Below, piece by piece: positions 1 through 64,000 of a stretch of DNA of 64,000 nt. How positions within the stretch are numbered: position 1 is the stretch's first letter; the number at the start of each line of letters is the position of its first letter. Origin of the DNA: a bacterium. Lineage in GTDB: Bacteria > Patescibacteriota > Minisyncoccia > JAHIHE01. The stretch is from NCBI GenBank assembly GCA_030693205.1, contig JAUYBG010000019.1:14496-78495 (forward strand), given 5' to 3'. The position numbers were made by a program, and so were the translations under genes. The notes beneath the pieces are model-generated. The model searched no databases and was not told the origin of the DNA. It saw only the letters and a program-made list of their open reading frames with translations.

Positions 1-201
1 CTTACGGAGGCGTTGATGCTGAGACATATCGGTGGATCAAAAGGCGCGGATGCGATTGAACAAGCCGTTAGAAAAGTTTTACAGGACGGCTGGCGCACTG
101 CTGATTTATTCAGAGAAGGCGTTGATGATCCGGCTAAACTGCTCGGTACAAAAGGCATGGGAGCGAAAGTTCAGGAATATCTAAATAAAGAGGAAGTATA
201 A
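1..201 (+). CDS. leuB: C-terminal fragment of 3-isopropylmalate dehydrogenase-like protein; 5' end lies outside the window
   Basis: Open frame runs from position 1. The C-terminal sequence (LRHIGGS...AIEQAVRKVLQDGWRTADL) matches the conserved C-terminus of LeuB/isocitrate dehydrogenase-family enzymes. Confidence 0.5.
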   Translation, partial: LTEALMLRHIGGSKGADAIEQAVRKVLQDGWRTADLFREGVDDPAKLLGTKGMGAKVQEYLNKEEV

Positions 202-217
202 AAATATAAATAGTGTT

Positions 218-250
218 GGCGCTATCAACGAAGATAACGCCTCTTTTTTT
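218..250 (+). terminator. rho-independent terminator after the leuB-like gene
   Basis: 9-bp stem GGCGCTATC/GATAACGCC with one mismatch and a 6-nt loop, followed by TCTTTTTTTAT. Confidence 0.5.
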
Positions 251-375
251 ATTTAACAGTTTGGTATATCGGTATTCCGGTATTTAGTGGCTTTATAACA
301 GTAAATATGATATAATCGTAGCGATAAAAGGTTATTTTATATGTTTTTTTCGCTTTAACATTAGTGTTTTAATTA

Positions 376-1470
376 TTGTCTATAAATAGTATGGATTCAG
401 TAACTTTAGTTATTATAATATTTGGGATAACGATTTTAGCAATAGCTTATAAGACGTTTAAAAAACCGCAAGAGGATGAAAAGTCAGGAGCTGTAATGGA
501 AAGATTATCTCAACTTGCGGAACAAAATAGAGAGTTAAGGGGCGCCATTGACAGCAAGCTTTCTGAAACACATCGGGCTAATCAGGAGCATCTTCATCAG
601 ACCACAAATATTATTCAGAATATAACCGGACAATCCGCAAAATTAATTTCCGAAGTAACGGAAAAACTTACTAAGCTCGATGAAACCAATAAACAAGTAA
701 TTAATTTTTCCGCCCAGCTTCAAAATCTTCAGGATATATTAAAAAATCCCAAGCAAAGAGGAGTTCTGGGAGAATATTTTTTGGAAGAAACTCTCAAAAA
801 TATTTTACCCCCCAATTCTTATCAAATGCAATATCCTTTTAAGGACGGAACGATTGTCGATGCAGTTGTAAAGCTGAAAGACGGAATTGTTCCCATAGAT
901 TCAAAATTCTCTTTAGAAAATTATGAAAAAATTCTTTGCTCGCGGGATCAAAACGAAAAGGACAGGTTTGAAAAAGCGTTTAAACAGGATTTAAAAAATA
1001 GAATCGATGAAACATCAAAGTATATTAAGCCCGAAGAAGGCACAATGGACTTTGCTTTTATGTTCATACCATCCGAAGCGATTTATTACGATTTATTGGT
1101 AAATAAGATTGGAGCGGTGCAACTTAATACAAGAGATTTGATAGCGTATGCTTTTATAGAAAAACGGGTCATCATTGTTTCTCCTACGACTTTTTTTGCT
1201 TATCTTCAGACGGTTTTACACGGATTACGCGCCATGCAAATAGAAGAAAGCGCAAAAGGCATAAGAACCAATGTGGAAAAATTAGGCAAGCATCTCATTG
1301 CATACGATGAATTTATGAGGAAGCTTGGAACGAGCATGTCTACTTCCGTCAATCATTATAATAATGCGTATAAAGAATTCAAAAAAGTTGATAAAGATGT
1401 TGTAAAAATTACCGAAGGAGAATCACAAATTTCTCCAATAATGATAGATAAACCAAAGCTAGAAGAATAA
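376..1470 (+). CDS. rmuC: DNA recombination protein RmuC
   Basis: N-terminal TM segment and coiled-coil, then the conserved RmuC core (KQRGVLGEYFLEETLKNILP...YQMQYPFKDG). Confidence 0.75.
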   Translation: MSINSMDSVTLVIIIFGITILAIAYKTFKKPQEDEKSGAVMERLSQLAEQNRELRGAIDSKLSETHRANQEHLHQTTNIIQNITGQSAKLISEVTEKLTKLDETNKQVINFSAQLQNLQDILKNPKQRGVLGEYFLEETLKNILPPNSYQMQYPFKDGTIVDAVVKLKDGIVPIDSKFSLENYEKILCSRDQNEKDRFEKAFKQDLKNRIDETSKYIKPEEGTMDFAFMFIPSEAIYYDLLVNKIGAVQLNTRDLIAYAFIEKRVIIVSPTTFFAYLQTVLHGLRAMQIEESAKGIRTNVEKLGKHLIAYDEFMRKLGTSMSTSVNHYNNAYKEFKKVDKDVVKITEGESQISPIMIDKPKLEE

Positions 1471-1473
1471 AGT

Positions 1474-1842
1474 ATGAGATTTGAATTGTCTTTTTTGCGC
1501 CATAAGCCTTTTCTGATAATTTCCGCGGCAACTATCTTGGTTAATCTCGTCGCTTGGATTTTTGTTTTGTTTTTTTTGGAAAAAGGAAAATTCAATATAA
1601 TTCTGCATTATAATGTTTTGTTTGGCGTGGATTTTAAGGGTAAGCCGGAGCAGGCATTTATTATTCCCTTGATAAGCTTGGTAATATTTTTTCTGAACGC
1701 GATAATCATCGAGTTTGTTTATAAAAAAGAAAAGTTTATCGCTTATCTTTTGCTTTCAACTTCATTGGTCTGCCAGATCTTTGCCGTAATAGCTATTTTT
1801 ACGATCATTTTAATAAATAGCAGCGGCGCATATCAATTTTAG
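1474..1842 (+). CDS. small integral membrane protein (hypothetical)
   Basis: 122 aa with 3-4 hydrophobic helices; starts 4 nt after the rmuC stop. Confidence 0.45.
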   Translation: MRFELSFLRHKPFLIISAATILVNLVAWIFVLFFLEKGKFNIILHYNVLFGVDFKGKPEQAFIIPLISLVIFFLNAIIIEFVYKKEKFIAYLLLSTSLVCQIFAVIAIFTIILINSSGAYQF

Positions 1843-1964
1843 CCGCCGATATTGAAAAAATGGATCATAAGCCGATTTAAATTATAAAATTTTATTAATG
1901 AAAAATTATGAAACCCGTTAGAAATAAGTAATTTATTATATTTTAACGATGTTTCCTTAATACT

Positions 1965-3548
1965 ATGTCTTCAAAAATTTCTAACGGGTTGAACGCGCTT
2001 GATTTTCCCACACCGCGCACAACTAACGCGCACGATTTTTATCTTCAAAGATTTGGCGAGATTTTGCCCGGTTTTTTAACCTGGTCGACTTTTTTCATAG
2101 CTATTTTGGCGGCGATATATTATCCCGTGCACTTAGCGGTTTTTATGATCGTTTTCGATGTTTTTTGGCTGATCAAAGCTATATTTATTTCGATCCATCT
2201 GGTGGATGGATATACCAAACTAAAAGAAAATCTTAAAATAGATTGGTTTAGCCGCGTAAAAAAAATAAAAAATTGGGAAAAAATTTATCATGTCGTAATT
2301 TTTCCTGTCTATAAAGAAGGGCTGGAAATTATTCGTCCGTCAATCCAGTCGATAGTGGATTCTAATTATCCGAAAGACAAACTGATCGTGGTTTTAACTT
2401 TTGAAGAGCGTTCGGGGCACAAGCTGGTTAAAAAAAGAATCGAAGCGATGCAAAAAGAATTTTCCGATAAATTTTTTATTTTTTTGGTCACTGTTCATCC
2501 TGATGGCATATCCGGCGAAGCAAAAGTAAAAGGCGCTAATCTGACCTGGGCCGCTAAAAAAATCAAAAAAATAATCGATGAAAAGAAATTAAAATACGAG
2601 AATGTGGTAGTATCCACTCTTGATTGCGACAGCCGCGCCCACTCTCAGTATTTAGCGGCGCTATCTTATACTTACTTGAATAATCCCAATCCCACTCGTT
2701 CAAGTTATCAGCCGCTTCCGATGTTTTTTAATAATATTTGGGACACGACTTCGATTTCCCGGGTAATTATTACCGGTTCGGCTTTTTGGAATATGATCCA
2801 AGCTACTCGGCCGGAGCGCATAGTTACGTATACCAGTCATAGTATGAGTTTTAAAGCGGTTATCGACGTAAATTATTGGCCGGTAAATATGATTTCCGAT
2901 GATTCGATCATATTTTGGAAATGCTTTATTGTTTTTGAAGGTAAGTATGACATTAAGCCGATTTTTTTGCCTATCTATATGGATGCGGTTCAAGCCAAAA
3001 CCGCGTGGCTGACGCTTGTCAATCAGTATAAACAATATCGCCGGTGGGCGTATGGCGCGGAAAATACCGCAATAATTTTAAGAGGATTTCTTAAATATGA
3101 TAAAGTTCCTTTGAAGGAAAAAATTATCAGGATGTGGTCGGAAATTTACGGTAGGCATTCCTGGGCCACTTCTTCCGTGATGGTGGCGACATTCGGCTGG
3201 TTGCCGTTTATTTTCGGAGGGGATGTTTTTAAAAGTTCGGTTCTGGCTTCTAATTTGCCCGGCACACTAAGAACATTGATGTTTATAACAATGTTCGGCC
3301 TTTTTATTTCAGCTTTTCTCTCTGTTCTTGTTGTTCCGCCTAACCCGAAATTTAAAGGCAAGAAAGGTTATTTACGATTGATGCTGGAATGGATATTATT
3401 GCCAATCGTGGCTATTCCTATGGGGACATTGCCGGCGATCGATGCTCAGACGCGTCTGATGTTTGGAAAATATATGCAATTTTGGGTGACGCCGAAAATG
3501 AGAAAAGAGAGTGCCTCGAACGAAGCAATAATATTGGAAAATAAGTAA
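1965..3548 (+). CDS. membrane glycosyltransferase family 2 (processive cellulose/chitin synthase-like)
   Basis: N- and C-terminal TM helices; acidic motifs (TLDCDS); QxxRW-like motif (QYRRWAYG) typical of processive GT2 enzymes. Confidence 0.6.
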   Translation: MSSKISNGLNALDFPTPRTTNAHDFYLQRFGEILPGFLTWSTFFIAILAAIYYPVHLAVFMIVFDVFWLIKAIFISIHLVDGYTKLKENLKIDWFSRVKKIKNWEKIYHVVIFPVYKEGLEIIRPSIQSIVDSNYPKDKLIVVLTFEERSGHKLVKKRIEAMQKEFSDKFFIFLVTVHPDGISGEAKVKGANLTWAAKKIKKIIDEKKLKYENVVVSTLDCDSRAHSQYLAALSYTYLNNPNPTRSSYQPLPMFFNNIWDTTSISRVIITGSAFWNMIQATRPERIVTYTSHSMSFKAVIDVNYWPVNMISDDSIIFWKCFIVFEGKYDIKPIFLPIYMDAVQAKTAWLTLVNQYKQYRRWAYGAENTAIILRGFLKYDKVPLKEKIIRMWSEIYGRHSWATSSVMVATFGWLPFIFGGDVFKSSVLASNLPGTLRTLMFITMFGLFISAFLSVLVVPPNPKFKGKKGYLRLMLEWILLPIVAIPMGTLPAIDAQTRLMFGKYMQFWVTPKMRKESASNEAIILENK

Positions 3549-3591
3549 AAATTATAAATTAGCAATTAATTGAATTTTATAAACGCTCCAT

Positions 3592-4650
3592 ATGTTTTTT
3601 CTTTATTTTATTCCATTTATAGTCGGTTTTTTCTTGTCTTTATTTCTAACCTTATTTTTAATTAAAATATTTCCCAAACTCGGGATTTTTTTTCCGGCTG
3701 GCAAGCGGAATTTTTATAGCAATAACATTCCTCGGATCGGAGGCATCGCCATAATAGGCGCTTTTTTATCGGCCATTTTTTTTGTTGGCAATTTGGAATT
3801 TGATAATTTAAAATGGGGGATAGTGATCTCTTCCGTTGCAATACTTTTTTTTGGGTTTATTGACGATATTAAAAAATTATCGTGGAAAAAACAATTTTTT
3901 GCGCAAATAATTGTAGCATTGGTAATGATCTATATGGGTCTCACGGTTCAATATATCGCTAATCCGTTTGGCGGAGCGGAATTCAGGCTGGATAGCCTTG
4001 TATTGGGAATAGCCGGCCATCAATATTATTTTTTTAGCTCAATATTTATTTTATTTTTAGTAGTGGGGTTTATGAATATTGTTAATTGGCTCGACGGGCT
4101 CGACGGGCTCGCGGGAGGCGTGGGAATTATCGGATTTTTGACTTTATTTTTTTTAAGCATTTCAAGCCTGGTAGATCAGCCTCCGTTGGGAATAATTTCG
4201 ATAGCCGCCACTGGCGCGATTTTGGGTTTTTTGCCGTTTAATTTTTATCCGGCAAAAATATTTATGGGCACTAGCGGGTCGATGTTTATCGGATTTTTAT
4301 TGGCGGTAGTTTCGATTTTTAGCGGAGTTAAGCTCGCGACGGTGGCGCTGGTTTTGACCATTCCAATTCTAGATGCTATTTGGGTGATCGTTCGGCGCAT
4401 AAAAAACAGATCATCGATTTTTTCTGGAGACAAAACCCATCTTCATTATCGTTTATTGGAGCTTGGTTTTTCGCAAAAGAAAATCGTATTTTTTTATTAT
4501 AGCTTAAGTATTTTTTTCGGTTTTATCGCGCTTAAATTAGGCGGTTTGGGAAAATTTATCGCTTTTTTTATTTTTATTTCACTGGTTATATTATTTGTAA
4601 ATTTAGCCGAGAATCGTTTTAGTGTGAAACAAAATAAGAAAAATAGATAA
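3592..4650 (+). CDS. glycosyltransferase family 4, MraY/WecA-type polyprenyl-phosphate sugar-1-phosphate transferase
   Basis: Polytopic membrane protein with IDDxxK and NxxNxxDGxDGLA motifs (MNIVNWLDGLDGLAGG). Confidence 0.7.
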   Translation: MFFLYFIPFIVGFFLSLFLTLFLIKIFPKLGIFFPAGKRNFYSNNIPRIGGIAIIGAFLSAIFFVGNLEFDNLKWGIVISSVAILFFGFIDDIKKLSWKKQFFAQIIVALVMIYMGLTVQYIANPFGGAEFRLDSLVLGIAGHQYYFFSSIFILFLVVGFMNIVNWLDGLDGLAGGVGIIGFLTLFFLSISSLVDQPPLGIISIAATGAILGFLPFNFYPAKIFMGTSGSMFIGFLLAVVSIFSGVKLATVALVLTIPILDAIWVIVRRIKNRSSIFSGDKTHLHYRLLELGFSQKKIVFFYYSLSIFFGFIALKLGGLGKFIAFFIFISLVILFVNLAENRFSVKQNKKNR

Positions 4651-4728
4651 AGACAAATCATTCTTGAGCATATAAAAACAGCCCTGATTCGTTTGGACTG
4701 TTTTTTATAATTAGTTTCGGTATTTATT

Positions 4729-6009
4729 TTAGAGATTTATGCCGATTTTAGCCAGCCATAATCCCAAAATTATCATAACCGCTCCAATTAAAACTTTGAT
4801 CATTTTGCGGGTATCTTTGCGCAAGCTCTGAAGCCGGTTAATATCCAAGCCCCAGGCCGCGGCAAATAGGATTATTATGAGAGGCAGGACAAAAATAAAA
4901 TTATACAGAAGCAAGTAAAGATGAGCTTGGGTTTTTAATCCTTCCTGGCTCATTAAGCTAAGGATTGCCAAATAGACTTGTCCGGTGCAAGGCAGTTCGA
5001 CGAGCGAGACTATTACTCCCGCGATAAGAACCGCCGGAATAGTGCCCTTTTCAATGTATTTTATAAACAAGCTTTTGGTTTTTTCCGGTATGACCAGGAG
5101 TTGTTTCGTTTGAGGCAGCAGGCCTTCCTTGATGCTTATGAATCCGCCGATGATCGTCAGTCCGCCGAAGATAAGCATAAAAGGATTCGAGATCTTCAGA
5201 AAAAAATCATGAGCCATTAGGGACAGTATGCCGATTCCGGCCGCGTAATAGGTGGCAAAAACCGTGCCAATATAAAATAAGCCAACAGTAATAATTCTTT
5301 TTTTGTTTGCTTTCAGGATAAGCAAGACGGACAGCAGGAAGATCAATACGGCGATGGCGCAAGGATTGACCGAATCAATAACCGCCGTACTAATGATCAA
5401 GCCGAGAGAAATATTTTTTACCGTATCGTTTTTAGGCTTGGTGTCGGCCGGGTTTTCTATGCTGCAAAAATCTTCCGAATCGATCGCGCTGCAAGACCCC
5501 AGATCCGGATTATCCGTGGAGTGATTGCCTTTGGTCCAATCTTCCAAAAATTTGTGGCAATCCAGTTTTAGTTCTTCTTTGGCCGCGATCTTTTCATTGA
5601 TCTTGGATTCTAGTTTTTTTTCAATTTCATCAGCGCCCGACAGATAGTCATTTCCGATAAATATTAATGGAACTTTTGGATTTCCGGTTAAGCCGTAAGT
5701 TTCTATGAATTTAAAAAACAATTGTCGGCACTCTTCTTTTTCTTTGACGTCATGCTCCAGAAAATCAATCTTGTCTTTATATTTTTCTTTGATCGTTTCG
5801 ATGAAAGGCTTTATGCCGGCGCACCTGGGGCAATCATAAGCATAAAAATAAAGCACTCTGATCTTTTGCGTCTGAGTTAGCGACAGCACGTTTGTATTTT
5901 CCGCTTTCAGATCGTTCGTCGGGAATAAGATCGCGGCGGAAATTAGCGTTATAAGAAATAATTTTAAAACTTTTTTAAACATAAATTTATATATTTTAGC
6001 ATTACGCAA
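4729..6009 (-). CDS. thioredoxin-fold domain fused to a CcdA/DsbD-type thiol:disulfide transporter membrane domain
   Basis: N-terminal signal/TM, then a glutaredoxin/thioredoxin-like CPRC motif (YFYAYDCPRCAG). C-terminal polytopic domain carries the two conserved CcdA cysteines (DSVNPCAIAVL ... VELPCTGQVY). Confidence 0.65.
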   Translation of the reverse strand: MRNAKIYKFMFKKVLKLFLITLISAAILFPTNDLKAENTNVLSLTQTQKIRVLYFYAYDCPRCAGIKPFIETIKEKYKDKIDFLEHDVKEKEECRQLFFKFIETYGLTGNPKVPLIFIGNDYLSGADEIEKKLESKINEKIAAKEELKLDCHKFLEDWTKGNHSTDNPDLGSCSAIDSEDFCSIENPADTKPKNDTVKNISLGLIISTAVIDSVNPCAIAVLIFLLSVLLILKANKKRIITVGLFYIGTVFATYYAAGIGILSLMAHDFFLKISNPFMLIFGGLTIIGGFISIKEGLLPQTKQLLVIPEKTKSLFIKYIEKGTIPAVLIAGVIVSLVELPCTGQVYLAILSLMSQEGLKTQAHLYLLLYNFIFVLPLIIILFAAAWGLDINRLQSLRKDTRKMIKVLIGAVMIILGLWLAKIGINL

Positions 6010-6073
6010 TGCTTATATAATAACAGAATGAGAATATTTGTAAACTGCGGCTGATGGATAGAAAAGCTTGATG

Positions 6074-6102
6074 TTGACATATATTTTTAAACAGGTTATA
6101 AT
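6074..6102 (+). promoter_or_regulatory. consensus sigma70-type promoter for the 6128..6454 gene
   Basis: TTGACA (6074-6079), 17-nt spacer, TATAAT (6097-6102); AGGAGG Shine-Dalgarno follows, then the ATG at 6128. Confidence 0.5.
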
Positions 6103-6127
6103 AGTGTTTCATTAAGGAGGTCAGTTT

Positions 6128-6454
6128 ATGGAAATAAAAACAGACCTAAATGTTAAGGGTCTCATAAAAGCTCTAAAAGAGCACGGAATAGTTGTGAGCA
6201 AAGGAAAAAATGGAATCGAAATCGATTCTAGTGGAGTTTTTTTGGAAGGAGTTCTTCCTCCCGGGGAAACCGGAAAAAGGAAACGAATTATTCGTTTCTT
6301 TGAAAGGGGGGATGAGTCTATAGACCCATCATTTTATGGTTTTATGGCTTACCTTGCAAAAAAAGGTCCAAAAATTATAATTCGACCTTTGCCTAAAAAA
6401 AACCCGGAGACCGTAAAAAGTCTCCTTCTTTTTGGTCAAGTGGCAACATTTTAA
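6128..6454 (+). CDS. hypothetical protein (108 aa)
   Basis: Strong SD (TAAGGAGGT) 7 nt upstream of the ATG and a consensus promoter upstream; no recognisable domain. Confidence 0.5.
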   Translation: MEIKTDLNVKGLIKALKEHGIVVSKGKNGIEIDSSGVFLEGVLPPGETGKRKRIIRFFERGDESIDPSFYGFMAYLAKKGPKIIIRPLPKKNPETVKSLLLFGQVATF

Positions 6455-6501
6455 TTAAAAATTTTAGACAAAATCATAAAATTAGCATAAGATATTATTA
6501 T

Positions 6502-9486
6502 ATGGATAAAATTATAATTAGAGGCGCCAGAGAGCATAATCTGAAAAATATTGACCTGGATCTGCCGCGGGACAAATTCATAGTTTTTACGGGCGTGTCC
6601 GGTTCGGGCAAGTCGACTTTGGCTATGGATACGATTTTCGCCGAAGGTCAGAGGCGGTATTTGGAAAGTTTGTCGAGCTATGCCCGCCAATTTTTAGGCC
6701 AGATGCAAAAACCGGATGTCGATCATATCGAAGGGCTTTCGCCGACGATCGCGATCGATCAAAAATCCGCTTCGCATAATCCGCGCTCCACTGTGGGGAC
6801 AGTGACGGAAATTTATGATTATATGAGGCTTTTATTCGCGCGGGTCGGCACGCCGTATTGCGTGCGCTGTGGACGCGCGATCACTAAACTAACGATCGAA
6901 GAAATGGTGGATAAGGTTTTCGAATTATCGGAAGGAACTGAAATTCAGATCTTCGCTCCGGTGGTACAAGAGCGAAAAGGCGAGTATCGCGAATTATTTC
7001 AAATGTTTATAGGGAGAGGTTTTACTAAAGCCAGAGTGGATGGAAAAATAATTGAGCTGAAAAAAACCCTGCCTGCCGGCCCGCTTCGCCATAGCTTTAG
7101 CGAGGCGAGTAGGCAGGCGCCGGTGCTTGAGCGGTATAAAATGCATACGATCGAAATTTTAATTGACGAGCTGAAAATTTCGCACGTGAATATCAGCCGG
7201 ATATTTGAGAGTATAGAAAGCGCGGTAAAAATGGCGGATGGCATTGCAGTGGTTTCGCCAGTTATGAAAGGCAAGATCCATAAAGCTACCCTTCGACACT
7301 CCGATAGTGAACGGAATGCTCAGGGCAAGAAAATGAAGGAAGATGGCGAATTGATATTTAATTCCAATCTTGCTTGCTCGCACTGTGATTTGAGTTTCCC
7401 GGATCTTGAGCCGCGGCTTTTTTCTTTTAACAGTCCTTTTGGCGCTTGTCCGGAATGCACGGGGCTCGGCGAGAAAAAAGAAATTGATATTAACCTGATC
7501 ATGCCGGATAAAGATAAGACGATTTTTGAAGGAGGCTTTTTGCCCTGGAGCTTTACGCCGAATAATTATTATGGCGCGATCATGAAAGCGGTTTCCGAGA
7601 TGTATGATATTCCGATCAATACCAGGATAAAAGATATACCGGAGGAAAAAATAAGCTTGATTTTTAATGGACCTGAAACGCCGGAAGATTTGAAAATAAA
7701 ATATTTTTTCCACGGGCGATCAAGGGTTTTTTATACTGAGTTCAAAGGCCTAATGAAACATTTGCGCGATAGGTACGCTCGCACAGAGAGCGAATCGGTG
7801 CGCGAGGAAATAGAAAAATATATGGCGATCTATCCGTGTCCGGTCTGCGGCGGCACGCGTCTGAAGCCGGAAGCCTTGAGCGTAAAGATCGGCGACAAGA
7901 ATATTTCCGAGGTTTCTTCCCAGTCGATTTATCTTACCCGCCGATTTTTTGATAAAATAACCCATTCGACAAGCTCAGGGTCAATGAAATTAAGCGCCCG
8001 GCAGGCGATAATCGCCAGGGATATTATCAAAGAGATAAAAAATCGTTTGAAATTCCTGGATGATGTGGGTTTGGGATATTTGACCCTGACGCGCGCGGCG
8101 ATGACCTTGGCAGGAGGCGAAGCGCAAAGGATCCGGCTGGCATCGCAATTGGGATCAGCCTTAGTCGGAGTGCTATATATTCTGGATGAGCCGTCGGTTG
8201 GTTTGCACGCCCGCGATCATTATAAATTGCTTGGAACGCTTAAGAGATTGCGGGATATCGGCAATACGGTCATTGTGATCGAGCATGACGAAGAAACTAT
8301 TCGCGAGGCGGATTGGATCGTGGATATCGGGCCCGGAGCCGGCGAAAACGGAGGGCGGGTCGTAGCGGAAGGCGCTTTTCAAGATGTTTTGAAATCCAAA
8401 GAGTCGCTTACCGCGCAATATTTGCGAGGCGCAAAAAGCATTTCTATTCCTGCCCAAAGGCGAAAAACCAAGAATCATTTTTTGACGATTACCGGCGCCA
8501 ATGAAAATAATCTGAAAAACGTAAAAGTCGAGATCCCCTTGGGCGTGTTTACGCTCGTGACCGGAGTTTCCGGCAGCGGGAAATCGACCTTGATAAACGA
8601 TATTCTTTATCGGGCGCTGGCGAGGAAATTTTATCGCGCGATGGAGCGGCCCGGAAAATACAAAGAATTGAAAGGCGATAACTATCTGGATAAAGTGATC
8701 GTGATCGATCAGTCGCCGATCGGACGCACGCCGAGATCAAATCCCGCGACTTATACCGGAGTTTTTACGCATATCAGAGAATTATTCGCATCGGTTAAGG
8801 AAGCAAAAGTGCGCGGATACGAGCCGGGCCGATTCAGTTTCAATGTCGTTGGCGGCCGGTGCGAGGCCTGCAAGGGCGAGGGTTATAATAAGATCGAGAT
8901 GCAATTTTTGCCGGATGTTTATATCGCCTGCGATATTTGCAAGGGCAAGCGCTATGGACGGGAAACGCTGGAAATAAAGTACAAGGGAAAAAATATTTCC
9001 GAAGTTTTGGCTTTGAGCATTGACGAGGCACTGGAATTTTTCAGAGATATTTTCCAGATCAAAGATACTTTGCAGGTGATCTCGGATGTCGGCTTAGGAT
9101 ATATCAAGCTTGGGCAATCAGCCACCACGCTTTCGGGCGGAGAAGCGCAAAGAGTAAAATTGGCGTCCGAACTGGCCAAACGCGCCACAGGCAAAACGCT
9201 TTATATTCTTGATGAACCCACTACCGGCTTGCATTTTGACGATATCAAAAAATTATTGAATGTCTTGCACCGCCTGGTTGATGGCGGGAATTCGGTTATC
9301 GTGATCGAGCATAATCTCGACGTGATCAAACAGGCGGATTGGATAATCGATATGGGGCCGGAAGGCGGCGAGCACGGCGGCCGGATCATTGCCCAGGGTC
9401 CGCCGGAAGAAATTATAAAATACAAAGAAAGCTATACAGGGCAGTTTCTTAAAAAAGCGTTGAGATCAACAAAGAACAATCTTTAA
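6502..9486 (+). CDS. uvrA: excinuclease ABC subunit A
   Basis: 994 aa with duplicated ABC ATPase modules (GVSGSGKSTL twice, LSGGEAQR twice) and Zn-finger CxxC pairs; N-terminus is canonical UvrA (MDKIIIRGAREHNLKNIDLDLP). Confidence 0.95.
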   Translation: MDKIIIRGAREHNLKNIDLDLPRDKFIVFTGVSGSGKSTLAMDTIFAEGQRRYLESLSSYARQFLGQMQKPDVDHIEGLSPTIAIDQKSASHNPRSTVGTVTEIYDYMRLLFARVGTPYCVRCGRAITKLTIEEMVDKVFELSEGTEIQIFAPVVQERKGEYRELFQMFIGRGFTKARVDGKIIELKKTLPAGPLRHSFSEASRQAPVLERYKMHTIEILIDELKISHVNISRIFESIESAVKMADGIAVVSPVMKGKIHKATLRHSDSERNAQGKKMKEDGELIFNSNLACSHCDLSFPDLEPRLFSFNSPFGACPECTGLGEKKEIDINLIMPDKDKTIFEGGFLPWSFTPNNYYGAIMKAVSEMYDIPINTRIKDIPEEKISLIFNGPETPEDLKIKYFFHGRSRVFYTEFKGLMKHLRDRYARTESESVREEIEKYMAIYPCPVCGGTRLKPEALSVKIGDKNISEVSSQSIYLTRRFFDKITHSTSSGSMKLSARQAIIARDIIKEIKNRLKFLDDVGLGYLTLTRAAMTLAGGEAQRIRLASQLGSALVGVLYILDEPSVGLHARDHYKLLGTLKRLRDIGNTVIVIEHDEETIREADWIVDIGPGAGENGGRVVAEGAFQDVLKSKESLTAQYLRGAKSISIPAQRRKTKNHFLTITGANENNLKNVKVEIPLGVFTLVTGVSGSGKSTLINDILYRALARKFYRAMERPGKYKELKGDNYLDKVIVIDQSPIGRTPRSNPATYTGVFTHIRELFASVKEAKVRGYEPGRFSFNVVGGRCEACKGEGYNKIEMQFLPDVYIACDICKGKRYGRETLEIKYKGKNISEVLALSIDEALEFFRDIFQIKDTLQVISDVGLGYIKLGQSATTLSGGEAQRVKLASELAKRATGKTLYILDEPTTGLHFDDIKKLLNVLHRLVDGGNSVIVIEHNLDVIKQADWIIDMGPEGGEHGGRIIAQGPPEEIIKYKESYTGQFLKKALRSTKNNL

Positions 9487-9496
9487 AATAAAAAAA

Positions 9497-9515
9497 TCCA
9501 TGTAAGAACATGGAA
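9497..9515. terminator. hairpin between convergent uvrA and the 9517..9789 gene (weak bidirectional terminator)
   Basis: TCCATGT-aagaa-ACATGGA stem-loop flanked by A/T-rich runs. Confidence 0.35.
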
Positions 9516-9516
9516 A

Positions 9517-9789
9517 TTAATAATTTTTGTTGTGGTGGTATTCTTTGTGGCGGTAGTATAACACGCCGTCTTTTATCTTAGCGTATAGCAATTTGTCTGA
9601 CCTTGATCTTTTGATCGCTTCCTCAATAACGGCCTTACTGTATATTTCTTTTTTATATACTTGGTACATTATGTCATAGAGTTCATCTATGCTGTACCAT
9701 TGGCCGTCAGGACACATGAAGTTGTCTAGCGAAAACATTGCCGTTTTTACTTCTTTTTCATATTGTTTACCTTTACTTTCTTTTGGCAT
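9517..9789 (-). CDS. hypothetical protein (90 aa)
   Basis: AGGAGG Shine-Dalgarno 6 nt upstream of the ATG on the minus strand; no recognisable domain. Confidence 0.45.
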   Translation of the reverse strand: MPKESKGKQYEKEVKTAMFSLDNFMCPDGQWYSIDELYDIMYQVYKKEIYSKAVIEEAIKRSRSDKLLYAKIKDGVLYYRHKEYHHNKNY

Positions 9790-9833
9790 AAACCGCCTCC
9801 TTGATTTTTTAACTCTAGCAATTTATTATAAAA

Positions 9834-11099
9834 ATGTCAATATCTAATATTCAAACGCAGCTGAAAAATTTGCCTTCCTCGCCTGGCGTATATTTTTTCC
9901 GCGACAAATCGGGAAAGCTTTTATATATCGGCAAAGCGATCAATTTGAAACGGCGGGTAAGTTCGTATTTCCAGTCCGCCGGTGGGCGGATTAAGTCGGA
10001 TTCCAGGATTCAAGAAATGGTGGGTAGAATCGCGAAGATTGATTACCGCAAGACTGATTCGGTGATCGAAGCGCTGATATTGGAAGCGAACCTGATTAGA
10101 CGCCATCAGCCGTTTTACAATGTCAAATTGAAAGATGATAAGAGTTTTGTGAACATTGCGATCTCGAAAGAAGAATTTCCGCGGGTTTTTATTATACGGC
10201 AGCGAGCGAAAAGACTTTTTAAAAATATTAAGATCAAGAAAATTTACGGCCCGTATCCTTCGGCTGACACGGCTCGCACCGCTTTGAAAATTCTTCGGCG
10301 GATCTTTTCGTTCAGAGGTTTGGAAAAAACCCGGGAAGGCGAGAGATTTTATCGGGAAATTTTGGCCATTCCGGAGGAAAAAGCGCGGTATGCCAAAGGG
10401 ATCAAAAACCTGATGCTTTTTTTATCAGGAAAGAAAAAACGCATCATCGGGGATTTAAAAAAAGAAATGAGGGAGCTGGCAAAAAACAAAAATTACGAAG
10501 AGGCGGGGCAGGCCAGAGACAAAATTTTTGCGCTGGAGCATATTCAAGATGTCGCACTGATCAAAGGATCAGGTTGGACGGAAGATCTGGAGACGCAAAA
10601 AGCGCCATTGCGGATCGAGGCTTACGATATTTCCAATATTTTTGGCGAGTATGCGGTCGGCAGTATGGTGGTTTTCACGAAAGGAAAAATAGACAAAGAC
10701 GAATATCGGCGTTTTCGGATCAGGCAAGTTAAGGGAATTTCCGATACGGATATGCTCGCGGAAGTTTTAAGCCGCCGGTTGAAACACAGTGAATGGAAAA
10801 TGCCGGATCTGATGATCATTGATGGCGGGGCAGGGCAATTGAATGCCGTAAAAAAGATCATCAAGGAGAAGGGACTGGATATTCCCTTGCTTTCGATAGC
10901 CAAAGGCCCGACCAGGAAGGGCGAGAAGCTTTTTATGACAAAAAATGTTTACCTAGACTCGACAGGGTTAGTTCGATTAGGCTCGTCGAGGCTGGCGCCT
11001 AGCCTGGATAAAAAAATCATTTTTGCCATACGCGACGAATCACATCGTTTTGCCATTTCTTATTATAGGAAATTAAAAAGAGCCGGAATGTGGTTTTAA
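9834..11099 (+). CDS. uvrC: excinuclease ABC subunit C, short form lacking the C-terminal HhH domain
   Basis: GIY-YIG motif (GVYFFRDKSGKLLYIGKAINLKRRVSSY), UVR domain (EEAGQARDKIFALEHI) and the UvrC RNase H-like endonuclease domain. At 421 aa it is about 180 aa shorter than canonical UvrC. Confidence 0.75.
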   Translation: MSISNIQTQLKNLPSSPGVYFFRDKSGKLLYIGKAINLKRRVSSYFQSAGGRIKSDSRIQEMVGRIAKIDYRKTDSVIEALILEANLIRRHQPFYNVKLKDDKSFVNIAISKEEFPRVFIIRQRAKRLFKNIKIKKIYGPYPSADTARTALKILRRIFSFRGLEKTREGERFYREILAIPEEKARYAKGIKNLMLFLSGKKKRIIGDLKKEMRELAKNKNYEEAGQARDKIFALEHIQDVALIKGSGWTEDLETQKAPLRIEAYDISNIFGEYAVGSMVVFTKGKIDKDEYRRFRIRQVKGISDTDMLAEVLSRRLKHSEWKMPDLMIIDGGAGQLNAVKKIIKEKGLDIPLLSIAKGPTRKGEKLFMTKNVYLDSTGLVRLGSSRLAPSLDKKIIFAIRDESHRFAISYYRKLKRAGMWF

Positions 11100-11182
11100 A
11101 ATTGTTCAGTAAAAGAGATGGGTGACGCGTTCTTGACTATTTAGCAAATAAGTACTATATTATTCACAAGGAGGTCAATTGC

Positions 11183-11344
11183 GTGAAGATAGGAATATTA
11201 ATAGTTTGGATAGGTGCCATAGCGCTTAGCTTAGCTGGATTATTTTGTCCAGGGAATAACGCGGAGCGTATTCCGGCAACAGCATTTATTCTTACTGTGG
11301 CTTACGTTGCAGTAAAGAGAAAAAATTATGTTTTAAAAACGTAA
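11183..11344 (+). CDS. small membrane protein (53 aa, GTG start), hypothetical
   Basis: AAGGAGGT Shine-Dalgarno 7 nt upstream of the GTG; two hydrophobic helices; a rho-independent terminator follows. Confidence 0.4.
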   Translation: MKIGILIVWIGAIALSLAGLFCPGNNAERIPATAFILTVAYVAVKRKNYVLKT

Positions 11345-11357
11345 TTAGGCTCCAAAA

Positions 11358-11396
11358 AGCGCTGGCAATAAAAATCCAGCGCCTCTTTTATTTTCA
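11358..11396 (+). terminator. rho-independent terminator
   Basis: AGCGCTGG-caataaaaat-CCAGCGC stem-loop followed by CTCTTTTATTTT. Confidence 0.55.
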
Positions 11397-11455
11397 CTTG
11401 TTTAGTGCTATACTTTTATTGTAAATATTAATTTTTTTAAACAGCGTTTAATCGT

Positions 11456-11899
11456 ATGATTATTGATACCTTGAAGGAGAATAAATTTTTTATGCAATTT
11501 GGCAAGTTTTTTATCGTCGGGATTTTGAATACAGGTCTTGATTTTGCTGTTCTAAATTTTTTAATGTGGATGACGCAAACTTATAAAGGGCCGTCTATGG
11601 TTATATTCGGCACGATATCGTTTGCCGTAGCGGTGACGAACAGCTATTTTTTGAATAAATACTGGACTTTTGGCGATAAAAGCAAAGAGCAGGTTCCTCA
11701 GCAATTTATAAAATTTTTAGCCGTGGCTGTCATAGGACTGGTGTTGAGTAATTCAATTATTTATTTTATAACAACTTTAGTTAATCCGATCTTTGGCTTA
11801 AGTCCGGTTCTTTGGGCGAACTTTGCCAAAGCAGTGGCGACTGGCGTAGTGCTGGTTTGGAACTTCGCGGGATACAAACTGTTTGTGTTTAAAAAGTAA
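11456..11899 (+). CDS. GtrA-family membrane protein (polysaccharide synthesis/flippase-associated)
   Basis: About 147 aa, four TM helices; GtrA-like signature (FxxVGxxNTxxDFxxLNFL ... NKYWTF). Confidence 0.6.
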   Translation: MIIDTLKENKFFMQFGKFFIVGILNTGLDFAVLNFLMWMTQTYKGPSMVIFGTISFAVAVTNSYFLNKYWTFGDKSKEQVPQQFIKFLAVAVIGLVLSNSIIYFITTLVNPIFGLSPVLWANFAKAVATGVVLVWNFAGYKLFVFKK

Positions 11900-11909
11900 A
11901 TTAATTAAT

Positions 11910-13562
11910 ATGTCTCTCGTTCTATATCGCAAATACCGGCCGAAAAATTTCAGCGAGATCATCGGCCAGGAAAAAACAGTGAAAATTTTGACCTCCGCGG
12001 TTGGCTCTGGCAGGGTGGCGCACGCGTATCTTTTTACCGGTCCGCGAGGTACGGGAAAAACCACCATTGCCAGAATTTTGGCCAAAGCGATAAATTGCAC
12101 CGCGAGAATTGGCGGCGAGCCTTGCAATAAATGCGAAAATTGCGTTACGCTGAATACCGGGAGAACCTTTGACGTAGTTGAAATTGATGCGGCTTCCAAT
12201 ACCGGCGTGGATAATATCAGAGATCTCAAAGAAAGCATCGGTTTTTCCCCGACCCATTTGAAGTACAAAGTTTTTATCATTGATGAAGTCCACATGCTAA
12301 GCAAGGGCGCTTTCAACGCTTTGCTAAAAATGCTGGAAGAGCCGCCGGAACACGCTATTTTTGTTTTAGCGACCACCGAAATTCATAAAATCCCGCCGAC
12401 GATCATTTCCCGCGTGCAAAGATTTGATTTCAGGAAATTCAGGCTCGACGAGATCGTTGAAAGGTTAAAGGATATAACCAAGCAGGAAAAAGTAAAAGTG
12501 GAAAAAGGCGTGCTGGAAGTGATCGCTTTATCCGCCGATGGGGGAATGCGAGACGCCGAAAGCATGCTCGGGCAGATAATCTCGCTTGAGGCGCCGGGAG
12601 AAGAAATAAAACTCGCGGAAGTAAAAATGGTTTTAGGGCTGACTGATACGGAATCGGTTTTAAAATTTATCGGATTTATATCAAAAAATCAGTTCAAAGA
12701 AGCGATAATTTTTTTGAATGAAATTACTTTTGAAGGGCAGGATTTGGAGCAATTTGCCGGATCGCTCATAGATATTTTCAGGAAGATCACGATTTTGAAG
12801 ACAAACCGGGATCTGAAAAAATATGTCTTAAGCGATTCTACCGAAGAGCAGGCGGAAAAATTATTAAAATTGGCCGAGGTTTTTAGCGAGCAAGAGTTGC
12901 TTTGGATATTTAAAAAATTGATCACGGCAAAGATCGAGATCAAGTCAGCGGTTTTGCCGCAGATACCGCTGGAAATAACTTTGATCGAATATGATATTTT
13001 TAAGAATAATCGCTTTGCGGTTGGAAAAAAAGCGGAAGCGGCGGTTGAAGCTAAAAAAGAACCGAAAATAGAAATTATAGCTAAAAAAAAATTAAACGAG
13101 AACGTTATTGAGCCGAAAGTTGAGAAACCGATTTTAGTTAAAGAGGCGGCTAAGGAAGAAAAAATTGAAAAAAAAGAACCGGAAGAGTTGGCAAACGAAG
13201 GTTTGATCGGTTTGGGGATCGAAGAAATAAAATCGAGCTGGAATCAAATATTGAAAATCGCTAAAAAATACAATCATTCTATCAGCGCGTTTTTGAAATT
13301 ATCCATACCTCAGGAATTAAAAAAAGATATGTTAATGCTTGCCACGCCTTATAAATTCCACGCGGAGAAACTCAACGATTCTTCCAATCGAAAAATAATC
13401 GAGAAAGTTTTGCTGGAAGTGTTCCCGATCTTAAAAAACATCAAGGTTATGGTTGTTCAGGATGAAAATATAAAAGTGGCCAAAGCGCCGGAAGAAAAAA
13501 ATAAAACAGGAGACTTAAAAGTGGATTCCGCGCTTGAGGTTTTTGGGGGAGAAGTGGAGTAA
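11910..13562 (+). CDS. dnaX: DNA polymerase III subunit gamma/tau
   Basis: Canonical N-terminus (YRKYRPKNFSEIIGQE), Walker A (GPRGTGKTT) and Zn module (CxxCxxC). ATG at 11910 is preferred over the in-frame TTG at 11883. The C-terminal roughly 95 aa are duplicated in ORF 45059..45904. Confidence 0.9.
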   Translation: MSLVLYRKYRPKNFSEIIGQEKTVKILTSAVGSGRVAHAYLFTGPRGTGKTTIARILAKAINCTARIGGEPCNKCENCVTLNTGRTFDVVEIDAASNTGVDNIRDLKESIGFSPTHLKYKVFIIDEVHMLSKGAFNALLKMLEEPPEHAIFVLATTEIHKIPPTIISRVQRFDFRKFRLDEIVERLKDITKQEKVKVEKGVLEVIALSADGGMRDAESMLGQIISLEAPGEEIKLAEVKMVLGLTDTESVLKFIGFISKNQFKEAIIFLNEITFEGQDLEQFAGSLIDIFRKITILKTNRDLKKYVLSDSTEEQAEKLLKLAEVFSEQELLWIFKKLITAKIEIKSAVLPQIPLEITLIEYDIFKNNRFAVGKKAEAAVEAKKEPKIEIIAKKKLNENVIEPKVEKPILVKEAAKEEKIEKKEPEELANEGLIGLGIEEIKSSWNQILKIAKKYNHSISAFLKLSIPQELKKDMLMLATPYKFHAEKLNDSSNRKIIEKVLLEVFPILKNIKVMVVQDENIKVAKAPEEKNKTGDLKVDSALEVFGGEVE

Positions 13563-13689
13563 ATAGAGACTTGCCCCGCACCAAATTCCGAAGCAAATAT
13601 TAATTTATTATAACGATAGTTTCTCGGTATCGCCTGCGGCTTACTTTTTATTTTGAGTGAATATGGCTATAGAATTGATGCGGGGCTAC

Positions 13690-13726
13690 GATGTAGCGCT
13701 ATAAAGGCGCTACATCTTGATTTTTT
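13690..13726 (+). terminator. rho-independent terminator after dnaX
   Basis: Perfect 10-bp stem GATGTAGCGC/GCGCTACATC with a 7-nt loop, then TTGATTTTTT. Confidence 0.7.
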
Positions 13727-13750
13727 CGTCAATTTACGCTAATATATATA

Positions 13751-13787
13751 AGAATTTAAGCATTAGACTTAAATTCTTTTGTTTCTT
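13751..13787 (+). terminator. second hairpin plus T-rich tract (terminator-like)
   Basis: Perfect 10-bp inverted repeat AGAATTTAAG-cattaga-CTTAAATTCT followed by TTTGTTTCTT. Confidence 0.4.
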
Positions 13788-13861
13788 GCAGGATCGTTCC
13801 GCCTCTCCGGCGGGTCGCCGATGAGGCGTCTAATGGCCCAATGAAATAAAAAGTTAATCAT

Positions 13862-13932
13862 TGCGGGATCGTCTAATGGTAGGACAGCGCCCTTTGAAGG
13901 CGCTTATCATGGTTCGAATCCATGTCCCGCAG
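13862..13932 (+). tRNA. tRNA-Gln (anticodon UUG)
   Basis: Hand-folded cloverleaf: acceptor TGCGGGA/TCCCGCA with U1-A72, anticodon stem GCGCC/GGCGC, loop CTTTGAA, T-arm CATGG-TTCGAAT-CCATG, discriminator G. Confidence 0.8.
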
Positions 13933-14133
13933 CCGCGAAAATATAATCGGATCGTCATATCAACAAGTGCTGAATACGCGCTTGTTTTGTTTTTAACAAG
14001 CCAAAATAAGTTTAAAACTGTTTACAAAAGGGTTAAAATATGCTAATGTTGTAAAGTTAAATGAACGGCAGTTAAAGCTGATTATAGACAAGAAATTTAG
14101 TATATTTAACTAAAATATATCGTTTTATAATTT

Positions 14134-15747
14134 ATGAGCAAAAATCTTCAATTAAGAGAACCGGTCGTTATCTATATCGAAAAGATCAAAAAAATAAACA
14201 GGAAATCGCTGGAAAAAGAGCCGGCGGAGCGCATCAAGGTAAGCTACGCGGCGAGCACTATTTCTTTTTTGTACGAAAAAATAAGAAATACCGTTGATTA
14301 TAAAGAAGAGTTTTTGTTGCGCAAATACGCGATCGAGCGCATCTTAAACCGTCTTATTTTTATTGAAGACAAGAAAAGCGGAATAGGTGAAGCGTTGCTT
14401 TCGGATCTTATCAGGGGCAGATATTTTTTAAACGATACTATCGGCATTGATAAAATCGCCGAAACGGATCGGATCATAGAAAAGTATCTTACTCTTTTTG
14501 GCAAGATAGGATCTGTCGCTTTAAAAAAAGAAGATTTCAATAAGACCATTGAATGGTTTATCGGTATAGCGGCTTTTGAAATTGAAAAAAATTTGGTCTC
14601 TTACGATAAAGAAGAAGCGCTTTGCGAGTTTATCTACAATACCGTGTGCAAGGATATCGTGATCAAAGACGGATTTTTGAATGAAAGGCAGGAGATCACG
14701 CAGACTTACCTGGCAATTTTGAGAGCGGCTTTGCGGGCCGACAGATCGATCCTTTCGTATTATTTGTTGAAAGCTTATTGGCCGGACTGGTTTGGCGAGA
14801 ATTGGCTTTCTGTAAGCGATGAATTGTCCAAGAATATTTTTTCGACAAAAAACATTATTGATAAAGAGATCAACCATCCGGTGGCTGAAAGATTTTTGAG
14901 ATTTTTTAAGCGCCGTGCCGTGGTTTATTTTATTGTTTCCGATCTGATAGTAAAAAATGCCGGCCAAGCCGAAGAGAAAATGCTATTCTCAAAACTTGAT
15001 TTTTTGGAAGATATACAGACGGCTTGTTCGTCCAGGTATAAAAATGCGAGGGAAGTCTTATCCAGAACATTCGGGAGAAGCGTCGCGTATATTTTTATCA
15101 CCAAGATCGCCCTGGCTTTTATAATCGAGGTGCCGTATGAAATATTTACAGTCGGGAAGATTAATTATACATCATTGGGTATCAATGTTATTTTTCATCC
15201 TTCCTTGATGTATGTGATCGGCTCTTCGATCCAAATGCCGAAAGAAAAAAATACGGCGCAAATTATCCGCGAGGCGGAATACGTGGTGTATAAGAAGAAA
15301 AAATCAGAGGCCCCGCCTTATGCCAATAAATTTTCTTTTTCCCAGTCATCTTTTTCCGGCGGTTTGTTCTTTATTTTTTACGCCGCGATGTTCGTGATCA
15401 CTTTCGGGCTGATTATCACCGTGTTGAGGAAACTGGAATTCAATTTTGTCAGCGGAGCGCTTTTCGTATTTTTTATAAGCGTGGTCAGTTTTTTCGCTTA
15501 CAAGATCAGCCGGCCGGTCAGAGAGCTTATTGTAGTCGATAAAAAAGACAGATTGATCGATTCAGTGCTTGATTTTTTCTTTATTCCCGTAATGTATTTT
15601 GGCCGGTGGCTGTCTGAGAGTTTTTCCCAGATCAACATATTCGTTTTTGCTCTGGATTTTATCATTGAAGCTCCTTTCAAAACACTCATTAAGGTTTTTG
15701 ACGATTGGGTGAAATTCATGAAAGAAAAAAGAGAAGAGATAATGTAA
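14134..15747 (+). CDS. hypothetical protein with C-terminal transmembrane region (537 aa)
   Basis: Long ORF with a soluble N-terminal portion and several C-terminal hydrophobic helices; no recognisable motif. Confidence 0.45.
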   Translation: MSKNLQLREPVVIYIEKIKKINRKSLEKEPAERIKVSYAASTISFLYEKIRNTVDYKEEFLLRKYAIERILNRLIFIEDKKSGIGEALLSDLIRGRYFLNDTIGIDKIAETDRIIEKYLTLFGKIGSVALKKEDFNKTIEWFIGIAAFEIEKNLVSYDKEEALCEFIYNTVCKDIVIKDGFLNERQEITQTYLAILRAALRADRSILSYYLLKAYWPDWFGENWLSVSDELSKNIFSTKNIIDKEINHPVAERFLRFFKRRAVVYFIVSDLIVKNAGQAEEKMLFSKLDFLEDIQTACSSRYKNAREVLSRTFGRSVAYIFITKIALAFIIEVPYEIFTVGKINYTSLGINVIFHPSLMYVIGSSIQMPKEKNTAQIIREAEYVVYKKKKSEAPPYANKFSFSQSSFSGGLFFIFYAAMFVITFGLIITVLRKLEFNFVSGALFVFFISVVSFFAYKISRPVRELIVVDKKDRLIDSVLDFFFIPVMYFGRWLSESFSQINIFVFALDFIIEAPFKTLIKVFDDWVKFMKEKREEIM

Positions 15748-15917
15748 TATAATTTTGAAATATTAACCCTGTTAAATCTGCTTTGGACGGCGCGAAGCGA
15801 TTTAACGGGGTTGATTTATAATTAATTGTTTGGTATAATCATAAAATAAGAAAAGATAATACTTGCTTATTTCAGCAGGATTAATTAAATTAACGCAAAA
15901 TAGTTAGGACATAAAAT

Positions 15918-16244
15918 ATGAGCGAAATAACTTTAACTGACGCGAATTTTAAAACCGAGGTTTTGGACTCAGAAATGGTAGTTTTAGTTGATTTTTGGGC
16001 GCCATGGTGCGGCCCATGCCAGATGGTTGGCCCGATCGTCGTTACTATCGCCAAAGAGTATGAAGGAAAAATCAAAGTAGGAAAGCTGAACGTCGATGAA
16101 AATCCTGTCATCTCAAGCGAATACGGGATAATGAGCATACCCACTCTCAAGATTTTTAAGCATGGAAAAATCGTCGAGGAAATGGTGGGCGTCCAGCCGG
16201 CAATCGCGATTACGCAAAAAATAGACAAAGTTTTGGCAGAATAA
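15918..16244 (+). CDS. trxA: thioredoxin
   Basis: 108 aa with the WCGPC active site ([16 protein letters not shown]). Confidence 0.9.
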
Positions 16245-16254
16245 GACTAAAAAA

Positions 16255-16893
16255 ATGTTATTAAATAAGATAATTAAATATTTGACAGTGGCCGACTTTG
16301 CATTATTGTCGGGATTTTCGCTGATTGCGCCGATATTCGCGATTTTTATTTTAAATAATATTAAGGGCGGAAATATGGAGGTGGTGGGTTTTGCTACCGC
16401 TATCAATGTGCTGGTGCGGGCGGTTTTACAGCTGCCAATTGCAAAATATTTGGACAAAAAACGCGGTGATTTAGACGAATATTATTTTACTATTATAAGT
16501 ACAGTGCTTTTAGCCGCGACACCGCTTCTTTATTTAAAAATTTCAACGCCTGTTGAGCTTTATGCAGTTCAAATTATTTACGCAATCGGTTTTGCGATGA
16601 ATTATCCGGCTTGGATGTCGCTTTTTACCCGTCATGCGGAACGAGAGCGCGAGGGATCGCAATGGGCAATATATTCTGCCGTAACAGGCGTAGGCGCGGC
16701 CGCGGCCGCGGCAATAGGAGGAGTAATCGGCGAAAGATATGGTTTTCCCGCTTTATTTTGGCTGGTTTTTTTCGTTACAATGTTAGGAGCAATCAGTCTT
16801 CTGAAAATTTACGAACCATTAAAGGCGCCTCACGAACATCATAAAATAAAGCAAAAAGAAGCTTTTGAAATAAAAGGGTCAGAAATAAAATAA
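16255..16893 (+). CDS. polytopic membrane protein (MFS-like half-transporter?), hypothetical
   Basis: About six TM helices with Gly/Ala-rich helices (GVGAAAAAAIGGVIGERYG); tightly packed between trxA and the next gene. Confidence 0.4.
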   Translation: MLLNKIIKYLTVADFALLSGFSLIAPIFAIFILNNIKGGNMEVVGFATAINVLVRAVLQLPIAKYLDKKRGDLDEYYFTIISTVLLAATPLLYLKISTPVELYAVQIIYAIGFAMNYPAWMSLFTRHAEREREGSQWAIYSAVTGVGAAAAAAIGGVIGERYGFPALFWLVFFVTMLGAISLLKIYEPLKAPHEHHKIKQKEAFEIKGSEIK

Positions 16894-16896
16894 AAA

Positions 16897-17409
16897 ATGA
16901 TAAAAAATAAATTAAAAATTCCTTTTTATCGCCAGAGAAATGAATTTGCGTGCGGTCCGGCAGCGCTTCAGATGATTTTTTCTTTTTTGGGAAAATTCAA
17001 GAAACAAGATAATTTAGCGAGGGCTTTGCATACGACAAAGGCAGGTACATACCATTCAAGCTTGATCGAAGAAGCGAGGAAGGAAGATTTTTTTTGCTAC
17101 GTCAATAATAAATCCACTATTCACGAAGTCAGGCATTTTATAAATCTGGGTTTGCCGGTTGTGGTTAATTACAACGAACCGTCAACGAATGACAGCCATT
17201 ATGCGGTAGTGGTCGGCTACGACAGGAACAAGCTCATTTTAAATGATCCATGGAACGGAAAAAATTTTAAAATGCCTGAAAATGAATTTATTTTAAGATG
17301 GCACGATTACTTGAACAAGCATACCTGTAAAAAATGGATAATGGTTGTTTCAAAAAAAGATTTTCATCTGGGAAAACAATATTTTCCATATTCTTGCTCA
17401 AAAAAATAA
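16897..17409 (+). CDS. peptidase C39-like cysteine peptidase domain protein
   Basis: YRQ...FACGPAALQMIF (catalytic Cys) and SHYAVVVGYD (His), a C39_2/papain-like arrangement; no signal peptide. Confidence 0.5.
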   Translation: MIKNKLKIPFYRQRNEFACGPAALQMIFSFLGKFKKQDNLARALHTTKAGTYHSSLIEEARKEDFFCYVNNKSTIHEVRHFINLGLPVVVNYNEPSTNDSHYAVVVGYDRNKLILNDPWNGKNFKMPENEFILRWHDYLNKHTCKKWIMVVSKKDFHLGKQYFPYSCSKK

Positions 17410-17435
17410 CTAAATAGAATTTAATTTCAAATATT

Positions 17436-18356
17436 ATGATCTACGATCTTATCATCCTCGGCGCGGGTTCGGCGGGGCTCGCCGCTTCGATCTATGCCTC
17501 TTATCACAAACTGAATCATTTGGTGATCGGTGATGTTGTCGGTGGCACTGCCATAGGAGCCGCGCATATTAAAAATTATCCGGGAACGGAATCGATTAGC
17601 GGAGTTGAATTAATGCAGCGCTTTCAGCACCACGCTGAAAGTTTGGGTGGAAAAATTATTCCGGCCAAGATAGCTGGTCTGGAAAAAAAGGGAGATCTTT
17701 TTGAAGTTAGCGCGGATGAACAATCATATCAAACTAAATCTTTGATCGTTGCTCTTGGCACTCGCCGGAGAAAAATGAATATTCCCGGAGAAGAAAAGCT
17801 TTTGGGAAAAGGGGTAAGCTATTGCGCCACCTGCGATTCAATGTTTTTTAAAAATAAAACTGTGGCGGTGGTCGGCGGAGGAAATTCAGCCGCCATGGCC
17901 GCTACTCTTTTGGCGGAGTACGCCAACAAAGTATTTTTGATCTATCGCGGCGCTGAATTAAAATGCCAGCCTGTCACGACGGATCATCTGAAAGTAAATC
18001 CCAAAGTTACCATAATTTACAATACGAATGTTTTGGAAATAATCGGGGATAAAAAAGTGGAAAGCATTACTTTCGATAAGGAATATCAAGGCAGTAAGAT
18101 AATAAAAACTGATGGAATTTTTGCGGAAATCGGCGCGATGCCAAGTTCGGATTTGCTGAAAAAGCTAGGAGTGATATTAAACGAAAATGGCTATGTTGTG
18201 GTTGATCAGTGGGGGAAGACCAATATTGCCGGCGTTTACGCGGCAGGGGATATAATCAGCAATACGCCCGGTTTTAACCAGGTCGTTACCGCCTCGGCCG
18301 ATGGCGCGACCGCAGTAAACGCGGTTTATAAATATTTGAAAGAAATTAAAAAATAA
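17436..18356 (+). CDS. trxB: thioredoxin-disulfide reductase
   Basis: FAD motif GAGSAGLAAS, redox-active CATCD motif (YCATCDSMFF) and NADPH site GGGNSA. Confidence 0.9.
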   Translation: MIYDLIILGAGSAGLAASIYASYHKLNHLVIGDVVGGTAIGAAHIKNYPGTESISGVELMQRFQHHAESLGGKIIPAKIAGLEKKGDLFEVSADEQSYQTKSLIVALGTRRRKMNIPGEEKLLGKGVSYCATCDSMFFKNKTVAVVGGGNSAAMAATLLAEYANKVFLIYRGAELKCQPVTTDHLKVNPKVTIIYNTNVLEIIGDKKVESITFDKEYQGSKIIKTDGIFAEIGAMPSSDLLKKLGVILNENGYVVVDQWGKTNIAGVYAAGDIISNTPGFNQVVTASADGATAVNAVYKYLKEIKK

Positions 18357-18364
18357 TAATTTAT

Positions 18365-19618
18365 ATGCAAAATAATACCAATCCCTATCAAAGCGCTTTG
18401 ACTCAGCTCACGATCGCAGCCGGAGTTTTGAAGATCAACAAAGATATTTTGGAAATTTTAAAAGTGCCGAAAAGAGTTCTCAGGGTATTTATTCCGGTCA
18501 GAATGGACGATGGCAGTATTAAAAATTTTGAAGGATTCAGGGTTCAGCACAATGACGCGCGCGGGCCTTTTAAAGGCGGCATTAGGTTTTCGCCGATAGT
18601 TTCCATGGATGAAGTAATGGCGCTGGCAATGTGGATGACCTGGAAGACAGCGGTGGTGGGAATTCCTTATGGCGGAGCCAAAGGCGGAGTTATCGTTGAT
18701 ACAAAAAAACTTTCCAAAGGCGAACTGGAAAGATTATCCCGCGGCTATGTGCGCTCAACGCACAAATTTATCGGGCCGAATATCGATGTGCCGGCGCCGG
18801 ATATGTATACTACGCCGGAAATTATGGCCTGGATGGCCAATGAATATTCAAGAATTGTCGGAGAAAATACGCCGGCATCTTTTACCGGCAAGCCGGTGGA
18901 AGTCGGCGGATCGTTGGGCCGGGCCGATTCCACATCAGTTGGCGGGGTTTATGTCTTGGAAGAAGCGCTAAAGAAAATCAAGAAAGAAAAAAAGCATATC
19001 ACGGTCGCGATCCAGGGAATGGGAAATGTCGGCGCCAATGCGGCCAAGATTTTGTTCAATGAAGATTGCAATATTGTGGCGGTTTCCGATTCCAAGGGCG
19101 GCATAGTTTCGGAATCGGAAGGCAAGGGATTGAATATCGAAGAAGTTTTGAAATATAAAGAAAAAACCGGTTCGGTGGCCGGATTTCCCAAAACCAAAGC
19201 AATAACCAACGAAGAATTATTGATTTTGAACGTGGATGTTTTGATTCCGGCGGCGCTGGAAAACCAGATCACGGTCAAAAATGCCAAAGATATAAAAGCG
19301 AAAATCGTATTGGAATTGGCAAATGGCCCGACTACTCCGGAAGCGGATAAGATCCTGGACGCCAAAGGAATACTTTTGATTCCCGATATTTTAGCCAATG
19401 CCGGCGGAGTCTTGGTGAGTTATTTTGAATGGGTGCAAAATCGAACGGGTTATTATTGGGACGAAACGGAGGTTAACGAAAAATTAAAAAAGCAAATGAT
19501 AAAATCATTTAGCGATGTTTGGGAAAGAAAAGAGAAATATAAGGTTGACACTCGCACAGCGGCAAATATTTTGGCGCTGGAAAGAGTGGTTAAGGCGATG
19601 AAGCTACGCGGGGTGTAA
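18365..19618 (+). CDS. gdhA: glutamate dehydrogenase (Glu/Leu/Phe/Val dehydrogenase family)
   Basis: GPFKGGIRFSP and catalytic-lysine region (GIPYGGAKGG); Rossmann motif GMGNVG. Confidence 0.85.
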   Translation: MQNNTNPYQSALTQLTIAAGVLKINKDILEILKVPKRVLRVFIPVRMDDGSIKNFEGFRVQHNDARGPFKGGIRFSPIVSMDEVMALAMWMTWKTAVVGIPYGGAKGGVIVDTKKLSKGELERLSRGYVRSTHKFIGPNIDVPAPDMYTTPEIMAWMANEYSRIVGENTPASFTGKPVEVGGSLGRADSTSVGGVYVLEEALKKIKKEKKHITVAIQGMGNVGANAAKILFNEDCNIVAVSDSKGGIVSESEGKGLNIEEVLKYKEKTGSVAGFPKTKAITNEELLILNVDVLIPAALENQITVKNAKDIKAKIVLELANGPTTPEADKILDAKGILLIPDILANAGGVLVSYFEWVQNRTGYYWDETEVNEKLKKQMIKSFSDVWERKEKYKVDTRTAANILALERVVKAMKLRGV

Positions 19619-19640
19619 AAATTAAAGATAGTTCAATAAA

Positions 19641-19675
19641 AAGATGTGTTTAAATATCGCATCTTTTTATTTGTC
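19641..19675 (+). terminator. terminator-like hairpin after gdhA
   Basis: AAAGATG...CATCTTT stem followed by TTTATTT. Confidence 0.35.
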
Positions 19676-19724
19676 AAGAAGCGGTTTTTTTGCTAGACTA
19701 AGGATATAAAAATCTTTATTATTT

Positions 19725-19798
19725 GTCATTGCGAGCGGAGCGAAGCAATCTCAAAATTGGGCTATAGATTGCTTCGTCGCTTTGCTCTTCGCAATGAC
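19725..19798 (+). repeat. long imperfect inverted repeat (about 74 nt) abutting the cysteine desulfurase start
   Basis: GTCATTGCGAGCGGAGCGAAGCAATC ... GATTGCTTCGTCGCTTTGCTCTTCGCAATGAC; outer 10 bp and inner 8 bp pair perfectly with a partially paired interior. It ends 8 nt before the ATG at 19806 and covers the alternative TTG/ATG starts. Confidence 0.6.
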
Positions 19799-19805
19799 TA
19801 TTTAC

Positions 19806-21020
19806 ATGTCCAAAAAACATATATATTTAGATAATGCCGCCACCACTCCGGTGGATCCGGCGGTTTTAAAAGAAATGATGCCGTATTTTTCAAAAAAATT
19901 CGGCAATCCTTTTAGCGTGCATTCTTTTGGGCAGGAAGCGAAAGTGGCGATAGACAACGCCAGAGAGCAAGTGGCGAAATTCCTTGGCGCCAGCGCGGAA
20001 GAAGTTTTTTTCACAAGCGGCGCGACCGAATCCAATAATTGGTCGGTAAATGGAGTTCTAAGCAAGATCAGATCAAGTTTTACGGAAAAAAATCCGCAAA
20101 ATGCTTTTGTTCCCCATATTATTATTTCCGCTTTTGAACATCACTGCGTCTTGAACACTTCTCTCGCGGCGCAAAAATCCGGCGTAAAATTGACCGAGAT
20201 CAAGCCGAACAAGGACGGCGTTGTCAGTGCCGGCGATGTCGCAAGATCAATTACGAATGAAACAGTTTTAGTTTCCATTATGTATGTGAACAACGAGGTC
20301 GGGACGATCCAACCGATAAAAGAGATCGGCGAAGTTATTAAAAAAGCCAAGACCGAGCGCCTGGTGTATGGAAATAAAAATCCGCTTTATTTCCACGTTG
20401 ACGCGGTACAGGCCGCCAATTATCTTGATTGCAACGTGGATCATCTGGGCGTGGATCTGCTTTCTTTGTCAGCGCATAAATTTTACGGGCCGAAAGGCAC
20501 GGGAATTCTCTATGTCCGCCGCGGTACGCGGGTCGGGCCAAGCCAGCATGGCGGCGAACAGGAAAGCAATTTGCGCGCCGGCACGCACAACGTGCCCGGG
20601 ATCGTGGGATTGGGAAAAGCGATAAGCTTGATCGAAAAACACAAGAAAGGTCTGGCAAAAATGAAAAAACTCCGCGATAAATTGATCAACGAAGTCTTGA
20701 AAATTGAAGGCAGCCAGCTCAACGGTTCACGCGAATTTCGCACCCCCAACAATGCCAATTTCAGTTTTCGCGGCATAGAAGGGGAAAGCTTGATAATTTC
20801 GCTCGATATGGCCGGCATCGCCGCTTCGACGGGCTCTGCCTGCTCTTCGGCGAGTCTCGAGCCATCCCACGTTTTAACCGCAATGGGAATTCCGCCCGAA
20901 GTCGCTCATGCCAGTTTGCGCCTGACTCTGGGAAAAGACACAACCGAACAGGAAATAAACTACGTGATAAAAACATTGCCGTCCATCATTGAGCGGCTAA
21001 GGAAAATTTCAGGAAGATAA
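19806..21020 (+). CDS. iscS: cysteine desulfurase (NifS/IscS family, PLP-dependent)
   Basis: IYLDNAATTP N-terminus, PLP-lysine motif SAHKFYGPKG, and active-site Cys region (GSACSS). Start is ambiguous (TTG 19782, ATG 19794, ATG 19806). Confidence 0.85.
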   Translation: MSKKHIYLDNAATTPVDPAVLKEMMPYFSKKFGNPFSVHSFGQEAKVAIDNAREQVAKFLGASAEEVFFTSGATESNNWSVNGVLSKIRSSFTEKNPQNAFVPHIIISAFEHHCVLNTSLAAQKSGVKLTEIKPNKDGVVSAGDVARSITNETVLVSIMYVNNEVGTIQPIKEIGEVIKKAKTERLVYGNKNPLYFHVDAVQAANYLDCNVDHLGVDLLSLSAHKFYGPKGTGILYVRRGTRVGPSQHGGEQESNLRAGTHNVPGIVGLGKAISLIEKHKKGLAKMKKLRDKLINEVLKIEGSQLNGSREFRTPNNANFSFRGIEGESLIISLDMAGIAASTGSACSSASLEPSHVLTAMGIPPEVAHASLRLTLGKDTTEQEINYVIKTLPSIIERLRKISGR

Positions 21021-21124
21021 TGCGATCATCGTATAAATATCGCTAAAATCATAGTAAAGATAACGATCGATGCTGTAATTATCCAGAATATTTTTATGAT
21101 TTTTTTCTGTTTCATAGCTGTTTT

Positions 21125-21613
21125 ATGATTTTTGATCTAACCTATAAATTAAATCCCGGCGAAAGGCTGGTCGGCATCGTGCGAAAGCATTGGTTCTTGA
21201 TCGTTCCCGGGATGCTGGAATTTGCAATCATTATATCATTATTGATTATTTTTGCAAATAAATTCAGCGCCTTGGGAGAAAATTTCGCGATTACCGCTTT
21301 TTTGATCGCCCTATTTATTGTTTATCTTATTTATGCCTGGATTTTGCTGCGTATAAATTATTTTGTTATTACCAGCGAACGGATAATCAAGATAAAGCAG
21401 CGGGGAGTATGGGACAGAGGCATGAACGAGATCTCGATCTCGGATATCAGCGATATTACGCTAAATGAAAAAGGGATCGCCGCGACATTTTTGAAATTCG
21501 GTTCGATCAAAATAACTTTGGGAAATTCGGCGGTCTTCAATATGGCGCATATCGCGGACCATTTAAGGATTTATCAGGGATTGATAAAATTAAAAGGGAT
21601 CAAAAAATCATGA
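21125..21613 (+). CDS. bacterial PH-domain (YdbS/YdbT-like) membrane protein
   Basis: Two TM helices followed by a roughly 80-aa bPH_2-like domain; overlaps the next gene by ATGA. Confidence 0.45.
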   Translation: MIFDLTYKLNPGERLVGIVRKHWFLIVPGMLEFAIIISLLIIFANKFSALGENFAITAFLIALFIVYLIYAWILLRINYFVITSERIIKIKQRGVWDRGMNEISISDISDITLNEKGIAATFLKFGSIKITLGNSAVFNMAHIADHLRIYQGLIKLKGIKKS

Positions 21614-22029
21614 GAGGATCATTTGGCCGGCAGTCTTCCGGCAAAAAAAATCTAAGGCTTGTAATTTTGAATTCGCCCATTTGGCTGATCATAGGTTTTC
21701 TGATCTTTATTTTTGTTTTTTCCGCTTTTTTGCGCATCACCTGGCAGAGAATGGAGATCCAGGGGCAAATCGACAAGCTGAAAAATGAAGCGGAAAGGCT
21801 TGAAACCGACAACAAATACCTGACCGGTTATTTGGATTATTTTGCCTCAGAAAGTTTCAAAGAGCGGGAGATGAGGCTGAAATTAAATTTGCAAAAGCCG
21901 GATGAGCGGGTGATAATTATTTCCCGGGAAGAAAATAAATCAAAAGAAGAAGCGCTCGCTCCTCTGGACGACAGGTCTCAGGCGCTATCCAATATGAAAA
22001 AATGGTGGGAATATTTTTTTGGGAAATGA
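21610..22029 (+). CDS. septum formation initiator family protein (FtsB/DivIC-like)
   Basis: N-terminal TM, coiled-coil, then the conserved C-terminal motif (ESFKEREMRLKLNLQKPDERVIII). Confidence 0.55.
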   Translation: MRGSFGRQSSGKKNLRLVILNSPIWLIIGFLIFIFVFSAFLRITWQRMEIQGQIDKLKNEAERLETDNKYLTGYLDYFASESFKEREMRLKLNLQKPDERVIIISREENKSKEEALAPLDDRSQALSNMKKWWEYFFGK

Positions 22030-22087
22030 AAAAAGCGCGCGAGGCTTGCTTGTTGCCTGAAAATGCTGTAAAATAATTTATTAATTT

Positions 22088-22161
22088 GCGGGTATAGTAT
22101 ACTGGTATTATGTGTCCTTCCCAAGGATAAGAAACGGGTTCGATTCCCGTTACCCGCTCCA
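22088..22161 (+). tRNA. tRNA-Gly (anticodon CCC) with encoded CCA
   Basis: Acceptor GCGGGTA/TACCCGC, anticodon stem TGTCC/GGATA, loop TTCCCAA, T-arm CGGGTTCGATTCCCG, discriminator T, then CCA. Confidence 0.8.
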
Positions 22162-22174
22162 AATATTAAAAAAT

Positions 22175-22199
22175 CCCGAAAAATCTTCGGGTTTTTTTT
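22175..22199. terminator. bidirectional rho-independent terminator (tRNA-Gly on +, ZIP gene on -)
   Basis: CCCGAA-aaatc-TTCGGG stem-loop with a T-run downstream on + and an A-run upstream. Confidence 0.6.
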
Positions 22200-22225
22200 A
22201 AATTTTGTTTACTAAGAATGATTTT

Positions 22226-22981
22226 TTACCCTACTAAAGTTAGCAGCGCCAGCATTCCAATTCCCAAAAGGATGGATAGAAATTGATAGATCGAGGCTGA
22301 AACTTTGGTTTCGTGCTGAAGCTCGGGCATCAGATCGGATCCGGCGATATAGATAAATCCTCCGGCGGTTATTGGAAGAAGATACAAGGCGAAGTTTTCG
22401 ATGCGGGAAGATATTAGTAGAGTGATCACGCCGCCGAAAAGAGCGAATAGCGCCGATAGGAAATTCAAGAACAAAGCTTTCCTGGCAGGCATGCCGCTAT
22501 GAAGAAGCACGCCGAATTCGCCGATTTCCTGGGGTATTTCATGTAAAACTATGGCGATGGTGGTTGAGATGCCCAAGGGAATGCTGACTATATAGCTCGC
22601 GCCGATAAGCATCCCGTCAACAAGATTGTGGACGGCGTCTCCGATCAGGTTCATTGTCGCCAGAGGATGCGTGTGATGATCGGATGTGGGAATATGGCAG
22701 TGGCGCCACCGGACGAATTTTTCCAGAGCGAAAAAAATAAAAATTCCGGACAAGATTAGCATAGAGGTCGCGAGGCTGGAACCGAGTTTTTCAAAAGATT
22801 CCGGGATCAGATGGATAAAAGCGTCTCCGAAAAGCGCTCCTACCGCAAAGCTGACCAGGAAGATAAGGAATTTTTTTAATTTTTTCTCATTGAAAGAAAG
22901 GAAAAAAACTCCAATAAGCGAAATAGAGCTCACTAGGAGCAAGCTAGCGATTGTATAGAGCCACACTGCCGCATATTGCAT
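22226..22981 (-). CDS. ZIP-family divalent metal transporter (ZupT-like)
   Basis: Polytopic; conserved HEIPQEIGEFGVL motif and HNLVDG helix typical of ZIP/ZupT. Confidence 0.75.
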   Translation of the reverse strand: MQYAAVWLYTIASLLLVSSISLIGVFFLSFNEKKLKKFLIFLVSFAVGALFGDAFIHLIPESFEKLGSSLATSMLILSGIFIFFALEKFVRWRHCHIPTSDHHTHPLATMNLIGDAVHNLVDGMLIGASYIVSIPLGISTTIAIVLHEIPQEIGEFGVLLHSGMPARKALFLNFLSALFALFGGVITLLISSRIENFALYLLPITAGGFIYIAGSDLMPELQHETKVSASIYQFLSILLGIGMLALLTLVG

Positions 22982-23008
22982 AAAATTACATTCTAAAAGT
23001 AAAGTAAA

Positions 23009-23584
23009 TTAAAATTTTGCGTTAAATCTTTTTTCAACCGCCAGCCAGTCGATCGCCTTAAAAAACGCTTCAATATAATCCGCGCGCTTTATGCCATAGT
23101 CCGCGAGATACGCGTGCTCGAATACGTCCATGACCAGAAGAGGAACAGCACCGGCGAGATGCCCGGCATCATGCTCGTTTATCCAGACGTTAAATAATTC
23201 TCCAGAAAGTTCGTCATAAAAAAGAATTGTCCAGCCAATCCCGCGCATCATGCCAACTCCGGCAAAATTCTTTTCCCATTGTTCAAGACTGCCGTATATT
23301 TTTTCCATTTTCGCCCGCAATTTTCCGCCGGGGAGCTCATTACTTTCATTGGATAGGTTCTCGAAATAAAGCTCGTGTAAGCGCATACCATTCCATTCCC
23401 ATCCAAAGCGCCTTTGAAGCTCTGAATATTCGGGAGTTCCCGCTTCTTTAGTATCTAGAAGATCAAGAAGCTTATTCGTATTTGCCACGTAGCCCTGATA
23501 AAGCGTAAAATGCGCTTTAAGCAAATTTTCGCTTAAACCTTTGACGCCAAGCAGGCTGGAGAAATCTTTTGCTTCATAAGCCAT
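23009..23584 (-). CDS. sodA: superoxide dismutase (Fe/Mn family)
   Basis: Metal-ligand His motifs; WEWNGMRLHELYF and DVFEHAYLADYG signature. Confidence 0.85.
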   Translation of the reverse strand: MAYEAKDFSSLLGVKGLSENLLKAHFTLYQGYVANTNKLLDLLDTKEAGTPEYSELQRRFGWEWNGMRLHELYFENLSNESNELPGGKLRAKMEKIYGSLEQWEKNFAGVGMMRGIGWTILFYDELSGELFNVWINEHDAGHLAGAVPLLVMDVFEHAYLADYGIKRADYIEAFFKAIDWLAVEKRFNAKF

Positions 23585-23901
23585 ATTTTTTATTTAGCTT
23601 TTAAAATATTGGTTTCTGTTTATAGAATAGCACAAAACTCAAGGTTTTCCAAGCTTTAAATTTGTACTTTTAAAACTTGACAAATTTATTAAATTGAACA
23701 ATAATAAGACACAAGCTTTAAGATAACTGATAGCAGACTTAAGGCTTTTTTACCCACTTTTTTGCTTTTGAAGCATAATAAGTGGACAAAACTGCTCTTT
23801 TACAATATTGTTGTATAGTGGGGAATAAATTGGCCACTTTTTGCGGTTAATTTATTCTCTGCTATGCTTAATAATTATGCAGAGGATAGGATGGATCAAA
23901 A

Positions 23902-26496
23902 ATGAACAAAAAGAACAGAAAAGTAAAAGAAATGCAAAGAAAGATACCGTCAATGATGGCAATCTTTATTTTGCTGGCAGCCGTGATGGCAGGCATTCCA
24001 GGCGCAATTGCGGCACCAATCCCGACAATCGAATTCACTTATGTTCCGCCAGTTGGGAGTTATGATAATTTGCAAGGGAAAGTGACAAATGTTACCCCGG
24101 CGGATTATAAAGTCGCGGTCTACATCTATGTATACGGATGGTGGACAAAACCATATTTTGCATCGCCAATAACATCTATTGGCAGTGATGGAACGTGGTC
24201 TTGCGATATAACAACCGGTGGTTCCGATCAAACTGCGACGAGAGTTAAGGCATATTTGATTCCGAATGGATATAATCCACCCGGCATGAGTGGAGGAGGA
24301 GTATTTCCTGCCGAATTAAGCGCAAATGCAGTTGCCGTTGTCGAGTATGACAGAACTGTTACACCCACGCCAACACCCACGCCAACACCCACGCCCGCGG
24401 CAAAAATAGAAATAACATATATGCCGCCATTTGGTAGCATTGGTAACTTAGGTAACTTACAAGGAAAAGTTTCCAATGTAAATCCGGCGGATTATAAAGT
24501 TGCTGTTTACATTTATGTAAGCGGATGGTGGACAAAACCCAGTTTTAGTTCGCCACTGACATCGATTCAAAATAATGGTGTTTGGGAAACCTTTATAACA
24601 ACCGGTGGTTCCGATCAGTATGCGACGAGAGTTAAGGCATATTTGATTCCGAATGGATATACTCCTCCAACAATGAGCGGGCAGCAAATATTTTCAGATG
24701 AACTGGAAGCAAAAGCAGTTGCCAAAATTGAAGCTCCTAAGAGACAGGAGAGGATAATAAACTTTTCCGGACGTGATTGGATAGTGAAATACAGCGCTAT
24801 TCCAGAGGGTCCGGGATTGAATTATTTCTCTGACGGCACTGACAGTGTTCGAGTTGACGAACAAGGCCAGTTGCACTTGAAAATAATCAAAGTAGGAAAC
24901 ACCTGGTATAGTTCCGAAGTGATATCGAAAGATTCTCTCGGATATGGCGAGTACATTTTCTATCTTGCCAGCAGGGCCGACCAGATTGACAAGAATGTCG
25001 TGTTAGGAATGTTTACTTGGGATACTTTTGCTCCATCGTTTAATCATCGTGAGATAGATATCGAAATCTCAAGGTGGGGACAGGATGCCAATGATAATTC
25101 CCAATTTGTGGTACAACCTTGGAATAGAGCTAGCAATATGCACAGGTTCAATGCGGACTTTGCCGGAAATTATTCGGTGCACTCCTTTAATTGGAGCGAT
25201 TCGAAGATCAGCTTCAAGAGTTTAAGAGGACTAAATGTTTCTTCTCAAAATTCTTCCGATCTGATCAACTCCTGGGATTATATGGGCAGCGATATTCCGC
25301 CTCCGGGTGGAGAAAATGCGCGCATAAACTTATGGCTGTTTGATCCGTCCAATGTTTTGGGCAAGCCACCGTCTGACGGCAAAGAAGTCGAGGTGATCAT
25401 CAGAAAATTTAAGTTTGTTCCCCAAGGATCCGAGATCGTCTTAACCCCGAGGATATTTGTCGCTAAAAGCGCCAGTTCGGCAACTCTTCCTGTTGGAGGA
25501 GGAAATGCCAGCTACTCTTATAAAGTAGTGAATACGGGAGATTTGACCCTGTCAAATATAACGCTTATTGACGATAAGTGCGCGCCGGTTGTTTATGCCG
25601 ATGGCGACGTAAATTCCAATTCACAGCTTGAAACTACGGAAACGTGGAATTATGCTTGCGAAAAAAGAATAAACGAAACAACGACAAATATAGTGACGGC
25701 CACAGGAAACCATAGCGGATCTTCGGTATCAGATAGCGATACAGCCACAGTGACAGTTGCAGTCCCGACACCCACGCCGTATAAAGGAGGAGGCAGCGAT
25801 TCTTCTACTGGCAGTAGCGGAGGCGGTGGAAGCGGAGTTACGTCTTGCGAAAAATTTGCAAATATAAAAAAGAGCTTCAATAACGAAGTGTTTGTTTCTG
25901 TCAAGTCAAATCCTGCTGTCTATAAGTTTAAGGATTTGGAAATAGTGAAAGAAGCAGGGTTTACACCGACCTATTCCGAAGGGTTAGTAACTGCCAAAAG
26001 CGAGGATCTCCGAGGAAGGTCAGCATGTGTCTCGGTCGACGCTCCCAGTAGCACAAAAGTTGTTTATTTCAACCTTTGGGTTGGTACAAGCAATTATAGT
26101 AGTTCAAGCAAGATCAAAGACGGTTTTATCTTGTTTGGAATGCCGAAAGATCTGTCTGATAGCGATATCGGGAACATCAAGCTGATGTTTTTCAAAAATG
26201 GTATATGGAAAGACATAAATTACGAAAAAGTTGAAGAAGGAATTTATAAAGCATATGTACCAGGATTCGGAAATTTCGTTTTGGCGGAGATATTCGAATT
26301 GAAGATCGTTCCTGTAACTCCGGAAGAGATAGAAAAAATTAAATCAATGCAGAATGCCAACGTTCCTAAAGAAACAACGAAGCCTTTGCCTGTTGAACCA
26401 GTCAATACTCCCCAGCAAACGCCAGGGTTTTTCTTGGCAGGTGCAATTCTGGCAATAGCTTTCGCCTGTATCTTTGGAAGAAAGAAAAATAATTAA
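23902..26496 (+). CDS. large secreted/surface protein: signal peptide, two tandem roughly 115-aa repeats, (TP)n linker, GH16-like domain, DUF11-like repeat, C-terminal PGF-CTERM-like anchor
   Basis: N-terminal signal peptide. Repeats cover about 24013-24352 and 24400-24742, roughly 60% identical, joined by TPTPTPTPTPTP (24361-24399). EIDIE motif (HREIDIEISRWGQ) resembles the GH16 catalytic E-x-D-x-E. C-terminus is QQTPGFFLAGAILAIAFACIFGRKKNN. Confidence 0.7.
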   Translation: MNKKNRKVKEMQRKIPSMMAIFILLAAVMAGIPGAIAAPIPTIEFTYVPPVGSYDNLQGKVTNVTPADYKVAVYIYVYGWWTKPYFASPITSIGSDGTWSCDITTGGSDQTATRVKAYLIPNGYNPPGMSGGGVFPAELSANAVAVVEYDRTVTPTPTPTPTPTPAAKIEITYMPPFGSIGNLGNLQGKVSNVNPADYKVAVYIYVSGWWTKPSFSSPLTSIQNNGVWETFITTGGSDQYATRVKAYLIPNGYTPPTMSGQQIFSDELEAKAVAKIEAPKRQERIINFSGRDWIVKYSAIPEGPGLNYFSDGTDSVRVDEQGQLHLKIIKVGNTWYSSEVISKDSLGYGEYIFYLASRADQIDKNVVLGMFTWDTFAPSFNHREIDIEISRWGQDANDNSQFVVQPWNRASNMHRFNADFAGNYSVHSFNWSDSKISFKSLRGLNVSSQNSSDLINSWDYMGSDIPPPGGENARINLWLFDPSNVLGKPPSDGKEVEVIIRKFKFVPQGSEIVLTPRIFVAKSASSATLPVGGGNASYSYKVVNTGDLTLSNITLIDDKCAPVVYADGDVNSNSQLETTETWNYACEKRINETTTNIVTATGNHSGSSVSDSDTATVTVAVPTPTPYKGGGSDSSTGSSGGGGSGVTSCEKFANIKKSFNNEVFVSVKSNPAVYKFKDLEIVKEAGFTPTYSEGLVTAKSEDLRGRSACVSVDAPSSTKVVYFNLWVGTSNYSSSSKIKDGFILFGMPKDLSDSDIGNIKLMFFKNGIWKDINYEKVEEGIYKAYVPGFGNFVLAEIFELKIVPVTPEEIEKIKSMQNANVPKETTKPLPVEPVNTPQQTPGFFLAGAILAIAFACIFGRKKNN

Positions 26497-26704
26497 AAAC
26501 TATAAAATATATTAAGGCGGTAAAGGACAAAACTCTTTTAACCGTCTTTTTTTAAAATAAATAAGATTAACACTGTTTTCCGCGGAAAAAGATTAATTTC
26601 ATTTCCGTTTTTTTATTGGGTGACGTAGATTGACATTACGGTGCGTTTCTGCTACTCTTAGCTTAAATTTGCACCTTAGACAAAAAAGGCGCGAGGAGGA
26701 AAAT

Positions 26705-27508
26705 ATGAGAAAAAGTATTGGAAATATTATGATAATTATGCTTATTATAGGCATAGTTATAATGAGTGGATGTGTTGGAAAAGATACAAGTGAACTAAAA
26801 TACGGCGTTAAGAATACCACTTTGGTAACCGTTGATTCTTTGCCTTCCGGCGCAAGCGTTTGGCTTGAAAACACTGGAAAAGTCGAAGACGCTCAACGTC
26901 TCGGGGTTACGCCCTTAAATGTGGAATTGCCTAAAGATAAGGAATACACGGTTTGGCTGCAATTATCCTTGCCAGAATATCGCTTGATGACCCGTAATAT
27001 TCCGGAAATTCAGCGACGTTTAGATACTTTCGAGCGCGACGAAAAATATAATTTAGTTTTTCCCGGCGATAGCTTTTTCGAAATATATTCAAACAAGCAC
27101 CAAACATTTACAACAACCACGTATCCACCAAGGCTAGTCGTTGTAAGGATACCGCATAAATTATCCACTCTGTGGATGTTAGGCGATAAGATCAGGGTAG
27201 CGGGTATTTTTGTACCAGCTGGCATGAATTCTGACATTCTTCTGCCTTTGGCGGGAAAGGAAAGAATATATGAATATTCAGAAGAAGGTTATAGGAATGC
27301 AATGAAAAGCTACAACACTCCGCCGGATCTGGTCGAAAGATCATTTCCCTTATTGACTCGCGCCGGAGTGACATTGGTAATTTTTCCCATTGAAGCGGTT
27401 GGCAATGAGCCACCCCAAGAGATGGTACTGCGCATTACCGCGTCATCTCCCGATAATCCCGATGGTCTCGCAGAATGGGAAGTTAGGACACGCGCAAGAA
27501 CAAGCTAA
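26705..27508 (+). CDS. putative lipoprotein, hypothetical
   Basis: GGAGGA SD 6 nt upstream of the ATG at 26705; signal peptide with lipobox-like IMSGC. The in-frame upstream extension to 26630 has no SD and is rejected. Confidence 0.5.
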   Translation: MRKSIGNIMIIMLIIGIVIMSGCVGKDTSELKYGVKNTTLVTVDSLPSGASVWLENTGKVEDAQRLGVTPLNVELPKDKEYTVWLQLSLPEYRLMTRNIPEIQRRLDTFERDEKYNLVFPGDSFFEIYSNKHQTFTTTTYPPRLVVVRIPHKLSTLWMLGDKIRVAGIFVPAGMNSDILLPLAGKERIYEYSEEGYRNAMKSYNTPPDLVERSFPLLTRAGVTLVIFPIEAVGNEPPQEMVLRITASSPDNPDGLAEWEVRTRARTS

Positions 27509-27683
27509 GTGTTAAAAAAAAGAAATTTAGCGGCTAATCGAATAAAAAAGTAGATAGCCGTTTTTTTATTGATTTTATACTCAAATACATATATAATTCG
27601 TATAATACTTCCGAAGCCTCGATAGTGCGAGGCGAAGGAGTATATACTGGATTTGGGGTAAGATTAGAGTAATAAGCCTAAAC

Positions 27684-27706
27684 AATCAAGCGGGCGGGGA
27701 AATTGG
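27684..27706 (+). repeat. 23-bp direct repeat, copy 1 (AATCAAGCGGGCGGGGAAATTGG), upstream of fic
   Basis: 22/23 identical to copy 2 at 28996-29020; followed by the tandem GGTTGACAAGAG x2 (27705-27727). Confidence 0.6.
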
Positions 27707-27815
27707 TTGACAAGAGGTTGACAAGAGAATTAATACAAGTTAGTATATGTATCTGACAAGATATATACTAAGTGTTATTATGGTATATATTTAATAATGA
27801 AAGTAAACTATCTTT

Positions 27816-28946
27816 ATGAATGTCGAAATATGTAAAAAAATAAGGCAAAAAGAGGGCTTTACGGCCTATATTCCAGCCGCTTTTCCTCCAAAAGGCATAT
27901 TTAATTTGCCTCAAAAACTTCTTATTAAGTGTGCCGAAGCGGATCGTTTAATTGGTAAGTTGGATGGTATAACGCATACGTTGCCCGATATTGAATTCTT
28001 TTTAAAAATGTATGTTGCTAAAGATGCGACTTCTTCGGCACAAATCGAAGGAACAAAAGCTACAATGATTGACGCGATAGAAATGGATGCCAAAATTGAC
28101 GTAAAACAAAGCGATGCTCAGGATATTTTGTTTTATATTACGGCTGTTAACTATGGAATAAAAAGAATCAAAGAATTTTCCTTGTCTTTGCGGTTTATCC
28201 GCGAATTGCATTCTAAACTGATGACTGGAGCGCGTTCGACTCATTTTTCCGACCCGGGTGAATTTCGTCATTCGCAAAATTGGATAGGGGGGACTACGCC
28301 GGCCAATGCTTCTTTTGTGCCGCCGTCTATAAATGAAATGAGTATCGCATTGAATGATTTTGAAAAATTCTTGCATGATAAGGAATCAACACTTCCGCTT
28401 ATACAGATTGCTTTAGTCCACGCGCAATTTGAAACTATTCATCCATTTTTGGACGGTAATGGTAGAACCGGCAGACTTTTAATTACACTTTTGATGTATC
28501 AACGCGAATTGTTGGAGCGACCAGTGCTGTTTTTATCATCTTATTTTAAAAAACACCAAAAAATTTACTACTCCAAATTAAACGGATATCACAATGGTGA
28601 AGTTGACGAATGGTTAAACTTTTTTCTCGATGGAGTTATAGAAATAGCAACTGAATCCATTGACGTATCAAAAAAAATTAGGCAATTGCGCGATGATGAT
28701 ATGACAAAAATTCAAAGTTTGGCAAGGCGAGAATCGGAAAGCGGGGTAAGGGTTTTATCCAATCTTTTCGCGAATCCCATTATTAACACAAGAATTATAA
28801 TGGGATGGACGGGATTTACTCGTGCAGGAGCTCAAAAATTGATCGATCGTTTTGTTGAACTGGATATATTGGAAACTATGGATAAAAAAGGCGTGTATGA
28901 TCGGAAATATACATATAGAAAATATTTAGATTCATTTATTATGTAA
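27816..28946 (+). CDS. Fic/Doc family protein (AMPylation/phosphocholination-type filamentation domain)
   Basis: Canonical Fic motif HPFLDGNGRTGR; about 376 aa with a C-terminal wHTH-like region. Confidence 0.85.
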   Translation: MNVEICKKIRQKEGFTAYIPAAFPPKGIFNLPQKLLIKCAEADRLIGKLDGITHTLPDIEFFLKMYVAKDATSSAQIEGTKATMIDAIEMDAKIDVKQSDAQDILFYITAVNYGIKRIKEFSLSLRFIRELHSKLMTGARSTHFSDPGEFRHSQNWIGGTTPANASFVPPSINEMSIALNDFEKFLHDKESTLPLIQIALVHAQFETIHPFLDGNGRTGRLLITLLMYQRELLERPVLFLSSYFKKHQKIYYSKLNGYHNGEVDEWLNFFLDGVIEIATESIDVSKKIRQLRDDDMTKIQSLARRESESGVRVLSNLFANPIINTRIIMGWTGFTRAGAQKLIDRFVELDILETMDKKGVYDRKYTYRKYLDSFIM

Positions 28947-28995
28947 TTTTATGAACGAATTGGAAACAAGAGCGGAATATATTGATCCGAAGCCC

Positions 28996-29020
28996 AAATC
29001 AAGCGGGCGGGGGAATTGGG
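28996..29020 (+). repeat. 23-bp direct repeat, copy 2 (AATCAAGCGGGCGGGGGAATTGG), downstream of fic
   Basis: Near-identical to 27684-27706; the two copies bracket the fic gene. Confidence 0.6.
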
Positions 29021-29073
29021 GGTAAAAAACAGGAGGATAATTATAAAAATAGCGTAGTTTTTATTAGTTTATA

Positions 29074-29095
29074 AATGTGGATAACTTAATGTGGA
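29074..29095 (+). promoter_or_regulatory. direct-repeat candidate operator (AATGTGGA-N6-AATGTGGA) upstream of the LexA-MTase gene
   Basis: Two exact 8-mers at 29074-29081 and 29088-29095; a TAGTATAAT -10-like element lies downstream, 40-50 nt before the ATG. Confidence 0.3.
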
Positions 29096-29157
29096 CTTTC
29101 TACTTTTGTTCTAGTATAATATTAGTATAAATTAGAAAATAAATTTTTAGTAATATT

Positions 29158-30579
29158 ATGCTCACGAAAAAACAAAAAAATGTTCTTGATTATATTCAGG
29201 AATATTTTCAAAAAAATGGTTTTAGCCCTTCGTATAATGAAATAAGAAAACGGTTTAAGCTTTCTTCCGTTTCCACGGTGAATCATTATATAAAAATTCT
29301 TCAAAAAAAGGGATATATTAAACAAGAGAAAAATACCGCTCGCGCCGTAGAAGTTAATTCACATGAAAGTTTAGTTAGTATTCCGTTAAAGGGATACATC
29401 GCCGCCGGCCAGCCTATTGAAGCGGTTGAAGAATATGAAACAATAGCTGTGCCTAAAAATTTACTTTCTTCGTCTGGCAAGCATTTCGCTTTAAGTGTTA
29501 AAGGGGATAGCATGATTGACGAGGGTATTTTTGATGGCGACACTGTGATTATTAGAAAACAAAATACAGTTGAGAATGGAGAAACAGCAGTTGCATTGAT
29601 AAATGGCAATGAGGTTACTCTCAAAAAAATTTATAAAGAAAAAAACAGAGTTAGATTGCAACCTGCTAACCCTAAGCTAAATCCCTTTTTTGTAAAGAAC
29701 GTACTTATTCAGGGTAAGGTGATTAGTACTATTAGAACTATTGAGGAACGGGTGAAAAAGGAAAAAAAAGAGGAACCTGTTTATTACGAAAAACCAGGGT
29801 TTAAGCTTTATCAAGCAAATTGTTTGAATATTCTCGTTGCGCTTCCTGAAAATTCAGTTGATATGGTTTTCGCTGATCCGCCTTATCTTCTTTCTAACGG
29901 TGGTTTCACTGTTCACGCCGGGCGGCGCGTTAGTGTAAATAAAGGCGAATGGGATAAAAGTAATGGACTGAAGAAAGATTTTGAATTTCACCTCGAATGG
30001 ATACAAGCTGTCAGACGTGTATTAAAGCCGCAAGGCACGCTTTGGATTAGTGGAACTTATCACTCGATTTATCAATGCGGATTTGCGCTTCAAGTCGCGG
30101 GATTCCATGTTCTTAATGATATTGCGTGGTTTAAACCGAATGCATCGCCGAATCTTAGTTGCCGTTTTTTTACTGCTAGTCACGAAACACTTATTTGGGC
30201 TAGAAAAGATAAAAAAGCAAAGCATATTTTTAATTATGATTTAATGAAAAATGGTACTTGGCCGGAAGATGCGCTAAAGAAGCCGGGACTTCAAATGCGT
30301 TCAGTTTGGTCCATGGGAACGCCTAAACCAATCGAAAAGAAGTTTGGTAAGCATCCAACGCAAAAACCCGAAGATTTATTAAAAAGAATTGTGCTAGCAA
30401 GCACAAACAAAGGCGATCTTATTCTCGATCCTTTTACTGGAAGTTCAACAACGGGGATTGCGGCATATTTGTTCGGCAGAAAATTTATTGGTATAGATCT
30501 TGATAAAAAGTTTTTAGATGTATCAATAAAACGATTCGAGGAGTTAGATAAAAATTTGAAAAATAAAAAGCCAAAATGA
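29158..30579 (+). CDS. fusion protein: complete LexA-type repressor (wHTH, Ala-Gly autocleavage site, S24 Ser/Lys peptidase) fused to a beta-class N6-adenine/N4-cytosine DNA methyltransferase
   Basis: Residues 1-195 align with LexA: DNA-binding helix region, cleavage site GYIAAGQPIEA (cf. VAAGEPLLA), catalytic Ser in VKGDSMIDEGIFDGDTV and Lys in EVTLKKIYKE. After a K/E-rich linker come MTase motif IV (FADPPYLL) and motif I (ILDPFTGSSTTGIAA) in the beta-class order IV then I. Confidence 0.75.
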   Translation: MLTKKQKNVLDYIQEYFQKNGFSPSYNEIRKRFKLSSVSTVNHYIKILQKKGYIKQEKNTARAVEVNSHESLVSIPLKGYIAAGQPIEAVEEYETIAVPKNLLSSSGKHFALSVKGDSMIDEGIFDGDTVIIRKQNTVENGETAVALINGNEVTLKKIYKEKNRVRLQPANPKLNPFFVKNVLIQGKVISTIRTIEERVKKEKKEEPVYYEKPGFKLYQANCLNILVALPENSVDMVFADPPYLLSNGGFTVHAGRRVSVNKGEWDKSNGLKKDFEFHLEWIQAVRRVLKPQGTLWISGTYHSIYQCGFALQVAGFHVLNDIAWFKPNASPNLSCRFFTASHETLIWARKDKKAKHIFNYDLMKNGTWPEDALKKPGLQMRSVWSMGTPKPIEKKFGKHPTQKPEDLLKRIVLASTNKGDLILDPFTGSSTTGIAAYLFGRKFIGIDLDKKFLDVSIKRFEELDKNLKNKKPK

Positions 30580-30965
30580 AAAATACACATTCTATAAAAA
30601 TACCAGGTTATGTATCAGGATGGACTTATAAATACTTTCATCAGTCTGCCTATGAACCTCCTTGGAATTTTCCAAATAAAAAAGTTATTACATTTTTATT
30701 CCAATTTAAAAGAAAGGAAAAAATAAAACTTTTTAGAGGAATAAATAAGTACAATAAAGATACATCGTATATTGTGAGTTGGACATATGATAAAGAAATT
30801 GCATTAAACTACATAGAGGATGGTGGTAAAATTATTGAAAAGAATTTTTATTCAAATGATATTTTATTAGATACTACTGTACTGAATAACGAACAAAAGA
30901 TATTGTTGGGTTATGATTATAAAATTGACGATAAAGAAGTTTTAATAATAGAAAATAATAATTAA
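30576..30965 (+). CDS. hypothetical protein (129 aa) translationally coupled to the LexA-MTase gene
   Basis: ATG overlaps the MTase TGA stop (ATGA); Lys/Tyr-rich, no recognisable domain. Confidence 0.45.
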   Translation: MKNTHSIKIPGYVSGWTYKYFHQSAYEPPWNFPNKKVITFLFQFKRKEKIKLFRGINKYNKDTSYIVSWTYDKEIALNYIEDGGKIIEKNFYSNDILLDTTVLNNEQKILLGYDYKIDDKEVLIIENNN

Positions 30966-30974
30966 ATTAAAAAT

Positions 30975-31745
30975 ATGGCAAACGGTAGATCTTGGAAAAA
31001 AATATTTGATGATTATAAAATTCTAGATCATGATTTTAATGAATCGCCATTTTCACTTTCAGCAATGCAAATTAAAAAAGCTTGCCAAAGATTTAAGGAA
31101 ACTAGTGAAAAAGAGATTCGTATTTTATGCAAGCAAGATAGTAGAGAAGACAGACCAGACATTTTTCAGAAACATAATCTTTTTTTGCTTCCCGTAAAAA
31201 ATGGTTACTATAATATTATTAGGGGTGAGGGATATATTGATATTCCGGATATTAAAAAAGAAGTATCGATTTATCCTTCAAAACTCGACTTTATACCTGA
31301 CACAACAAAGGTTGGTAATTCAGAAATGCAGCACCTTGATTATGCTTACGCCGCTAGTTTAATACGAACATTTACAAACGATCCGTCGCTGGTATTAACT
31401 ATAAGGGGTAGAAAATATACTCCAGATTTTGATTTTTTTGTCGGAAAACAACAGATTAAAGTATCAAGCGTGCAAACAGAAGTTGACGCTGGTTATGAGG
31501 GAAAAAATCAAGTCGTGTTGATTGAGGCAAAAAATTTTAGTGCGATAAATGTTATTATTCGCCAACTTTATTATCCGTTTAGGCAATGGCAGGAAAAAAC
31601 AAAGAAAAAAGTTATTACACTTTTCTTCGATAAAAATCACAACGAAGATGTTTATTCTATATGGCAGTTTGAGTTTGAAGATCCAAAAAATTACAATAGT
31701 ATCAGGTTAGTAAAATCTGGTAAGTTTAGAATTAAGGATAAATAA
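30975..31745 (+). CDS. putative PD-(D/E)xK nuclease (candidate Type II restriction endonuclease partner of the MTase)
   Basis: PD...ExK-type signature (TPDFDFF ... EVDAGYEGKNQVVLIEAKN); sits directly downstream of the methyltransferase. Confidence 0.45.
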   Translation: MANGRSWKKIFDDYKILDHDFNESPFSLSAMQIKKACQRFKETSEKEIRILCKQDSREDRPDIFQKHNLFLLPVKNGYYNIIRGEGYIDIPDIKKEVSIYPSKLDFIPDTTKVGNSEMQHLDYAYAASLIRTFTNDPSLVLTIRGRKYTPDFDFFVGKQQIKVSSVQTEVDAGYEGKNQVVLIEAKNFSAINVIIRQLYYPFRQWQEKTKKKVITLFFDKNHNEDVYSIWQFEFEDPKNYNSIRLVKSGKFRIKDK

Positions 31746-31846
31746 AGCTTAGAGTAGACTATTGCGGAAAAAGGTTTTAGTAAGATTAAAAAAAGAAGAT
31801 TGGAAGATCATGTTTTTTAAAATTGTTAAAATTAATTAAATAATTT

Positions 31847-33511
31847 ATGGCAACATTACAGGATTTTTCACTTTTAAACACCTACATTGAGAAGTATAAA
31901 AAAGATTATAAATTACAAAATCTAGCTACGGCCTTTCCTTTATTTGCCTTGGATGCAATTTTAAGCTTGCAAGAAGATGAAATGAAAGATTCTATAACCG
32001 ATGGTGGAAATGATGGTGGAATTGATGCAGTCTATATAGATGAACATTTATCTCCTGCAAAAATTTATTTCTTTCAGTTTAAATATAAAACAAAGTATGG
32101 AGGTATTAACTGTAATTTTCCAGCAGTCGAGATAGATAAAATTTTCAATACAATTAAAGATATTTTACATAAAGAAAAAAATTTAGAGAAATACGTTAAC
32201 CCTATATTATATCAAAAAATTAAGCACATATGGAATATATTTGAAAATGAAAATCCCAAATTCGTGATTTGCTTGTGTTCAAACTTAGAGAATAATTTAA
32301 TAAAAGCACAACAAGATCGTTTTGAACAACAAATTAATTCTTATCAAAATTTCCAAATAGAATATTATAATATAAATAATTTTGTTGCCCTAATTCTTAA
32401 TAAAGGGAAAAAGCAGATAGATGGAAAAATAAAAGCAATAGATACAAATTATTTTTCTAGGATTGATGGAACCGTAAGAGCGTTAATAGCAAATGTTGAT
32501 GCTGATGAATTATTAAGTTTGGTTAAGGACGAAACAAGTGGTAAAATAAAGGAGGATATTTTAAACGATAATGTAAGAATTTATTTACAGGCAAGGACTA
32601 GAATAAATAGAAGTATAAAAGATACCGCTTTAGATAAAGCAAATAATTATAAATTCTTTTATTTTAATAATGGTATTACTCTGACCTGCGATAGTTTTAC
32701 ATATACGCCTTCCCAGAGAGCACCTTTGATAGAACTAACAAATATTCAAATAGTTAATGGAGGACAGACAATTCATTCTTTGTATGATGCATACAAAGAG
32801 GATAAAGAAGCAATGAAAAGCATTACTCTTTTATTAAGAATTTATGAAACAAAAAATTTAGAACTATCACAACAAATAGCAGAGTACACAAATAGTCAAA
32901 ATCCAGTTAAGAGTAGAGATATAAGATCGAACGATTATATGCAGAAAAAATTAGAAAGCGAACTTTTGCAAAAAGGTTATTTTTATGAAAGAAAGAAAAA
33001 TTATTATAAAGATAAATCCAAAAATAAACGTTTGGATTCTGAAAAAATAGGACAGGTTTTAATGGCATTTTATAGTGAAATGCCAGCAGAAGCCAAAAAT
33101 AAAAAACAATTAATATTTAGCGATAAATACGAAGAAGTGTTTACTGATGATTTAACTGCAGAAAAGATTCTCTTACCTTTTCTGCTTTTTGATAAAATCG
33201 AAGGCGAGAAAAATAAAAAAAGGGTTAAAATATCCAAAATGAAAAGTGAACAAAAAATAGAAAAAGAGTCTTATGTTTTATATGGCTCTTATTATATTCT
33301 ATATTTTTTGAAAAAAATATCAGAAAAAAATGGATTATCCATTGATTACAAAAATAGAAATAAAATTTTTAACAATTATTTTATTGTTGTTAAAAAAATT
33401 AAAGAATTCATCGAGGAAGAAAAAAAAGAAAATGCGAAATATTTTCATGGCGATTTCTTTAAGGGTAATAAGCTTAAAGAAATGATCGAAAATTATATTT
33501 CTAATTATTAA
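31847..33511 (+). CDS. AIPR-like abortive-infection family protein (N-terminal restriction-endonuclease-fold motif), putative
   Basis: 554 aa; N-terminal ITDGGNDGGIDAVYID...FQFKYK matches the D...(E/Q)xK core seen in AIPR/Mrr-like N-termini; long K/E-rich helical C-terminus. Confidence 0.4.
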   Translation: MATLQDFSLLNTYIEKYKKDYKLQNLATAFPLFALDAILSLQEDEMKDSITDGGNDGGIDAVYIDEHLSPAKIYFFQFKYKTKYGGINCNFPAVEIDKIFNTIKDILHKEKNLEKYVNPILYQKIKHIWNIFENENPKFVICLCSNLENNLIKAQQDRFEQQINSYQNFQIEYYNINNFVALILNKGKKQIDGKIKAIDTNYFSRIDGTVRALIANVDADELLSLVKDETSGKIKEDILNDNVRIYLQARTRINRSIKDTALDKANNYKFFYFNNGITLTCDSFTYTPSQRAPLIELTNIQIVNGGQTIHSLYDAYKEDKEAMKSITLLLRIYETKNLELSQQIAEYTNSQNPVKSRDIRSNDYMQKKLESELLQKGYFYERKKNYYKDKSKNKRLDSEKIGQVLMAFYSEMPAEAKNKKQLIFSDKYEEVFTDDLTAEKILLPFLLFDKIEGEKNKKRVKISKMKSEQKIEKESYVLYGSYYILYFLKKISEKNGLSIDYKNRNKIFNNYFIVVKKIKEFIEEEKKENAKYFHGDFFKGNKLKEMIENYISNY

Positions 33512-33608
33512 AAGGCAAAGGCGTCAAGTACTTTATTTAATATCAAGTAGAAACAGCACACGAAATCTTGTTGTGAAAATTTAATAATAATTAATTTTTA
33601 TTATAGAC

Positions 33609-34325
33609 ATGCAATTTCTTAAAAAGCAGGCTGAAAAATTTGACAAAAAGGCGGAAAAAATATTGATACTTATTGTTCTCGTTTCTTTTTTAGTTGGTTA
33701 TTTTATTGGAAAAAATAATTCTTTAGATAGTTTGTATGGTTTCTTTATAGCTGGAATTTTCTTGGGAATAGTATCTATGCTTTTAGTTTTACAAAGAGAT
33801 AAATTTGTAAAAAAATCTAGGGATTATAGTAAAGGTTTTCAGGGAGAAAAATATTTTAAGGAATTTTTAGATCAGAACAAGAGTTTTTGTGGTTTTGAAT
33901 ACATTGATGATATAAAATTAGAGTATGGCAATGCCGATTTTTTAATTGTGAACGATAATGGAGTTTTTTGTATTGAAGTAAAAAATACTACAGGGAAAAT
34001 AACTTATGATGTTAAAAAAGATAGTTTGCTTTGTAACTTTAAACTTTTTGACAAGGATTATTTAAAGCAGGTTAAACGAAATTCTGTATTTATTCGTAAT
34101 ATTATCAAGGAAAAAATTAATGAATTTCAATATGTTCATCCGGTTTTAGTATTCTCAGGTCTTGGATCTAATTTGGAAACAGGTGAAAAAATAGGAGATG
34201 TTTATGTCTTGAGACCAGAAGAATTATTGATATTATTAAAGCAAAACATAAATCAAAAACTGAATAAAGAATTACAAGGTAAAATTATAAAATTGATGCG
34301 GGAATATAAAGAGTCGAAAAGATAA
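33609..34325 (+). CDS. NERD (nuclease-related domain) protein with N-terminal transmembrane helices
   Basis: Two TM helices, then GNADFLIVNDNGVFCIEVKN (D...D...ExK), the NERD/PD-(D/E)xK signature. Confidence 0.5.
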   Translation: MQFLKKQAEKFDKKAEKILILIVLVSFLVGYFIGKNNSLDSLYGFFIAGIFLGIVSMLLVLQRDKFVKKSRDYSKGFQGEKYFKEFLDQNKSFCGFEYIDDIKLEYGNADFLIVNDNGVFCIEVKNTTGKITYDVKKDSLLCNFKLFDKDYLKQVKRNSVFIRNIIKEKINEFQYVHPVLVFSGLGSNLETGEKIGDVYVLRPEELLILLKQNINQKLNKELQGKIIKLMREYKESKR

Positions 34326-34394
34326 TTATCACACGCATCTTTAGTTCGCGTGAATGGTGGAAAATATATAATAAAAATTAGGATCAATTTTAAT

Positions 34395-34454
34395 TTATCG
34401 TTAAAAAATTCATATGGCGCGGATATTTAGTTTTGCTTTGGGAAATATTTGGCG
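34395..34454 (+). repeat. 60-bp perfect direct repeat, copy 1
   Basis: TTATCGTTAAAAAATTCATATGGCGCGGATATTTAGTTTTGCTTTGGGAAATATTTGGCG is identical to 35562-35621. Confidence 0.8.
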
Positions 34455-34645
34455 ATGGCACTCCTTCGCTTACCTCCTACGCTCCTCTTTCGCCAAAGGC
34501 TTCAGAAGGACGCAGTAAAGCTACGGAAGGTCAAGAAAGCTTCGGAAGCGCACAGCGAAAATTTATCCCTCACCAAATAATTAATTCAAGATTTTTTTAA
34601 TTATTTAAACTGAGTTAATATTTTTATCCATCGACTGACTTATAT

Positions 34646-34655
34646 TGCTATAGCA
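34646..34655. promoter_or_regulatory. palindromic operator-like site TGCTATAGCA (copy 1), embedded in a longer ACTGA...TCAGT palindrome
   Basis: Perfect 10-bp palindrome, one of three related copies around the PaaX-like regulator gene. Confidence 0.35.
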
Positions 34656-34730
34656 TAATTTTTCAGTTGGTATCTTTCCATCGCGGCCGGGTTTTTTTAA
34701 AAAATCATTATTATTACTACTGATTTTTCT

Positions 34731-34740
34731 TGCTATAGCA
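34731..34740. promoter_or_regulatory. palindromic operator-like site TGCTATAGCA (copy 2), upstream of the PaaX-like gene
   Basis: Perfect palindrome followed by TAAAAATTCAGTTATAATAT, which contains a TATAAT -10-like element. Confidence 0.35.
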
Positions 34741-34843
34741 TAAAAATTCAGTTATAATATAAAAAAGATGTCGTAAGGAAAAGACATAGCGATACGGTGG
34801 TATAATTTTCACAAAAACAGAATTAAGCAAAGAATTAAATAAA

Positions 34844-35413
34844 ATGAAAGAAAAAGCTATAAAAGCTTCCAAGATAATTTTAAAAGGCATATTATTAGGC
34901 GGCGCGGTTGCGATAGCTGCCACTTCGCCGAATTTTGTTCAAAAAATATTGCCCAAGATACTGAAACGGGCTTCCTTTGAGTGGAAAAAATACAAGAATA
35001 AGAAAAAGTTTTTAAATTCTTTTAACTATCTTAAAAGTTCCGGCCTGATCAATATGGAATACAAAGGTAATCAGTTATATGTGTCTCTGACCGAGGAAGG
35101 AAAAAAGAAGGTTAAAAAATACTGGATTGACGATCTCAAGATAACAAAACCGGAAAAATGGGATGGCAAGTGGAGAATTATGATCTTTGACGTAAAAGAT
35201 AAGCAAAAAATAAAAAGAGAAGCGCTGAGAGGCAAGATAAAGGAGCTTGGATTGTATCAGCTTCAAAAAAGCGTTTGGGTTTGTCCGTATAATTTTGAGA
35301 AAGAAGCGGGGATTTTAAGAGATTTTTTTGGGTTTAATTTTGAAGAAATGAAATTAATTATAGCTTCGGAAATAGAAGGGGATGGAGCAATCCGTCAACA
35401 TTTCAAGCTTTAA
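34844..35413 (+). CDS. PaaX-like protein (wHTH plus Cas2-like fold C-terminal domain) with N-terminal hydrophobic segment
   Basis: KWDGKWRIMIFDVKDKQKIKREALRGKIKELGLYQLQKSVWVCPY matches the PaaX/Cas2-like beta-alpha-beta pattern (hhhYDV...R..L...G.RLQ.SVW). Confidence 0.45.
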   Translation: MKEKAIKASKIILKGILLGGAVAIAATSPNFVQKILPKILKRASFEWKKYKNKKKFLNSFNYLKSSGLINMEYKGNQLYVSLTEEGKKKVKKYWIDDLKITKPEKWDGKWRIMIFDVKDKQKIKREALRGKIKELGLYQLQKSVWVCPYNFEKEAGILRDFFGFNFEEMKLIIASEIEGDGAIRQHFKL

Positions 35414-35433
35414 TAACCATAACTGAATTTTCT

Positions 35434-35443
35434 TGCCATAGCA
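35434..35443. promoter_or_regulatory. palindromic operator-like site TGCCATAGCA (copy 3, one mismatch) inside a roughly 36-bp palindrome
   Basis: AACTGAATTTTCTTGCCATAGCATAAATTTTCAGTT is near-perfectly palindromic; located just downstream of the PaaX-like gene. Confidence 0.35.
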
Positions 35444-35561
35444 TAAATTTTCAGTTAGCGCATTGTATTTTTATATAAGTCAAGATAATTCAAGCGTTTG
35501 CTTGTTTGCCGACAGACACAAAATTCGGCGGTGATTTTTTGCCAAAAGTTTCTAATTTAAC

Positions 35562-35621
35562 TTATCGTTAAAAAATTCATATGGCGCGGATATTTAGTTT
35601 TGCTTTGGGAAATATTTGGCG
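35562..35621 (+). repeat. 60-bp perfect direct repeat, copy 2
   Basis: Identical to 34395-34454; lies 34 nt upstream of ORF 35655. Confidence 0.8.
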
Positions 35622-35654
35622 GTGGAAATTTAGCAATGATTAATTTTAAAAAAC

Positions 35655-35960
35655 ATGGAGACAAATGAAAGTGAAAAATTTTTTACAAACGAAGAATACC
35701 ATAAGAATAATTATTTGGAGATGACTAGAAAAACAGAAGAACAAATGGCCGTAATTGAAGAAAAATACAAAAAGGGAAATGTTTTTATATGGGAAGGTTT
35801 TTTCAATGAAATAAAAGATATGGAACAAGCGGAAGTAAGTGCGTATATCAAAGAAGAACTTCAATATATGGAGCCAATAGATCGTTTAACCGTTAAAAGT
35901 TGCGTTGGAGTTCTTATGGCGAACGAAGCGGAAAAAAAGAAATATGGATTTACATATTAA
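35655..35960 (+). CDS. hypothetical protein (101 aa)
   Basis: Acidic, helical; no recognisable domain. Confidence 0.4.
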   Translation: METNESEKFFTNEEYHKNNYLEMTRKTEEQMAVIEEKYKKGNVFIWEGFFNEIKDMEQAEVSAYIKEELQYMEPIDRLTVKSCVGVLMANEAEKKKYGFTY

Positions 35961-36005
35961 AATATAAACGAGCGGTCGGTGTCTGCTTATTTAAATAGAT
36001 AAATT

Positions 36006-36656
36006 ATGAAAAAAACACAATCAATCATGTGGGGAATAATTTTGCTTTCTTTTGTCGTGGGAATCGCGCTTTATCAGGCGATGCCGGAAAAAATGGCTAC
36101 GCACTGGAACGCGGCCGGCGAAGTCAATGGCTATATGCCGAAAATTTTTGGTTTATTTTTCGTGCCTTATCTTTTGCTTTTTTTGCTCGGACTTTTTCTT
36201 TTGATCCCAAAAATAGATCCTTTGAAATCCAATATTGAGAAATTCCGGAAATATTACGACGGGTTTGTTGTTTTTTTGCTGGTATTTTTGTTTTATGTTC
36301 ACGCCTTAACTCTCGCATGGAATTTGGGAATTAGATTTAATATGACTACGGCGCTTTTGCCGGCTATGGGCTTGCTGTTTTATTATCTTGGAGTTATGAT
36401 GGAGAAGGCCAAGAGGAACTGGTTTATCGGCATCAGGACGCCCTGGACGCTGTCGAGCGACAGGGTATGGGATAAAACGCATAAGCTCGGAGCGAAACTT
36501 TATAAAGCGGCGGGAGTAGTGGCATTGTTTGCGATTTTATTTGGAAAATACGCGATATTCTTATTGATCATTCCGATAATTTTTTCCAGTGTTTACTTGT
36601 TTCTGTATTCGTATTGGGAATACAGGAAAGAAGCGGGAAATCATTTCGTTAAATAA
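36006..36656 (+). CDS. SdpI/YhfL-family membrane protein (DUF1648 plus SdpI domain)
   Basis: Polytopic; conserved NWFIGIRTPWTLSSDRVWDKTHK motif typical of the SdpI immunity-protein family. Confidence 0.6.
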   Translation: MKKTQSIMWGIILLSFVVGIALYQAMPEKMATHWNAAGEVNGYMPKIFGLFFVPYLLLFLLGLFLLIPKIDPLKSNIEKFRKYYDGFVVFLLVFLFYVHALTLAWNLGIRFNMTTALLPAMGLLFYYLGVMMEKAKRNWFIGIRTPWTLSSDRVWDKTHKLGAKLYKAAGVVALFAILFGKYAIFLLIIPIIFSSVYLFLYSYWEYRKEAGNHFVK

Positions 36657-36682
36657 TTTTAATTTTTTAAATAATTAAAAAT

Positions 36683-37075
36683 ATGAAAGGATTTAGAGCG
36701 AATATCGAAAAAGCCACCTTGGAAAACAATAATTTTCGCAAGGTGCTATATACCGGAAAGCACAGCCAGTTGGTGCTGATGTCTTTGAAACCGCAGGAAG
36801 AAATCGGCATGGAAGCGCATCCGGACAACGATCAGTTCTTTCGTTTTGAAAAAGGACAAGGCAAGGTGATCATTGATGGAAACGAATATGATGTTCGCGA
36901 CGGCACGGTGATCGTGGTGCCGGCCGGAGCAAATCATAATGTGATCAATATTTCCGGCGTGGAAGATCTGAAGCTTTATACTATTTATTCGCCGGCGCAC
37001 CACAAAGATGGAATTGTCCGCGCGACCAAAGCGGAAGCCGATGGTCCGGAATTTGACGGAAAAACGACTGAATAA
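36683..37075 (+). CDS. cupin-domain protein
   Basis: Cupin_2 two-motif pattern (G.E.HPDNDQFF ... GTVIVVPAGANHNVIN). Confidence 0.6.
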   Translation: MKGFRANIEKATLENNNFRKVLYTGKHSQLVLMSLKPQEEIGMEAHPDNDQFFRFEKGQGKVIIDGNEYDVRDGTVIVVPAGANHNVINISGVEDLKLYTIYSPAHHKDGIVRATKAEADGPEFDGKTTE

Positions 37076-37245
37076 AAAAAAACGAATGGATCACGAGCGC
37101 CGGCGTCGCGCCGGCGCTTTTAATTTTCCCGAATTTGTGCTATTATAGTAAAATGTTTTAATATTAACTATTTTCAAATATTTAACCCGTTAGAAATATG
37201 CAATTTATTTTTAGCGCGATTTAATATTTTAATAAAGCAATTAAC

Positions 37246-37641
37246 ATGGGAATTTCTAATGGGTTGCCAAGCATACAAGAAGCATTTAATCGCATCAGCC
37301 AGATAAAAAAAGAGCAGAAGAATGCCAAGGGCGCCTACAGAGACGCTTTGGAAAATTCGGATAATCACCGAAAAATTTCAGAGGAAATGAAATCTTTGAG
37401 GGAGAAAAAGAAACAAGCCGAAACGATTATCAAGAAAGAACTTGGCGATATGTATCAAAAGATCGAGGATTTGGATCTTGAGCTTAAAGGCCAAAAAGAA
37501 ATGATCGGCGACATCGCAATTTCGTCTTTGATGAAAGGGGATACAGTGGAAGTGAAGGATGAATATGGCAATTTTTACGAACCGGTTTGGTCGGTGAAAT
37601 TCAAGAAAAACGAAAGCAAGCATCCGGTAAGCGAGATTTAA
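37246..37641 (+). CDS. hypothetical coiled-coil protein (131 aa)
   Basis: K/E-rich heptad region; no recognisable domain. Confidence 0.4.
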   Translation: MGISNGLPSIQEAFNRISQIKKEQKNAKGAYRDALENSDNHRKISEEMKSLREKKKQAETIIKKELGDMYQKIEDLDLELKGQKEMIGDIAISSLMKGDTVEVKDEYGNFYEPVWSVKFKKNESKHPVSEI

Positions 37642-37704
37642 ACTTTTAAACAGCGAAAACAAAAAACAACCGTAAATTTCGGTTGTTTTTTTATTGTGTA
37701 AAAA

Positions 37705-38136
37705 TTACTCTTCAAATATTTCAAAATCAATCTTTACGCCACGACTGTCTTTGAGGTCAGCCCAAACTAATGTAATTTTAATATTTGGATATTTTTTCAA
37801 GATCGCGTTGCGTGATTCTTCCATATCCTCGATTTGTTTTTCTTTTTCTTCGGCGGGAGAGTTGAAATGGTAGCTTTGGGCGTAAGCGCCGCAATCGCTA
37901 TGATGGCAAATTATAACTTTTTCCGCCTGGTGAAGTTCGGTGGAAACCGCGACATTACTAAGAAGATTATTTTTTAATTCTTCGCTACCGTCAGCCAGTA
38001 CTTTGCTTGCTCCGGCCAAAGAAATTACATCATGTCCGCCTTCAAAAAGGCCGGATTTGTCAACCCATTCATCTATCGCGTTATTTAAGCGGAAATCCAT
38101 GCAGCGGATCAATAAGTTTTTACAAGTGTGAGACAT
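37705..38136 (-). CDS. beta-carbonic anhydrase-like protein (minimal form), putative
   Basis: CxDxR (IRCMDFRL) and HxxC-G (ICHHSDCGAY) zinc-ligand motifs in beta-CA order; only 143 aa. Confidence 0.4.
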   Translation of the reverse strand: MSHTCKNLLIRCMDFRLNNAIDEWVDKSGLFEGGHDVISLAGASKVLADGSEELKNNLLSNVAVSTELHQAEKVIICHHSDCGAYAQSYHFNSPAEEKEKQIEDMEESRNAILKKYPNIKITLVWADLKDSRGVKIDFEIFEE

Positions 38137-38221
38137 TTGAGTAAATTAAAGTTAAATATAAATAAGTATAGTAAATTTTTGGAAAAATGTCAAAAAAAAT
38201 AAGAAGAATGTTTTTTCTAGT

Positions 38222-38485
38222 TTATTTTACTTTATGAAACTCGAATTTTTTCTTCTTATTATTTGGACCATTACTTTGCCCATACAACACTGTATTTATA
38301 GTGTCAGGGCTGGTTTCGTTTATTCTTTTTGTTACCCCTTTCGCATCCTCGACTTGTTTTCTATACATTTTTTTGGGAGACACATGACCCAGAAGCTTTT
38401 CATATATTAAACACCATTCGTGCTGCCATTCAATTGCTTCAACGATTGTCATTTCTTCAAAGAATATTAATAATCTATTTAGCAT
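38222..38485 (-). CDS. hypothetical protein; the reading frame stays open 72 codons upstream (to 38701) without a canonical start; possible non-canonical start, or a divergent CxDxRL/HC paralog of the neighbouring gene
   Basis: Manual translation shows the frame open from the TAA at 38702-38704 with no ATG/GTG/TTG before 38485. The extension encodes ...IVFGCADDRLKG...WPGAHCDL..., echoing the CxDxRL / H-x-x-C motifs of ORF 37705..38136. Confidence 0.35.
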   Translation of the reverse strand: MLNRLLIFFEEMTIVEAIEWQHEWCLIYEKLLGHVSPKKMYRKQVEDAKGVTKRINETSPDTINTVLYGQSNGPNNKKKKFEFHKVK

Positions 38486-38879
38486 AAATTCTGCTACTTC
38501 CGGAGGTGCATTAATTAAGTCACAGTGCGCTCCTGGCCAGTAGATTACAACAGTTGGCCTTTTTGTTGTAAAAAAAGTATCTACTATTGATATGGTGTTT
38601 ATCCCTTTCAGGCGGTCATCGGCGCATCCAAAAACAATATTTGCTTCCTTTTTCTTAATTTTAATCCTCTCCTTTAATTTTATTGTTCTTTTTAGCTCAA
38701 TTTATTCGCTTCCAACCCCTCCGTTTTTCATTAGAAGAAAATAAAAAAGCTGTTTTAAAGGAACAACGAAATTATTATACCGCTATTTTTAAAAATGTCA
38801 AGGGTGGCAGGTCGCTATTTTTTAAAGTCTTGATTTGGCAGGGAATATAAGATATGATATAAAAATAGAATGAATCAAT

Positions 38880-38950
38880 GCCCTCTTAGCTTAGTGGTAA
38901 AGCAATGGTATCGTAAACCATGGACGTCAGTTCGATTCTGACAGAGGGCT
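38880..38950 (+). tRNA. tRNA-Thr (anticodon CGU)
   Basis: Acceptor GCCCTCT/AGAGGGC, D-arm GCTTAGTGGTAAAGC, anticodon stem ATGGT/ACCAT, loop ATCGTAA, T-arm GTCAG-TTCGATT-CTGAC, discriminator T. Confidence 0.8.
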
Positions 38951-39002
38951 CGGTTTAATTATAAAGGGCAATGCTTTTACCCCTCGGGGTATAAACTCCA
39001 AG

Positions 39003-39038
39003 CAGAGGTCGCGAGTTCGACTCTCGCCTTCGCCTCTG
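39003..39038 (+). other. tRNA-like 3' minihelix (acceptor-like stem enclosing a canonical T-arm) without a detectable 5' half
   Basis: CAGAGG-t-[GCGAG-TTCGACT-CTCGC]-cttcg-CCTCTG; T-loop TTCGACT is canonical. I could find no D-arm or anticodon arm upstream, and no 5' partner for the alternative acceptor CTTCGCC. Confidence 0.4.
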
Positions 39039-39078
39039 GTAAAATTAATTTTTAATTGTTAACTGTAAAACCAAAACT

Positions 39079-39501
39079 ATGGAAAAACCAAGCGTGAGAA
39101 TCCTTTATCTTTACGCATTCGCTTTAGTTGGATTAGTGCTAGTGACCTTTGGAGCGGTGCGGCTCTTGGATCTAGGCCTTAAAATGTACGTTTTTAAAAA
39201 AGCGGATCAACCGCAAGACTATAGAAATATGCCGCCCTATCCGCCGATCACGATCAATCAAAAAACAGACGAAGTGAAATATTCGGAAACGATAACTCCG
39301 GAGCAGAAAATTGCCCTCAATAATTGGATTACTGAATTTAAATATTGGAACGAAAACCAAAAAAATATTGACTATCTCGCGAGCAGCCGCCAGAGCACCG
39401 CGTCAAATTCATTCGCGATGATCTTGATCGGTTTGCCGCTTTATCTTTATCATTGGAGGATCGTGAGAAAAGAGGCGAGAGAGAATAACGCGATTTCTTA
39501 A
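39079..39501 (+). CDS. membrane protein, hypothetical (140 aa)
   Basis: N-terminal and C-terminal TM helices; no recognisable domain. Confidence 0.4.
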   Translation: MEKPSVRILYLYAFALVGLVLVTFGAVRLLDLGLKMYVFKKADQPQDYRNMPPYPPITINQKTDEVKYSETITPEQKIALNNWITEFKYWNENQKNIDYLASSRQSTASNSFAMILIGLPLYLYHWRIVRKEARENNAIS

Positions 39502-39574
39502 AAAATAAATTTTAAAACAGCGTATTTTCTTAATTTGTTTTTTTGTGGTATAATCATAAAGAGGAAGCATCCAT

Positions 39575-40672
39575 ATGGAAGAAATTTTATCTCAGATCAA
39601 GGCATTTCAAAAAAGACTTGGCGATTTGGCGATTATTCTTAATCTTCCTAAACTAAAAGCGGAGATCGTCGGATTAGGGCTGGATACGGAGGATCAGGGT
39701 TTTTGGCAAGACCAGGCGAAAGCGAAAGAAACATTGAAAAAAATCGAATTTTCGAAAAAAGAAGTAAGCGGTTTTGAAAATTTAAAAACCGAGCTCGAGG
39801 AACTTGAGGAATTAATCGCTTTGGTCAAAGAAACGCCGGATAAAGATCTGGAAAAAGATATTAAAAAACGTTTCGCGAGCGTTCAAAAAGAATTTCAGGC
39901 TTTTGAATTTAAGACATTGTTCAAGGAAAAATATGATTCATCCTCGGCGATCATGGCGATCCATGCCGGAGCCGGAGGATCAGACGCGCAGGATTGGGCC
40001 GAAATGCTTCTTCGAATGTATTTGCGGTTTTTTGAAAAAATGGGATTTTCAGCGAAAGTTATTGACGAGAGCAGGGGAAAAGAGGCGGGGGTCAAAAGCG
40101 CGGTAATTGATGTTAGTGGGCCTTACGCTTATGGATATTTGCGTTCGGAAGCCGGAGTGCATCGCTTGGTCAGGATTTCTCCTTTTAACGCGGATGCGAT
40201 GCGGCACACATCGTTTGCCCTGGTTGAGGTTTTGCCGGAGATCGGAGAGATCGCGGAAATAAAGATCGACCCCAAAGATCTCAAAATAGATACTTTTAAA
40301 TCTTCCGGTCCGGGCGGACAGTATGTGAACAAGACCGAATCGGCAATCCGGCTTACGCATATTCCTTCTGGTCTGGTGGTGGCGTCGCAGAGTGAAAGAA
40401 GCCAGGCGCAAAACAGGGAAGTGGCGATGAAGATCTTGCGTGCCAAACTGCATCAAAAATATCTGGAAGCTCGTCAGGCGGAAAAGAAAAAAATTCGCGG
40501 AGAGTTCAAGTCCGCCGAGTGGGGAAATCAGATCCGAAGCTACGTCTTGCATCCTTATAAAATGGTCAAAGATCATCGCACGGGGCACGAAACATCCGAT
40601 ACGATAAAAGTATTAGACGGAGATATAATTGATTTTATCGAAGCGTATTTGCGTTATAGCAGTAAAAAATAA
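39575..40672 (+). CDS. prfB: peptide chain release factor 2 (no programmed frameshift)
   Basis: SPF tripeptide region (SPFNADAMRHTSFA) identifies RF2 rather than RF1; GGQ motif (SGPGGQYVNKTES). Encoded in a single uninterrupted frame from the ATG at 39575. Confidence 0.85.
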   Translation: MEEILSQIKAFQKRLGDLAIILNLPKLKAEIVGLGLDTEDQGFWQDQAKAKETLKKIEFSKKEVSGFENLKTELEELEELIALVKETPDKDLEKDIKKRFASVQKEFQAFEFKTLFKEKYDSSSAIMAIHAGAGGSDAQDWAEMLLRMYLRFFEKMGFSAKVIDESRGKEAGVKSAVIDVSGPYAYGYLRSEAGVHRLVRISPFNADAMRHTSFALVEVLPEIGEIAEIKIDPKDLKIDTFKSSGPGGQYVNKTESAIRLTHIPSGLVVASQSERSQAQNREVAMKILRAKLHQKYLEARQAEKKKIRGEFKSAEWGNQIRSYVLHPYKMVKDHRTGHETSDTIKVLDGDIIDFIEAYLRYSSKK

Positions 40673-40694
40673 GTCCGATCAGTAATAAACATAT

Positions 40695-41378
40695 ATGATT
40701 ATTTTTCAGGCGGTTACGAAAAATTACATGAATGATGTCATGTCTCTCGAAGACATCAACCTGACGATTGATCGCGGGGAGTTTGTTTCAATTGTCGGTC
40801 AATCGGGAGCGGGAAAAACTACGCTTCTCAAATTGATGATTATGGAAGAGAAGCCGACAAAGGGAGAAATATTTTTCGACAAGCTGATGCTAAGCAAGAT
40901 CAAGAGATCGTCCTTACCGACATTGAGGCGCAATATCGGGATGGTTTTCCAGGATTTTAAATTAATAAACACAAAAACTGTGTTTGAAAACGTGGCTTTT
41001 GTGCTGGAGGTTCTCGGCAAAACGGAAATAGAAATAAATAAAAGCGTTTCAACCGCTCTCGATATTGTCGGCATAAAAGAAAAAGACAGCTGTTTTCCTC
41101 ATCAATTGTCAGGCGGCGAGCAGCAAAGGGTGGCGATCGCGCGCGCGATCGTGCATCATCCGATCATTTTGATCGCGGACGAACCGACGGGAAATCTCGA
41201 CGTCTTGAACGGATGGGAGATCGTCAAGCTTCTGGTCAAGATCAATGAGCTGGGAACGACGGTTATTCTCGCCACTCATAATCGGGAGATAGTGAACTCT
41301 CTGAATAAGCGGGTAGTCACTCTGGATAAAGGAAGAATTGTGCAAGACCAGGCGACGAATGGAAAATATATAATATAG
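40695..41378 (+). CDS. ftsE: cell division ATP-binding protein FtsE
   Basis: Walker A (GQSGAGKTTL), ABC signature (LSGGEQQRVAIARA), Walker B (ILIADEPTGNLD); directly upstream of ftsX. Confidence 0.85.
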   Translation: MIIFQAVTKNYMNDVMSLEDINLTIDRGEFVSIVGQSGAGKTTLLKLMIMEEKPTKGEIFFDKLMLSKIKRSSLPTLRRNIGMVFQDFKLINTKTVFENVAFVLEVLGKTEIEINKSVSTALDIVGIKEKDSCFPHQLSGGEQQRVAIARAIVHHPIILIADEPTGNLDVLNGWEIVKLLVKINELGTTVILATHNREIVNSLNKRVVTLDKGRIVQDQATNGKYII

Positions 41379-41486
41379 TAAACAATGTTCAATTTACAAT
41401 TCTCAATTTTCAATGAATGTTCAATGACCAAATTTTCAATTTAGAAATTAGATAACTTAAAATTAGAAATTAAAAAATTAAACTCT

Positions 41487-42428
41487 ATGTTTTTTACAAA
41501 ATTAAAAAGAGTTTTTAAAACCGCTATCGTTAATTTTTGGCGCAATGGCTCGATAAATATTGCCACGACCGGCATTATGACCGTCACTCTTTTGTCGATC
41601 AGTATTTTGGTTATTCTGTCATTTTTAGGGAACAGTTTGGTTGAAAATTTCAAGACCAAGATCGATATCAGCGTTTATTTTATTTCCGAAGCTCCGGAGG
41701 CGGATATTTTAAAAGTTAAAGACGAGGTAGCCGCTTTGCCGGAAGTAAGGGAGGTTTTTTATACATCAAAAGACGAAGCCTGGAATAATTTCAAGGCGCA
41801 GTATTCGGATAATTCGGTTATCAGCCAAGGCATCGGAGAACTGGACGAAAATCCGCTTTTTGCCAGCTTAAGCGTTAAGGCAAAAAATATCGATCAATAT
41901 GGAAAAATCAATGAATTTCTTACCGATCCGCGTTTCAAAGACACGATCAAGAAAGTCAGCTTTGACGAGAATGAAATACAAATTAATAAGTTATCGTTGA
42001 TTACCAAGACTGCCCAGAAAGACGGAGCAATAATTATTTTGGTTTTTGTGATTATCTCGCTTTTCGTGGTTTTTAACGCGATCAGGCTTACGATGTATAA
42101 TTATAAGCAGGAGGTAAAAATCATGAATTTAGTGGGAGCGGGGAAGTGGTATATTCAGCTGCCTTTTATAATTGAAGGGGCTCTTTATGGCGTAATAGGA
42201 AGTTTTCTCTCCATATTGATTCTTGCGGGTATGATCTTTTTGACAAAAGAAGTGAAAAATATTGAAGGTTTTCTGTATGGCGGTTCATTGGCCGGTTTTT
42301 TCCAGGGTTCTTTGACTGAATATTTTAAACATAATTTCTTGCTTATTTTCGGGATACAGCTGGTAGTGGGTGTGGCGATCGGGGTTTTGAGCAGTTTGAT
42401 CGCCTTGCGGAAGTATATGAAAATATAA
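41487..42428 (+). CDS. ftsX: cell division permease FtsX
   Basis: N-terminal TM, large extracytoplasmic loop and three C-terminal TM helices; FtsX-like N-terminal motif (FWRNGSINIATTG). Confidence 0.8.
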   Translation: MFFTKLKRVFKTAIVNFWRNGSINIATTGIMTVTLLSISILVILSFLGNSLVENFKTKIDISVYFISEAPEADILKVKDEVAALPEVREVFYTSKDEAWNNFKAQYSDNSVISQGIGELDENPLFASLSVKAKNIDQYGKINEFLTDPRFKDTIKKVSFDENEIQINKLSLITKTAQKDGAIIILVFVIISLFVVFNAIRLTMYNYKQEVKIMNLVGAGKWYIQLPFIIEGALYGVIGSFLSILILAGMIFLTKEVKNIEGFLYGGSLAGFFQGSLTEYFKHNFLLIFGIQLVVGVAIGVLSSLIALRKYMKI

Positions 42429-42487
42429 AATTAGAAAAAAATAAAACTCGCCCAATAAGCGAGTTTTTGTATTTTTAAAAATGTATT

Positions 42488-43072
42488 TTATGCGCTTGCT
42501 TTTTTCTTTCTTAAATATGCAAAGTAAACGATAAAAATTACGAGATAATTTAACGCTAAAAACCACGGCGTGCCCCACGACAGGCCGTTAATTTTAAAAT
42601 CAGAGATCGGCCAAAGAAATGGGGTTGAATAGAATGCTGAAGAATGAGTGGGAATATCAATTAAAATATGGAGTATCCAGCCGCCCATTTCAATCGGTAA
42701 AATTTGTGAAACGGAGGTGGCGGGAATTTTTCGTTTAAAATAAAGTATTGCCGTCCAAACTATAGCGACGGCAAGAAGAATAACAAAGCTATGGCTGAAA
42801 GAATAAAGCGTTGAGACAAGCAATAAGATAGAATTGAAGTTTTGTTGAGGCGGCTCGATTTTTTCCGGACCCGGCAGATCCGAAATTGAAATTTTCCCGA
42901 ACATTAATTCAATTATAAGCCAGGCGATAGGAATAGCAAAAGCGAAAAGATCGGGAAATACTCCCCAGAATACCGCCAATTTAAGATTCAGCGGTTTTTT
43001 AAGTTTTTCTTTTAGGGTTTTAAATACTGCCCAAGTCCAAAATATATGCGAGAAAAAATTCATAAGATTCAA
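42488..43072 (-). CDS. membrane-bound metal-dependent hydrolase-like protein (YdjM/DUF457-like), putative
   Basis: Polytopic, with conserved His/Asp residues in TM helices (FPDL, HSF, IDIPTHSS). Confidence 0.35.
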   Translation of the reverse strand: MNLMNFFSHIFWTWAVFKTLKEKLKKPLNLKLAVFWGVFPDLFAFAIPIAWLIIELMFGKISISDLPGPEKIEPPQQNFNSILLLVSTLYSFSHSFVILLAVAIVWTAILYFKRKIPATSVSQILPIEMGGWILHILIDIPTHSSAFYSTPFLWPISDFKINGLSWGTPWFLALNYLVIFIVYFAYLRKKKASA

Positions 43073-43266
43073 AAAAGATTATAGAATCAATATACCATTT
43101 TAAGGAAATCTTAACAAGAAATTTATTGCGGCACAGGCCTTGATTTTTTTGCGATTTTTGGGTAGAATAACTAAGTTAAACCCTAATTAGTATTAATTTT
43201 ATTTATATTCGTCTACTGGTAGGAAAGTTTCTTGCTTTGTTCATCGGAAAATGATAGAATTATCTT

Positions 43267-43980
43267 ATGACCATGCAAACAAGAAAAAACCCTTGGAATA
43301 AGGGTTTTACAAAAGAGAACAATCTGTCAGTTTTGAAGATTTCCAAGACGATGAAGGCAAAGAAAATAGATAATTTTGCCGATTGGAGAAAAAAGAACGT
43401 AGAGAAAGGTTTATTAAAAAGCGAATATCCTGATTTTGAAAAAAACGAAGATTTGGCAGAGCTTATAGGGGTTGTTTTAGGTGACGGGCACATACAATCA
43501 TTTCCAAGGACTGAGCGACTAACCATATCGTCACATTCAAAAAACAAGGGGTTTATTAATAGATATGCTCGCCTTATCGAAAAAGTAATCAAAAAAAAAC
43601 CTTATTGCGAGAAAATCAAAAACGCAAATTGTGTACGAATAAGTATTTACGAGAAATTTATTAGCAAAAGACTAAAAATACCGGTAGGAAATCGTAAAGA
43701 TTTAGTTGCTAAAATTCCTGAATGGATAAGTGCCGATAGAAAGGTTTTAATAGGATATTTACGAGGGCTATATGAAGCGGAAGGTTCTTTTTGCGTCCAT
43801 AAGCCGACTTGTACTTATAAATTTTTGTTTAGTAATTGGAATAAAACTTTATTGGATAATGTTTATGGCGCGTTAAAAATTTTAGGTTTTCATCCCCACA
43901 GAAGCACACATCAGATCCAAGTTTCAAAAAAGGAAGAAGTTTATAAAATTAAAGAATTGATAAAATTCAGGCAGTATTAA
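43267..43980 (+). CDS. LAGLIDADG-family homing endonuclease (single-chain, two motifs), free-standing
   Basis: Two LAGLIDADG motifs (LIGVVLGDGHI and LRGLYEAEGSF) about 95 aa apart; 237 aa; not embedded in an intron- or intein-containing gene in this window. Confidence 0.75.
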   Translation: MTMQTRKNPWNKGFTKENNLSVLKISKTMKAKKIDNFADWRKKNVEKGLLKSEYPDFEKNEDLAELIGVVLGDGHIQSFPRTERLTISSHSKNKGFINRYARLIEKVIKKKPYCEKIKNANCVRISIYEKFISKRLKIPVGNRKDLVAKIPEWISADRKVLIGYLRGLYEAEGSFCVHKPTCTYKFLFSNWNKTLLDNVYGALKILGFHPHRSTHQIQVSKKEEVYKIKELIKFRQY

Positions 43981-43984
43981 ATAT

Positions 43985-44055
43985 TGGGAGATCTGCTAAA
44001 GGTAGGCAAGTGGGCTCTGAACCCATTAATCTAGGTTCGATTCCTAGTCTCCCAG
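43985..44055 (+). tRNA. tRNA-Gln (anticodon CUG)
   Basis: Acceptor TGGGAGA/TCTCCCA with U1-A72, anticodon stem GTGGG/CCCAT, loop CTCTGAA, T-arm CTAGG-TTCGATT-CCTAG, discriminator G. Confidence 0.75.
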
Positions 44056-44076
44056 CATTATTTTTAAAAATTATTT

Positions 44077-44784
44077 ATGTTTGTAAATGCTATAAAAATT
44101 GCAAGTAAGGCAATGTTTCCAATATTTCGCGTAGAGCAAGTTACATCTTCGCAAATGATAGTTAATGTGGCGGGTACCGGTTTTTTTATAAGTTCTAATG
44201 GTAATTTTATTTCTGTTGCACATGTTTTTGATAATACTACCAATAATCCGAAATATTTTTATTTTGGAAAGCTACCAACAGATTTACAAAGTCCACCTAT
44301 AGAAATTGAGGAAATTATTAGAGATGATTCAAATGATATTTATATTGGCAGAGTTAAGAAAAAAACGGATACTTTTTTTCGATTATCATCAAAATTAGTT
44401 GATATTGGAAGAACTATTTGTATTGGGGGGTATCCTTTAGCTCAAATTACTAACAATAGTCAGGGTGGATTAGAACTTATGGGGGTTAGAAGATACTTTC
44501 AGCCATCTTTTATTTTAGATTATATAAAAGCTAATTCAGATAATGGTGCAGGAAAAATTCGTCTTCATGATGGTTTTATTGTAAGAGATATTGGACTGTT
44601 TGGAATGAGCGGTGGTCCGGTATTTGATACAACTGGAACTTTAGTAGGTATTCAGGGATCTGTCATGCCTCCACGTCAAAGTACTGGAGCGAATGGACGA
44701 ACTATTTCTGTTGAAAATGCGGTAGTTATAAGAAGTAATTTAGTCTTGGATTTTATTAAACATAGAGGAATTAGGATAAATTAA
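44077..44784 (+). CDS. trypsin-like serine protease (S1 family, Trypsin_2-like)
   Basis: Catalytic triad context: His (FISVAHVF), Asp (DIYIGRV), Ser (GMSGGPVF, cf. GDSGGP). Confidence 0.65.
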   Translation: MFVNAIKIASKAMFPIFRVEQVTSSQMIVNVAGTGFFISSNGNFISVAHVFDNTTNNPKYFYFGKLPTDLQSPPIEIEEIIRDDSNDIYIGRVKKKTDTFFRLSSKLVDIGRTICIGGYPLAQITNNSQGGLELMGVRRYFQPSFILDYIKANSDNGAGKIRLHDGFIVRDIGLFGMSGGPVFDTTGTLVGIQGSVMPPRQSTGANGRTISVENAVVIRSNLVLDFIKHRGIRIN

Positions 44785-44802
44785 TTTTTCTAAAATAAAC
44801 TC

Positions 44803-45054
44803 ATGAAATTAAATGAAGAACAAAAGAATGTAGTAATAACAAAATTATCAAATTTTTTCCGCACCTCTTGCATTATTTGTAATGGTAGCGAGTGGTTATT
44901 AAATGATACCATTTATGAGTTAAGAGAATTTATGGGTGGTAGTTTCATTCTTGGCGAAAAAGTGAGCATTTTTCCTGTTTTAGCTGTTTCGTGTAAGTCG
45001 TGTGGCCATACGCACTACTTTAATGCTATTTTAATTGGAGTAGTAAAAAAATAA
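44803..45054 (+). CDS. small zinc-ribbon protein (83 aa), hypothetical
   Basis: CIICNGSEW ... CKSCGHTHY gives two CxxC pairs. Confidence 0.4.
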   Translation: MKLNEEQKNVVITKLSNFFRTSCIICNGSEWLLNDTIYELREFMGGSFILGEKVSIFPVLAVSCKSCGHTHYFNAILIGVVKK

Positions 45055-45058
45055 GAAA

Positions 45059-45904
45059 ATGGAAAAAACTAAATCTCCTATAACAATTTCGGAAGAAACA
45101 CAAATTGATCGACCAGTTAGCCGGAAATTTTTTTCAATGGATTATAGAGATTGGTTTCGCTTAAAAAAAATGATAAGTAGAATTTCTGACGGACAGAATT
45201 GGTGGAACAGTCAAAATTGGTGGAGTAATTTTGCGTGGTTTACATCTGCGACAAGCATTTCGTCTCTTTACGCTTATATATCTACTCCCGAAATAGATGT
45301 TAATAAAAAATACTTTTTCTATTTTTGTACCATTTTCTCGTTTATAACGACAATTATTTTATTTTTTGTTGGGCGTAAATTTTCACAGTCTAATTTTGCT
45401 TCTAAAAAAGAAATATTGGAAGAAATGAATGAAATAGAACAGGGCGAAAAAGTTACAAAAGATGATAAAGAAATTGTTGTTGAACCGGAAAAACTCTCCG
45501 ATGTTAAAGAAAAAGTTAAAAAACCGATTTCCCTGATTGTTATGAAAGCGGACAAAGAGGATATGCCTTCCGGAATTTCTAAAAACAAAAATTTTGGCGA
45601 TGGTGCGGTGAATATTAATATTTCCGAAATTATTTTAGGATGGAACAGTATTTTGAAAGGAGTTAAAAATTACGACCATTCGGTTAGTGCTTTTTTGAAA
45701 TTATCTACAGCGAAGGAGATTAAGAAAAATTTACTCGTAATCGCCACGCCTTATAAATTTCACGCGGAAAAATTAAGCGAGCCGGCGAATCGTCTGATAA
45801 TCGAAAAAGTGATTGCTGAAGTTTTTCCGAAAATCTTGGGAATGAAAATACAAGTTATTCAGGATGAAAATATAAAAATAACATCTAAAAGGGTTGAGGA
45901 ATAG
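45059..45904 (+). CDS. membrane protein carrying a paralogous copy of the DnaX C-terminal domain
   Basis: Two N-terminal TM helices and a K/E-rich linker. The C-terminal roughly 92 aa (GWNSILKGVKNYDHSVSAFLKLSTAKEIKKNLLVIATPYKFHAEKLSEPANRLIIEKVIAEVFPKILGMKIQVIQDENIKI) are about 60% identical to the C-terminus of DnaX at 11910..13562. Confidence 0.6.
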   Translation: MEKTKSPITISEETQIDRPVSRKFFSMDYRDWFRLKKMISRISDGQNWWNSQNWWSNFAWFTSATSISSLYAYISTPEIDVNKKYFFYFCTIFSFITTIILFFVGRKFSQSNFASKKEILEEMNEIEQGEKVTKDDKEIVVEPEKLSDVKEKVKKPISLIVMKADKEDMPSGISKNKNFGDGAVNINISEIILGWNSILKGVKNYDHSVSAFLKLSTAKEIKKNLLVIATPYKFHAEKLSEPANRLIIEKVIAEVFPKILGMKIQVIQDENIKITSKRVEE

Positions 45905-46075
45905 AAATTAGTATTGTGTTATATGGTGATTGCGTTAAGAAAAGGTGTGTTATTCTCGTCAAATAAGTTCCCCGTCTACGCCGAGGCTTCGGTGGACAGG
46001 CAACATCGTCCCACAAGGCCAGCAAAAATATATATGTCAAACAAAATTTGTAGAATTTTAAATGATAATTAATTT

Positions 46076-46921
46076 ATGAAATCACCTATTCAAGCCAAGA
46101 TAAGAGAAAAAGACCTAAAAGCATATAATCTAGCAAAAAAATTTCTGTTGCGTTTGAAAATAAGCGGAGTTACGGAATCTTTAATACAAAAATATCTTAA
46201 TGCTAGTGCGAGTAAGGCGAGATTTAAAAAAATTGAAGATATTTACGGGAATCTATTATTTTCAGCTCAAAATGCTAATATGAAAGCCGGAGTAATAGGT
46301 AGGTCAATGGAAGGGGGTATAGATAATTTAGGCAAAGTGCTTTTCAATTTTAATCCGGAGTTAGTATTAAAAAAATACCAAAATGATTGGAATTATTTAT
46401 TGGATGATATAAAAAAGAAAGTAAAGCCCAATGGTAAGATAAGACGAAGCTCAAGGAGCATTTGGCCTCAATATTGTAGAACAATATTATCTGCCGCTGA
46501 TTTTATTACTCAATTTGCTACTGCTGATGAATTTTACAAGTGGGTGGACTCTTTTGATAGCGATTATCGCAAGAGGCCGGCCTTGCCGATGATTTTGAGT
46601 TATGAAATAGAAGGTTTTGGTTTTGCTTTGGGTTGCGATTTTCTAAAGGATCTTGGTTATATAAATTTCGGCAAACCGGATGTTCATATAAGGGATATAT
46701 TTGAAGCTTTAAAATTGTGTTCTAAAAACGCAGATGATTATTTATTATTTAAAACAATTGTAAGAATTGCCCAAAATGTAGGAAAATCTCCTTATGAAGT
46801 AGACAAATTATTTTGGCTGATTGGAAGTGGATATTTTTATGACGATCCGCATATTGGAAACGAGGGCAGAACTGGCAGGCATAAAGCCCCATTTATCAGG
46901 TATGCTAAAAAATATTTGTAA
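46076..46921 (+). CDS. hypothetical protein; weak HhH-GPD-like (DNA glycosylase superfamily) signature
   Basis: EIEGFGFALGCDFLKDLGYINFGKPDVHIRDIF resembles the helix-hairpin-helix plus G/P...D(V/T)H..R motif of EndoIII/AlkA-type glycosylases; low certainty. Confidence 0.3.
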   Translation: MKSPIQAKIREKDLKAYNLAKKFLLRLKISGVTESLIQKYLNASASKARFKKIEDIYGNLLFSAQNANMKAGVIGRSMEGGIDNLGKVLFNFNPELVLKKYQNDWNYLLDDIKKKVKPNGKIRRSSRSIWPQYCRTILSAADFITQFATADEFYKWVDSFDSDYRKRPALPMILSYEIEGFGFALGCDFLKDLGYINFGKPDVHIRDIFEALKLCSKNADDYLLFKTIVRIAQNVGKSPYEVDKLFWLIGSGYFYDDPHIGNEGRTGRHKAPFIRYAKKYL

Positions 46922-47031
46922 TTAAGGGGGCGATGTTTTTGAAAGCATATTTTTTAACTAAATAGGTTCCAGCATCGCCCCATAAGACCAATATTATTTA
47001 GAAATTTTAAAATAAATAAAACAATAAATTT

Positions 47032-47661
47032 ATGCCATATTTAGCGGAATTTATAACCGTTGTAGTAGTCCATCTTTTGGCAGTGATGAGTCCCGGCCCT
47101 GATTTTGCCATGATCAGCCGGAATAGTTTGGTGTATTCAAGAAAAACCGGAACATACTCGGCAGTCGGATTGGCTTTGGGTATCTTGGTTCATGTGACGT
47201 ATTCTTTGGTTGGAATCGGTTTTATTATTTCCAAATCAATCGTTTTATTTTCGATTATAAAATTTCTCGGCGCGGGTTATTTGATATTTATCGGTTATAA
47301 ATCTTTAAAAGCAAAACCGCATAAATTAAGCGCGGATCAATTATCGGAAAAAAATAATATGGACAAATTCGCCGCGATCAAAATGGGATTTTTAACCAAT
47401 GCCTTGAATCCCAAAGCGACTTTGTTTTTCTTGAGTTTATTTACTCAGGTCATCAGCAAAGAAACGCCTTTATTGATCCAAGTATTTTACGGCCTGGAAA
47501 TGGTCACGATGACTTTTATTTGGTTTTCAATAGTGGCGTCCGTTTTATCTCATAGCTTGGTGCAAGAAAAATTTGCCTCAGTGCATCATAGGATCGAAAA
47601 ATTTTTCGGCGTGATATTGATCGCATTGGGGATCAAAGTCGCCCTATCGAATTCACGATAA
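47032..47661 (+). CDS. LysE/RhtB-family amino-acid exporter
   Basis: Six TM helices with the N-terminal LysE signature (VVVHLLAVMSPGPDFAMI). Confidence 0.7.
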   Translation: MPYLAEFITVVVVHLLAVMSPGPDFAMISRNSLVYSRKTGTYSAVGLALGILVHVTYSLVGIGFIISKSIVLFSIIKFLGAGYLIFIGYKSLKAKPHKLSADQLSEKNNMDKFAAIKMGFLTNALNPKATLFFLSLFTQVISKETPLLIQVFYGLEMVTMTFIWFSIVASVLSHSLVQEKFASVHHRIEKFFGVILIALGIKVALSNSR

Positions 47662-47668
47662 ATACTAT

Positions 47669-49441
47669 ATGGAAAATCCGTTAATCTATCTTCTCCGCAA
47701 AATGTGGCAATATTCCGGCAATAATCGCCGAACTGTAATTTTGTATATTTTGTTTTCTGCTTTTGCCACTCTCCTCGGTTCTCTTGATGCGGTGATCATC
47801 GGCATATTCTTAAATACAATACAGACTGAGGGAGTGCGCAAAGAGAGTTTGCCCCATTTGCTTTTTTTATTGGGACTTTTGCCGGTTCTTGAAATCGTAT
47901 TTTGGGCATTTCATGGAACATCCCGCGTAAAAGAGAATCGGAATGCTTTTTTTGTCAGGACTAATTATAAGAATTATCTTCTGCAGGGTACGATGGCGCT
48001 CCCGATGGAATGGCATACGGATCATCATTCCGGCGATACGATAGACAAGATAGAGAAAGGAACGGGAGCTCTTTTTAATTTTTCCGAAAGAACTTATGAG
48101 ATGATACAGACGTTCATTCTTTTGACAATAGCTTTTATTGTCATGTTCTTTTTCGATCCGTTCGCGGGCGGCGCGGCTTTGGTGTTCAGTTTGTTTACTT
48201 TTTATGTCATCGGTTTGTTCGATAAAAAGCTTATACCCGGCTATATACAGGTAAACCGGATAGAGAATACCATTTCCGCTAAAATTTTTGACGCTTTAAG
48301 CAATGTGACTTCGGTGATCATTCTCCGGGTTGAGCCTCTTATTTTGAAATCTATCGATGGTTTTATTAAAAAGCCGTATGAGCGATATAATAAAAATATC
48401 AAATTAAATGAATGGAAATGGTTTTTTGCTTCCATTTTGGGAAGGCTTACAGTTGTTCTTGTTATCGGCATATATCTTTATACTCATATAGCTGCAGGCA
48501 CGATCCTAGCCGGAACAGTTTATATTCTTTATAGTTATACAAATCAGATACGGGAAACTTTTTTTAGATTCGCTTTTCTTTACAATGATATTGTCCGCTA
48601 TCGCGCCTCGGTGACCAACACCGAAGAATTATCCAATGATTTTCGGGGTGCGGCTTTATTGGAGGAAAAACATTTGCCTAAAACTTGGTCGGGATTGGCG
48701 ATAAAAAATCTGTCTTTTTCTTATCATGCCCGGGATGGGGCGGATCTGCACTTGGATGATATAAATCTGAAGATTAAGAAAGGCGAACGTGTTGCATTGA
48801 TCGGGGAAAGCGGGGGAGGCAAGAGCACTTTTCTCAGACTTATGCGGGATCTATATCATCCTAAAACGCTTACGCTTGTCATAGACGGAAAAGAAGCTCC
48901 AGGAGGGTTCAGTGAGATCAGTGATTCGATCTCTCTTATTCCCCAGGATCCGGAAATATTTGCGACGACTATACGGGAAAATATTACGCTTGGGGTTGAA
49001 TATACCGATCAGCACATACAGGCATTTACCGACATGGCGCGTTTTACGGAGGTTTTTGAGAAACTGCCGAAAGGCCTCGAGTCTTCGATCGTGGAAAAAG
49101 GCGTGAATCTGAGCGGCGGAGAGAAACAGCGCCTGGCGCTGGCGCGCGGTCTTCTGGCCTCGGTCGATAAAGAAATAGTGCTACTGGATGAGCCGACAAG
49201 CAGTGTAGATTTTCAAAATGAACTTGCAGTTTATCAGAATATTTTTTCCGCTTTTTCGAGAAAAACGATCATTTCTTCCATTCACCGGCTTCATTTGCTT
49301 TCTTTGTTCGATACTGTTTATTTCTTTGAAGGCGGCAAGATCATAGCGCATGGATCTTTTGGCGAACTTAAGAAAAAATCTTCCGAATTCCAGAAGTTAT
49401 GGAAAAAATATATCCGAACAAGAGATGCTTCGGGGTCATAA
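47669..49441 (+). CDS. ABC transporter, fused permease/ATP-binding exporter (MsbA-like)
   Basis: Six-TM N-terminal domain; Walker A (GESGGGKST), ABC signature (LSGGEKQRLALARG), Walker B (LLDEPTSSVD). Confidence 0.8.
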   Translation: MENPLIYLLRKMWQYSGNNRRTVILYILFSAFATLLGSLDAVIIGIFLNTIQTEGVRKESLPHLLFLLGLLPVLEIVFWAFHGTSRVKENRNAFFVRTNYKNYLLQGTMALPMEWHTDHHSGDTIDKIEKGTGALFNFSERTYEMIQTFILLTIAFIVMFFFDPFAGGAALVFSLFTFYVIGLFDKKLIPGYIQVNRIENTISAKIFDALSNVTSVIILRVEPLILKSIDGFIKKPYERYNKNIKLNEWKWFFASILGRLTVVLVIGIYLYTHIAAGTILAGTVYILYSYTNQIRETFFRFAFLYNDIVRYRASVTNTEELSNDFRGAALLEEKHLPKTWSGLAIKNLSFSYHARDGADLHLDDINLKIKKGERVALIGESGGGKSTFLRLMRDLYHPKTLTLVIDGKEAPGGFSEISDSISLIPQDPEIFATTIRENITLGVEYTDQHIQAFTDMARFTEVFEKLPKGLESSIVEKGVNLSGGEKQRLALARGLLASVDKEIVLLDEPTSSVDFQNELAVYQNIFSAFSRKTIISSIHRLHLLSLFDTVYFFEGGKIIAHGSFGELKKKSSEFQKLWKKYIRTRDASGS

Positions 49442-49461
49442 TTTTTTAATATTCCGATAGT

Positions 49462-50034
49462 ATGAATAAAAAACGGGTTTTTATCATCCATGGATGGGAA
49501 GCGGTGCCGGAATCAAATTGGTTTCCTTGGCTCAAGGAAGAACTGGAAAAGCAAAATATTGACGTGGCGGTTCCAATGATGCCGAATACTTATCATCCGA
49601 TTTTTTCTGAGTGGCTGGCGCATCTCAAGAAAAACATCGGCACGCCGGATAAGAATACTTATTTAGTCGGCCATAGTCTTGGTGTTATTACTATCCTTAG
49701 ATTTCTTGAATTACTTCCTTTAGGACAAAAAATTGGAGGAGTTGTGCTTGTCGCAGGATTTCCGGAGCCGATAGGATATGATGAGATAAAAAGTTTTTTT
49801 GTTACGCCTCTTGATTATGAAAAGATCAAGAATTCCGCGGAAAAATTTATTGCCATTAATTCCGACGATGATCCTTATGTACCTTTGCGGAACGGCGAAA
49901 TTTTAAGAGATAAATTAGGCGCGGAGCTTATCATAGTGCCAAATGGCAATCACCTCAATGAAGGCGCGGGGTTTACAGAGTTGCCTGTAGTTTTAGAAAG
50001 TTTATTAAAAATTTATGCCAAAGGAAAGATTTAA
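49462..50034 (+). CDS. alpha/beta serine hydrolase (RBBP9/YdeN-like)
   Basis: VFIIHGW start, nucleophile elbow GHSLG, and NSDDDPYVP with a His in the C-terminal region. Confidence 0.6.
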   Translation: MNKKRVFIIHGWEAVPESNWFPWLKEELEKQNIDVAVPMMPNTYHPIFSEWLAHLKKNIGTPDKNTYLVGHSLGVITILRFLELLPLGQKIGGVVLVAGFPEPIGYDEIKSFFVTPLDYEKIKNSAEKFIAINSDDDPYVPLRNGEILRDKLGAELIIVPNGNHLNEGAGFTELPVVLESLLKIYAKGKI

Positions 50035-50452
50035 ATTAATACCAACTTCCCATTTGATTTTAATTAAAGACGGAAAGATCTTGCTTTCGCGGCGGTTTAA
50101 TACCGGATACGAAGACGGGAATTATAGCGTGGTGGCCGGACATTTGGACGGGAATGAAACTTTTATCGAAGCAATGGTGCGGGAAGCAAAAGAAGAAGCG
50201 GGGATTGATATAGAAGCTAAAGATTTGGAAGTGATGCACGTAATGCATCGAAAATCGCCGCCGGAAGAGCGAATTGATTTTTTTATTAAAGCGAATAAAT
50301 GGCAGGGCGAGCCGAAAATTATGGAGCCGGACAAATGTGATGATTTGAAATGGTTTCCGGTCAACGATCTTCCGGCCAATACGATTCCGTATATTAGGCA
50401 GGCAGTTGATAGGGTTAATAAGAAAATTTTTTATAGCGAATTCGGGTGGTAA
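50015..50452 (+). CDS. NUDIX hydrolase
   Basis: Nudix box GHLDGNETFIEAMVREAKEEAGI (GX5EX7REUXEEXGU). Confidence 0.75.
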   Translation: MPKERFKLIPTSHLILIKDGKILLSRRFNTGYEDGNYSVVAGHLDGNETFIEAMVREAKEEAGIDIEAKDLEVMHVMHRKSPPEERIDFFIKANKWQGEPKIMEPDKCDDLKWFPVNDLPANTIPYIRQAVDRVNKKIFYSEFGW

Positions 50453-50491
50453 AAATTATCAAAGGATTAAAATTAAAATAGTTGAATCATT

Positions 50492-53065
50492 ATGAATAGA
50501 ATTGGAAAAGATATAGAGTTGACGCAGATAGCGGACTATGCAAAATATTCGAATGAAGATCTGCTGAATGAATTTAAAACTTCTTTAAAAGGTCTTACGG
50601 ACAAAGAGGCGAAAAATCGTCTCCGTATTTTTGGTTTGAATGTGCCGGCTGAGAAAAAAAAGATTTCAGCCGTTGTATTATTATTCTCCAAGGTTCGCAA
50701 TCCTTTGATTCTTATTCTCGCGGTTATAGCGCTTTTCTCGCTTTTTTTTGGTGAAATAATAAATACAATTTTTGTTTCCCTGATGATATTGGTTAGCGTT
50801 GCGCTGGAATTTTCTTTGGAGTATCGGTCGGGCAAAGCGGTGGAAAAATTAAGCGATCTGGTTCGCACCAAAGTGGCTGTATTTCGGGATGGCGCGCAAA
50901 AAGAAATAGACCTTTTTGATATTGTGCCGGGTGATGTCGTCGATCTTTATGCCGGAGATATGGTTCCGGCGGATCTAAGAATTGTTCAGGCAAATGATCT
51001 TTTTATCAATCAGGCGTCTTTTACAGGAGAATCTTTTCCGGTTGAAAAAACAGCCGAATTCGATAAATCCAAAAAAGAGGCGATAGAAAAATTGGAAAAT
51101 ATCGCTTTTATGGGTTCAAGCGTGATTAGCGGAACCGGGCTTGGCGTGGCGGTTAAGACCGGAAAATACACTCAATTCGGGGAAATTTCCAGTTCTTTGA
51201 TCCGGATCGGGGAAGAAACCAGTTTTGACAAAGGCATCAAGCAGTTTACGATGCTGATGATCCACCTGATGCTCGTTCTCGTGGTTTTTATTTTTTTTGT
51301 GATACTTTTTTTAAAGCAAGGGGTTTTCAAAGAGGCTTTGCTTTTTTCTCTGGCGGTTGCGGTTGGAATCACCCCGGAAATGCTGCCGATGCTGGTTAGC
51401 ATAAATTTGTCGCGCGGGGCGGCTGATATGGCTAAGAAAAAAGTTATAGTCAAGCGCCTGAACTCAATACAGAATTTCGGCGCGATGGATGTGCTCTGCA
51501 CCGATAAAACCGGCACACTTACTCTCGATAAGATCGTGATGGTGAATCATTATGACGTGGAAGGGGATGAAGATAGAGAAGTTATGGAGTACGCGTATCT
51601 CAATAGTTCTTTTCAAACCGGATTAAAAAATCTTTTGGACAATGCGATTCTTAAGCACGAAAAGATCAGAATGACGGGATATCAAAAAGTGGATGAAATG
51701 CCTTTTGATTTTTCCCGGAGAATAATGTCGGTGGTGGTGGAAAAAGACGGCCAGCATATTTTGGTCGCCAAGGGCGCTCCCGAAGATATTTTTAATCACT
51801 CAAGCCATTATTATCTCAACGGCAAGATCCATAAAATTCATGACAAAATATTTTCCAAAGTGCAGGAAGAATATGATAAATTGAGCGGCCAGGGATTTCG
51901 CGTGCTGGCGGTGGCTTATAAAAATATTGAAAAACCCAAAGCGGTTTATTCCAAAAATGATGAAAATAATCTCGTGCTCCGCGGGTATCTGGCTTTTTTT
52001 GACCCTGCTAAGCCTACGGTCAAAGAATCTCTCCGTGCGCTCGAAGATCTTGGTATTGAGATCAAGGTTCTTACGGGAGATAATGAAATTATTACCAAGA
52101 AAATATGCCGAGACGTCTCACTTTCCGTAAAAGGCGTTGTTACCGGTTTTCAGATGGATAATATTCTGGATGCCGAACTTGAGCGCTTAGTGGAAAAAAC
52201 CACTATTTTCGCGCGCTTGAATCCGATTCAAAAAGAGCGAGTAATTAAGGCGCTTCACAGAAATAATCATACGGTGGGCTATTTGGGGGACGGCATTAAC
52301 GATGCGCCTTCGCTTAAAGCCGCGGATATCGGAATTTCCGTGAATAACGCGGTTGACATTGCCAGAGAATCCGCCGATATTATCTTGCTTCAAAAAAGCT
52401 TAATGGTGCTGAAAGATGGCGTTCTTGACGGCCGGAAAGTTTTCGGCAATATTATCAAGTATATTAAAATGGGCGCGAGTTCCAATTTTGGCAATATGAT
52501 TAGTTTGACCGGAGCGACTTTATTTTTGCCATTTTTGCCGATGACACCTTTGCAAATTCTTTTTAATAATTTCCTTTATGATATGGGCCAGCTTGCTTTG
52601 CCAAATGACGAAGTGGATAAGGAATATCTGGCCAAGCCCCGGCCGTGGAATATTAATTTTATAAAAAAGTTTATATTTTTTATCGGCCCCTTAAGTTCAA
52701 TTTTTGATTTTTTGACTTTTGGAATAATGCTGTATGTTTTCAATGTAGCCCAAAACGGCAATCAAGAACTTTTTCATACAGGCTGGTTTATTGAATCTCT
52801 ATTCACTCAGGTACTAGTGATCTATGTAATTAGAACCAACAAGATTCCGTTTATCCAAAGCACTCCGAATAAATTTCTTATTTTCAACACTCTTTTGATT
52901 CTTGCAATAGCGCTGGGAGTGATTTTTTCTTCCCTAGCGGGACTATTCGGCTTTGTCGCGCTACCGCCGCTTTATTTTATTATTCTTTTTATCATGCTGG
53001 TCACATATCTTTCGCTGGTTCAAATAGTTAAAACTTGGGTGGTGAGAAAATACGGGTATCAATAA
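50492..53065 (+). CDS. mgtA: magnesium-translocating P-type ATPase
   Basis: P-type motifs CTDKTGTLT (phosphorylation site) and DGINDAPSLK; TGES loop (SFTGESFP); ten TM helices; 857 aa with an MgtA-like N-terminus. Confidence 0.8.
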   Translation: MNRIGKDIELTQIADYAKYSNEDLLNEFKTSLKGLTDKEAKNRLRIFGLNVPAEKKKISAVVLLFSKVRNPLILILAVIALFSLFFGEIINTIFVSLMILVSVALEFSLEYRSGKAVEKLSDLVRTKVAVFRDGAQKEIDLFDIVPGDVVDLYAGDMVPADLRIVQANDLFINQASFTGESFPVEKTAEFDKSKKEAIEKLENIAFMGSSVISGTGLGVAVKTGKYTQFGEISSSLIRIGEETSFDKGIKQFTMLMIHLMLVLVVFIFFVILFLKQGVFKEALLFSLAVAVGITPEMLPMLVSINLSRGAADMAKKKVIVKRLNSIQNFGAMDVLCTDKTGTLTLDKIVMVNHYDVEGDEDREVMEYAYLNSSFQTGLKNLLDNAILKHEKIRMTGYQKVDEMPFDFSRRIMSVVVEKDGQHILVAKGAPEDIFNHSSHYYLNGKIHKIHDKIFSKVQEEYDKLSGQGFRVLAVAYKNIEKPKAVYSKNDENNLVLRGYLAFFDPAKPTVKESLRALEDLGIEIKVLTGDNEIITKKICRDVSLSVKGVVTGFQMDNILDAELERLVEKTTIFARLNPIQKERVIKALHRNNHTVGYLGDGINDAPSLKAADIGISVNNAVDIARESADIILLQKSLMVLKDGVLDGRKVFGNIIKYIKMGASSNFGNMISLTGATLFLPFLPMTPLQILFNNFLYDMGQLALPNDEVDKEYLAKPRPWNINFIKKFIFFIGPLSSIFDFLTFGIMLYVFNVAQNGNQELFHTGWFIESLFTQVLVIYVIRTNKIPFIQSTPNKFLIFNTLLILAIALGVIFSSLAGLFGFVALPPLYFIILFIMLVTYLSLVQIVKTWVVRKYGYQ

Positions 53066-53082
53066 AATATTAATTTAAATTT

Positions 53083-53916
53083 ATGCCGGAATTACCGGAG
53101 GTTGAAACAATTAAAAATGATTTGGAGGCAATAATTATAGGCAAAAAAATAAGTGATGCCAAAATTTTATGGCGAGGCGCTCTCAATACTCCGGCTAAAA
53201 AATTTATCGCTTTGATAAAAAATGCCAAGATATTGGATATTTCGCGCCGCGCCAAGATCTTGATTTTAACTTTGTCCAATAATCATTCGCTTTTAATCCA
53301 CCTGAAAATGACGGGGCAGCTGATTTATGATTTACACAAAAAAATACGGGATTCAAAATATAAATACGCGCGCATTATTTTCTTTTTCAAAGACGGAAGC
53401 GCGCTGGTTTTTAATGATCTTAGAAAATTCGGTTATGTCAAAATTGTTCCGCAAAACAAGGTTAAAGATTTTATAAACGACAAAAAATTCGGTCCGGAAC
53501 CGCTTGAAAAAGATTTTACTTTGGAAAAATTCAAGGAAATTTTGAAAAAATACCCAAAGCGGCGAATCAAGCAATTTCTAACTGATCCGTCGGCGATTGC
53601 CGGCATTGGCAATATTTACGCGGATGAAATTTGTTTCTACGCGAAAGTTGCGCCAACCAATCAAGTCGGCAATTTGACAAGCAAGCAAATTAAATTTATT
53701 TTCATAGGAATTAAGAAAATTTTAAACCGGGCCATTGAATTAAGAGGATCTTCGGTGGAAAATTACGTGGATGCCAGCGGGCGAAAAGGGGATTATGTCA
53801 AAGAATTAAAAGTTTATGGTCGGGAAGGTAAAAAATGCTTTCGCTGCAAAGGTATAATCAAACGAATAAAACTTGGCGGCCGAAGCTCGCATTTTTGCCC
53901 GGAATGCCAGAAATAA
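53083..53916 (+). CDS. mutM: formamidopyrimidine-DNA glycosylase
   Basis: N-terminal MPELPEVE catalytic motif, H2TH domain, C-terminal zinc finger CxxC...CxxC. Confidence 0.9.
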   Translation: MPELPEVETIKNDLEAIIIGKKISDAKILWRGALNTPAKKFIALIKNAKILDISRRAKILILTLSNNHSLLIHLKMTGQLIYDLHKKIRDSKYKYARIIFFFKDGSALVFNDLRKFGYVKIVPQNKVKDFINDKKFGPEPLEKDFTLEKFKEILKKYPKRRIKQFLTDPSAIAGIGNIYADEICFYAKVAPTNQVGNLTSKQIKFIFIGIKKILNRAIELRGSSVENYVDASGRKGDYVKELKVYGREGKKCFRCKGIIKRIKLGGRSSHFCPECQK

Positions 53917-53928
53917 ATATTTTTATCT

Positions 53929-55119
53929 ATGAAAAAAATTATTATAATTCATTATGCCGAGATTGCTCTGAAAGGCGAAAATCGCCGTAATTTCGAAAAA
54001 AAACTGGTTGAAAACATAAAGCACGCGCTGAAAGATTTGAAATATGAAAAGATCGAAAGGCTTTCCGGCAGAATCTTGATTACTCTTGATACTAGCGTCG
54101 AGATTGATAATTTTAAGCTTGCCTTAAGTCATGTTTTTGGCATTTCGCATTTTTCAATCGGCTGGGAGATAAACGCGGATTTGGATGAAATCAATAAAAT
54201 TTTGGCAGAAATGCTGAAAAAAGAAATAGCCGGCAGATTGGCGGAAAAAAAAGAAATTAAAACTTTTCGCATTACCGCTCGCCGCGCCGAAAAGAATTTT
54301 CCTTTAACCTCCAATCAAATTAATTATAAAGTAGGAGAGTATATATTTGAAAAATCAGGCTTGGGTTTAAAGGTTAATTTGAAAAATCCGGATATTAATT
54401 GTTTTATCGAGATTGTTGAGGGAAAGGCATTGTTTTATTTTGATAAGATTAAAGCTTTGGGAGGTTTGCCGGTTGGAATAAGCGGTAAAGTTTTATCGCT
54501 TATTTCGAGCGGTTTTGATTCGCCGGTAGCCGCTTGGCATTTGATGAAAAGGGGAGCGCGAGTTCATTTTATTCATTTTCACAGTTATCCGCGCACCAGC
54601 AAGGCTTCGATCAATAATGTCAAAAATTTGATAAAAGCACTGGATCAGTATCAATTCGGTTCGGTTTTATATTTAGCGCCGCTTCTGGATATTCAGCGGG
54701 AAATTTTTTCCCAATGTGAAGAAAGATTAAGAATTATTTTATATCGCCGGTTTATGTTTCGAATTGCCGAAGCGCTGGCGAAAAAAATCGGCGCTGGCGC
54801 GCTCGTGACAGGGGAGAGTCTTGGCCAAGTTGCGTCCCAAACCCTCGAAAATATCGGCGTGGTGAATAATGCTATTTCGATTCCGGTTTTTCGGCCATTT
54901 ATCGGCACTGACAAGATCGAGATAATAGATGAAGCCAAAAAAATTAACACTTATGAATTTTCCAGCCAGCCATATGAAGATTGCTGTTCGCTTTTTACTC
55001 CGCGCCATCCGGCGACCAAAGCGCGACTTGAACAGATTAGATTCGAAGAATCGAAACTGGATTCGGAAAAATTAATTAAAGAGGCGACAGGGAAAATCGA
55101 AAGTGTAGAAATAAAATAA
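53929..55119 (+). CDS. thiI: tRNA 4-thiouridine synthase ThiI (THUMP plus PP-loop ATP pyrophosphatase)
   Basis: THUMP domain N-terminus; PP-loop SGGFDSPVAAW; 396 aa with no rhodanese domain. Confidence 0.85.
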   Translation: MKKIIIIHYAEIALKGENRRNFEKKLVENIKHALKDLKYEKIERLSGRILITLDTSVEIDNFKLALSHVFGISHFSIGWEINADLDEINKILAEMLKKEIAGRLAEKKEIKTFRITARRAEKNFPLTSNQINYKVGEYIFEKSGLGLKVNLKNPDINCFIEIVEGKALFYFDKIKALGGLPVGISGKVLSLISSGFDSPVAAWHLMKRGARVHFIHFHSYPRTSKASINNVKNLIKALDQYQFGSVLYLAPLLDIQREIFSQCEERLRIILYRRFMFRIAEALAKKIGAGALVTGESLGQVASQTLENIGVVNNAISIPVFRPFIGTDKIEIIDEAKKINTYEFSSQPYEDCCSLFTPRHPATKARLEQIRFEESKLDSEKLIKEATGKIESVEIK

Positions 55120-55169
55120 AATTTTTCCGAATTAAAACCCGCTGGAGAAGTGGAGCTAAAGAGCTTTTT

Positions 55170-55203
55170 ATCACGTCGCATAATGTAGGTTATGCGACGT
55201 GAT
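55170..55203. other. perfect 14-bp-stem hairpin (ATCACGTCGCATAA-tgtagg-TTATGCGACGTGAT) between thiI and the HD gene
   Basis: 14/14 Watson-Crick pairs with a 6-nt loop and no adjacent T-run; function unknown. Confidence 0.5.
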
Positions 55204-55271
55204 AGTACTTGAAAGTGTTATTTACTACTATTAATACTACACGATGATCAATTCCCCGTCTTTGTATTAAA

Positions 55272-55305
55272 AAACGCTTATAACTCAATTTTAAGCGTTT
55301 TTTTT
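55272..55305. terminator. bidirectional rho-independent terminator between convergent thiI (+) and the HD gene (-)
   Basis: AAACGCTTA-taactcaatt-TAAGCGTTT stem-loop with T-runs on both strands. Confidence 0.6.
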
Positions 55306-55329
55306 CTTGTTATTCCTTCTGTTTCTGCA

Positions 55330-56526
55330 CTATTCCCCCAGTAAGTATCGTTTGATCTGATTCTTTGCTTTTTTAACCTTTTCTATTTGATCTTTGGGGC
55401 AATAAATCCCAATAAACCAATGATTCCACTCTGCCAGACCCAGCGCTTTGACAAACGGCGAGATCTTTTCCAGTTCTTGGCCGGTAGGATTTACAAAAAT
55501 CTCGCTTTCGCTGAATTTCGGTATTTTTAGAATATTAATTAAAATTTCATGATTTTTTATTTTTAGGTCTCGGGCGATATTTTTTTCAATTTCAAGCGTA
55601 TCTTTGATCTTCTTGATATTATCAAGGCCATCGGCCAAATCTTCTTTTCGAAAAATGATCGCTTCGCCGTATAATTTTCGATTACTAATCCGGTTTATCA
55701 GATCTTTTGCCGCTGTTTTAGATCGCCTTAAAACGCTTATAAAGTCAATATCGTCAAATTCGGTCAATTGATCCGGGTCAATTTCCCCCGCCGCCAATGC
55801 TTCGTAAAAAGCCGCTTGCAGCATGCTATTTGCTATCAGGGTTTTTCGATGCATGTATACCATCGAATACATTAAATATCGCGAGATCAAAATCGATTCG
55901 AAAGCCGGCAAGAATTTTTCATCAATGAAATATTTTCTTCCATCCACCGTCAAGTTTTTAATGATCACATCGGTTTCAATGACGCCATAAGCGACTCCCG
56001 TATAATATGAATCGCGTTTTAAATAATCCAGGCGGTCAGCATCTATTTGTCCGGCGATCAATCCGCCGAATTTTCCTTTGCCTTTGATGAGGTCGCAAAT
56101 AATACCTGGATCCATTTCCGCTTTTTTTAGGATCTTTCCGATCTCGGTGGTGTGAATTATTTTTATCGCCTGTTCTTCATGAGTCGCGCCATTAGCTGAT
56201 CCGATCGCCTTCTCGATAGAATGAGAAAAAGGATAATGACCGATATCGTGGAGCAAAGCGGCGGCCAAAAATTCATTCCGGCGGGAATCATTTTTGCCGA
56301 AAGCGAGTTTATCTTCAGCGACGATCTTCTCCGCGATCCTCTGGGCTAAATAAAAAGTTCCAATAGAATGTTCAAAACGAGTATGATTGGCGGACGGATA
56401 GATCAAGTAGCTTTGTCCCAGCTGTTTAATGTTGCGCAATCTTTGGAATTGTTTTGTTTCGATCAAGCTTTTAAATGGTTCTTCCAGGCTGATAAATCCA
56501 TACAAAGGATCTTTGAGAATTATCAT
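55330..56526 (-). CDS. HD-domain phosphohydrolase (dNTP triphosphohydrolase-like)
   Basis: HTRFEHSIGT ... LLHDIGHYPFSH gives the H..HD..D metal-binding motifs; 398 aa. Confidence 0.6.
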   Translation of the reverse strand: MIILKDPLYGFISLEEPFKSLIETKQFQRLRNIKQLGQSYLIYPSANHTRFEHSIGTFYLAQRIAEKIVAEDKLAFGKNDSRRNEFLAAALLHDIGHYPFSHSIEKAIGSANGATHEEQAIKIIHTTEIGKILKKAEMDPGIICDLIKGKGKFGGLIAGQIDADRLDYLKRDSYYTGVAYGVIETDVIIKNLTVDGRKYFIDEKFLPAFESILISRYLMYSMVYMHRKTLIANSMLQAAFYEALAAGEIDPDQLTEFDDIDFISVLRRSKTAAKDLINRISNRKLYGEAIIFRKEDLADGLDNIKKIKDTLEIEKNIARDLKIKNHEILINILKIPKFSESEIFVNPTGQELEKISPFVKALGLAEWNHWFIGIYCPKDQIEKVKKAKNQIKRYLLGE

Positions 56527-56544
56527 ATATTATTTAGTGTTAAA

Positions 56545-57843
56545 TTATTTATATAATATCATTTGTTCGACGGAAGTCGTTGTTTCATAGAGAGTAGCGA
56601 TGTTTTCACGGGTTGAATCCAAATAGATATTGCTTCCCCACATTGAATCGTTAACTATGTATCCGCGAGAATCTTTGGCGAAAACCACGACATAATGGCC
56701 TCCGCCTTTGGTGCGAGTGTTAGGCAAAGCGCGCACATAAACAATTACCGGATGGCCATTTTTTAAATTTTCATCAACTTTGTTCCAGTTTACTTTTTGC
56801 CTGACTTCGTTTGCCACCAAGTTAATGCTTCGCCAGCTATTCGGCCATTTTATCAGGTCAAAAGAAAACAGCGGCTGTTTCGCGAGATTGCCCGGCGTGA
56901 TGTCCTCGTTGTGATATTTAAAAAGCATGGCTAGCGCCGCCACGGCACATCCCCAAAATTTCATTGTCGAATTGGAATTGCCGATAGCTGTATCACCCCA
57001 GCGCGGGTCAGTTTGATAATAGTGCCAGAGCGCGGCGACCGGATTTGGCTCCGGTAATAATTGTTTGGATTGAATTCGCGCCAGTTCTTTAGCTCTGGTT
57101 ATCTGAAGTTCTTCAATATTTCCAAGGATTTCTTGCCTTTGCTCTTCAACTCTTTTAAGCAAGTTTTCATAGCGCGATTGTTCGCCTTTGGTTTTACTTA
57201 ATAGGTCTTTTTTGGAAGCGCGTGCTAAATTCAAAGATTCCTTTTCCTGCACCAGTCCGATTTTTAGCGTATCAATTTCCGCTTTTTTGGAAATCTCTTC
57301 TTTTCTGTTCCACTCCAGTTTTTCCTTTAGATTTTTCAAATCAATGACCGAAGCGCTGATTTTTCCTTGTACTGACTCCAGGGCATAATAACTTGTTAAA
57401 AAATCGGAAAGATTATTGTTTTTCAGTAAATTGCTTAGCAGGTCTTCGTTGCCGGAATTATAGATCTCTCTTAGCAGGCTTGCCAGGAATTCTTTTTGCC
57501 GGGTTATATCTTGCCCTTTTCCCCGGATCTCGGCATTGAGTTTTTCTATTTCCAGTGTTATTTGCTCCAGTTTTACTTCTGTTTGTTTGATCTTTGTTTC
57601 GGCAAATTTTATTTCTCCGTCCAGAAGCGCCATCTGATTTTCCAGATTAGCCGCCGCTGTTCGTTTTTGTTTTACGGTTTTAAGATATTCCTGCCTTTGA
57701 TCTTCCAAAATTTGCCATTGTTTTTGCCACTCGGAGATCTTTGAGTCAAGCTCATCAAGCACATCGGCATTGATAACAAAAGGAAGCAACATGAAAAATG
57801 CTATTAAAATGGAATAAATTTTTTTGAAATTTAATCTTAACAT
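56545..57843 (-). CDS. secreted coiled-coil protein with C-terminal C39-like cysteine peptidase domain (PcsB-like architecture, putative cell-wall hydrolase)
   Basis: Signal peptide from the ATG at 57843 (MLRLNFKKIYSILIAFFMLLPFVINA), about 250 aa of heptad coiled-coil, then QTDPRWG...FWGCAVAAL (Cys) and GGGHYVVVF (His). The GTG at 57912 is rejected as start. Confidence 0.55.
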   Translation of the reverse strand: MLRLNFKKIYSILIAFFMLLPFVINADVLDELDSKISEWQKQWQILEDQRQEYLKTVKQKRTAAANLENQMALLDGEIKFAETKIKQTEVKLEQITLEIEKLNAEIRGKGQDITRQKEFLASLLREIYNSGNEDLLSNLLKNNNLSDFLTSYYALESVQGKISASVIDLKNLKEKLEWNRKEEISKKAEIDTLKIGLVQEKESLNLARASKKDLLSKTKGEQSRYENLLKRVEEQRQEILGNIEELQITRAKELARIQSKQLLPEPNPVAALWHYYQTDPRWGDTAIGNSNSTMKFWGCAVAALAMLFKYHNEDITPGNLAKQPLFSFDLIKWPNSWRSINLVANEVRQKVNWNKVDENLKNGHPVIVYVRALPNTRTKGGGHYVVVFAKDSRGYIVNDSMWGSNIYLDSTRENIATLYETTTSVEQMILYK

Positions 57844-57888
57844 TTTGATAAAAAAATATATACTTACAATATTATAGGAGGTAAAACA

Positions 57889-58029
57889 ATGCCAAAAAAA
57901 CTGACAATGCACGAAGTTATAGCAGAGTATGACGAACCAGAAAAAACGAGATCAGAAATAATTGAAAAATATCTGAGCCGTGATCATTGCACAAAATGCG
58001 GCTGCGCTTTAAGGGAAGCACACGAATGA
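57889..58029 (+). CDS. small ORF (46 aa) with strong Shine-Dalgarno and C-terminal CxxC, hypothetical
   Basis: TAGGAGGT 7 nt upstream of the ATG; MPKKLTMHEVIAEYDEPEKTRSEIIEKYLSRDHCTKCGCALREAHE; absent from the ORF track because it is under 60 aa. Confidence 0.35.
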   Translation: MPKKLTMHEVIAEYDEPEKTRSEIIEKYLSRDHCTKCGCALREAHE

Positions 58030-58085
58030 TTATTATTGCAAATGAGGGTTTATTTAAAATTTAAAATAAATTCCTCTTTTTTTAT

Positions 58086-59639
58086 TTATTTTTTCTCAAC
58101 TCCCGCTTTGATTCTTTCTAAAACTTTTTCTTTTCCCAGCACCTCCGCAATCTCAAAAGGACTGGGCGAAAATTTGGCGCCGCTCAAAGCGACTCGCAGC
58201 GGCCAAAGCGTATCCCCTACTCCCAGTTTTTCCATTAGCGGCTTAAGCGTGATTTCCAGATCAGTTTTATTGAATTTTTCTTCCGGCAAGTTTTCCAATA
58301 TTTTTTTAATTTCCGTCAGATTTTCTTTGGTTTTTTCCAGAGTTGATTTTTTCCATTTCAAAAGCGCGGCGTCATATTCGGGAATATCGACGAAAAAATA
58401 TTTTGTCGTTTCCGCAATGTCTGATAATTTTTTCATCCGTTCTTGCTCTAGCGCTATTACTTTTTTGATCCATTCAAAATTAGCTTTTTTCTCGGTATCT
58501 TTAATACAGCCGGAATTAATTAAATAAGGCAGGCATAATTCAGTTAGCTTTGCTATGTCCATTTTTCGGATATAGCTTCCATTCATCCAGTCCAATTTTT
58601 TCAGGTCAAAAATCGCGCCGGATTTGCCGACTTTATCCAATGTGAAATTTTCGATCATTTCCTCCAGTGTAAAAATTTCTTTTTCAGTTCCGGGATTCCA
58701 GCCAAGAAGCAGTATAAAGTTAATGACGGCTTCAGCGAGATATCCTTTCTCGATGTATTGGCTTACAGCTACATCTCCAGTGCGCTTGGAAAGCTTTTTT
58801 TTATCCTCGCCAAGAATATTGGGCAAATGGGCAAAAAAAGGAGATTGCCACCCAAAAGCCTCGTAAAGCATCACGTGAATAGGCGCGGTGGATAGCCATT
58901 CTTCACCGCGGATAATATGGCTTATTTCCATAAAATGATCGTCGATCACGCTTGCCAGGTGATATGTGGGAAAACCATCCGATTTCTGGAGAATATAATC
59001 ATCGATCAGGGAATTATTGAATTGCACCGCGCCGCGGATAAGATCATTTAATTGTGTATTACCGGTAACCGGTGTTTTAAAACGGATCACGTATCTCGCT
59101 CCTGACTTTAGTTTTTTTTCAACTTCGCCGGCCGATAAATTTCGGCACATTCGATCGTATCGGGTAGGTTGTTTTTTGGCATTTTGCTCGGCGCGCATTT
59201 TTTCCAGGCGTTCCGGAGCGCAGAAGCAATAATAAGCCTTGCCTTTCTTGATCAATTTTTGCGCGTATTTTTTATAAATATCCAGGCGCTGGGATTGCAC
59301 GTATGGGCCGAATTTTCCTTCGTCGCGCACATATGATTCGTTTGCGTCATAAAGCGGATATTCATCAGGTTCTATTCTTGCCCACTTTAGAGAATTAAAA
59401 ATATCCAGTATCGAGCCTTTGACAAAGCGGGTTTGGTCCGTATCCTCGATCCGCAATAAAAATTTTCCGCCAAAATGTTTCGCCAGCAAATAAGCATACA
59501 ATGCGGTTCGAATGCCGCCGATGTGAAGATAGCCCGTGGGACTGGGAGCAAAACGGGTGCGGATTTCGGCAAACATTGATTTGTTGGCTAAAATTTTAGA
59601 TTGTGTGGCAGTTTGCGCGTCAATTGTGTTTAAAGGCAT
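58086..59639 (-). CDS. gltX: glutamate--tRNA ligase (bacterial type)
   Basis: HIGH motif (PSPTGYLHIGG) and KMSKS variant (KLSKRTGD); C-terminal anticodon-binding helical domain. Confidence 0.85.
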   Translation of the reverse strand: MPLNTIDAQTATQSKILANKSMFAEIRTRFAPSPTGYLHIGGIRTALYAYLLAKHFGGKFLLRIEDTDQTRFVKGSILDIFNSLKWARIEPDEYPLYDANESYVRDEGKFGPYVQSQRLDIYKKYAQKLIKKGKAYYCFCAPERLEKMRAEQNAKKQPTRYDRMCRNLSAGEVEKKLKSGARYVIRFKTPVTGNTQLNDLIRGAVQFNNSLIDDYILQKSDGFPTYHLASVIDDHFMEISHIIRGEEWLSTAPIHVMLYEAFGWQSPFFAHLPNILGEDKKKLSKRTGDVAVSQYIEKGYLAEAVINFILLLGWNPGTEKEIFTLEEMIENFTLDKVGKSGAIFDLKKLDWMNGSYIRKMDIAKLTELCLPYLINSGCIKDTEKKANFEWIKKVIALEQERMKKLSDIAETTKYFFVDIPEYDAALLKWKKSTLEKTKENLTEIKKILENLPEEKFNKTDLEITLKPLMEKLGVGDTLWPLRVALSGAKFSPSPFEIAEVLGKEKVLERIKAGVEKK

Positions 59640-59671
59640 GATATTTTAGTTATGAATTGCGAATCTTGTGT

Positions 59672-60517
59672 TTACATCTTATCCTTTTTGCTCTTATTAG
59701 TCAAAACCAGCCAGGTAAATTTTATTGTCGCGTTATAAATTCTTCCGATTCTTCTTGGCTCTTTGATTAGCCGCCAAAACCATTCCAGTCCGGCGTTTCG
59801 CATCCAGCGCGGCGCGCGCGTGATCTTTCCGTTGATCATATCAAACGCGCCGCCTACTCCGATCGCGAGCTTCACGGTCGGCAATTTTTTTAAATTTCGG
59901 GCGATCCATTTTTCTTGCAATGGCGCGCCATAAGCGATAAATAGAATATTTGGCTTAGATTGGTCAATGATCGAAACCGCTATCCTGTCCCCTTCTTCGC
60001 TTGCGTCTCCGCCAAAAAATCCGGCAATTTCTATATTAGGGAAATTCTTTTTGATCTTTTCGGCGGTTAATTTTGCGCCTTCCCCTCGCGCACCGAGGAA
60101 AAAAATGCGGATTTTTTGAGCCGGATTATCAAAATTTTTCGCGATGCGATAGATCAAGTCAATTCCCCGGATTCGCTCGCCTAATCTTTCCCTCGGGAAA
60201 ATTATCTTTGAAGCGAAGATCAAGCCAATTCCATCCGGTACGATTAAATCCGCGTTATTCACTATATTCTGGAACTCGCGATCTTTGTGGGCAAGAACGG
60301 CAATTTCCGGATTAGCCGTCACAATATAATGACTATTCGCGGAATTTAAAAAAGATCCGATGCGGTTTAAGGTCTCGGTGCCGGTGATATTATCGATTTT
60401 AATTCCCAAGATGTTGATTTTTCCGCTTCTGGCGCCGGTTTTTGCCGAGTTAGTTTTAAATGATGAGTTCTCTTGAGCAGGTATATTTATTTGTTCGTTT
60501 TTCATTATTTTTTTCAA
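59672..60517 (-). CDS. WecB/TagA/CpsF-family glycosyltransferase
   Basis: Conserved N-terminal region (ILGIKIDNIT...YIVTANPEI...VPDGIGL) of the WecG/TagA family. Confidence 0.7.
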   Translation of the reverse strand: MKKIMKNEQINIPAQENSSFKTNSAKTGARSGKINILGIKIDNITGTETLNRIGSFLNSANSHYIVTANPEIAVLAHKDREFQNIVNNADLIVPDGIGLIFASKIIFPRERLGERIRGIDLIYRIAKNFDNPAQKIRIFFLGARGEGAKLTAEKIKKNFPNIEIAGFFGGDASEEGDRIAVSIIDQSKPNILFIAYGAPLQEKWIARNLKKLPTVKLAIGVGGAFDMINGKITRAPRWMRNAGLEWFWRLIKEPRRIGRIYNATIKFTWLVLTNKSKKDKM

Positions 60518-60622
60518 TATTTTATCATATAATTATACCATTTTGTCTTAAAAATAACAAAATTTACTTTTTTGTTCAAAAGTGGTAAAATACAATCAGT
60601 TCATAACATATAAACTAAGTCC

Positions 60623-61642
60623 ATGCCTAAAATTTGTAATCCGAAACTTTGGGAAAAATTAGGAAAAAATAAAACGCGATGCCTTATTTGTTCGCATTAT
60701 TGTCTGATCCATTCGGGCAAGCGCGGGATTTGCGGCGTACGGGAAAATAAAAAAGGCAAGCTTTATTCTTTGGTTTACGGCAAAGCGATCGCGGTTAATA
60801 TCGATCCGATCGAGAAAAAACCCTTCTTCCATTTTTTGCCGGGCACAAAAAGCCTTTCAGTCGCGACCGTAGGCTGTAATTTTCGATGCGACAATTGCCA
60901 GAATTGGTCAATTTCACAATCTCCCAAACTGGATAAAAAAGAAATCGCCGGAGAGGATTGGCCGCCGTCAAAAATTGTTAAAATGGCAATGGATAACAAA
61001 TGCTCCAGTATCTCTTATACATATACCGAACCGACAGTTTTTGCGGAATACGCTCTGGAAACGATGAAGCAGGCCAAAAATTATAAATTAAAAAATACTT
61101 GGGTTTCCAACGGGTATATGAGCGCCGAATGCATTGAACTGATAGCTCCGTATCTGGATGCCGCCAATATTGATTTGAAATCATACCAAGATAAATTTTA
61201 TCGGACCAATTGCGGCGGAACGCTTGCGCCGGTGCTGGAAGCGATAAAACTTTTGAAAAAGAAGAATATTTGGCTCGAAATCACCACGCTTATCATTCCC
61301 GGACTTACCGATGATATGCGGATGCTTCAAAAAATCGCCGGATTTATCCACGGCGAACTGGGCGTTGAAACTCCCTGGCACGTATTGCAGTTTATTCCAG
61401 CGTATAAATTGCCCCATTTGACCGCGACATCCCCGGAAACCATTAAAAAAATTTGTGAGATGGGACATAAAGCCGGTTTGAAATATGTTTACTCCGGTAA
61501 TCTTCCCGGCACTTATCTTGAGGACACTTATTGCCCCAAATGCCGGCAATTGATGATCGACCGGGAGCTGTATAGCGTGATGAGGTTTGATAAAAACGGC
61601 AAATGCGCCAATTGCGGAGAAAGCCTGAATTTGATTTTATAG
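60623..61642 (+). CDS. AmmeMemoRadiSam-system radical SAM enzyme (AmrS-like)
   Basis: N-terminal Cys-rich region (CLICSHYCLIHSGKRGICGVREN) and radical SAM CxxxCxxC (GCNFRCDNCQNW); family-typical spacing; 339 aa. Confidence 0.65.
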   Translation: MPKICNPKLWEKLGKNKTRCLICSHYCLIHSGKRGICGVRENKKGKLYSLVYGKAIAVNIDPIEKKPFFHFLPGTKSLSVATVGCNFRCDNCQNWSISQSPKLDKKEIAGEDWPPSKIVKMAMDNKCSSISYTYTEPTVFAEYALETMKQAKNYKLKNTWVSNGYMSAECIELIAPYLDAANIDLKSYQDKFYRTNCGGTLAPVLEAIKLLKKKNIWLEITTLIIPGLTDDMRMLQKIAGFIHGELGVETPWHVLQFIPAYKLPHLTATSPETIKKICEMGHKAGLKYVYSGNLPGTYLEDTYCPKCRQLMIDRELYSVMRFDKNGKCANCGESLNLIL

Positions 61643-61648
61643 ATCATT

Positions 61649-62038
61649 ATGAAAATAGAACTAAATGAAAACGCCGATTGTCAGGGAAAAAAATTTGGCC
61701 ACAACTTTGAAAATGGCTATTGCTTGAAATGCGGCGTTTCGCAGCAACAATTAAGCCATCCGGTGAAAAAAATAGAAAAAACCAAATATAATCCGATCCA
61801 TAAACTGAATAAAAATTTGCATAGCGATATTCATTATGTCGCCGACGAGATCAGCTTGTATTTCGGAGAAAGAAAAAAATTCGGAATGTATCTGGGGATA
61901 ATCAAAAGGATCGGCACCGATAAAGCTTGGCAACTTTTTTCCGAAATAAAACAAAATGCGGAAGAAGCGAAAAAAGCGGGAAAAATATTAGAAAGTCCGG
62001 CGAAATTGTTTATTTGGAAAACAAAAAATAAGAAATAA
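61649..62038 (+). CDS. hypothetical protein (129 aa) with CxxC pair
   Basis: CQGKKFGHNFENGYCLKCG motif; starts 7 nt after the radical SAM gene. Confidence 0.4.
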   Translation: MKIELNENADCQGKKFGHNFENGYCLKCGVSQQQLSHPVKKIEKTKYNPIHKLNKNLHSDIHYVADEISLYFGERKKFGMYLGIIKRIGTDKAWQLFSEIKQNAEEAKKAGKILESPAKLFIWKTKNKK

Positions 62039-62070
62039 AATAATTTCAATATTCTGCTTATTTAACAAAG

Positions 62071-62098
62071 CTCGCCAATTATTTTTTGGCGAGTTTTT
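62071..62098. terminator. bidirectional rho-independent terminator between convergent genes
   Basis: CTCGCCAA-ttatttt-TTGGCGAG stem-loop followed by TTTTT, with an A/T run upstream. Confidence 0.6.
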
Positions 62099-62121
62099 AG
62101 TATGTGCTTTTAGCCTTAATT

Positions 62122-63219
62122 TTATCGCTCTCTTTTTCCGGAAATGAATTCTTCCAGAGCTGTTTGAGCTTCAAAATAAGGCATTTGAACTGGCGGATGC
62201 TTAAAGCCATATCCGCTCATGGAAAGTATTGCTCCGCCTGTGCCGCGATCCAGCGCGATTTTTGCCGCTCGAATGGCGTCAATGACAATGCCGGCTGAAT
62301 TGGGAGAATCCTCAACGCTTAATTTTACGTCTATGGAGAAAGGAATATTCCCGAACATTTTTCCATTGACGTTGACATACATGATCTTATTATCTTTTAA
62401 ATGCGGGATATAATCGCTTGGGCCGATTCGCAAGGGAATTTCGTATGGGATCATGGATGAAATAGCCGAAGTCTTGCTGATTCTTTTGCTTATCAAGCGG
62501 CTTTCTCCGGTGTGCATATTTAAAAAATCCGTATTTCCGCCGATGTTAAGCTGATAGGTGTTGTCGATGCCCATTCCCCTGTCGACCAAGAGTTTAATGA
62601 TAGTTTTGTGCAATACTGTCGCGCCCAACTGCGATTGGATATCGTCTCCGATACAGGGAATATTTTTTTCTTTAAATCTTTTTTCCCATCTTTCGTCGCT
62701 GACAATAAATTCCGGAATGCAATTTATAAACGCTACGCCCGCTTTCAGACACTCCTCGGCATAGAAATGAGTGGCTTCTTTGCTTCCTACCGGCAAATAG
62801 TTCAATAAAATTTCCGCGCCGGTTTCTTTCAGGATTTTGGCGACATCAGCCGGTTTTTCTTTTGAAATCGAAAGAAATCCGGCAAGATTTCCGTCAACGC
62901 TATCTTTGATTGTTCCCATATGCACTTTTACGTTTTGAGCCGGAATATCGCGAAAAAATATTTTCGTGCAGTTTGGTTCGGAAAAAACCGCATCGCTCAG
63001 ATCTTTGCCCACTTTGTGTTCGTCAATATCAAACGCCGCGACAAATTTTATATCTTTTACGGAATATTTGCCGAAAAAACTGTGTAAAAGGCCGGTAACT
63101 TTTTTGTCGCGCGGCGTATCGTGATAGTAATAGACCCCTTGAATTAAAGATGAGGCGCAGTTTCCTATCCCCACGATCGCCACTTTTATCCGGTTTTGTT
63201 TATTGTCAGTTTCACTCAT
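62122..63219 (-). CDS. myo-inositol-1-phosphate synthase (inositol-3-phosphate synthase)
   Basis: NAD-binding N-terminus (VAIVGIGNCASSLIQGV) and conserved MIPS core; 365 aa, archaeal/short-type. Confidence 0.7.
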   Translation of the reverse strand: MSETDNKQNRIKVAIVGIGNCASSLIQGVYYYHDTPRDKKVTGLLHSFFGKYSVKDIKFVAAFDIDEHKVGKDLSDAVFSEPNCTKIFFRDIPAQNVKVHMGTIKDSVDGNLAGFLSISKEKPADVAKILKETGAEILLNYLPVGSKEATHFYAEECLKAGVAFINCIPEFIVSDERWEKRFKEKNIPCIGDDIQSQLGATVLHKTIIKLLVDRGMGIDNTYQLNIGGNTDFLNMHTGESRLISKRISKTSAISSMIPYEIPLRIGPSDYIPHLKDNKIMYVNVNGKMFGNIPFSIDVKLSVEDSPNSAGIVIDAIRAAKIALDRGTGGAILSMSGYGFKHPPVQMPYFEAQTALEEFISGKRER

Positions 63220-63291
63220 AAGTTTATTTTTCCGCCTTTTTTATTTTAAAGGTTGATTAATTTTATATATAAGCATTGATAGCCGGTATAT

Positions 63292-63966
63292 TTAGGAAAT
63301 ATTGATGTAATCCCGCCAGATCTCATATAGTTTTTTGGTAGCGACGACATCGCCCAGGCAGTAACGGGCGATGCGCTGATACTCTCCTTTTTTGTAAAGC
63401 GCGTTAACTTCCGCTCCGTTCACTCCTTCCGCTTTGGGGCTTTTGATGCCAAAAGATTTTGCGTAAAAATCAAGAGAAAAAGATCTTTTGGTCGCGCCGT
63501 AAAAAGTCAGCTGATCCATAAGGTCAACGTGCGCGTAAGAGCTGAAGCGAGGCGGCATTAAGTTTTTGGTCGGAACGATCTTGTTTATCGCCGAGCGGAT
63601 AAGCAAAAACGGCGCGTCAAAACCGCGTCCGTTAAAAGTAATGAACTGATCATACATTTCCGCCGCTTTCCAAAATAAATTGATGATCTCCGCCTCAGTG
63701 CCGGAATGGTATTCGACCCCCTCTTCAGTAAACGCCTTTTCTTTTTTTTCACCCGCTTGATAATAGACCGCGCCCTTGTCGGTATCGGGGTTCAATACGG
63801 CAATTGCCACAATTTGCGCGGTAAGCGGCCAAAGCCCAAGCTTGGATTTTATATCTTCTTTTTCCTCGTTTGTTTCGGAATATTTAAGCAAATATTCCCG
63901 GGAATCTTTATCCAGTTTTTCAAAATCCATGCCTACGGTTTCAATATCAAAAACAAGCTTATTCAT
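63292..63966 (-). CDS. RNase H-like 3'-5' exonuclease (DnaQ/YprB-like)
   Basis: Exo I motif FDIETVG near the N-terminus, plus downstream acidic and Y-x3-D motifs (YCLGDVVATKKLYE). Confidence 0.5.
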   Translation of the reverse strand: MNKLVFDIETVGMDFEKLDKDSREYLLKYSETNEEKEDIKSKLGLWPLTAQIVAIAVLNPDTDKGAVYYQAGEKKEKAFTEEGVEYHSGTEAEIINLFWKAAEMYDQFITFNGRGFDAPFLLIRSAINKIVPTKNLMPPRFSSYAHVDLMDQLTFYGATKRSFSLDFYAKSFGIKSPKAEGVNGAEVNALYKKGEYQRIARYCLGDVVATKKLYEIWRDYINIS

Positions 63967-64000
63967 ATAGTTTAAGCTAAAAGCGAATTAACTTCGTATC

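What the first reader, a model, noticed from the sequence alone, without database searches (positions are those of the whole stretch)
23902..26496. Large surface protein with tandem duplicated domains, (TP)6 linker, GH16-like catalytic motif and a PGF-CTERM-like anchor
The 864-aa ORF has a signal peptide followed by two roughly 115-aa repeats about 60% identical; both contain ADYKVAVYIYV.GWWTKP...TTGGSDQ.ATRVKAYLIPNGY. A Thr-Pro microsatellite (24361-24399) joins them. After that come a domain with EIDIE (HREIDIEISRWGQ), matching the GH16 E-x-D-x-E catalytic signature, then a DUF11-like beta domain and a Gly/Ser-rich stretch. The C-terminus is TPGFFLAGAILAIAFACIFGRKKNN, which is PGF, a hydrophobic helix and then basic residues. 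That tripartite tail is the hallmark of archaeosortase-type PGF-CTERM sorting signals and is unexpected in a bacterium. The internal duplication and coding microsatellite also make this a likely phase- or length-variable surface glycan hydrolase or adhesin.
Basis: partly seen in the sequence, partly recalled or inferred. Interest (0 to 1): 0.55.

Follow-up and report, generated by a model that had tools for sequence, protein, structure and literature searches.

The report
Bacterial surface glucanase with archaeal anchor
A tiny-genome (Patescibacteria) bacterium encodes a cell-surface sugar-cutting enzyme whose catalytic half and membrane-anchor half both look borrowed from methane-cycling archaea, which suggests gene transfer across domains and perhaps a physical association with such archaea.

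Summary
It has:
- a signal peptide;
- two 113-aa beta-sandwich repeats (67% aa, 76% nt identical) joined by a (TP)6 linker;
- a domain that keeps the GH16 E-x-D-x-E triad and folds as a GH16 jelly-roll (pLDDT 95.6; the top 50 PDB matches listed are all GH16-family/GH16-fold entries);
- a DUF7507 domain and a G/S linker;
- a PGF + helix + RKK tail.

The window is bacterial (DnaX, RF2, FtsX, LexA, MraY), and its RF2 clusters with Patescibacteria. The anchor module is archaeal in type: named relatives are almost all Methanoperedens or Methanosarcinales. The tail scores 24.9 bits on a profile of 86 such archaeal PGF tails, although it misses NCBI's TIGR04126. The catalytic module's closest non-Patescibacteria relatives are also archaeal (77%, then 59%). 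Orthologues sit in syntenic bacterial contigs, so this is not a misassembly.

Most likely it is a surface-anchored beta-glucanase acquired from Methanoperedens-like archaea. Whether the tail is processed is unknown, because no sortase-type enzyme lies in the 64 kb and the rest of the genome could not be read. Phase variation is not supported.

The parts
23902..24012 (+). Sec-type signal peptide (aa 1-37): basic n-region, hydrophobic core, AIA|AP cleavage-like site
   Evidence: Read directly from the sequence. No signal-peptide predictor was available. An SD-like AGGA lies 8-20 nt upstream of the ATG.
24013..24351 (+). R1: first copy of a ~113-aa beta-sandwich module (putative carbohydrate-binding)
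   Evidence: 67% aa identity to R2, E 1e-53. Present in 118 of 120 homologues at 1-4 copies. Also fused to GH17 enzymes (P0119, P0115).
24361..24396 (+). (TP)6 linker, encoded by the 12-nt unit ACACCCACGCCA x 2.9
   Evidence: TRF: 100% matches, period 12. The unit is in frame, so slippage would change linker length only.
24397..24747 (+). R2: second copy of the beta-sandwich module
   Evidence: AF2 model m7a0bea370615, pLDDT 83. Only weak Ig-V-like matches in the PDB, E >= 7e-3. No sequence relatives in the PDB.
24751..25437 (+). GH16-like catalytic domain (aa 284-512)
   Evidence: The A1 profile hits GH16 lichenases at E 9e-6. AF2 pLDDT is 95.6. The top 50 Foldseek PDB matches are all GH16-family/GH16-fold entries; the best is 1gbg at E 1.1e-9, TMt 0.72.
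25051..25065 (+). Catalytic motif E384-I-D386-I-E388
   Evidence: Invariant in 32 homologues. Aligned on the lichenase EIDIEF motif.
25444..25734 (+). DUF7507 (PF24346) / DUF11-like beta domain, aa 515-611
   Evidence: Pfam 29.1 bits against a cutoff of 27, E 1.1e-6.
25765..25836 (+). PT then Gly/Ser-rich linker (aa 622-645)
   Evidence: Read directly from the sequence. It marks the upstream boundary of the swapped pre-PGF cassette.
25855..26283 (+). PGF-pre-PGF domain (TIGR04213), aa 652-794, ending in YVPGFGNFVLAEI
   Evidence: NCBIfam 46.6 bits against a cutoff of 28. 218 HMMER relatives. Named relatives are nearly all Methanoperedens or Methanosarcinales.
26284..26421 (+). Pro/Thr/Glu/Lys-rich stalk (aa 795-840)
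   Evidence: Read directly from the sequence. It aligns with the spacers of archaeal relatives.
26422..26496 (+). PGF-CTERM-like tail: P841-G-F, hydrophobic helix F844-G859, RKKNN, stop codon
   Evidence: Aligned with the PGF tails of relatives. Scores 24.9 bits on a profile of 86 archaeal PGF tails, where shuffles reach at most 3.2. TIGR04126 is not reported; Heimdall-CTERM scores 17-19 bits, below its cutoff.

Best explanation
The gene encodes a cell-surface-anchored, probably retaining, endo-beta-glucanase (or transglycosylase) of a Patescibacteria (CPR) bacterium.

Proposed mechanism:
1. The protein is exported by Sec through its N-terminal signal peptide.
2. Two beta-sandwich R modules, joined by a flexible TP linker, probably hold a beta-glucan-type polysaccharide.
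3. A divergent GH16-fold domain with E384/D386/E388 cuts that polysaccharide.
4. A DUF7507 beta domain, a G/S linker, a PGF-pre-PGF domain and a Pro/Thr-rich stalk act as a spacer holding the enzyme away from the membrane.
5. The C-terminal PGF + helix + RKK tail keeps it attached to the cell.

Both halves of the protein appear to come from Methanoperedens/Methanosarcinales-like archaea by cross-domain gene transfer into this bacterial lineage. The pre-PGF cassette has since been exchanged between orthologues.

Shown here: the domain architecture, the GH16 fold and triad, the archaeal affinity of both halves, and residence in a bacterial genome. Inferred: the substrate (beta-1,3 or mixed-linkage glucan), the direction of transfer, and that in the bacterium the tail most likely works as a plain C-terminal membrane anchor unless a cognate sortase-like enzyme exists elsewhere in the genome.
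For: GH16 relationship:
- E384, D386 and E388 are invariant in 32 homologues.
- The family profile hits PDB lichenases at E 9e-6, with EIDIE aligned on the catalytic EIDIEF.
- The AF2 model has pLDDT 95.6, and all 50 top Foldseek PDB matches are GH16-family/GH16-fold entries.
- 4 of 32 family members reach Pfam PF00722.

R module as a separate binding module:
- It occurs in 1-4 copies across homologues.
- It is also appended to GH17 beta-1,3-glucanases.

Bacterial host:
- The window carries UvrA and LexA, MraY-type GT4, UvrC and DnaX, and RF2 and FtsX.
- Its RF2 falls in a cluster at 90% identity with 'Patescibacteria group bacterium' proteins.

Not a chimera:
- Orthologue P0002 lies upstream of Fic and a LexA 88.6% identical to the window's.
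- Orthologue P0003 lies in a contig with Amidase_2/SpoIID genes.

Archaeal affinity of the anchor:
- TIGR04213 scores 46.6 bits.
- Named relatives are Methanoperedens, Methanosarcinales, Methanocomedens or 'uncultured archaeon', with one bacterial label.
- This domain is abundant in ANME-2a/2d genomes, which also carry ArtA (PMC5244752).
- The tail aligns with the PGF tails of these relatives. It scores 24.9 bits on their profile, against 23.7-49.5 for the training tails and at most 3.2 for shuffles.

Archaeal affinity of the catalytic half:
- The best genome hit is 'uncultured archaeon LFW-24' at 77% identity, in a FlaI/KaiC_arch_3/AhbA/AhbD context.
- Next come Methanoperedens, Methanosarcinales and Methanobacteriota at 59%.
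- In an NJ tree the CPR clade is sister to LFW-24, then to Methanoperedens.
Against: - The window protein itself does not reach Pfam PF00722 or TIGR04126.
- The substrate and activity are untested. GH16-fold proteins include inactive lectin-like members.
- GC (0.43) and GC3 (0.40) of the gene are typical of the window, so composition gives no independent sign of transfer.
- The NJ tree has no support values, and the R+GH16 unit is spread over many bacterial phyla. The direction of transfer for the catalytic half is therefore less secure than for the anchor.
- Taxonomy rests on MAG labels.
- The PGF motif varies among the four bacterial orthologues (PGF, PDF, SGF, PEF). That fits a relaxed, unprocessed anchor, but also shows the tail may no longer be a true sorting signal.
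Confidence: 0.6

Rival explanations
1. A true sorting system was transferred. The bacterium also carries an archaeosortase/exosortase-family enzyme elsewhere in its genome. That enzyme cleaves the PGF tail and attaches the protein covalently to a lipid or wall component, as ArtA does in archaea.
For: - The tail fits the archaeal PGF-tail profile at 24.9 bits.
- It keeps the canonical order of pre-PGF domain, spacer, then PGF tail.
- A second, unrelated small protein in the sister genome (L084 3924-4496) ends in a similar SPGI + helix + RSRKKDK tail. Several substrates are what a dedicated sorting system would predict.
Against: - No such enzyme was found among the 41 window ORFs that were scanned against Pfam and/or NCBIfam.
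- The PG of PGF is not conserved among the four orthologues (PDF, SGF, PEF). From general knowledge, ArtA processing in Haloferax depends on this motif.
- No paper links archaeosortases with CPR or Patescibacteria.
- Bacterial membranes lack the archaeal lipids used by the ArtA pathway (general knowledge).
Confidence: 0.17
2. Assembly or binning artefact: the gene is really archaeal (Methanoperedens-like) and was joined to a bacterial contig by misassembly.
For: Both halves have their closest outside relatives in archaea. The exact protein is not on record in the protein collection, although neighbouring genes of the same MAG are.
Against: - Bacterial genes flank it on both sides within one contig.
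- Three other assemblies carry orthologues (80-87% identical in the GH16 domain). Two of them (P0002 in L084, P0003 in L001) lie in bacterial gene contexts, and L084 is syntenic with the window (Fic; LexA 88.6% identical). The third (P0001, L085) is a 4.5-kb contig with only a spermine-synthase neighbour, which says little.
- The gene's GC and GC3 equal the window mean.
Confidence: 0.03
3. Non-catalytic adhesin or lectin: the GH16-fold domain and the R modules only bind glycans, for example on a host cell surface, and the protein serves attachment rather than hydrolysis.
For: - GH16-fold pseudo-enzymes exist; Rv0315, described in the PDB as a 'pseudo beta-1,3-glucanase', is among the structural matches.
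- Patescibacteria are episymbionts that need adhesins (PMC10936435).
- The architecture, with several beta-sandwich modules on a stalk, resembles an adhesin.
Against: The E-x-D-x-E triad is invariant across 32 homologues from many phyla. That argues for retained catalysis. The same unit occurs with dockerins, T9SS tails and GH17 partners typical of polysaccharide-degrading enzymes.
Confidence: 0.12
4. One reading: a phase- or length-variable surface protein, driven by the coding microsatellite and the internal duplication.
For: A perfect 12-nt x 2.9 repeat encodes the TP linker. R copy number ranges from 1 to 4 across the family.
Against: - The repeat unit is a multiple of three, so slippage cannot cause a frameshift.
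- R1 and R2 are only 76% identical at DNA level, too diverged for frequent recombination.
- The three orthologues all have one R copy and no TP tract.
- No close relatives were found in the metagenome collection for comparing tract lengths.
Confidence: 0.05

Closest known systems
GH16 lichenases (1,3-1,4-beta-glucanases) of Bacillus/Paenibacillus (PDB 1gbg, 1mac, 1byh, 3o5s)
   Same: They share the beta-jelly-roll fold (TM 0.66-0.73). They share the catalytic E-I-D-I-E strand without the extra 'bulge' residue, and the profile alignment places EIDIE on EIDIEF.
   Different: Identity is only 18-19%. The window protein does not reach Pfam PF00722. It belongs to a large uncharacterised clade that is almost always preceded by the R module. 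Substrate is unknown.
PGF-pre-PGF domain-containing cell-surface proteins of Candidatus Methanoperedens / Methanosarcinales (e.g. P0305, P0350, P0366)
   Same: Same C-terminal arrangement: pre-PGF domain (TIGR04213), Pro/Thr-rich spacer, then PGF + helix + basic tail.
   Different: Those proteins are archaeal, and their genomes carry archaeosortase A (PMC5244752). This one is in a Patescibacteria genome. Its pre-PGF domain is a divergent subtype (46.6 bits, against 147-174 bits for canonical ones).
Archaeosortase A / PGF-CTERM system (Haloferax volcanii S-layer glycoprotein; Haft et al. 2012, J Bacteriol 194:36, cited from memory and via PMC5244752)
   Same: A tripartite C-terminal signal with PGF at the start of the helix.
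   Different: TIGR04126 does not report this tail. The host is bacterial. No ArtA was found in the window. The PG of the motif is not conserved among orthologues.
R-GH16-dockerin protein of 'uncultured archaeon LFW-24' (L004 5557-6873, 438 aa)
   Same: It is the closest relative of the catalytic half outside Patescibacteria: 77% identity in the GH16 domain, with the same signal peptide - R - GH16 order.
   Different: It has a single R copy. It ends in dockerin-like repeats instead of DUF7507, pre-PGF and a PGF tail.
LPXTG / sortase A surface proteins of Gram-positive bacteria
   Same: A C-terminal hydrophobic helix plus basic tail on a secreted surface protein of a bacterium expected to have a single membrane (general knowledge about Patescibacteria; not tested here). 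TIGR01167 scores 16.2-17.7 bits on the tail alone, against a cutoff of 15.9.
   Different: That match covers only profile positions 8-33 of 34, so the start of the profile is unmatched, and no LPXTG-like pentapeptide is present or conserved.

Membership tests
Glycoside hydrolase family 16 (CAZy GH16 / Pfam PF00722) | Concanavalin-like beta-jelly-roll fold | tested here: met
   AF2 model pLDDT 95.6. The 50 best Foldseek PDB matches are all GH16-family/GH16-fold entries; the best is 1gbg at E 1.1e-9, TMt 0.72.
Glycoside hydrolase family 16 (CAZy GH16 / Pfam PF00722) | Catalytic E-x-D-x(0,1)-E motif on one beta-strand | tested here: met
   E384-I-D386-I-E388 is invariant in 32 homologues and aligns with the lichenase EIDIEF.
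Glycoside hydrolase family 16 (CAZy GH16 / Pfam PF00722) | Score above the curated Pfam PF00722 threshold | tested here: not met
   No PF00722 hit at E <= 1 for the whole protein, nor at E <= 0.01 for the domain alone. 4 of 32 family members do match, best E 2e-6.
Glycoside hydrolase family 16 (CAZy GH16 / Pfam PF00722) | Demonstrated glycosidase or transglycosylase activity | not testable with these tools
   Needs biochemistry.
PGF-CTERM sorting signal (TIGR04126) / archaeosortase A substrate | Tripartite extreme C-terminus: PGF motif, hydrophobic helix, basic cluster | tested here: met
   The tail is P841-G-F, then FLAGAILAIAFACIFG, then RKKNN. It aligns column for column with the PGF tails of relatives.
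PGF-CTERM sorting signal (TIGR04126) / archaeosortase A substrate | Score above the TIGR04126 cutoff (24.5 bits) | tested here: not met
   TIGR04126 is not reported even at E <= 10 for the tail alone. Caveat: archaeal-type relatives with clear PGF tails also reach only 12.9-15.8 bits, so the model is insensitive to this tail type.
PGF-CTERM sorting signal (TIGR04126) / archaeosortase A substrate | Similarity to PGF tails of the same protein family in archaea (home-made profile of 86 tails) | tested here: met
   The window tail scores 24.9 bits. Training tails score 23.7-49.5, 200 shuffles reach at most 3.2, and other C-terminal helices in the window score 1.4-3.5.
PGF-CTERM sorting signal (TIGR04126) / archaeosortase A substrate | Cognate archaeosortase A encoded in the same genome | tested here: inconclusive
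   None among the 41 window ORFs scanned against Pfam and/or NCBIfam. Only 64 kb of the genome could be read, and contig extension failed.
PGF-CTERM sorting signal (TIGR04126) / archaeosortase A substrate | Archaeal host | tested here: not met
   The window encodes UvrA and LexA, MraY-type GT4, UvrC and DnaX, and RF2 and FtsX. Its RF2 clusters with Patescibacteria.
PGF-pre-PGF domain (TIGR04213) | Score above the curated cutoff (28 bits), located just N-terminal of a PGF-type tail | tested here: met
   46.6 bits, E 3.4e-12, aa 652-794. Orthologues score 40.8 (P0001) and 147.2 (P0003) bits.
DUF7507 (PF24346) | Score above the Pfam gathering threshold (27 bits) | tested here: met
   29.1 bits, E 1.1e-6, aa 515-611, covering profile positions 1-104 of 105.
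LPXTG / sortase substrate (TIGR01167) | LPXTG-like pentapeptide preceding the helix | tested here: not met
   The TIGR01167 match (16.2-17.7 bits) spans only profile positions 8-33 of 34, so the start of the profile is unmatched. No LPXTG-like motif is conserved in the four orthologues.
Phase-variable (contingency) gene | Repeat tract whose unit is not a multiple of 3, or polymorphic tract length between reads or strains | tested here: not met
   The unit is 12 nt and in frame. Polymorphism could not be examined, because no close relatives carry the tract.

The most novel reading that the evidence does not exclude
This Patescibacteria lineage is an episymbiont or parasite of Methanoperedens/ANME-2-like archaea. 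It uses a host-derived anchor module (pre-PGF domain plus PGF tail) to dock into, or mimic components of, the host's cell envelope. The tail may even be handled by the host's archaeosortase. The attached GH16-like enzyme would remodel host or matrix glycans. Under this reading, the swap of pre-PGF cassettes between otherwise 85%-identical orthologues records adaptation to different hosts.
Probability: 0.12. Interest if true: 0.85.

Novelty: new variant of a known kind. Interest (0 to 1): 0.55.

Why it matters
PGF-pre-PGF domains and PGF-type tails are hallmarks of archaeal surface proteins, especially in Methanosarcinales and ANME. I found no report of them in Patescibacteria in the searchable literature.

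A bacterial gene built from two archaeal-affiliated halves is concrete evidence for cross-domain transfer of surface machinery. It also gives a testable genomic marker for which Patescibacteria live with methane-cycling archaea. Cross-domain parasitism of methanogens by Patescibacteria has been shown only recently (PMC9763046, PMC10936435, PMC12281837).

Both would be of interest for carbohydrate-active enzyme classification.

Tried and rejected
Searches that found nothing:
1. Exact-sequence look-ups of the protein, including three alternative start codons, were not on record. NCBI's own name for it is therefore unknown.
2. A word-index homology search with the C-terminal 238 aa returned nothing. 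This was a sensitivity failure: a full HMMER scan and a profile search later found hundreds of relatives.
3. A metagenome scan for close relatives gave only 45-52% identical partial matches, so copy number and TP-tract length could not be compared.

Attempts blocked by the tools:
4. Extending the contig beyond the window to look for a sortase returned only a 16.8-kb Logan contig lying inside the window, or nothing.

Ideas considered and rejected or found uninformative:
6. The R profile against PDB sequences gave only noise (importin, E > 0.2).
7. The weak Heimdall-CTERM matches (17-19 bits, cutoff 24) are a generic consequence of the helix plus basic tail. Archaeal controls give the same.
8. 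GC and GC3 as a transfer signal were uninformative.
9. The promoter and terminator scan gave counts equal to shuffled expectation.
Full report
**Observation**

The ORF listing gives one 864-aa ORF at 23902..26496 on the + strand.
- A basic N-terminus is followed by a hydrophobic core and AIA|AP, which reads as a Sec signal peptide. No predictor was available, so this is taken from the sequence only.
- Two repeats, R1 (aa 38-150) and R2 (aa 166-282), are 67% identical over 113 aa (blastp E 1e-53) and 76% identical over 272 nt.
- A (TP)6 linker is encoded by a perfect 12-nt unit x 2.9 at 24361-24395.
- The string HREIDIEISRWGQ is present, with E384, D386 and E388.
- A DUF7507 domain (PF24346) covers aa 515-611 at 29.1 bits against a cutoff of 27. 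DUF11 matches only at E 0.23.
- A Gly/Ser-rich stretch follows.
- The C-terminus is TPGFFLAGAILAIAFACIFGRKKNN.

**Host**

The window is bacterial. It encodes UvrA and a LexA fusion, an MraY-type GT4 glycosyltransferase, UvrC, DnaX (pol III tau/gamma) and RmuC, and RF2 (PCRF + RF-1), FtsX and bacterial-type GluRS.

Exact look-ups identify the source as an NCBI MAG labelled only 'bacterium' (proteins MDP30577xx, locus tags Q8N37_*, contig 89,861 bp). Its RF2 shares a cluster at 90% identity with three 'Patescibacteria group bacterium' RF2 proteins.

**The EIDIE domain**

The window protein does not reach Pfam PF00722. Even the isolated domain fails, although 4 of 32 homologues match, with best E 2e-6.

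Other evidence supports a GH16 relationship.
- A profile of 32 homologues (A1) has E384, D386 and E388 invariant.
- That profile hits Bacillus and Paenibacillus GH16 lichenases in the PDB at E 9e-6 to 1e-3. The alignment places EIDIE on the catalytic EIDIEF.
- AlphaFold2 with this alignment gives pLDDT 95.6 and pTM 0.92.
- All 50 best Foldseek matches in the PDB are GH16-family/GH16-fold entries. The best is 1gbg at E 1.1e-9, TMt 0.72, 18% identity.

The domain is therefore a distant member of the GH16 fold with an intact triad. From general knowledge of GH16, an E-x-D-x-E strand without the extra 'bulge' residue is the lichenase/XET type. This predicts a retaining endo-glycanase or transglycosylase. 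The substrate is not known.

**The R repeats**

The R module occurs in 118 of 120 homologues, in 1 to 4 copies. It almost always precedes the GH16-like domain. It is also found at either end of GH17 beta-1,3-glucanases (P0119, P0115).

It has no sequence relatives in the PDB. Its model (pLDDT 83) is a beta-sandwich with only weak Ig-V-like structural matches, E >= 7e-3 and TM about 0.45-0.5. The motif GWWTKP and the T of TTGG.D are (near-)invariant.

I infer a carbohydrate-binding module, probably for a beta-glucan, because of its GH16 and GH17 partners. This is inference only.

**The anchor**

*Curated models.* NCBI's TIGR04126 does not report the tail, even at E <= 10. The only matches are Heimdall-CTERM (17-19 bits, cutoff 24) and the helix part of the LPXTG-anchor model. 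This negative result carries little weight. Relatives with unmistakable PGF tails also score only 12.9-15.8 bits on TIGR04126 and 11-18 bits on Heimdall-CTERM.

*Relatives.* A full HMMER scan with aa 646-864 found 218 relatives. Many end in PGF + helix + R/K. A profile search that returns source names listed almost only Candidatus Methanoperedens, Methanosarcinales archaeon, Methanocomedens and 'uncultured archaeon', plus one 'Marinimicrobia' label. A published survey reports this domain as abundant in ANME-2a/2d and related genomes, which also carry archaeosortase A (PMC5244752).

*Direct comparison of the tail.* In a multiple alignment, the window's tail lines up with the PGF tails of these relatives. 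I built a profile from 86 such tails, with consensus TKKTPGFEAVLAIAGLSAVYLLRRKRR. Scores on it were as follows.

| Sequence | Score (bits) |
|---|---|
| Window tail | 24.9 |
| Training tails | 23.7-49.5 |
| 200 shuffles of the window tail | at most 3.2 |
| Other C-terminal helices in the window | 1.4-3.5 |

The C-terminal 220 aa is therefore an archaeal-type module of pre-PGF domain, spacer and PGF tail.

**Origin**

*Catalytic half.* The R+GH16-like unit is widespread: a scan of GTDB representative genomes gave at least 570 loci in many bacterial phyla and several archaea. The best match to the window's domain is 'uncultured archaeon LFW-24' at 77% identity. That gene (signal peptide - R - GH16 - dockerin, 438 aa) sits among FlaI-like, KaiC_arch_3, AhbA and AhbD genes. 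Next come Methanoperedens, Methanosarcinales and Methanobacteriota at 59%. A neighbour-joining tree, without support values, places the four bacterial sequences as sister to LFW-24 and then to Methanoperedens.

*Not a misassembly.* Only three proteins share the full architecture (P0001-P0003).
- P0002 lies upstream of Fic and a LexA 88.6% identical to the window's.
- P0003 lies in an NCBI contig with Amidase_2/SpoIID and other bacterial genes.

The gene is thus a stable resident of this bacterial lineage. Its GC (0.43) and GC3 (0.40) equal the window mean. That is uninformative because, from memory, Methanoperedens genomes have similar GC.

*Direction.* The most economical reading is transfer from Methanoperedens-like archaea into Patescibacteria. 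This is firm for the anchor module and probable for the catalytic half.

**Mosaic structure**

Identity of the window protein to its orthologues varies sharply by segment.

| Segment | vs P0002/P0003 | vs P0001 |
|---|---|---|
| GH16 domain | 86-87% | 80% |
| DUF7507 | 82-83% | 65% |
| pre-PGF domain | 22-24% | 74% |
| Tail | 60-72% | 52% |

Two pre-PGF subtypes have therefore been exchanged as a cassette, bounded by the G/S linker and the stalk. P0002/P0003 carry the canonical type (147 bits for P0003). The window and P0001 carry a divergent type (46.6 and 40.8 bits).

In the P0002 genome, a separate 190-aa gene directly downstream encodes signal peptide + R + PT linker + a similar tail, SPGILTAGGIFAFAIALIFLRSRKKDK. 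At least two different proteins of this lineage therefore use this kind of tail.

**Mechanism and open step**

I conclude that this is a Sec-exported, surface-anchored GH16-like glycanase held on a long stalk. Whether the tail is cleaved is open.
- For a plain anchor: no sortase, exosortase or archaeosortase is among the 41 window ORFs scanned against Pfam and/or NCBIfam. The PG of the motif drifts among orthologues (PGF, PDF, SGF, PEF). Bacteria lack archaeal lipids (general knowledge).
- For real processing: the tail fits the archaeal profile well, and a second protein carries a similar tail.
- Only 64 kb of the genome was readable, so the genome-wide test could not be done.

**Phase or length variation**

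This is not supported.
- The repeat unit is 12 nt and in frame.
- R1 and R2 are diverged at 76% nt identity.
- The orthologues have one R copy and no TP tract.
- No closer relatives were found.

**Context and assessment**

Patescibacteria that parasitise methanogenic archaea have been described recently (PMC9763046, PMC10936435, PMC12281837). No paper in the library links PGF-CTERM or archaeosortases with Patescibacteria/CPR. This gene could therefore mark a CPR-Methanoperedens association, but that remains speculation (about 12%).

I rate the finding a new variant of known kinds: a GH16-fold enzyme and an archaeal PGF-type anchor, combined in an unexpected host. Interest is moderate, 0.55.

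Noticed in passing
window 29158-30579 (+); L084 9583-10971: A single 473-aa ORF fuses LexA (aa 2-195, TIGR00498 190 bits) to a CcrM-like N6-adenine DNA methyltransferase (aa 217-465). In the related genome, LexA is a separate 195-aa gene (88.6% identical) followed by a DpnI-type methyl-dependent restriction enzyme.
   Followed up: partly
window ~30000-36700: A low-GC island (GC 0.26-0.32, against about 0.41 elsewhere) holds DUF6996/DUF6997, an AIPR abortive-infection protein (31847-33511) and a NERD nuclease (33609-34325). It looks like an acquired defence island.
   Followed up: partly
window 25855-26283 compared with P0001-P0003: The pre-PGF domain has been swapped as a cassette between orthologues. 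It is 22-24% identical to P0002/P0003, while the flanking GH16 and DUF7507 domains are 82-87% identical and the tail 60-72%. P0001 shares the window's subtype (74%).
   Followed up: yes
L084 3924-4496: Directly downstream of orthologue P0002 is a stand-alone 190-aa gene: signal peptide, one R module (59% identical to R1), a PT-rich linker and a similar tail (SPGI + helix + RSRKKDK). It is a second candidate substrate of the same anchoring route.
   Followed up: partly
window 43267-43980 and 43985-44056: A LAGLIDADG-like ORF ends 4 nt before a tRNA-Gln(CTG) gene. A second tRNA-Gln(TTG) is at 13862-13934.
   Followed up: no
window 62122-63219 (-) and 18365-19618 (+): A myo-inositol-1-phosphate synthase gene, and a glutamate dehydrogenase whose best NCBIfam model is the archaeal GdhA_Arch (552 bits, below its 750 cutoff). 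These may be further archaeal-affiliated genes in this Patescibacteria contig.
   Followed up: no
window 16897-17409 and 56545-57912 (-): Two Peptidase_C39-like proteins are present. One lies next to a thioredoxin gene and a truncated-looking MFS gene. The 537-aa ORF at 14134-15747 has no family match at all.
   Followed up: no
window 26630-27508 (+): The 292-aa ORF just downstream of the target has no Pfam or NCBIfam match. It has a lipoprotein-like N-terminus (…IVIMSGC). It is not conserved next to the orthologues, which instead have a conserved 288-289-aa secreted protein upstream (79% identical between L084 and L001).
   Followed up: partly

What the first reader, a model, noticed from the sequence alone, without database searches (positions are those of the whole stretch)
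29158..31745. Restriction-modification-like operon whose methyltransferase is fused to a complete, cleavage-competent LexA repressor
The first gene (473 aa) encodes the whole LexA architecture: a wHTH DNA-binding domain, the Ala-Gly scissile bond (GYIAAGQPIEA) and the S24 peptidase Ser/Lys dyad (GDSM ... TLKK). A linker joins it to a beta-class (motif IV then I; DPPY ... FxGxG) DNA methyltransferase. A 129-aa unknown gene follows, its ATG overlapping the MTase stop, and then a PD-(D/E)xK nuclease. R-M systems are normally controlled by small C-proteins or HTH-MTase fusions. A full SOS-type autocleaving repressor fused to the modification enzyme would tie R-M expression or activity to RecA*/DNA damage, since cleavage would remove the DNA-binding domain from the MTase. 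I am not aware of a described LexA-MTase fusion, so this is the strongest candidate in the window for a new regulatory architecture.
Basis: partly seen in the sequence, partly recalled or inferred. Interest (0 to 1): 0.85.

Follow-up and report, generated by a model that had tools for sequence, protein, structure and literature searches.

The report
LexA repressor fused to restriction-modification methyltransferase
A complete, self-cleaving SOS-type LexA repressor is fused to the methyltransferase of a restriction-modification operon. It belongs to a widespread and apparently undescribed family in candidate-phyla-radiation (CPR) bacteria, in which the same LexA cassette and its own operator-bearing promoter are attached to many different methyltransferases, probably linking restriction-modification expression to DNA damage.

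Summary
ORF 29158-30579 (473 aa) has a LexA wHTH, an S24 peptidase domain with Ala83-Gly84, Ser118 and Lys156, a K/E linker, and a beta-class N6/N4 DNA methyltransferase. A 129-aa gene and a PD-(D/E)xK Type II restriction enzyme follow, inside a SoFic/AbiU/NERD defence island.

It is not an assembly artefact. More than 120 protein clusters share the architecture. 72 of 88 close relatives of the LexA module are fused, to at least 15 methyltransferase groups of three classes. 64 of 66 have a tightly adjacent partner gene, and most tested partners are recognisable restriction enzymes.

The cassette carries its own promoter. An 11-bp-period direct repeat (TTCTAC-N5-TTCTAG, 29098-29114) fills the -35/-10 spacer and co-varies with the LexA recognition helix. 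A perfect DnaA box (29076-29084) sits just upstream.

Best explanation: a portable, autorepressing, RecA*-cleavable controller of Type II R-M. Cleavage and induction are inferred, not shown. No description was found in searchable literature; the 2017 Patescibacteria SOS paper could not be read.

The 129-aa gene unexpectedly has an ADP-ribosyltransferase-like fold.

The parts
29076..29084 (-). Perfect DnaA-box 9-mer (TGTGGATAA on the + strand = TTATCCACA on the - strand), just upstream of the -35.
   Evidence: It is the only perfect copy in the 64-kb window. A perfect box lies within 130 bp upstream of 57 of 80 LexA-module genes, against 1 of 70 unfused MTase genes and 1.1% of random 130-bp windows. 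It occurs in either orientation next to the -35. DnaA binding was not tested.
29092..29097 (+). -35 hexamer TGGACT.
   Evidence: Best promoter-like site in the region: TGGACT-17-TATAAT, 10 of 12 matches. Relatives have TTGGAC/TTGACA at the same place.
29098..29114 (+). Predicted LexA operator TTCTACTTTTGTTCTAG. It is an 11-bp-period direct repeat and fills the 17-bp promoter spacer exactly.
   Evidence: - It is the only exact match in the window.
- The regex [GT]TTC[GT][GA]-N5-[GT]TTC[GT][GA] hits 91 times in 1.53 Mb, and 69 of those are at lexA-module promoters.
- It is present upstream of 63 of 80 LexA-module genes, 0 of 70 unfused MTase genes, and 0.7% of random windows.
- The half-site co-varies with the recognition helix.
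- In 48 of 66 loci it ends within 2 nt of a -10-like hexamer.
29115..29120 (+). -10 hexamer TATAAT.
29158..30579 (+). LexA-MTase fusion gene, 473 aa.
- wHTH: res 2-63
- Cleavage site Ala83-Gly84: nt 29404-29409
- Ser118: nt 29509-29511
- Lys156: nt 29623-29625
- S24 domain: res 77-189
- K/E linker: res ~195-208 (nt 29740-29781)
- Beta-class MTase: res 209-473
- DPPY: nt 29875-29886
- DPFTGSS: nt 30427-30447
   Evidence: PADLOC MTase_II PDLC03371, E=1e-96. Unfused relatives start at MQKPYYEKP, which corresponds to res ~205 of the fusion.
30576..30965 (+). 129-aa accessory gene, translationally coupled to the MTase gene (ATGA overlap). It has an ADP-ribosyltransferase-like fold with candidate R54 / S68-W-T / D119-x-E121 motifs.
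   Evidence: - No Pfam, NCBIfam, PADLOC or PDB sequence hit.
- The AF2 model has pLDDT 82.5.
- R54, S68 and E121 are invariant in 40 homologues.
- It follows fused and unfused copies of this MTase, and is fused in-frame to its C-terminus in L002 and L005.
30975..31745 (+). Type II restriction endonuclease candidate, 256 aa, with PD-(D/E)xK motif D171...E184-x-K186 (nt 31485-31532).
   Evidence: - Pfam DUF6996+DUF6997.
- PADLOC REase_II PDLC03513, E=5e-32.
- The motif is invariant in 26 sequences.
- The weak Foldseek top hits are all PD-(D/E)xK nucleases: Cas4-family ACE1, SSO0001, RecU, R.BspD6I, Hjc. The model has pLDDT of only 62.8.
- The same gene follows unfused MTases in L015, L018, L032, L033, L059 and L065, and a fused one in L092.

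Best explanation
The locus is a Type II restriction-modification operon (MTase, small ART-fold gene, PD-(D/E)xK REase). Its controller is a complete LexA repressor fused to the N-terminus of the methyltransferase.

Proposed mechanism:
1. The fusion protein dimerises through its S24 domain (inferred).
2. It binds the direct-repeat operator TTCTAC-N5-TTCTAG, which fills the spacer of its own promoter. It thereby represses itself and the co-transcribed downstream genes. This is predicted from comparative data and is the best-supported step.
3. This gives the same dosage feedback as SsoII-type HTH-MTase fusions and C proteins. Expression bursts in a naive host, then settles at a low set-point (inferred by analogy).
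4. When RecA filaments form on ssDNA, the Ala83-Gly84 bond is cut by the Ser118/Lys156 dyad. Triggers could be general DNA damage, self-restriction of under-methylated host DNA, or processing of restricted phage DNA. The wHTH is released and the promoter is de-repressed (inferred from invariant residues only).
5. The output is more methyltransferase. In this co-directional operon the output also includes more REase and ART-like protein.

The LexA module, together with its promoter (operator plus an adjacent DnaA box), is a portable cassette. CPR bacteria have recombined it onto at least 15 MTase groups of the alpha, beta and gamma classes.
For: Architecture and catalytic residues.

Recurrence:
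- More than 120 clusters share the architecture.
- 72 of 88 LexA-module ORFs are fused and only 5 are stand-alone.
- Among the 55 nearest 50%-identity cluster representatives in 1.84 billion proteins, 35 are at least 400 aa and only 8 are LexA-sized. More distant hits are ~200 aa.

Purifying selection on cleavage: A-G, Ser and Lys are invariant in 89 of 89 modules.

Modularity:
- C-terminal parts fall into at least 15 clusters, covering N6_N4_Mtase, N6_Mtase/Eco57I/TaqI_C and D12.
- The window's LexA part is 84.5% identical to that of L081, whose MTase is only 40% identical. The window's MTase is 94% identical to an unfused gene in L009.

R-M context:
- 64 of 66 fused genes have a tight neighbour, 21 co-directional and 43 convergent.
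- 14 of 20 representative neighbours match distinct REase families. One more is MutH/Sau3AI-like.

Autoregulation:
- Helix/operator co-variation: ST[VI]HQH pairs with TTCGG in 32 of 33 loci; STVNHY, STVSHY and ST.HFH pair with TTCTA in 22 of 24.
- The operator occupies the promoter spacer.

Functional analogy: unfused copies of the same MTase are preceded by Xre HTH_3 (C-protein-like) genes.

Mobility: 60 upstream neighbours fall into 58 clusters. L130 has two tandem units. The window's unit lies in a low-GC island between SoFic and AbiU.

Unbalanced R-M is known to induce SOS (review PMC3874152).
Against: - No experiment shows DNA binding, self-cleavage or damage induction.
- In this operon the REase is co-transcribed, so de-repression would raise R and M together. 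The physiological benefit (restriction alleviation versus boosted defence) is therefore unclear.
- An in-frame GTG preceded by GAGGA sits in the linker (nt 29752). It could allow LexA-independent MTase translation.
- The fate and activity of the S24-MTase cleavage product are unknown.
- Whether the host has RecA, or another LexA, could not be checked.
- The operator class is shared with stand-alone CPR LexA genes (L114, L126-128), so cross-talk with a host SOS network is possible.
- MTase specificity is unknown. GANTC is not avoided in the window (O/E 0.93).
Confidence: 0.6

Rival explanations
1. The fused protein is the organism's genuine, global SOS repressor. In these reduced CPR genomes lexA simply carries a methyltransferase domain, so the main role is SOS regulation of repair genes and R-M control is secondary.
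For: - It scores above the NCBIfam lexA equivalog cutoff, and UniProt names a family member 'LexA repressor'.
- Stand-alone CPR LexA genes share the same operator types and are interspersed with fused ones.
- A Patescibacteria LexA regulon with a direct-repeat motif has been reported. It is cited in PMC7739468, but the paper itself could not be read.
Against: - In 1.53 Mb of flanks the operator is essentially confined to the module's own promoter.
- uvrA, uvrC and dnaX in the window lack it.
- There is no conserved synteny.
- L130 has two units side by side.
- Almost every fused gene is paired with a REase-like neighbour.
- The module is swapped between MTase families.
Confidence: 0.18
2. The LexA module acts only as a DNA-binding and dimerisation module, i.e. 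an SsoII-like autoregulator. Self-cleavage has no physiological role, and the system is not damage-responsive.
For: Autoregulation alone explains the operator. HTH-MTase fusions without any protease are known: EcoRII and SsoII, references in PMC3874152. Variants lacking the wHTH but keeping S24+MTase exist (L007, L140, L157).
Against: Ala-Gly, Ser and Lys are invariant in 89 of 89 modules that are otherwise only 48-85% identical. That conservation is hard to explain without selection for cleavage. A simple HTH would suffice for autoregulation and is in fact used by unfused relatives.
Confidence: 0.12
3. Cleavage is a suicide or abortive-infection trigger. Damage-induced cleavage destabilises or mislocalises the methyltransferase, methylation lapses, and the REase (and/or the ART-like protein) kills the cell.
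For: The unit lies in a defence island next to the abortive-infection genes AbiU and SoFic. An ART-fold, toxin-like gene is embedded in the operon. In E. coli, LexA fragments are degraded after cleavage (own knowledge).
Against: Cleavage also de-represses the promoter, so new full-length MTase would be made. S24-MTase proteins without the wHTH persist in nature (L007, P0015, P0032), which suggests the cleavage-product-like form is tolerated and functional. There is no direct evidence for instability.
Confidence: 0.08
4. Artefact: a frameshift, chimeric assembly or read-through joining separate lexA and MTase genes.
For: The linker DNA is purine-rich, like a translated Shine-Dalgarno region. 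The exact protein is absent from NCBI's protein set although its two downstream neighbours are present.
Against: The same fusion occurs in more than 120 clusters and 72 independently assembled loci, with intact reading frames and many different linkers.
Confidence: 0.01

Closest known systems
MTases with an N-terminal regulatory DNA-binding region (M.SsoII, M.Ecl18kI, M.EcoRII, M.MspI, M.ScrFI)
   Same: A DNA-binding domain is fused to the N-terminus of the R-M methyltransferase. It binds the system's own promoter and autoregulates MTase dosage (references 169-172 in PMC3874152; details from own knowledge).
   Different: Those are C5-MTases with a short HTH-like arm. They have no protease domain, no cleavage site and no link to RecA/SOS. 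Here the module is a full 200-aa LexA with an S24 peptidase, fused to N6/N4 MTases of three classes.
C-protein (controller) Type II R-M systems (e.g. PvuII, BamHI, Esp1396I)
   Same: A dedicated transcription factor encoded at the 5' end of the R-M unit binds a repeat operator in its own promoter. Specificity classes appear to co-evolve with their operators. Unfused copies of this very MTase have an Xre HTH_3 gene in the C-protein position.
   Different: C proteins are separate ~80-aa Xre-type proteins that mainly time REase expression. The controller here is covalently part of the MTase, belongs to the LexA family, binds a direct repeat rather than a palindrome, and is predicted to be inactivated by self-cleavage.
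Canonical LexA / SOS autoregulation, including direct-repeat binders (Alphaproteobacteria GTTC-N7-GTTC; Patescibacteria LexA of Sanchez-Osuna et al. 2017)
   Same: Same domain order, cleavage site and dyad, and it scores above the lexA equivalog cutoff. The operator in its own promoter is an 11-bp-period direct repeat containing (G/T)TTC, like the alphaproteobacterial box (PMC7739468).
   Different: It is fused to a 265-aa MTase and embedded in a mobile R-M unit. No regulon was seen in the flanks or upstream of uvrA in the window. An adjacent conserved DnaA box is present.
S24-family repressors of mobile elements and SOS-controlled toxin systems (lambda CI, ICE SetR, LexA-repressed symE/tisB/yafNO)
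   Same: A selfish or defence module is placed under a RecA*-cleavable repressor, so that DNA damage switches it on (PMC3874152; phage examples in 10.1101/2024.08.14.607894).
   Different: In those systems the repressor is a separate protein, or the host LexA. Here it is fused to the 'antitoxin-like' enzyme (the MTase) of the module itself. No phage record carries the fusion.
CcrM/HinfI-type beta-class N6-adenine MTases
   Same: Best structural and sequence relative (6pbd 1.2e-56; NF050803 2.4e-71), with motif order IV then I.
   Different: It is far below the CcrM equivalog cutoff (240 versus 830 bits). It lacks the ~100-aa CcrM C-terminal domain, matching only positions 6-252 of 350. It is paired with REases, and its specificity is unknown.

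Membership tests
LexA repressor (TIGR00498; MEROPS S24) | N-terminal winged-HTH LexA DNA-binding domain | tested here: met
   PF01726 res 2-63, E=4e-16. It aligns to LexA structures from residue 2.
LexA repressor (TIGR00498; MEROPS S24) | Ala-Gly scissile bond and Ser/Lys catalytic dyad in register with E. coli A84-G85, S119 and K156 | tested here: met
   A83-G84, S118 and K156. They are invariant in 89 of 89 family members.
LexA repressor (TIGR00498; MEROPS S24) | Scores above the curated equivalog threshold | tested here: met
   190.7 bits against a cutoff of 110.95.
LexA repressor (TIGR00498; MEROPS S24) | Operator in its own promoter (autoregulation) | tested here: met
   This is a comparative prediction only. 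The direct repeat sits in the promoter spacer, is enriched against controls, and co-varies with the recognition helix.
LexA repressor (TIGR00498; MEROPS S24) | Controls an SOS regulon (recA, uvrA, translesion polymerases) | tested here: inconclusive
   No operator lies upstream of uvrA, uvrC or dnaX in the window, or anywhere else in 1.53 Mb of flanks. Whole genomes could not be scanned.
LexA repressor (TIGR00498; MEROPS S24) | RecA*-stimulated self-cleavage | not testable with these tools
   Needs biochemistry.
Type II restriction-modification system | DNA MTase with SAM-binding motif I and catalytic motif IV | tested here: met
   PF01555 1-219 of 221, E=6e-57. DPPY and DPFTGSS are present. 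PADLOC MTase_II 1e-96.
Type II restriction-modification system | Adjacent restriction endonuclease gene | tested here: met
   PADLOC REase_II PDLC03513, 5e-32. Invariant D...ExK. Weak fold hits only to PD-(D/E)xK nucleases.
Type II restriction-modification system | MTase and REase share one recognition sequence; cleavage is blocked by methylation | not testable with these tools
   Specificity is unknown. GANTC O/E is 0.93 in the window. Some relatives pair the same MTase with a MutH/Sau3AI-like nuclease.
C-protein-controlled R-M | Separate small Xre-type HTH controller gene with a palindromic C-box | tested here: not met
   The window has none. The controller is fused and LexA-type. HTH_3 genes occur only upstream of unfused relatives.
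SsoII-type autoregulatory MTase | N-terminal DNA-binding extension on the MTase that binds its own promoter | tested here: met
   The architecture and predicted operator fit. Binding is untested.
SsoII-type autoregulatory MTase | C5-cytosine MTase catalytic domain with a short HTH arm | tested here: not met
   The domain is N6_N4 beta-class, and the extension is a full LexA with an S24 peptidase.
CcrM (NF050803 equivalog) | Full-length match including the C-terminal DNA-binding domain, above cutoff | tested here: not met
   240.5 bits against 830, covering only model positions 6-252 of 350. orf129 is not a CcrM C-terminal domain.
ADP-ribosyltransferase, R-S-E type (for the 129-aa gene) | ART fold with Arg on beta1, S-x-S/T on beta2, and ExE before beta5 | tested here: inconclusive
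   [not shown]
DnaA box | 9-mer TTATCCACA | tested here: met
   A perfect match at 29076-29084, unique in the window. Present in 57 of 80 promoters against 1.1% background. DnaA binding is untested.

The most novel reading that the evidence does not exclude
CPR bacteria possess a portable 'sensor-controller cassette' for restriction-modification systems. It consists of a promoter that combines a DnaA box with a LexA direct-repeat operator, plus a complete self-cleaving LexA that recombines at its linker onto MTases of any class.

This would give Type II R-M a closed feedback loop. Breaks caused by self-restriction or by restricted phage DNA generate RecA*, RecA* triggers autocleavage, and the R-M unit is de-repressed. 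It may also give a replication-status input through DnaA.

Operator/recognition-helix classes would act as incompatibility groups, analogous to C-boxes. In this MTase family a minimal ADP-ribosyltransferase-like protein adds a second, NAD-dependent activity.
Probability: 0.35. Interest if true: 0.88.

Novelty: new variant of a known kind. Interest (0 to 1): 0.78.

Why it matters
R-M systems must balance a toxin (the REase) against an antidote (the MTase). Known controllers are C proteins, HTH arms on MTases, antisense RNAs and methylation-sensitive promoters, and none of them senses DNA damage. A self-cleaving LexA fused to the MTase would be the first R-M controller wired directly to RecA*. 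It offers a testable answer to how Type II systems cope with autoimmunity or boost defence after the first cut.

The family is large. It covers hundreds of clusters, at least 15 MTase groups and many REase families. It also shows clear helix/operator co-variation, so it is a ready-made natural dataset for LexA-DNA recognition codes and for orthogonal, damage-inducible repressor/operator pairs.

There is an annotation consequence too. The same proteins are labelled either 'LexA repressor' or 'modification methylase', so SOS-regulon reconstructions and R-M censuses in CPR genomes may both be miscounting them.

The DnaA box in the promoter and the ART-fold gene are further unexplored leads.

Tried and rejected
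1. AATGTGGA repeats as the operator. Rejected: only the first copy is conserved, as a DnaA box. The second is the -35 (TTGGAC in relatives). The two-copy pattern has no other instance in the window.
3. Frameshift or assembly artefact. Rejected.
4. Phage origin. No fusion was found in IMG/VR (3 weak stand-alone LexA loci) or in GenBank phages (0 records covering at least 80%). The best case is adjacent but separate cI and MTase genes in an Acinetobacter phage.
5. Fixed chromosomal lexA with swapped downstream cassettes. Rejected because upstream synteny is absent.
6. Inferring specificity from palindrome avoidance. GANTC O/E is 0.93, which is uninformative.
7. Second operator at 35725-35741. 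It is antisense inside an ORF with no -10, so it is a chance match.
8. REase structure. The AF2 model is poor (pLDDT 62.8), so fold evidence is weak.
9. The afdb50 fold library was unavailable.
10. Literature. Eight full-text searches and a look through two reviews (PMC3874152, PMC13076061) found no description of a LexA-MTase fusion. The key 2017 Patescibacteria SOS paper is not held, so prior mention there cannot be excluded.


Full report
1. WHAT IS IN THE SEQUENCE

The 129-aa gene's ATG overlaps the upstream TGA as ATGA.

The 473-aa protein has three Pfam domains: LexA_DNA_bind (res 2-63), Peptidase_S24 (77-189) and N6_N4_Mtase (234-456). It passes NCBI's lexA equivalog model over its full length, 190.7 bits against a cutoff of 110.95. 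BLASTP against E. coli LexA, and phmmer against solved LexA structures (3k2z, 1jhh), put Ala83-Gly84, Ser118 and Lys156 in register with A84-G85, S119 and K156.

The MTase part is beta class, with DPPY before DPFTGSS. It is closest to CcrM (6pbd, 1.2e-56) but lacks CcrM's C-terminal domain and is far below the CcrM equivalog cutoff.

The 256-aa protein matches DUF6996+DUF6997 and a REBASE-derived PADLOC Type II REase model (5e-32). It has an invariant D171...E184-x-K186 motif. A mediocre AF2 model (pLDDT 62.8) gives only weak fold hits, but all of the top ones are PD-(D/E)xK nucleases.

The unit sits in a low-GC stretch (26-35%) between SoFic and AbiU/AIPR, followed by NERD and a PaaX_M/Cas2-like gene. 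This defence island lies within ordinary chromosomal genes such as trxB-like, gdh, SOD, uvrA, uvrC and dnaX.

2. NOT AN ARTEFACT, AND NOT A ONE-OFF

More than 120 protein clusters at 60-100% identity, from NCBI, JGI, ENA and Logan assemblies, have the same three domains. They are annotated only as 'modification methylase' or, in UniProt, 'LexA repressor'.

In one-genome-per-species contigs, 8 of the 80 best loci are fusions. The other 72 carry the same MTase unfused at 73-94% identity. Those unfused genes start at MQKPYYEKP, which is exactly the junction residue in the fusion.

Searching metagenomes with the LexA part alone gave the key result. Of 88 LexA-module ORFs, 72 are fused (412-825 aa), 11 run off their contigs, and only 5 are stand-alone. 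The C-terminal parts fall into at least 15 clusters. By Pfam these are beta-class N6_N4 MTases (several subfamilies, one circularly permuted), gamma-class N6_Mtase/Eco57I (one with TaqI_C) and alpha-class D12 MTases.

An exhaustive search of 1.84 billion cluster representatives agrees. Among the 55 nearest relatives of the LexA part, 35 are at least 400 aa and only 8 are LexA-sized. More distant hits (under ~47% identity) are ordinary ~200-aa LexA proteins.

The modules are shuffled. The window's LexA part is 84.5% identical to that of L081, whose MTase is only 40% identical. The window's MTase is 94% identical to an unfused gene (L009) and 92% identical to that of L002, whose LexA part is only 54% identical.

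3. THEY ARE R-M SYSTEMS

Of 66 fused genes with enough downstream sequence, 64 have a partner ORF within 80 nt, 21 co-directional and 43 convergent. Of 20 representative partners, 14 match different REase families: eight PADLOC REase_II models plus BsaWI-like and PvuII-like Pfam hits. Another relative has a MutH/Sau3AI-family partner.

Upstream neighbours are unrelated, with 60 loci giving 58 clusters. L130 carries two such units in tandem, one of them decaying. No phage record carries the fusion. The whole promoter-LexA-MTase(-REase) unit therefore behaves like a mobile R-M cassette. It does not behave like a fixed chromosomal lexA.

4. THE PROMOTER

Upstream regions of LexA-module genes share one architecture whatever MTase follows: a DnaA-box 9-mer, a -35, an 11-bp-period direct repeat [GT]TTC[GT][GA]-N5-[GT]TTC[GT][GA], and then TATAAT.

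In the window the elements are:
- DnaA box TGTGGATAA, 29076-29084
- -35 TGGACT, 29092-29097
- Operator TTCTACTTTTGTTCTAG, 29098-29114, which is exactly the 17-bp spacer
- -10 TATAAT, 29115-29120

Controls for the operator regex:
- Upstream of LexA-module genes: 63 of 80
- Upstream of unfused MTase genes: 0 of 70
- Random 130-bp windows: 0.7%

Of 91 regex hits in 1.53 Mb, 69 are at these promoters and most of the rest lie inside ORFs. In 48 of 66 loci the repeat ends within 2 nt of a -10-like hexamer.

The half-site co-varies with the recognition helix. ST[VI]HQH pairs with TTCGG in 32 of 33 loci. STVNHY, STVSHY and ST.HFH pair with TTCTA in 22 of 24. This is the strongest available evidence that the repeat is the module's own operator. 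It also fits the report that Patescibacteria LexA recognises a direct repeat, as cited in PMC7739468.

The perfect DnaA box is unique in the 64-kb window. A perfect box lies upstream of 57 of 80 LexA-module genes, against 1 of 70 unfused MTase genes and 1.1% of random windows. Its role is unknown.

5. MECHANISM

Shown by sequence and comparison:
- A complete LexA with conserved cleavage chemistry is covalently joined to R-M methyltransferases.
- It carries an operator in its own core promoter.
- The cassette is modular and mobile.
- Unfused copies of the same MTase use an Xre-type HTH gene in the C-protein position. The LexA module therefore occupies the controller niche.

Inferred:
- The fusion represses its own operon, which in the window is M, ART-like gene and R, with no convincing internal promoter or terminator.
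- RecA* triggers Ala83-Gly84 cleavage, releasing the wHTH and de-repressing the unit.
- Unbalanced R-M activity itself induces SOS (PMC3874152). The loop could therefore sense self-restriction and top up methylation. This is most natural for the 43 convergent systems, where only M is under the operator. Alternatively it could amplify defence after the first cut of phage DNA.

I put 0.6 on this controller model overall. Autorepression is more likely than that. Damage induction is less certain.

Rivals, each scored in its own section: a genuine global SOS LexA with a passenger MTase (0.18), a non-cleaving SsoII-like autoregulator (0.12), and a cleavage-triggered suicide switch (0.08).

6. COMPARISON AND NOVELTY

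Functionally it works like SsoII/EcoRII-type autoregulatory MTases and like C proteins. Structurally, the N-terminal 200 aa meet every sequence-testable criterion for LexA.

It is not a member of the C-protein class (no separate Xre gene). It is not SsoII-type in the strict sense (not a C5-MTase, and the extension is not a short HTH arm). It is not CcrM (below cutoff, no C-terminal domain).

I found no description of a LexA-MTase fusion in eight full-text searches, nor in two reviews of R-M regulation and MTase biology. The 2017 Patescibacteria SOS paper, which must have handled some of these proteins, could not be read. I therefore rate it a new variant of a known kind, namely R-M controllers and MTase-fused repressors, rather than categorically new.

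7. SIDE FINDING

This gene accompanies this MTase family with or without a REase, and is sometimes fused to the MTase C-terminus. My earlier idea that it is the missing CcrM C-terminal domain was not supported.

Noticed in passing
[not shown]
   Followed up: partly
window 29076-29084, and 57 of 80 related promoters: A perfect DnaA box (TTATCCACA/TGTGGATAA) is conserved next to the -35 of LexA-module promoters, in either orientation and sometimes twice (e.g. L104-L108, L111, L125). It is absent upstream of unfused MTases. This suggests a replication-status input to lexA-MTase transcription.
   Followed up: partly
L012:1853-2065, L020:7786-7983 (also L017, L029, L046): Unfused copies of the same MTase (86-93% identical) are preceded by a 61-71 aa Xre/HTH_3 gene in the classical C-protein position. 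One MTase family therefore uses either a C-protein-like controller or a fused LexA.
   Followed up: partly
window 27816-28946, 31847-33511, 33609-34325, 34844-35413: A defence island surrounds the unit: SoFic (PADLOC 1e-104), AbiU/AIPR (5e-61), a NERD nuclease-related protein and a PaaX_M/Cas2-like protein. GC falls to 26-31% across 30-36 kb, against ~40% in the flanks.
   Followed up: partly
L007:7965-9203, L140:2186-4024, L157, L160; P0015, P0032: Variants keep the cleavage site, S24 domain and MTase but lack the wHTH, so they resemble the predicted cleavage product. L140 additionally ends in a staphylococcal-nuclease (SNase) domain. L007 has no operator or DnaA box upstream.
   Followed up: no
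L130:2468-4051 and 5001-6854: Two LexA-MTase units lie in tandem, each with a convergent partner gene. The first has two in-frame stop codons inside its wHTH. This could be a pseudogene or an alternative genetic code; it was not resolved.
   Followed up: partly
L085:4278-4973 and L086: A Bro-N domain gene (a family typical of phage antirepressor-like proteins) lies between the operator-bearing promoter and the LexA-MTase gene. It would therefore be co-repressed with it.
   Followed up: no
window 29746-29778: The linker DNA is purine-rich (GAGGAACGGGTGAAAAAGGAAAAAAAAGAGGAA), like a translated Shine-Dalgarno region. It contains an in-frame GTG (29752) four bases after GAGGA, a possible internal start for a LexA-free MTase.
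   Followed up: no
L009-L080 and P0121-P0240: Both the MTase (73-94% identity) and the DUF6996/6997 REase (81-90%) are unusually conserved across MAGs labelled as different CPR phyla. This implies recent horizontal spread. The same MTase type is paired with at least two unrelated REase families: DUF6996/7, and MutH/Sau3AI-like in L001, L002, L004 and L165.
   Followed up: partly
window 376-1470, 6502-9486, 9834-11099, 11883-13562: RmuC, UvrA, UvrC and DnaX genes lie upstream in the window. None has the LexA-type direct repeat in front of it.
   Followed up: partly
window 29158-30579 versus NCBI record: The two downstream proteins are in NCBI (locus tags Q8N37_04380 and Q8N37_04385, 89,861-bp contig, '[bacterium]'). 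The exact 473-aa fusion protein is found only in a Logan assembly, so the NCBI annotation may have dropped it or marked it as a pseudogene.
   Followed up: no

Follow-up and report, generated by a model that had tools for sequence, protein, structure and literature searches.

A LAGLIDADG endonuclease gene paired with tRNA-Gln(CUG) in Parcubacteria as a likely self-contained homing cassette

The 64,000-nucleotide stretch of DNA analysed in this study (hereafter, the window), which comes from an uncultured, ultra-small bacterium, encodes a double-motif LAGLIDADG protein directly upstream of a tRNA-Gln(CUG) gene. Comparison with related loci indicates that the two genes likely belong to an active, horizontally moving homing-endonuclease cassette that is self-contained and specific to tRNA-Gln(CUG) genes in Parcubacteria (Patescibacteria). 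The cassette consists of a D-arm relic of an older tRNA gene, an extended -10 promoter, the LAGLIDADG open reading frame (ORF), a gap of 2–6 nt and an entire tRNA-Gln(CUG) gene, whose D-stem is different. The features of the window are listed in Table 1.

Table 1. Coordinates of the cassette and its upstream neighbour in the window.
Feature	Position	Strand	Remarks
YdjM-type membrane protein, upstream neighbour	42488–43072	-	profile match
Relic of an older tRNA-Gln gene, 5' part	43202–43226	+	left border of the cassette
Conserved unit: D-arm relic, promoter, ORF, tRNA and 17 nt	43210–44073	+	blastn
Extended -10 promoter-like box, TGATAGAAT	43252–43260	+	6 nt upstream of the ATG; sequence read directly
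LAGLIDADG endonuclease ORF	43267–43980	+	237 aa; ATG start; own stop codon
LAGLIDADG motif 1, LAELIGVVLGDG	43453–43488	+	aa 63–74; catalytic-position Asp73 codon 43483–43485
LAGLIDADG motif 2, YLRGLYEAEG	43756–43785	+	aa 164–173; catalytic-position Glu172 codon 43780–43782
tRNA-Gln(CUG), complete	43985–44056	+	ARAGORN; Rfam tRNA 57.6 bits; 4 nt past the ORF stop

The ORF product, described in the original prediction as a two-motif LAGLIDADG protein, matched the Pfam family PF14528 (LAGLIDADG_3) in two stretches, with an E-value of 2.3e-9 and a score of 37.8 bits (gathering score 22.5). The ATG is shortly preceded by an in-frame stop codon at 43255–43257. Each motif ends with an acidic residue followed by glycine (LGDG with D73 and EAEG with E172). 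D73 was invariant in both family alignments (12 and 40 homologs), and E172 was invariant in the smaller alignment and at least 90% conserved in the larger one; the motifs are thus not degenerate, whereas degenerate motifs were what the original prediction had named as speaking against it. The AlphaFold2 model of the protein (pLDDT 92, pTM 0.83) has a two-domain LAGLIDADG fold, and its secondary-structure elements follow the order expected for two pseudo-symmetric alpha-beta-beta-alpha-beta-beta-alpha domains. Because a sequence search against solved structures gave no match at E ≤ 1, a fold search was needed. The best Foldseek matches of the model were I-DmoI structures, and I-Tsp061I and PI-PfuI were also found (for the top structures, E about 2e-8, target-normalised TM 0.60–0.66 and identity 19–21%). 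We conclude that the double-motif LAGLIDADG protein is real, with both acidic residues retained. The best reading is that of an I-DmoI-like, monomeric LAGLIDADG homing endonuclease with predicted nuclease activity.

The protein shares with I-DmoI, I-Tsp061I and the endonuclease domain of PI-PfuI a compact single-chain two-domain fold and the acidic residue ending each motif. In contrast to this group of archaeal monomeric enzymes, which comes from rRNA introns or inteins and has rRNA or protein targets, the cassette enzyme is tied to a tRNA gene and has no intron or intein. It also has an additional N-terminal region of ~60 aa ahead of the two LAGLIDADG domains, which is conserved across the family (PWNKGFTKE...KIS.T.K) and which may resemble NUMOD3 DNA-binding motifs. 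Longer homologs contain, in addition, a ROS/MucR-like zinc finger (E 7e-4, under the Pfam cutoff). Current annotation names the family only as 'LAGLIDADG family' or, wrongly, as 'WhiA'. The WhiA identity, a JGI name on some homologs, was rejected, as the 237-aa protein had no HTH_WhiA match and its catalytic acidic residues are conserved; WhiA_N was matched in one long homolog only (E 0.006, beneath its cutoff).

The original prediction placed the ORF outside any intron or intein and proposed an intron search as a check. The Rfam scan of positions 40000–48000 detected the tRNA only, with no group I or group II intron even at E ≤ 1, so that a group I intron or split gene was rejected. The endonuclease is not intron- or intein-borne, and ARAGORN found the tRNA downstream of the ORF complete and uninterrupted. 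The description of the gene as free-standing beside the tRNA holds as far as the lack of an intron is concerned, but the ORF and the tRNA form one discrete unit, which is seated in a disrupted tRNA-Gln gene with its 5' relic.

In this relic, which the original prediction had not noted, the acceptor-stem part (43202–43208) has decayed, and the D-arm part (43209–43224, TCGTCTACTGGTAGGA) is kept and followed by AAAG. The 16-nt D-arm part differs from TCGTCTAATGGTAGGA by one mismatch (chance expectation 0.00 matches), and the relic scored above the 99th percentile of controls with a position weight matrix of tRNA positions 1–25. The presence of a D-arm relic 5' of the ORF indicates that the ORF sits inside a former tRNA gene. 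A strict D-arm relic motif was found just 5' of the ORF in 58 of the 85 homologous loci and in none of the 255 controls. The relics all terminate at the same D-loop position, GGTAG(GA), and across the homologous loci their D-arm part is conserved at 69–100% and their acceptor part at 33–60%. The relic is unlikely to act as a -35 element, given that its spacing to the -10 box falls into two classes of about 10 and about 20 nt.

The layout TGnTATAAT-N6-8-ATG follows the relic in most homologous loci; in the window, a generic two-hexamer promoter scan omits the -10 box because it has no -35 element. The promoter function that we assign to this extended -10 box would imply a leaderless or near-leaderless mRNA, which probably also carries the tRNA. 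No promoter was evident in the 4 nt between the ORF stop and the tRNA, where the sole two-hexamer match would start inside the tRNA. The FRxY-stop codons at the C-terminus were considered as a possible -10 box of the tRNA gene, or as derived from the similar C-terminus of FtsX (RKYLK), and were treated as a coincidence; synonymous variation of their Arg and Tyr codons between loci points to constraint on the protein. Attenuation via CAG codons was also rejected, as Q236 is variable (K, N or H in homologs).

The conserved unit spans 864 bp (about 0.86 kb), codes only for the LAGLIDADG protein and the tRNA and is 87.6% identical to that of the closest relative, L168, with which the homology of the window begins at 43210. 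The DNA on either side of the unit was non-homologous when the window was compared by blastn with L168 and L167. The membrane-protein gene that the original prediction noted upstream is indeed present. The cassette tRNA of the window is identical to that of L168, and its D-stem is non-canonical (TCTGCTAAAGGTAGGCA versus TCGTCTAATGGTAGGAC in the relic and the canonical form).

A set of 165 related loci was used for comparison. In all 81 Parcubacteria loci with enough sequence to check, the homolog was followed by tRNA-Gln(CUG) at -11 to +39 nt from its stop codon (mode 2–6), and the ORF–tRNA pair occurred in at least three unrelated genomic contexts. Since the linkage is complete and the tRNA is part of the same unit as the ORF, we regard it as a defining feature of the family and not a coincidence. 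The family was found in at least 125 species genomes and 990 protein clusters at E ≤ 0.001, with homologs 58–86% identical across many candidate phyla. Carriage by phages was rejected after a scan of IMG/VR, which returned no family member and only one 27% identical LAGLIDADG protein.

Relatives without the ORF, whose comparison the original prediction had recommended, were sampled through FtsX. For this, 80 loci were fetched in a metagenome scan, of which 44 had tRNA-Gln(CUG) downstream of FtsX. The relatives syntenic for PrfB-FtsE-FtsX mostly had an uninterrupted tRNA-Gln(CUG) there (43 empty sites and 1 occupied), and at many empty sites the tRNA lay 6–100 nt past the FtsX stop codon. No credible degraded ORF was found at the empty sites by tblastn (E ≤ 10), and no pseudogene of the endonuclease was seen with the search patterns, which relied on conserved peptides and would overlook copies that have decayed. 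The occupied and empty loci were interspersed by FtsX similarity. Namely, the FtsX proteins of L009 (occupied) and L107 (empty) are 95% identical, but where L107 has an intact tRNA, L009 has, directly after the FtsX stop codon, a 21-nt 5' fragment like the tRNA of L107, then TATAAT, ATG and the ORF, and finally a complete tRNA whose acceptor stem is different. One metagenome, JGI 3300020171, contains both an occupied contig (L169) and an empty contig (L124). The presence/absence polymorphism thus concerns one fixed site, with the ORF always at the 5' edge of tRNA-Gln(CUG) and the D-arm relic as the left end of the insertion. This mixing of occupied and empty alleles among close relatives supports the view that the cassette behaves as an invasive element.

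The original prediction left the choice between an invasive element and a domesticated endonuclease, and the sporadic distribution disfavours the latter. As a domesticated LAGLIDADG protein, the enzyme would have a host role, as a DNA-binding regulator or repair nuclease, and would lie beside tRNA-Gln(CUG) only through the shared promoter. Several observations would fit this explanation. The endonuclease is as conserved as FtsE (median 57%) and more than PrfB and FtsX in the same genome pairs, and its dN/dS was 0.14 between the window and its closest relative and 0.04–0.15 across five genome pairs. All 86 copies of the ORF are intact, the 80 loci from the scan of GTDB species genomes are each on a separate contig, the upstream synteny is kept in 38 of the 86 loci, and some members bear the WhiA label of JGI. 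The distances between endonucleases also correlate positively with those of the host genes, but with a Spearman coefficient of 0.36–0.39 as opposed to 0.65 between host genes, and discordant genome pairs occur in both directions. A core or domesticated gene, which the 58–86% identity and FtsE-like conservation had suggested as the main reading, was dropped on the ratio of 43 empty sites to 1 occupied. The intact, ORF-free tRNA beside a 95% identical FtsX and the disrupted-tRNA relic, which marks an insertion event, also oppose it, as do the catalytic acidic residues, kept here unlike in WhiA, and the absence of the WhiA HTH domain. We therefore consider domestication improbable.

Slightly less probable still is a former homing endonuclease that is now immobile and is retained since its promoter drives the only tRNA-Gln(CUG) gene, so that its deletion would be harmful. 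The lack of an evident tRNA promoter in the 4-nt gap would agree with such retention, for which embedded promoters favouring the maintenance of endonuclease genes in phage T4 provide a precedent (PMC2988022). In addition, near-identical cassettes in distant hosts were not found; the top protein identity between loci was 85%, so that no very recent long-range transfer was caught. However, dependence on a promoter preserves the promoter and not the reading frame, whereas the ORF is under purifying selection and the acidic residues of its motifs are conserved. The ORF could easily be deleted cleanly through the direct repeats that the relic and the 5' part of the tRNA form. Its synonymous divergence was below that of the flanking core genes in four of the five genome pairs, and the interspersed occupied and empty alleles likewise argue against an immobile gene.

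The proposed homing is further supported by the tRNA haplotypes. The canonical D-arm (CGTCTA..GGTAGGAC) was present in 9 of the 80 cassette tRNAs versus 25 of the 43 empty-site tRNAs (Fisher p = 8e-8), and the relics retain the canonical form. The cassette tRNA also differed from the resident tRNA of the nearest empty relatives (L009/L107, L039/L103, L019/L128), which indicates that flanking markers are co-converted with the endonuclease gene. Examples of a canonical empty-site tRNA-Gln(CUG) gene are those of L128 and L103 (TGCGGGATCGTCTAATGGTAGGACACATGCCTCTG...). A column-by-column comparison of the 80 occupied and 43 empty alleles revealed no single tRNA position separating them at p < 1e-3; immunity by one nucleotide was rejected. 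Only the D-stem haplotype differs. Co-evolution of the tRNA and the protein was also rejected, the correlation of their pairwise identities being about 0, with the tRNA too short to inform.

The relic breakpoints and junctions point to the D-arm region of the tRNA-Gln(CUG) gene as the putative target. The tRNA-Gln(UUG) of the window itself (13862–13934) has the exact canonical D-arm, so that the D-arm alone cannot be the whole recognition site and a contribution of the right half, with the anticodon stem and loop, is required. Between empty sites, however, the anticodon stem is variable.

We propose the following mechanism of homing. The enzyme would cut the common allele of tRNA-Gln(CUG) in the D-loop or immediately 3' of it, at about tRNA positions 20–26, as every relic ends there, at the junction of GGTAG(GA) and AAAA. 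The break would be repaired from a cassette-bearing copy, in which the D-arm relic provides homology on the left and the 3' two-thirds of the tRNA provide it on the right. This repair would copy in the promoter, the ORF and the 5' part of the new tRNA, and co-conversion through the remaining tRNA would keep its stems paired. The old 5' fragment would stay as a dead relic, while the new tRNA, which is probably not cut owing to its altered D-stem, would restore the essential function. The ORF and the tRNA probably share one transcript, from which RNase P would release the tRNA 4 nt past the stop codon, the ORF thus occupying the tRNA leader. With both homology arms derived from the target gene, invasion of tRNA-Gln(CUG) genes would be possible whatever their genomic surroundings, which would explain the invariant ORF–tRNA pair with its differing neighbours. 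A left arm of ~17 nt is short for RecA-type recombination. That the relic keeps its D-arm part but loses its acceptor part needs the extra assumption of selection, be it for homology, for a half-site or for an operator; the enzyme might also use the conserved relic as its operator.

In its broadest form, our proposal is that of an undescribed, intron-free way of colonising an essential structural-RNA gene. The target sequence would provide both arms, as the relic and the cleavage-resistant tRNA, and the cassette, independent of the genomic context, would drive the horizontal replacement of tRNA-Gln(CUG) across Parcubacteria and leave 5' fragments behind. We put this forward tentatively, at slightly below an even chance.

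The DNA 3' of the tRNA is hypervariable across loci, and the original prediction saw the ORF as heading an accessory block. The unit does lie at the edge of a variable block, as bases 44074–49460 are missing from the closest relative and have a lower GC content. No flanking or att repeats of this 5.4-kb block were found, and there is no sign that the endonuclease mobilises its protease, Zn-ribbon and DnaX_C genes. In 7 of the 86 loci, a gene for a large serine recombinase overlaps the tRNA at its 3' end, so that a role of the tRNA as an integration hot spot explains the variability better, and the recombinases beyond it belong to separate elements. These recombinases, the hypervariable DNA and the tRNA fragments typical around integrase-mediated inserts could suggest that the ORF and tRNA are the cargo of an integrase-mobilised island, with the tRNA as attachment site and the upstream fragment as an att duplication, but this is very improbable: the 864-bp unit has no further gene, the recombinases, which the window lacks, are encoded on the opposite side of the tRNA, neither a 3' remainder of the disrupted tRNA nor a second copy of the tRNA 3' end is present in the window, and the relic is a 5' fragment with a fixed D-loop end and not a 3' att core.

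Among the known systems, the free-standing endonuclease genes of phage T4 lie between genes and spread by 'intronless homing' through double-strand-break repair, with co-conversion of neighbouring markers (PMC2988022). SegB of T4 is encoded among tRNA genes and, as summarised in that paper from Brok-Volchanskaya et al. 2008, cuts the tRNA region of phages without SegB. The cassette gene resembles such Seg and Mob genes in its intergenic position, and its target in tRNA-Gln(CUG), with the D-arm shared by tRNA-Gln(UUG), is suggested by the relic breakpoints. Unlike SegB, a GIY-YIG enzyme that needs flanking genome homology between co-infecting phages, the cassette enzyme is a LAGLIDADG protein of a cellular genome, and the cassette appears to carry both homology arms and so recurs in unrelated contexts.

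The earlier assumption that bacterial LAGLIDADG enzymes are uncommon does not hold for the candidate phyla radiation (CPR), where LAGLIDADG-encoding rRNA inserts are frequent (PMC11270868). The enzymes of these inserts (e.g., I-ShaI) lie inside 16S or 23S rRNA insertions removed from the RNA, and the main text of that paper does not mention tRNA. The cassette shares with them the radiation, the superfamily and the preference for a conserved RNA gene. While the rRNA inserts are spliced out, the cassette would replace the interrupted RNA gene by a duplicate copy. A tRNA gene is also the target of I-Ssp6803I, the PD-(D/E)XK endonuclease of the cyanobacterial tRNA-fMet group I intron, which differs from the cassette enzyme in its family and in being intron-borne, with insertion in the anticodon loop and no gene duplication. 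Mobile endonuclease ORFs of fungal mitochondria (e.g., at Allomyces atp6) insert at gene ends with a foreign duplicate segment, the original becoming a pseudogene fragment. The cassette ORF is likewise accompanied by a foreign version of the gene part that it disrupts; those elements, however, concern protein-coding genes, 3' segments and mitochondria and are mostly GIY-YIG, whereas the cassette supplies a whole tRNA and leaves a 5' relic. In a full-text literature search, no LAGLIDADG cassette linked to tRNA-Gln was found to have been described.

If the proposed mechanism is true, it would add a third route into essential genes besides introns and inteins, in which a spare copy of the target is brought along, and would explain the invariant gene–tRNA pair of many uncultured Parcubacteria genomes. 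A further prediction is a natural recognition site for a meganuclease scaffold of small size (232–237 aa). In practice, the cassette draws attention to a point where assemblies repeatedly break and to a tRNA pseudogene missed by annotators. It would also show that mobile elements generate tRNA gene fragments and would offer a mechanism for the horizontal replacement and diversification of a tRNA gene, seen as D-stem variants.

The original prediction had described a LAGLIDADG ORF ending 4 nt before a tRNA-Gln(CUG) gene and outside any recognisable group I intron, and the ORF, Pfam, tRNA and Rfam results confirmed this observation. An intron-borne ORF was rejected, as the Rfam scan of 40000-48000 showed no intron even in the permissive mode. 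The ORF and the adjoining tRNA, together with a tRNA relic (the leftover 5' part of an older tRNA-Gln gene) and a promoter-like box on their left, are referred to here as the cassette.

Features of the cassette locus and related genes in the window
Feature	Position	Strand	Remarks
tRNA-Gln(UUG)	13862-13934		second glutamine tRNA
FtsX, FtsE, PrfB, tRNA-Thr(CGU)			beyond the YdjM-type gene, upstream side
YdjM-type membrane protein gene		minus	upstream of the LAGLIDADG ORF
tRNA-Gln relic	43202-43226
D-arm part of the relic, TCGTCTACTGGTAGGA	43209-43224		1 mismatch to the consensus; chance matches expected 0.00
Promoter-like box, TGATAGAAT	43252-43260
LAGLIDADG ORF	43267-43980	+	237 aa; in-frame stop just 5'; ATG at 43267
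tRNA-Gln(CUG)	43985-44056		4 nt past the ORF stop codon; Rfam tRNA 57.6 bits
Genes of the 5.39-kb block	44074-49460		trypsin-like protease; 83-aa Zn-ribbon-like ORF; 281-aa membrane protein with a DnaX_C-like end; 281-aa ORF; LysE; ABC exporter

The encoded protein matched Pfam LAGLIDADG_3 in two stretches (E 2.3e-9, 37.8 bits against a curated cutoff of 22.5). No solved structure matching the protein by sequence was found. Its AlphaFold2 model, built with 40 homologs as input, had a pLDDT of 92 and a pTM of 0.83, and the best Foldseek match was the archaeal monomeric enzyme I-DmoI (E ~2e-8), followed by I-Tsp061I, PI-PfuI, the bI3 maturase and I-SceI. The catalytic positions are occupied by D73 (LGDG, motif 1), which is invariant in both alignments (12 and 40 homologs), and by E172 (EAEG, motif 2), which is invariant in the 12 homologs and conserved at 90% or more in the 40; the beta-strand residues following each motif are mostly invariant as well. 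As modelled, the enzyme is a single-chain member of the LAGLIDADG family with a fold nearest to that of I-DmoI. The N-terminal ~60 aa are conserved throughout the family (PWNKGFTKE..S..KIS.T.K..K.DNF..WR) and may resemble NUMOD3, a type of DNA-binding motif that other homing endonucleases carry.

Longer homologs (~259 and 296 aa) have an extra CxxC...HxxxH segment with a weak ROS/MucR match (E 7e-4, below the cutoff); in the ~296-aa forms (proteins P0003 and P0120, loci L009, L021, L038 and L060) it is part of an N-terminal extension of ~60 aa. The ~237-, ~259- and ~296-aa forms alike have the tRNA relic directly 5' of their own start codon. The exhaustive profile search indicated a tight family: only 53 of the 50%-identity clusters, including many fragments, reached E <= 1e-30, and the remaining matches were ordinary LAGLIDADG proteins at ~100 bits or below. 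The identity of the protein as WhiA was rejected by membership tests.

A search of 5.8 billion proteins yielded 990 relatives of the LAGLIDADG protein. The best 120 of these showed 58-100% identity, and the named ones among them came from Patescibacteria, Nealsonbacteria and Paceibacterota. The tRNA-Gln(CUG) gene was found 0-4 nt past the stop codon in all five of five contigs, which represent three unrelated gene contexts. When one genome from each GTDB species was scanned, 125 loci were confirmed and 80 of them retained; the MAGs are labelled as Nealson-, Portnoy-, Azam-, Yanofsky-, Kaiser-, Niyogi-, Uhr-, Nomura-, Yonath-, Wolfe-, Taylor-, Jorgensenbacteria and others. With five loci left out because their contigs end <62 nt past the ORF stop codon, tRNA-Gln(CUG) was located 3' of the ORF, at -11 to +39 nt (mode 2-6 nt), in 81/81 loci with enough sequence, the window included. 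The cassette tRNAs themselves are diverse in sequence, with compensatory changes in their stems. Linkage to tRNA-Gln(CUG) is the defining feature of this ORF family.

Our first hypothesis was that the ORF is a core or domesticated gene. Every copy is intact, PrfB-FtsE-FtsX-(PyrG) lie upstream in 38/86 loci, and for the same genome pairs the median protein identity (57%) is close to that of FtsE (57.5%) and higher than those of PrfB (50%) and FtsX (40%). However, syntenic tRNA-Gln(CUG) loci nearly all lack the ORF, and these empty sites overturned the hypothesis. They were sampled using 80 FtsX loci from metagenome contigs, fetched with an alignment of the linked FtsX proteins. tRNA-Gln(CUG) lay downstream of FtsX in 44 of the 80, often beginning 6-100 nt past the FtsX stop codon, and only one of those 44 (locus L095) contained the ORF; no degraded ORF was detectable at the empty FtsX-linked tRNA sites. 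Occupied and empty loci are intermixed in FtsX similarity: 16 of the 33 occupied loci have their most similar FtsX in an empty locus, and the FtsX proteins of the occupied L009 and the empty L107 are 95% identical. The original interpretation, an invasive element or a domesticated endonuclease that could promote mobility of the adjacent segment, is partly supported.

The FtsX C-terminus (..RKY(L/M)Kx-stop, window 42405-42428) resembles that of the endonuclease (..FR(Q/K)Y-stop, 43966-43980), and tRNA-Gln(CUG) begins a few nt past the former at empty sites and past the latter at occupied sites. As the codons vary synonymously, this likeness is probably a coincidence.

The anatomy of the insertion was seen in the alignment of L009 and L107, which are 88.7% identical in nucleotide sequence up to the FtsX stop codon. 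Past it, L107 has its own tRNA, TGCCAGGTCATCTAGTGGTAGGATACG..., and L009 begins with a fragment of 21 nt, TGCCAGATCGGCTAATTGGTA. Next in L009 come unrelated sequence with TATAAT and the endonuclease ATG, and then the ORF, 3' of which lies a tRNA-Gln(CUG) that is complete but differs in its acceptor stem (TGGGGAG...CTCCCCA). The ORF therefore interrupts what was once a tRNA gene, whose function is restored by a second tRNA copy of foreign origin. This layout holds generally. A relic PWM (tRNA positions 1-25) scored above the 99th percentile of controls 5' of the ORF in 53/85 loci, and the strict motif TA[AG][TC]GGTAG was present <=300 nt 5' of the ORF in 58/85 loci compared with 0/255 control regions. 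The common endpoint of the relics is GGTAG(GA), after which come an A-rich stretch, a TGnTATAAT-like box and, 6-8 nt on, the ATG. Conservation is 69-100% across the relic's D-arm part, TCGTCTAATGGTAG, and just 33-60% across its acceptor part; the kept D-arm needs an extra role, as a homology arm, a retained half-site or an operator.

No Shine-Dalgarno sequence accompanies the box 6-8 nt before the ATG, either in the window (43252-43269) or at its counterpart in most homologous loci, which implies leaderless translation of the endonuclease mRNA. The empty-site tRNA-Gln(CUG) of locus L091 (5319-5392), whose FtsX is 81% identical to that of the occupied L038, matches the L038 cassette tRNA in its acceptor stem and 3' end but has a different, non-canonical D-arm. 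L091 could have lost the endonuclease gene through recombination between the relic and the 5' part of the tRNA.

The closest relative of the window (contigs L167-L169), whose protein P0002 is 86% identical to that of the window, shares with it a block of 87.6% identity (window 43210-44073) reaching from the D-arm relic to 17 nt past the tRNA. The flanks of this block are unrelated: on the left the relative has an acetyltransferase gene, on the right the window has the 5.39-kb block, and synteny resumes at the Ser-hydrolase gene. An 864-bp unit is thereby delimited independently.

The GNAT acetyltransferase gene (L168 5103-5582) lies between the YdjM gene and the cassette, where the window has only 34 nt (43176-43209); this difference is a second indel, right at the left edge of the cassette. 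The 5.39-kb block, between the cassette tRNA and the Ser-hydrolase gene, is present in the window and the identical contig L170 and absent from the closest relative; neither flanking repeats nor a recombinase were found for it. The GC content is 0.32-0.34 at 43.1-47.0 kb and 0.36-0.46 in the flanks.

Assemblies tend to break at the 3' side of the cassette tRNA, a junction that is hypervariable, possibly owing to strain-level polymorphism: ~18 of the 80 GTDB contigs (L006-L085) end in tRNA-Gln(CUG) or <= ~100 nt beyond it, and the first downstream gene has no homolog in any other locus in 52/67 loci. Antisense genes of large serine recombinases (Resolvase + Recombinase + Zn_ribbon_recom) occur in L035 (3712-5358, -), L033 (3736-5259, -) and L072 (1383-2996, -) as well as in L028, L030, L031 and L043. 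Their last codons (..LDSNQ..) overlap the cassette tRNA in its T-arm and 3' end, suggesting separate integrative elements with tRNA-Gln(CUG) as the attachment site; L059 and L062 have members of this recombinase family farther downstream. The cassette itself as an integrase island was rejected by membership tests. Small ORFs with a GIY-YIG domain (~79-105 aa) were found near the cassette, in L013 on its upstream side and in L002/L003 (4826-5065; Pfam E 7e-22 for L002), L039, L067 and L016 downstream of the tRNA. They may represent another type of nuclease that collects at this hot spot.

A sign of target immunity lies in the D-arm: its canonical form (CGTCTA..GGTAGGAC) was found in 25/43 empty-site tRNAs versus 9/80 cassette tRNAs (Fisher p = 8e-8) and is retained in the relics. 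For three pairs of close loci, one occupied and one empty, the tRNA of the cassette is unlike the resident tRNA of the relative. In the window, the D-arm of tRNA-Gln(UUG), TCGTCTAATGGTAGGAC, is exactly canonical, the same as the form surviving in the relic, so the putative recognition site must reach into the anticodon stem and loop, which is variable among empty sites. If the enzyme is active, the protection of tRNA-Gln(UUG) must come from something besides the D-arm.

Sequence comparisons also gave signs of mobility. Distances of the cassette protein correlate with those of host genes at a Spearman coefficient of 0.36-0.39, compared with 0.65 for FtsX and FtsE, and discordant pairs occur in both directions: the endonucleases of L080 and L082 are 81% identical with FtsX at 56%, and FtsE of L047 and L080 is 76% identical with the endonuclease at 58%. 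Values of dN/dS of 0.04-0.15 point to purifying selection on the ORF. In 4/5 pairs, synonymous differences make up a lower proportion in the ORF than in flanking core genes; between the window and its closest relative, this proportion is 0.38 in the ORF and 0.51-0.58 in the flanking core genes. With the caveats of saturation and base composition, this suggests that the cassettes' common ancestor is more recent than that of their hosts. No near-identical cassettes in distant hosts were seen among the compared loci.

In its proposed mode of action the cassette would be similar to phage T4 endonucleases of the free-standing, "intronless homing" kind, above all to SegB, which is sited in a tRNA cluster (PMC2988022), but it differs from the T4 systems in enzyme family and host and in carrying a relic of its target together with a replacement gene. 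For CPR bacteria, the reported enzymes of the LAGLIDADG family are encoded in rRNA insertions (PMC11270868, PMC11809585), and our literature search found no description of a tRNA-Gln-linked LAGLIDADG cassette.

We propose that the enzyme would cleave the tRNA-Gln(CUG) gene in its common allelic form, close to the D-loop/D-stem, and that repair would be templated by a cassette-bearing copy, whose relic would provide the left arm and whose tRNA body would provide the right arm. Weak points of this model include the shortness of the left arm, the nine cassette tRNAs with the canonical D-arm, the exactly canonical D-arm of tRNA-Gln(UUG), the extra role required for the kept D-arm of the relics, and the finding of no near-identical cassettes in distant hosts. 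Repair would bring in the promoter, the ORF and a new tRNA 5' part, co-conversion along the tRNA would keep the stems paired, and the altered D-stem would make the new tRNA resistant to cleavage; the tRNA would probably be freed from the ORF transcript by RNase P. With cleavage inferred from these patterns, the unit is most likely a mobile cassette that encodes a homing endonuclease and has tRNA-Gln(CUG) as its specific target, a reading that we hold with fair confidence. Since both arms would travel with it, such an element would be independent of the surrounding genome.
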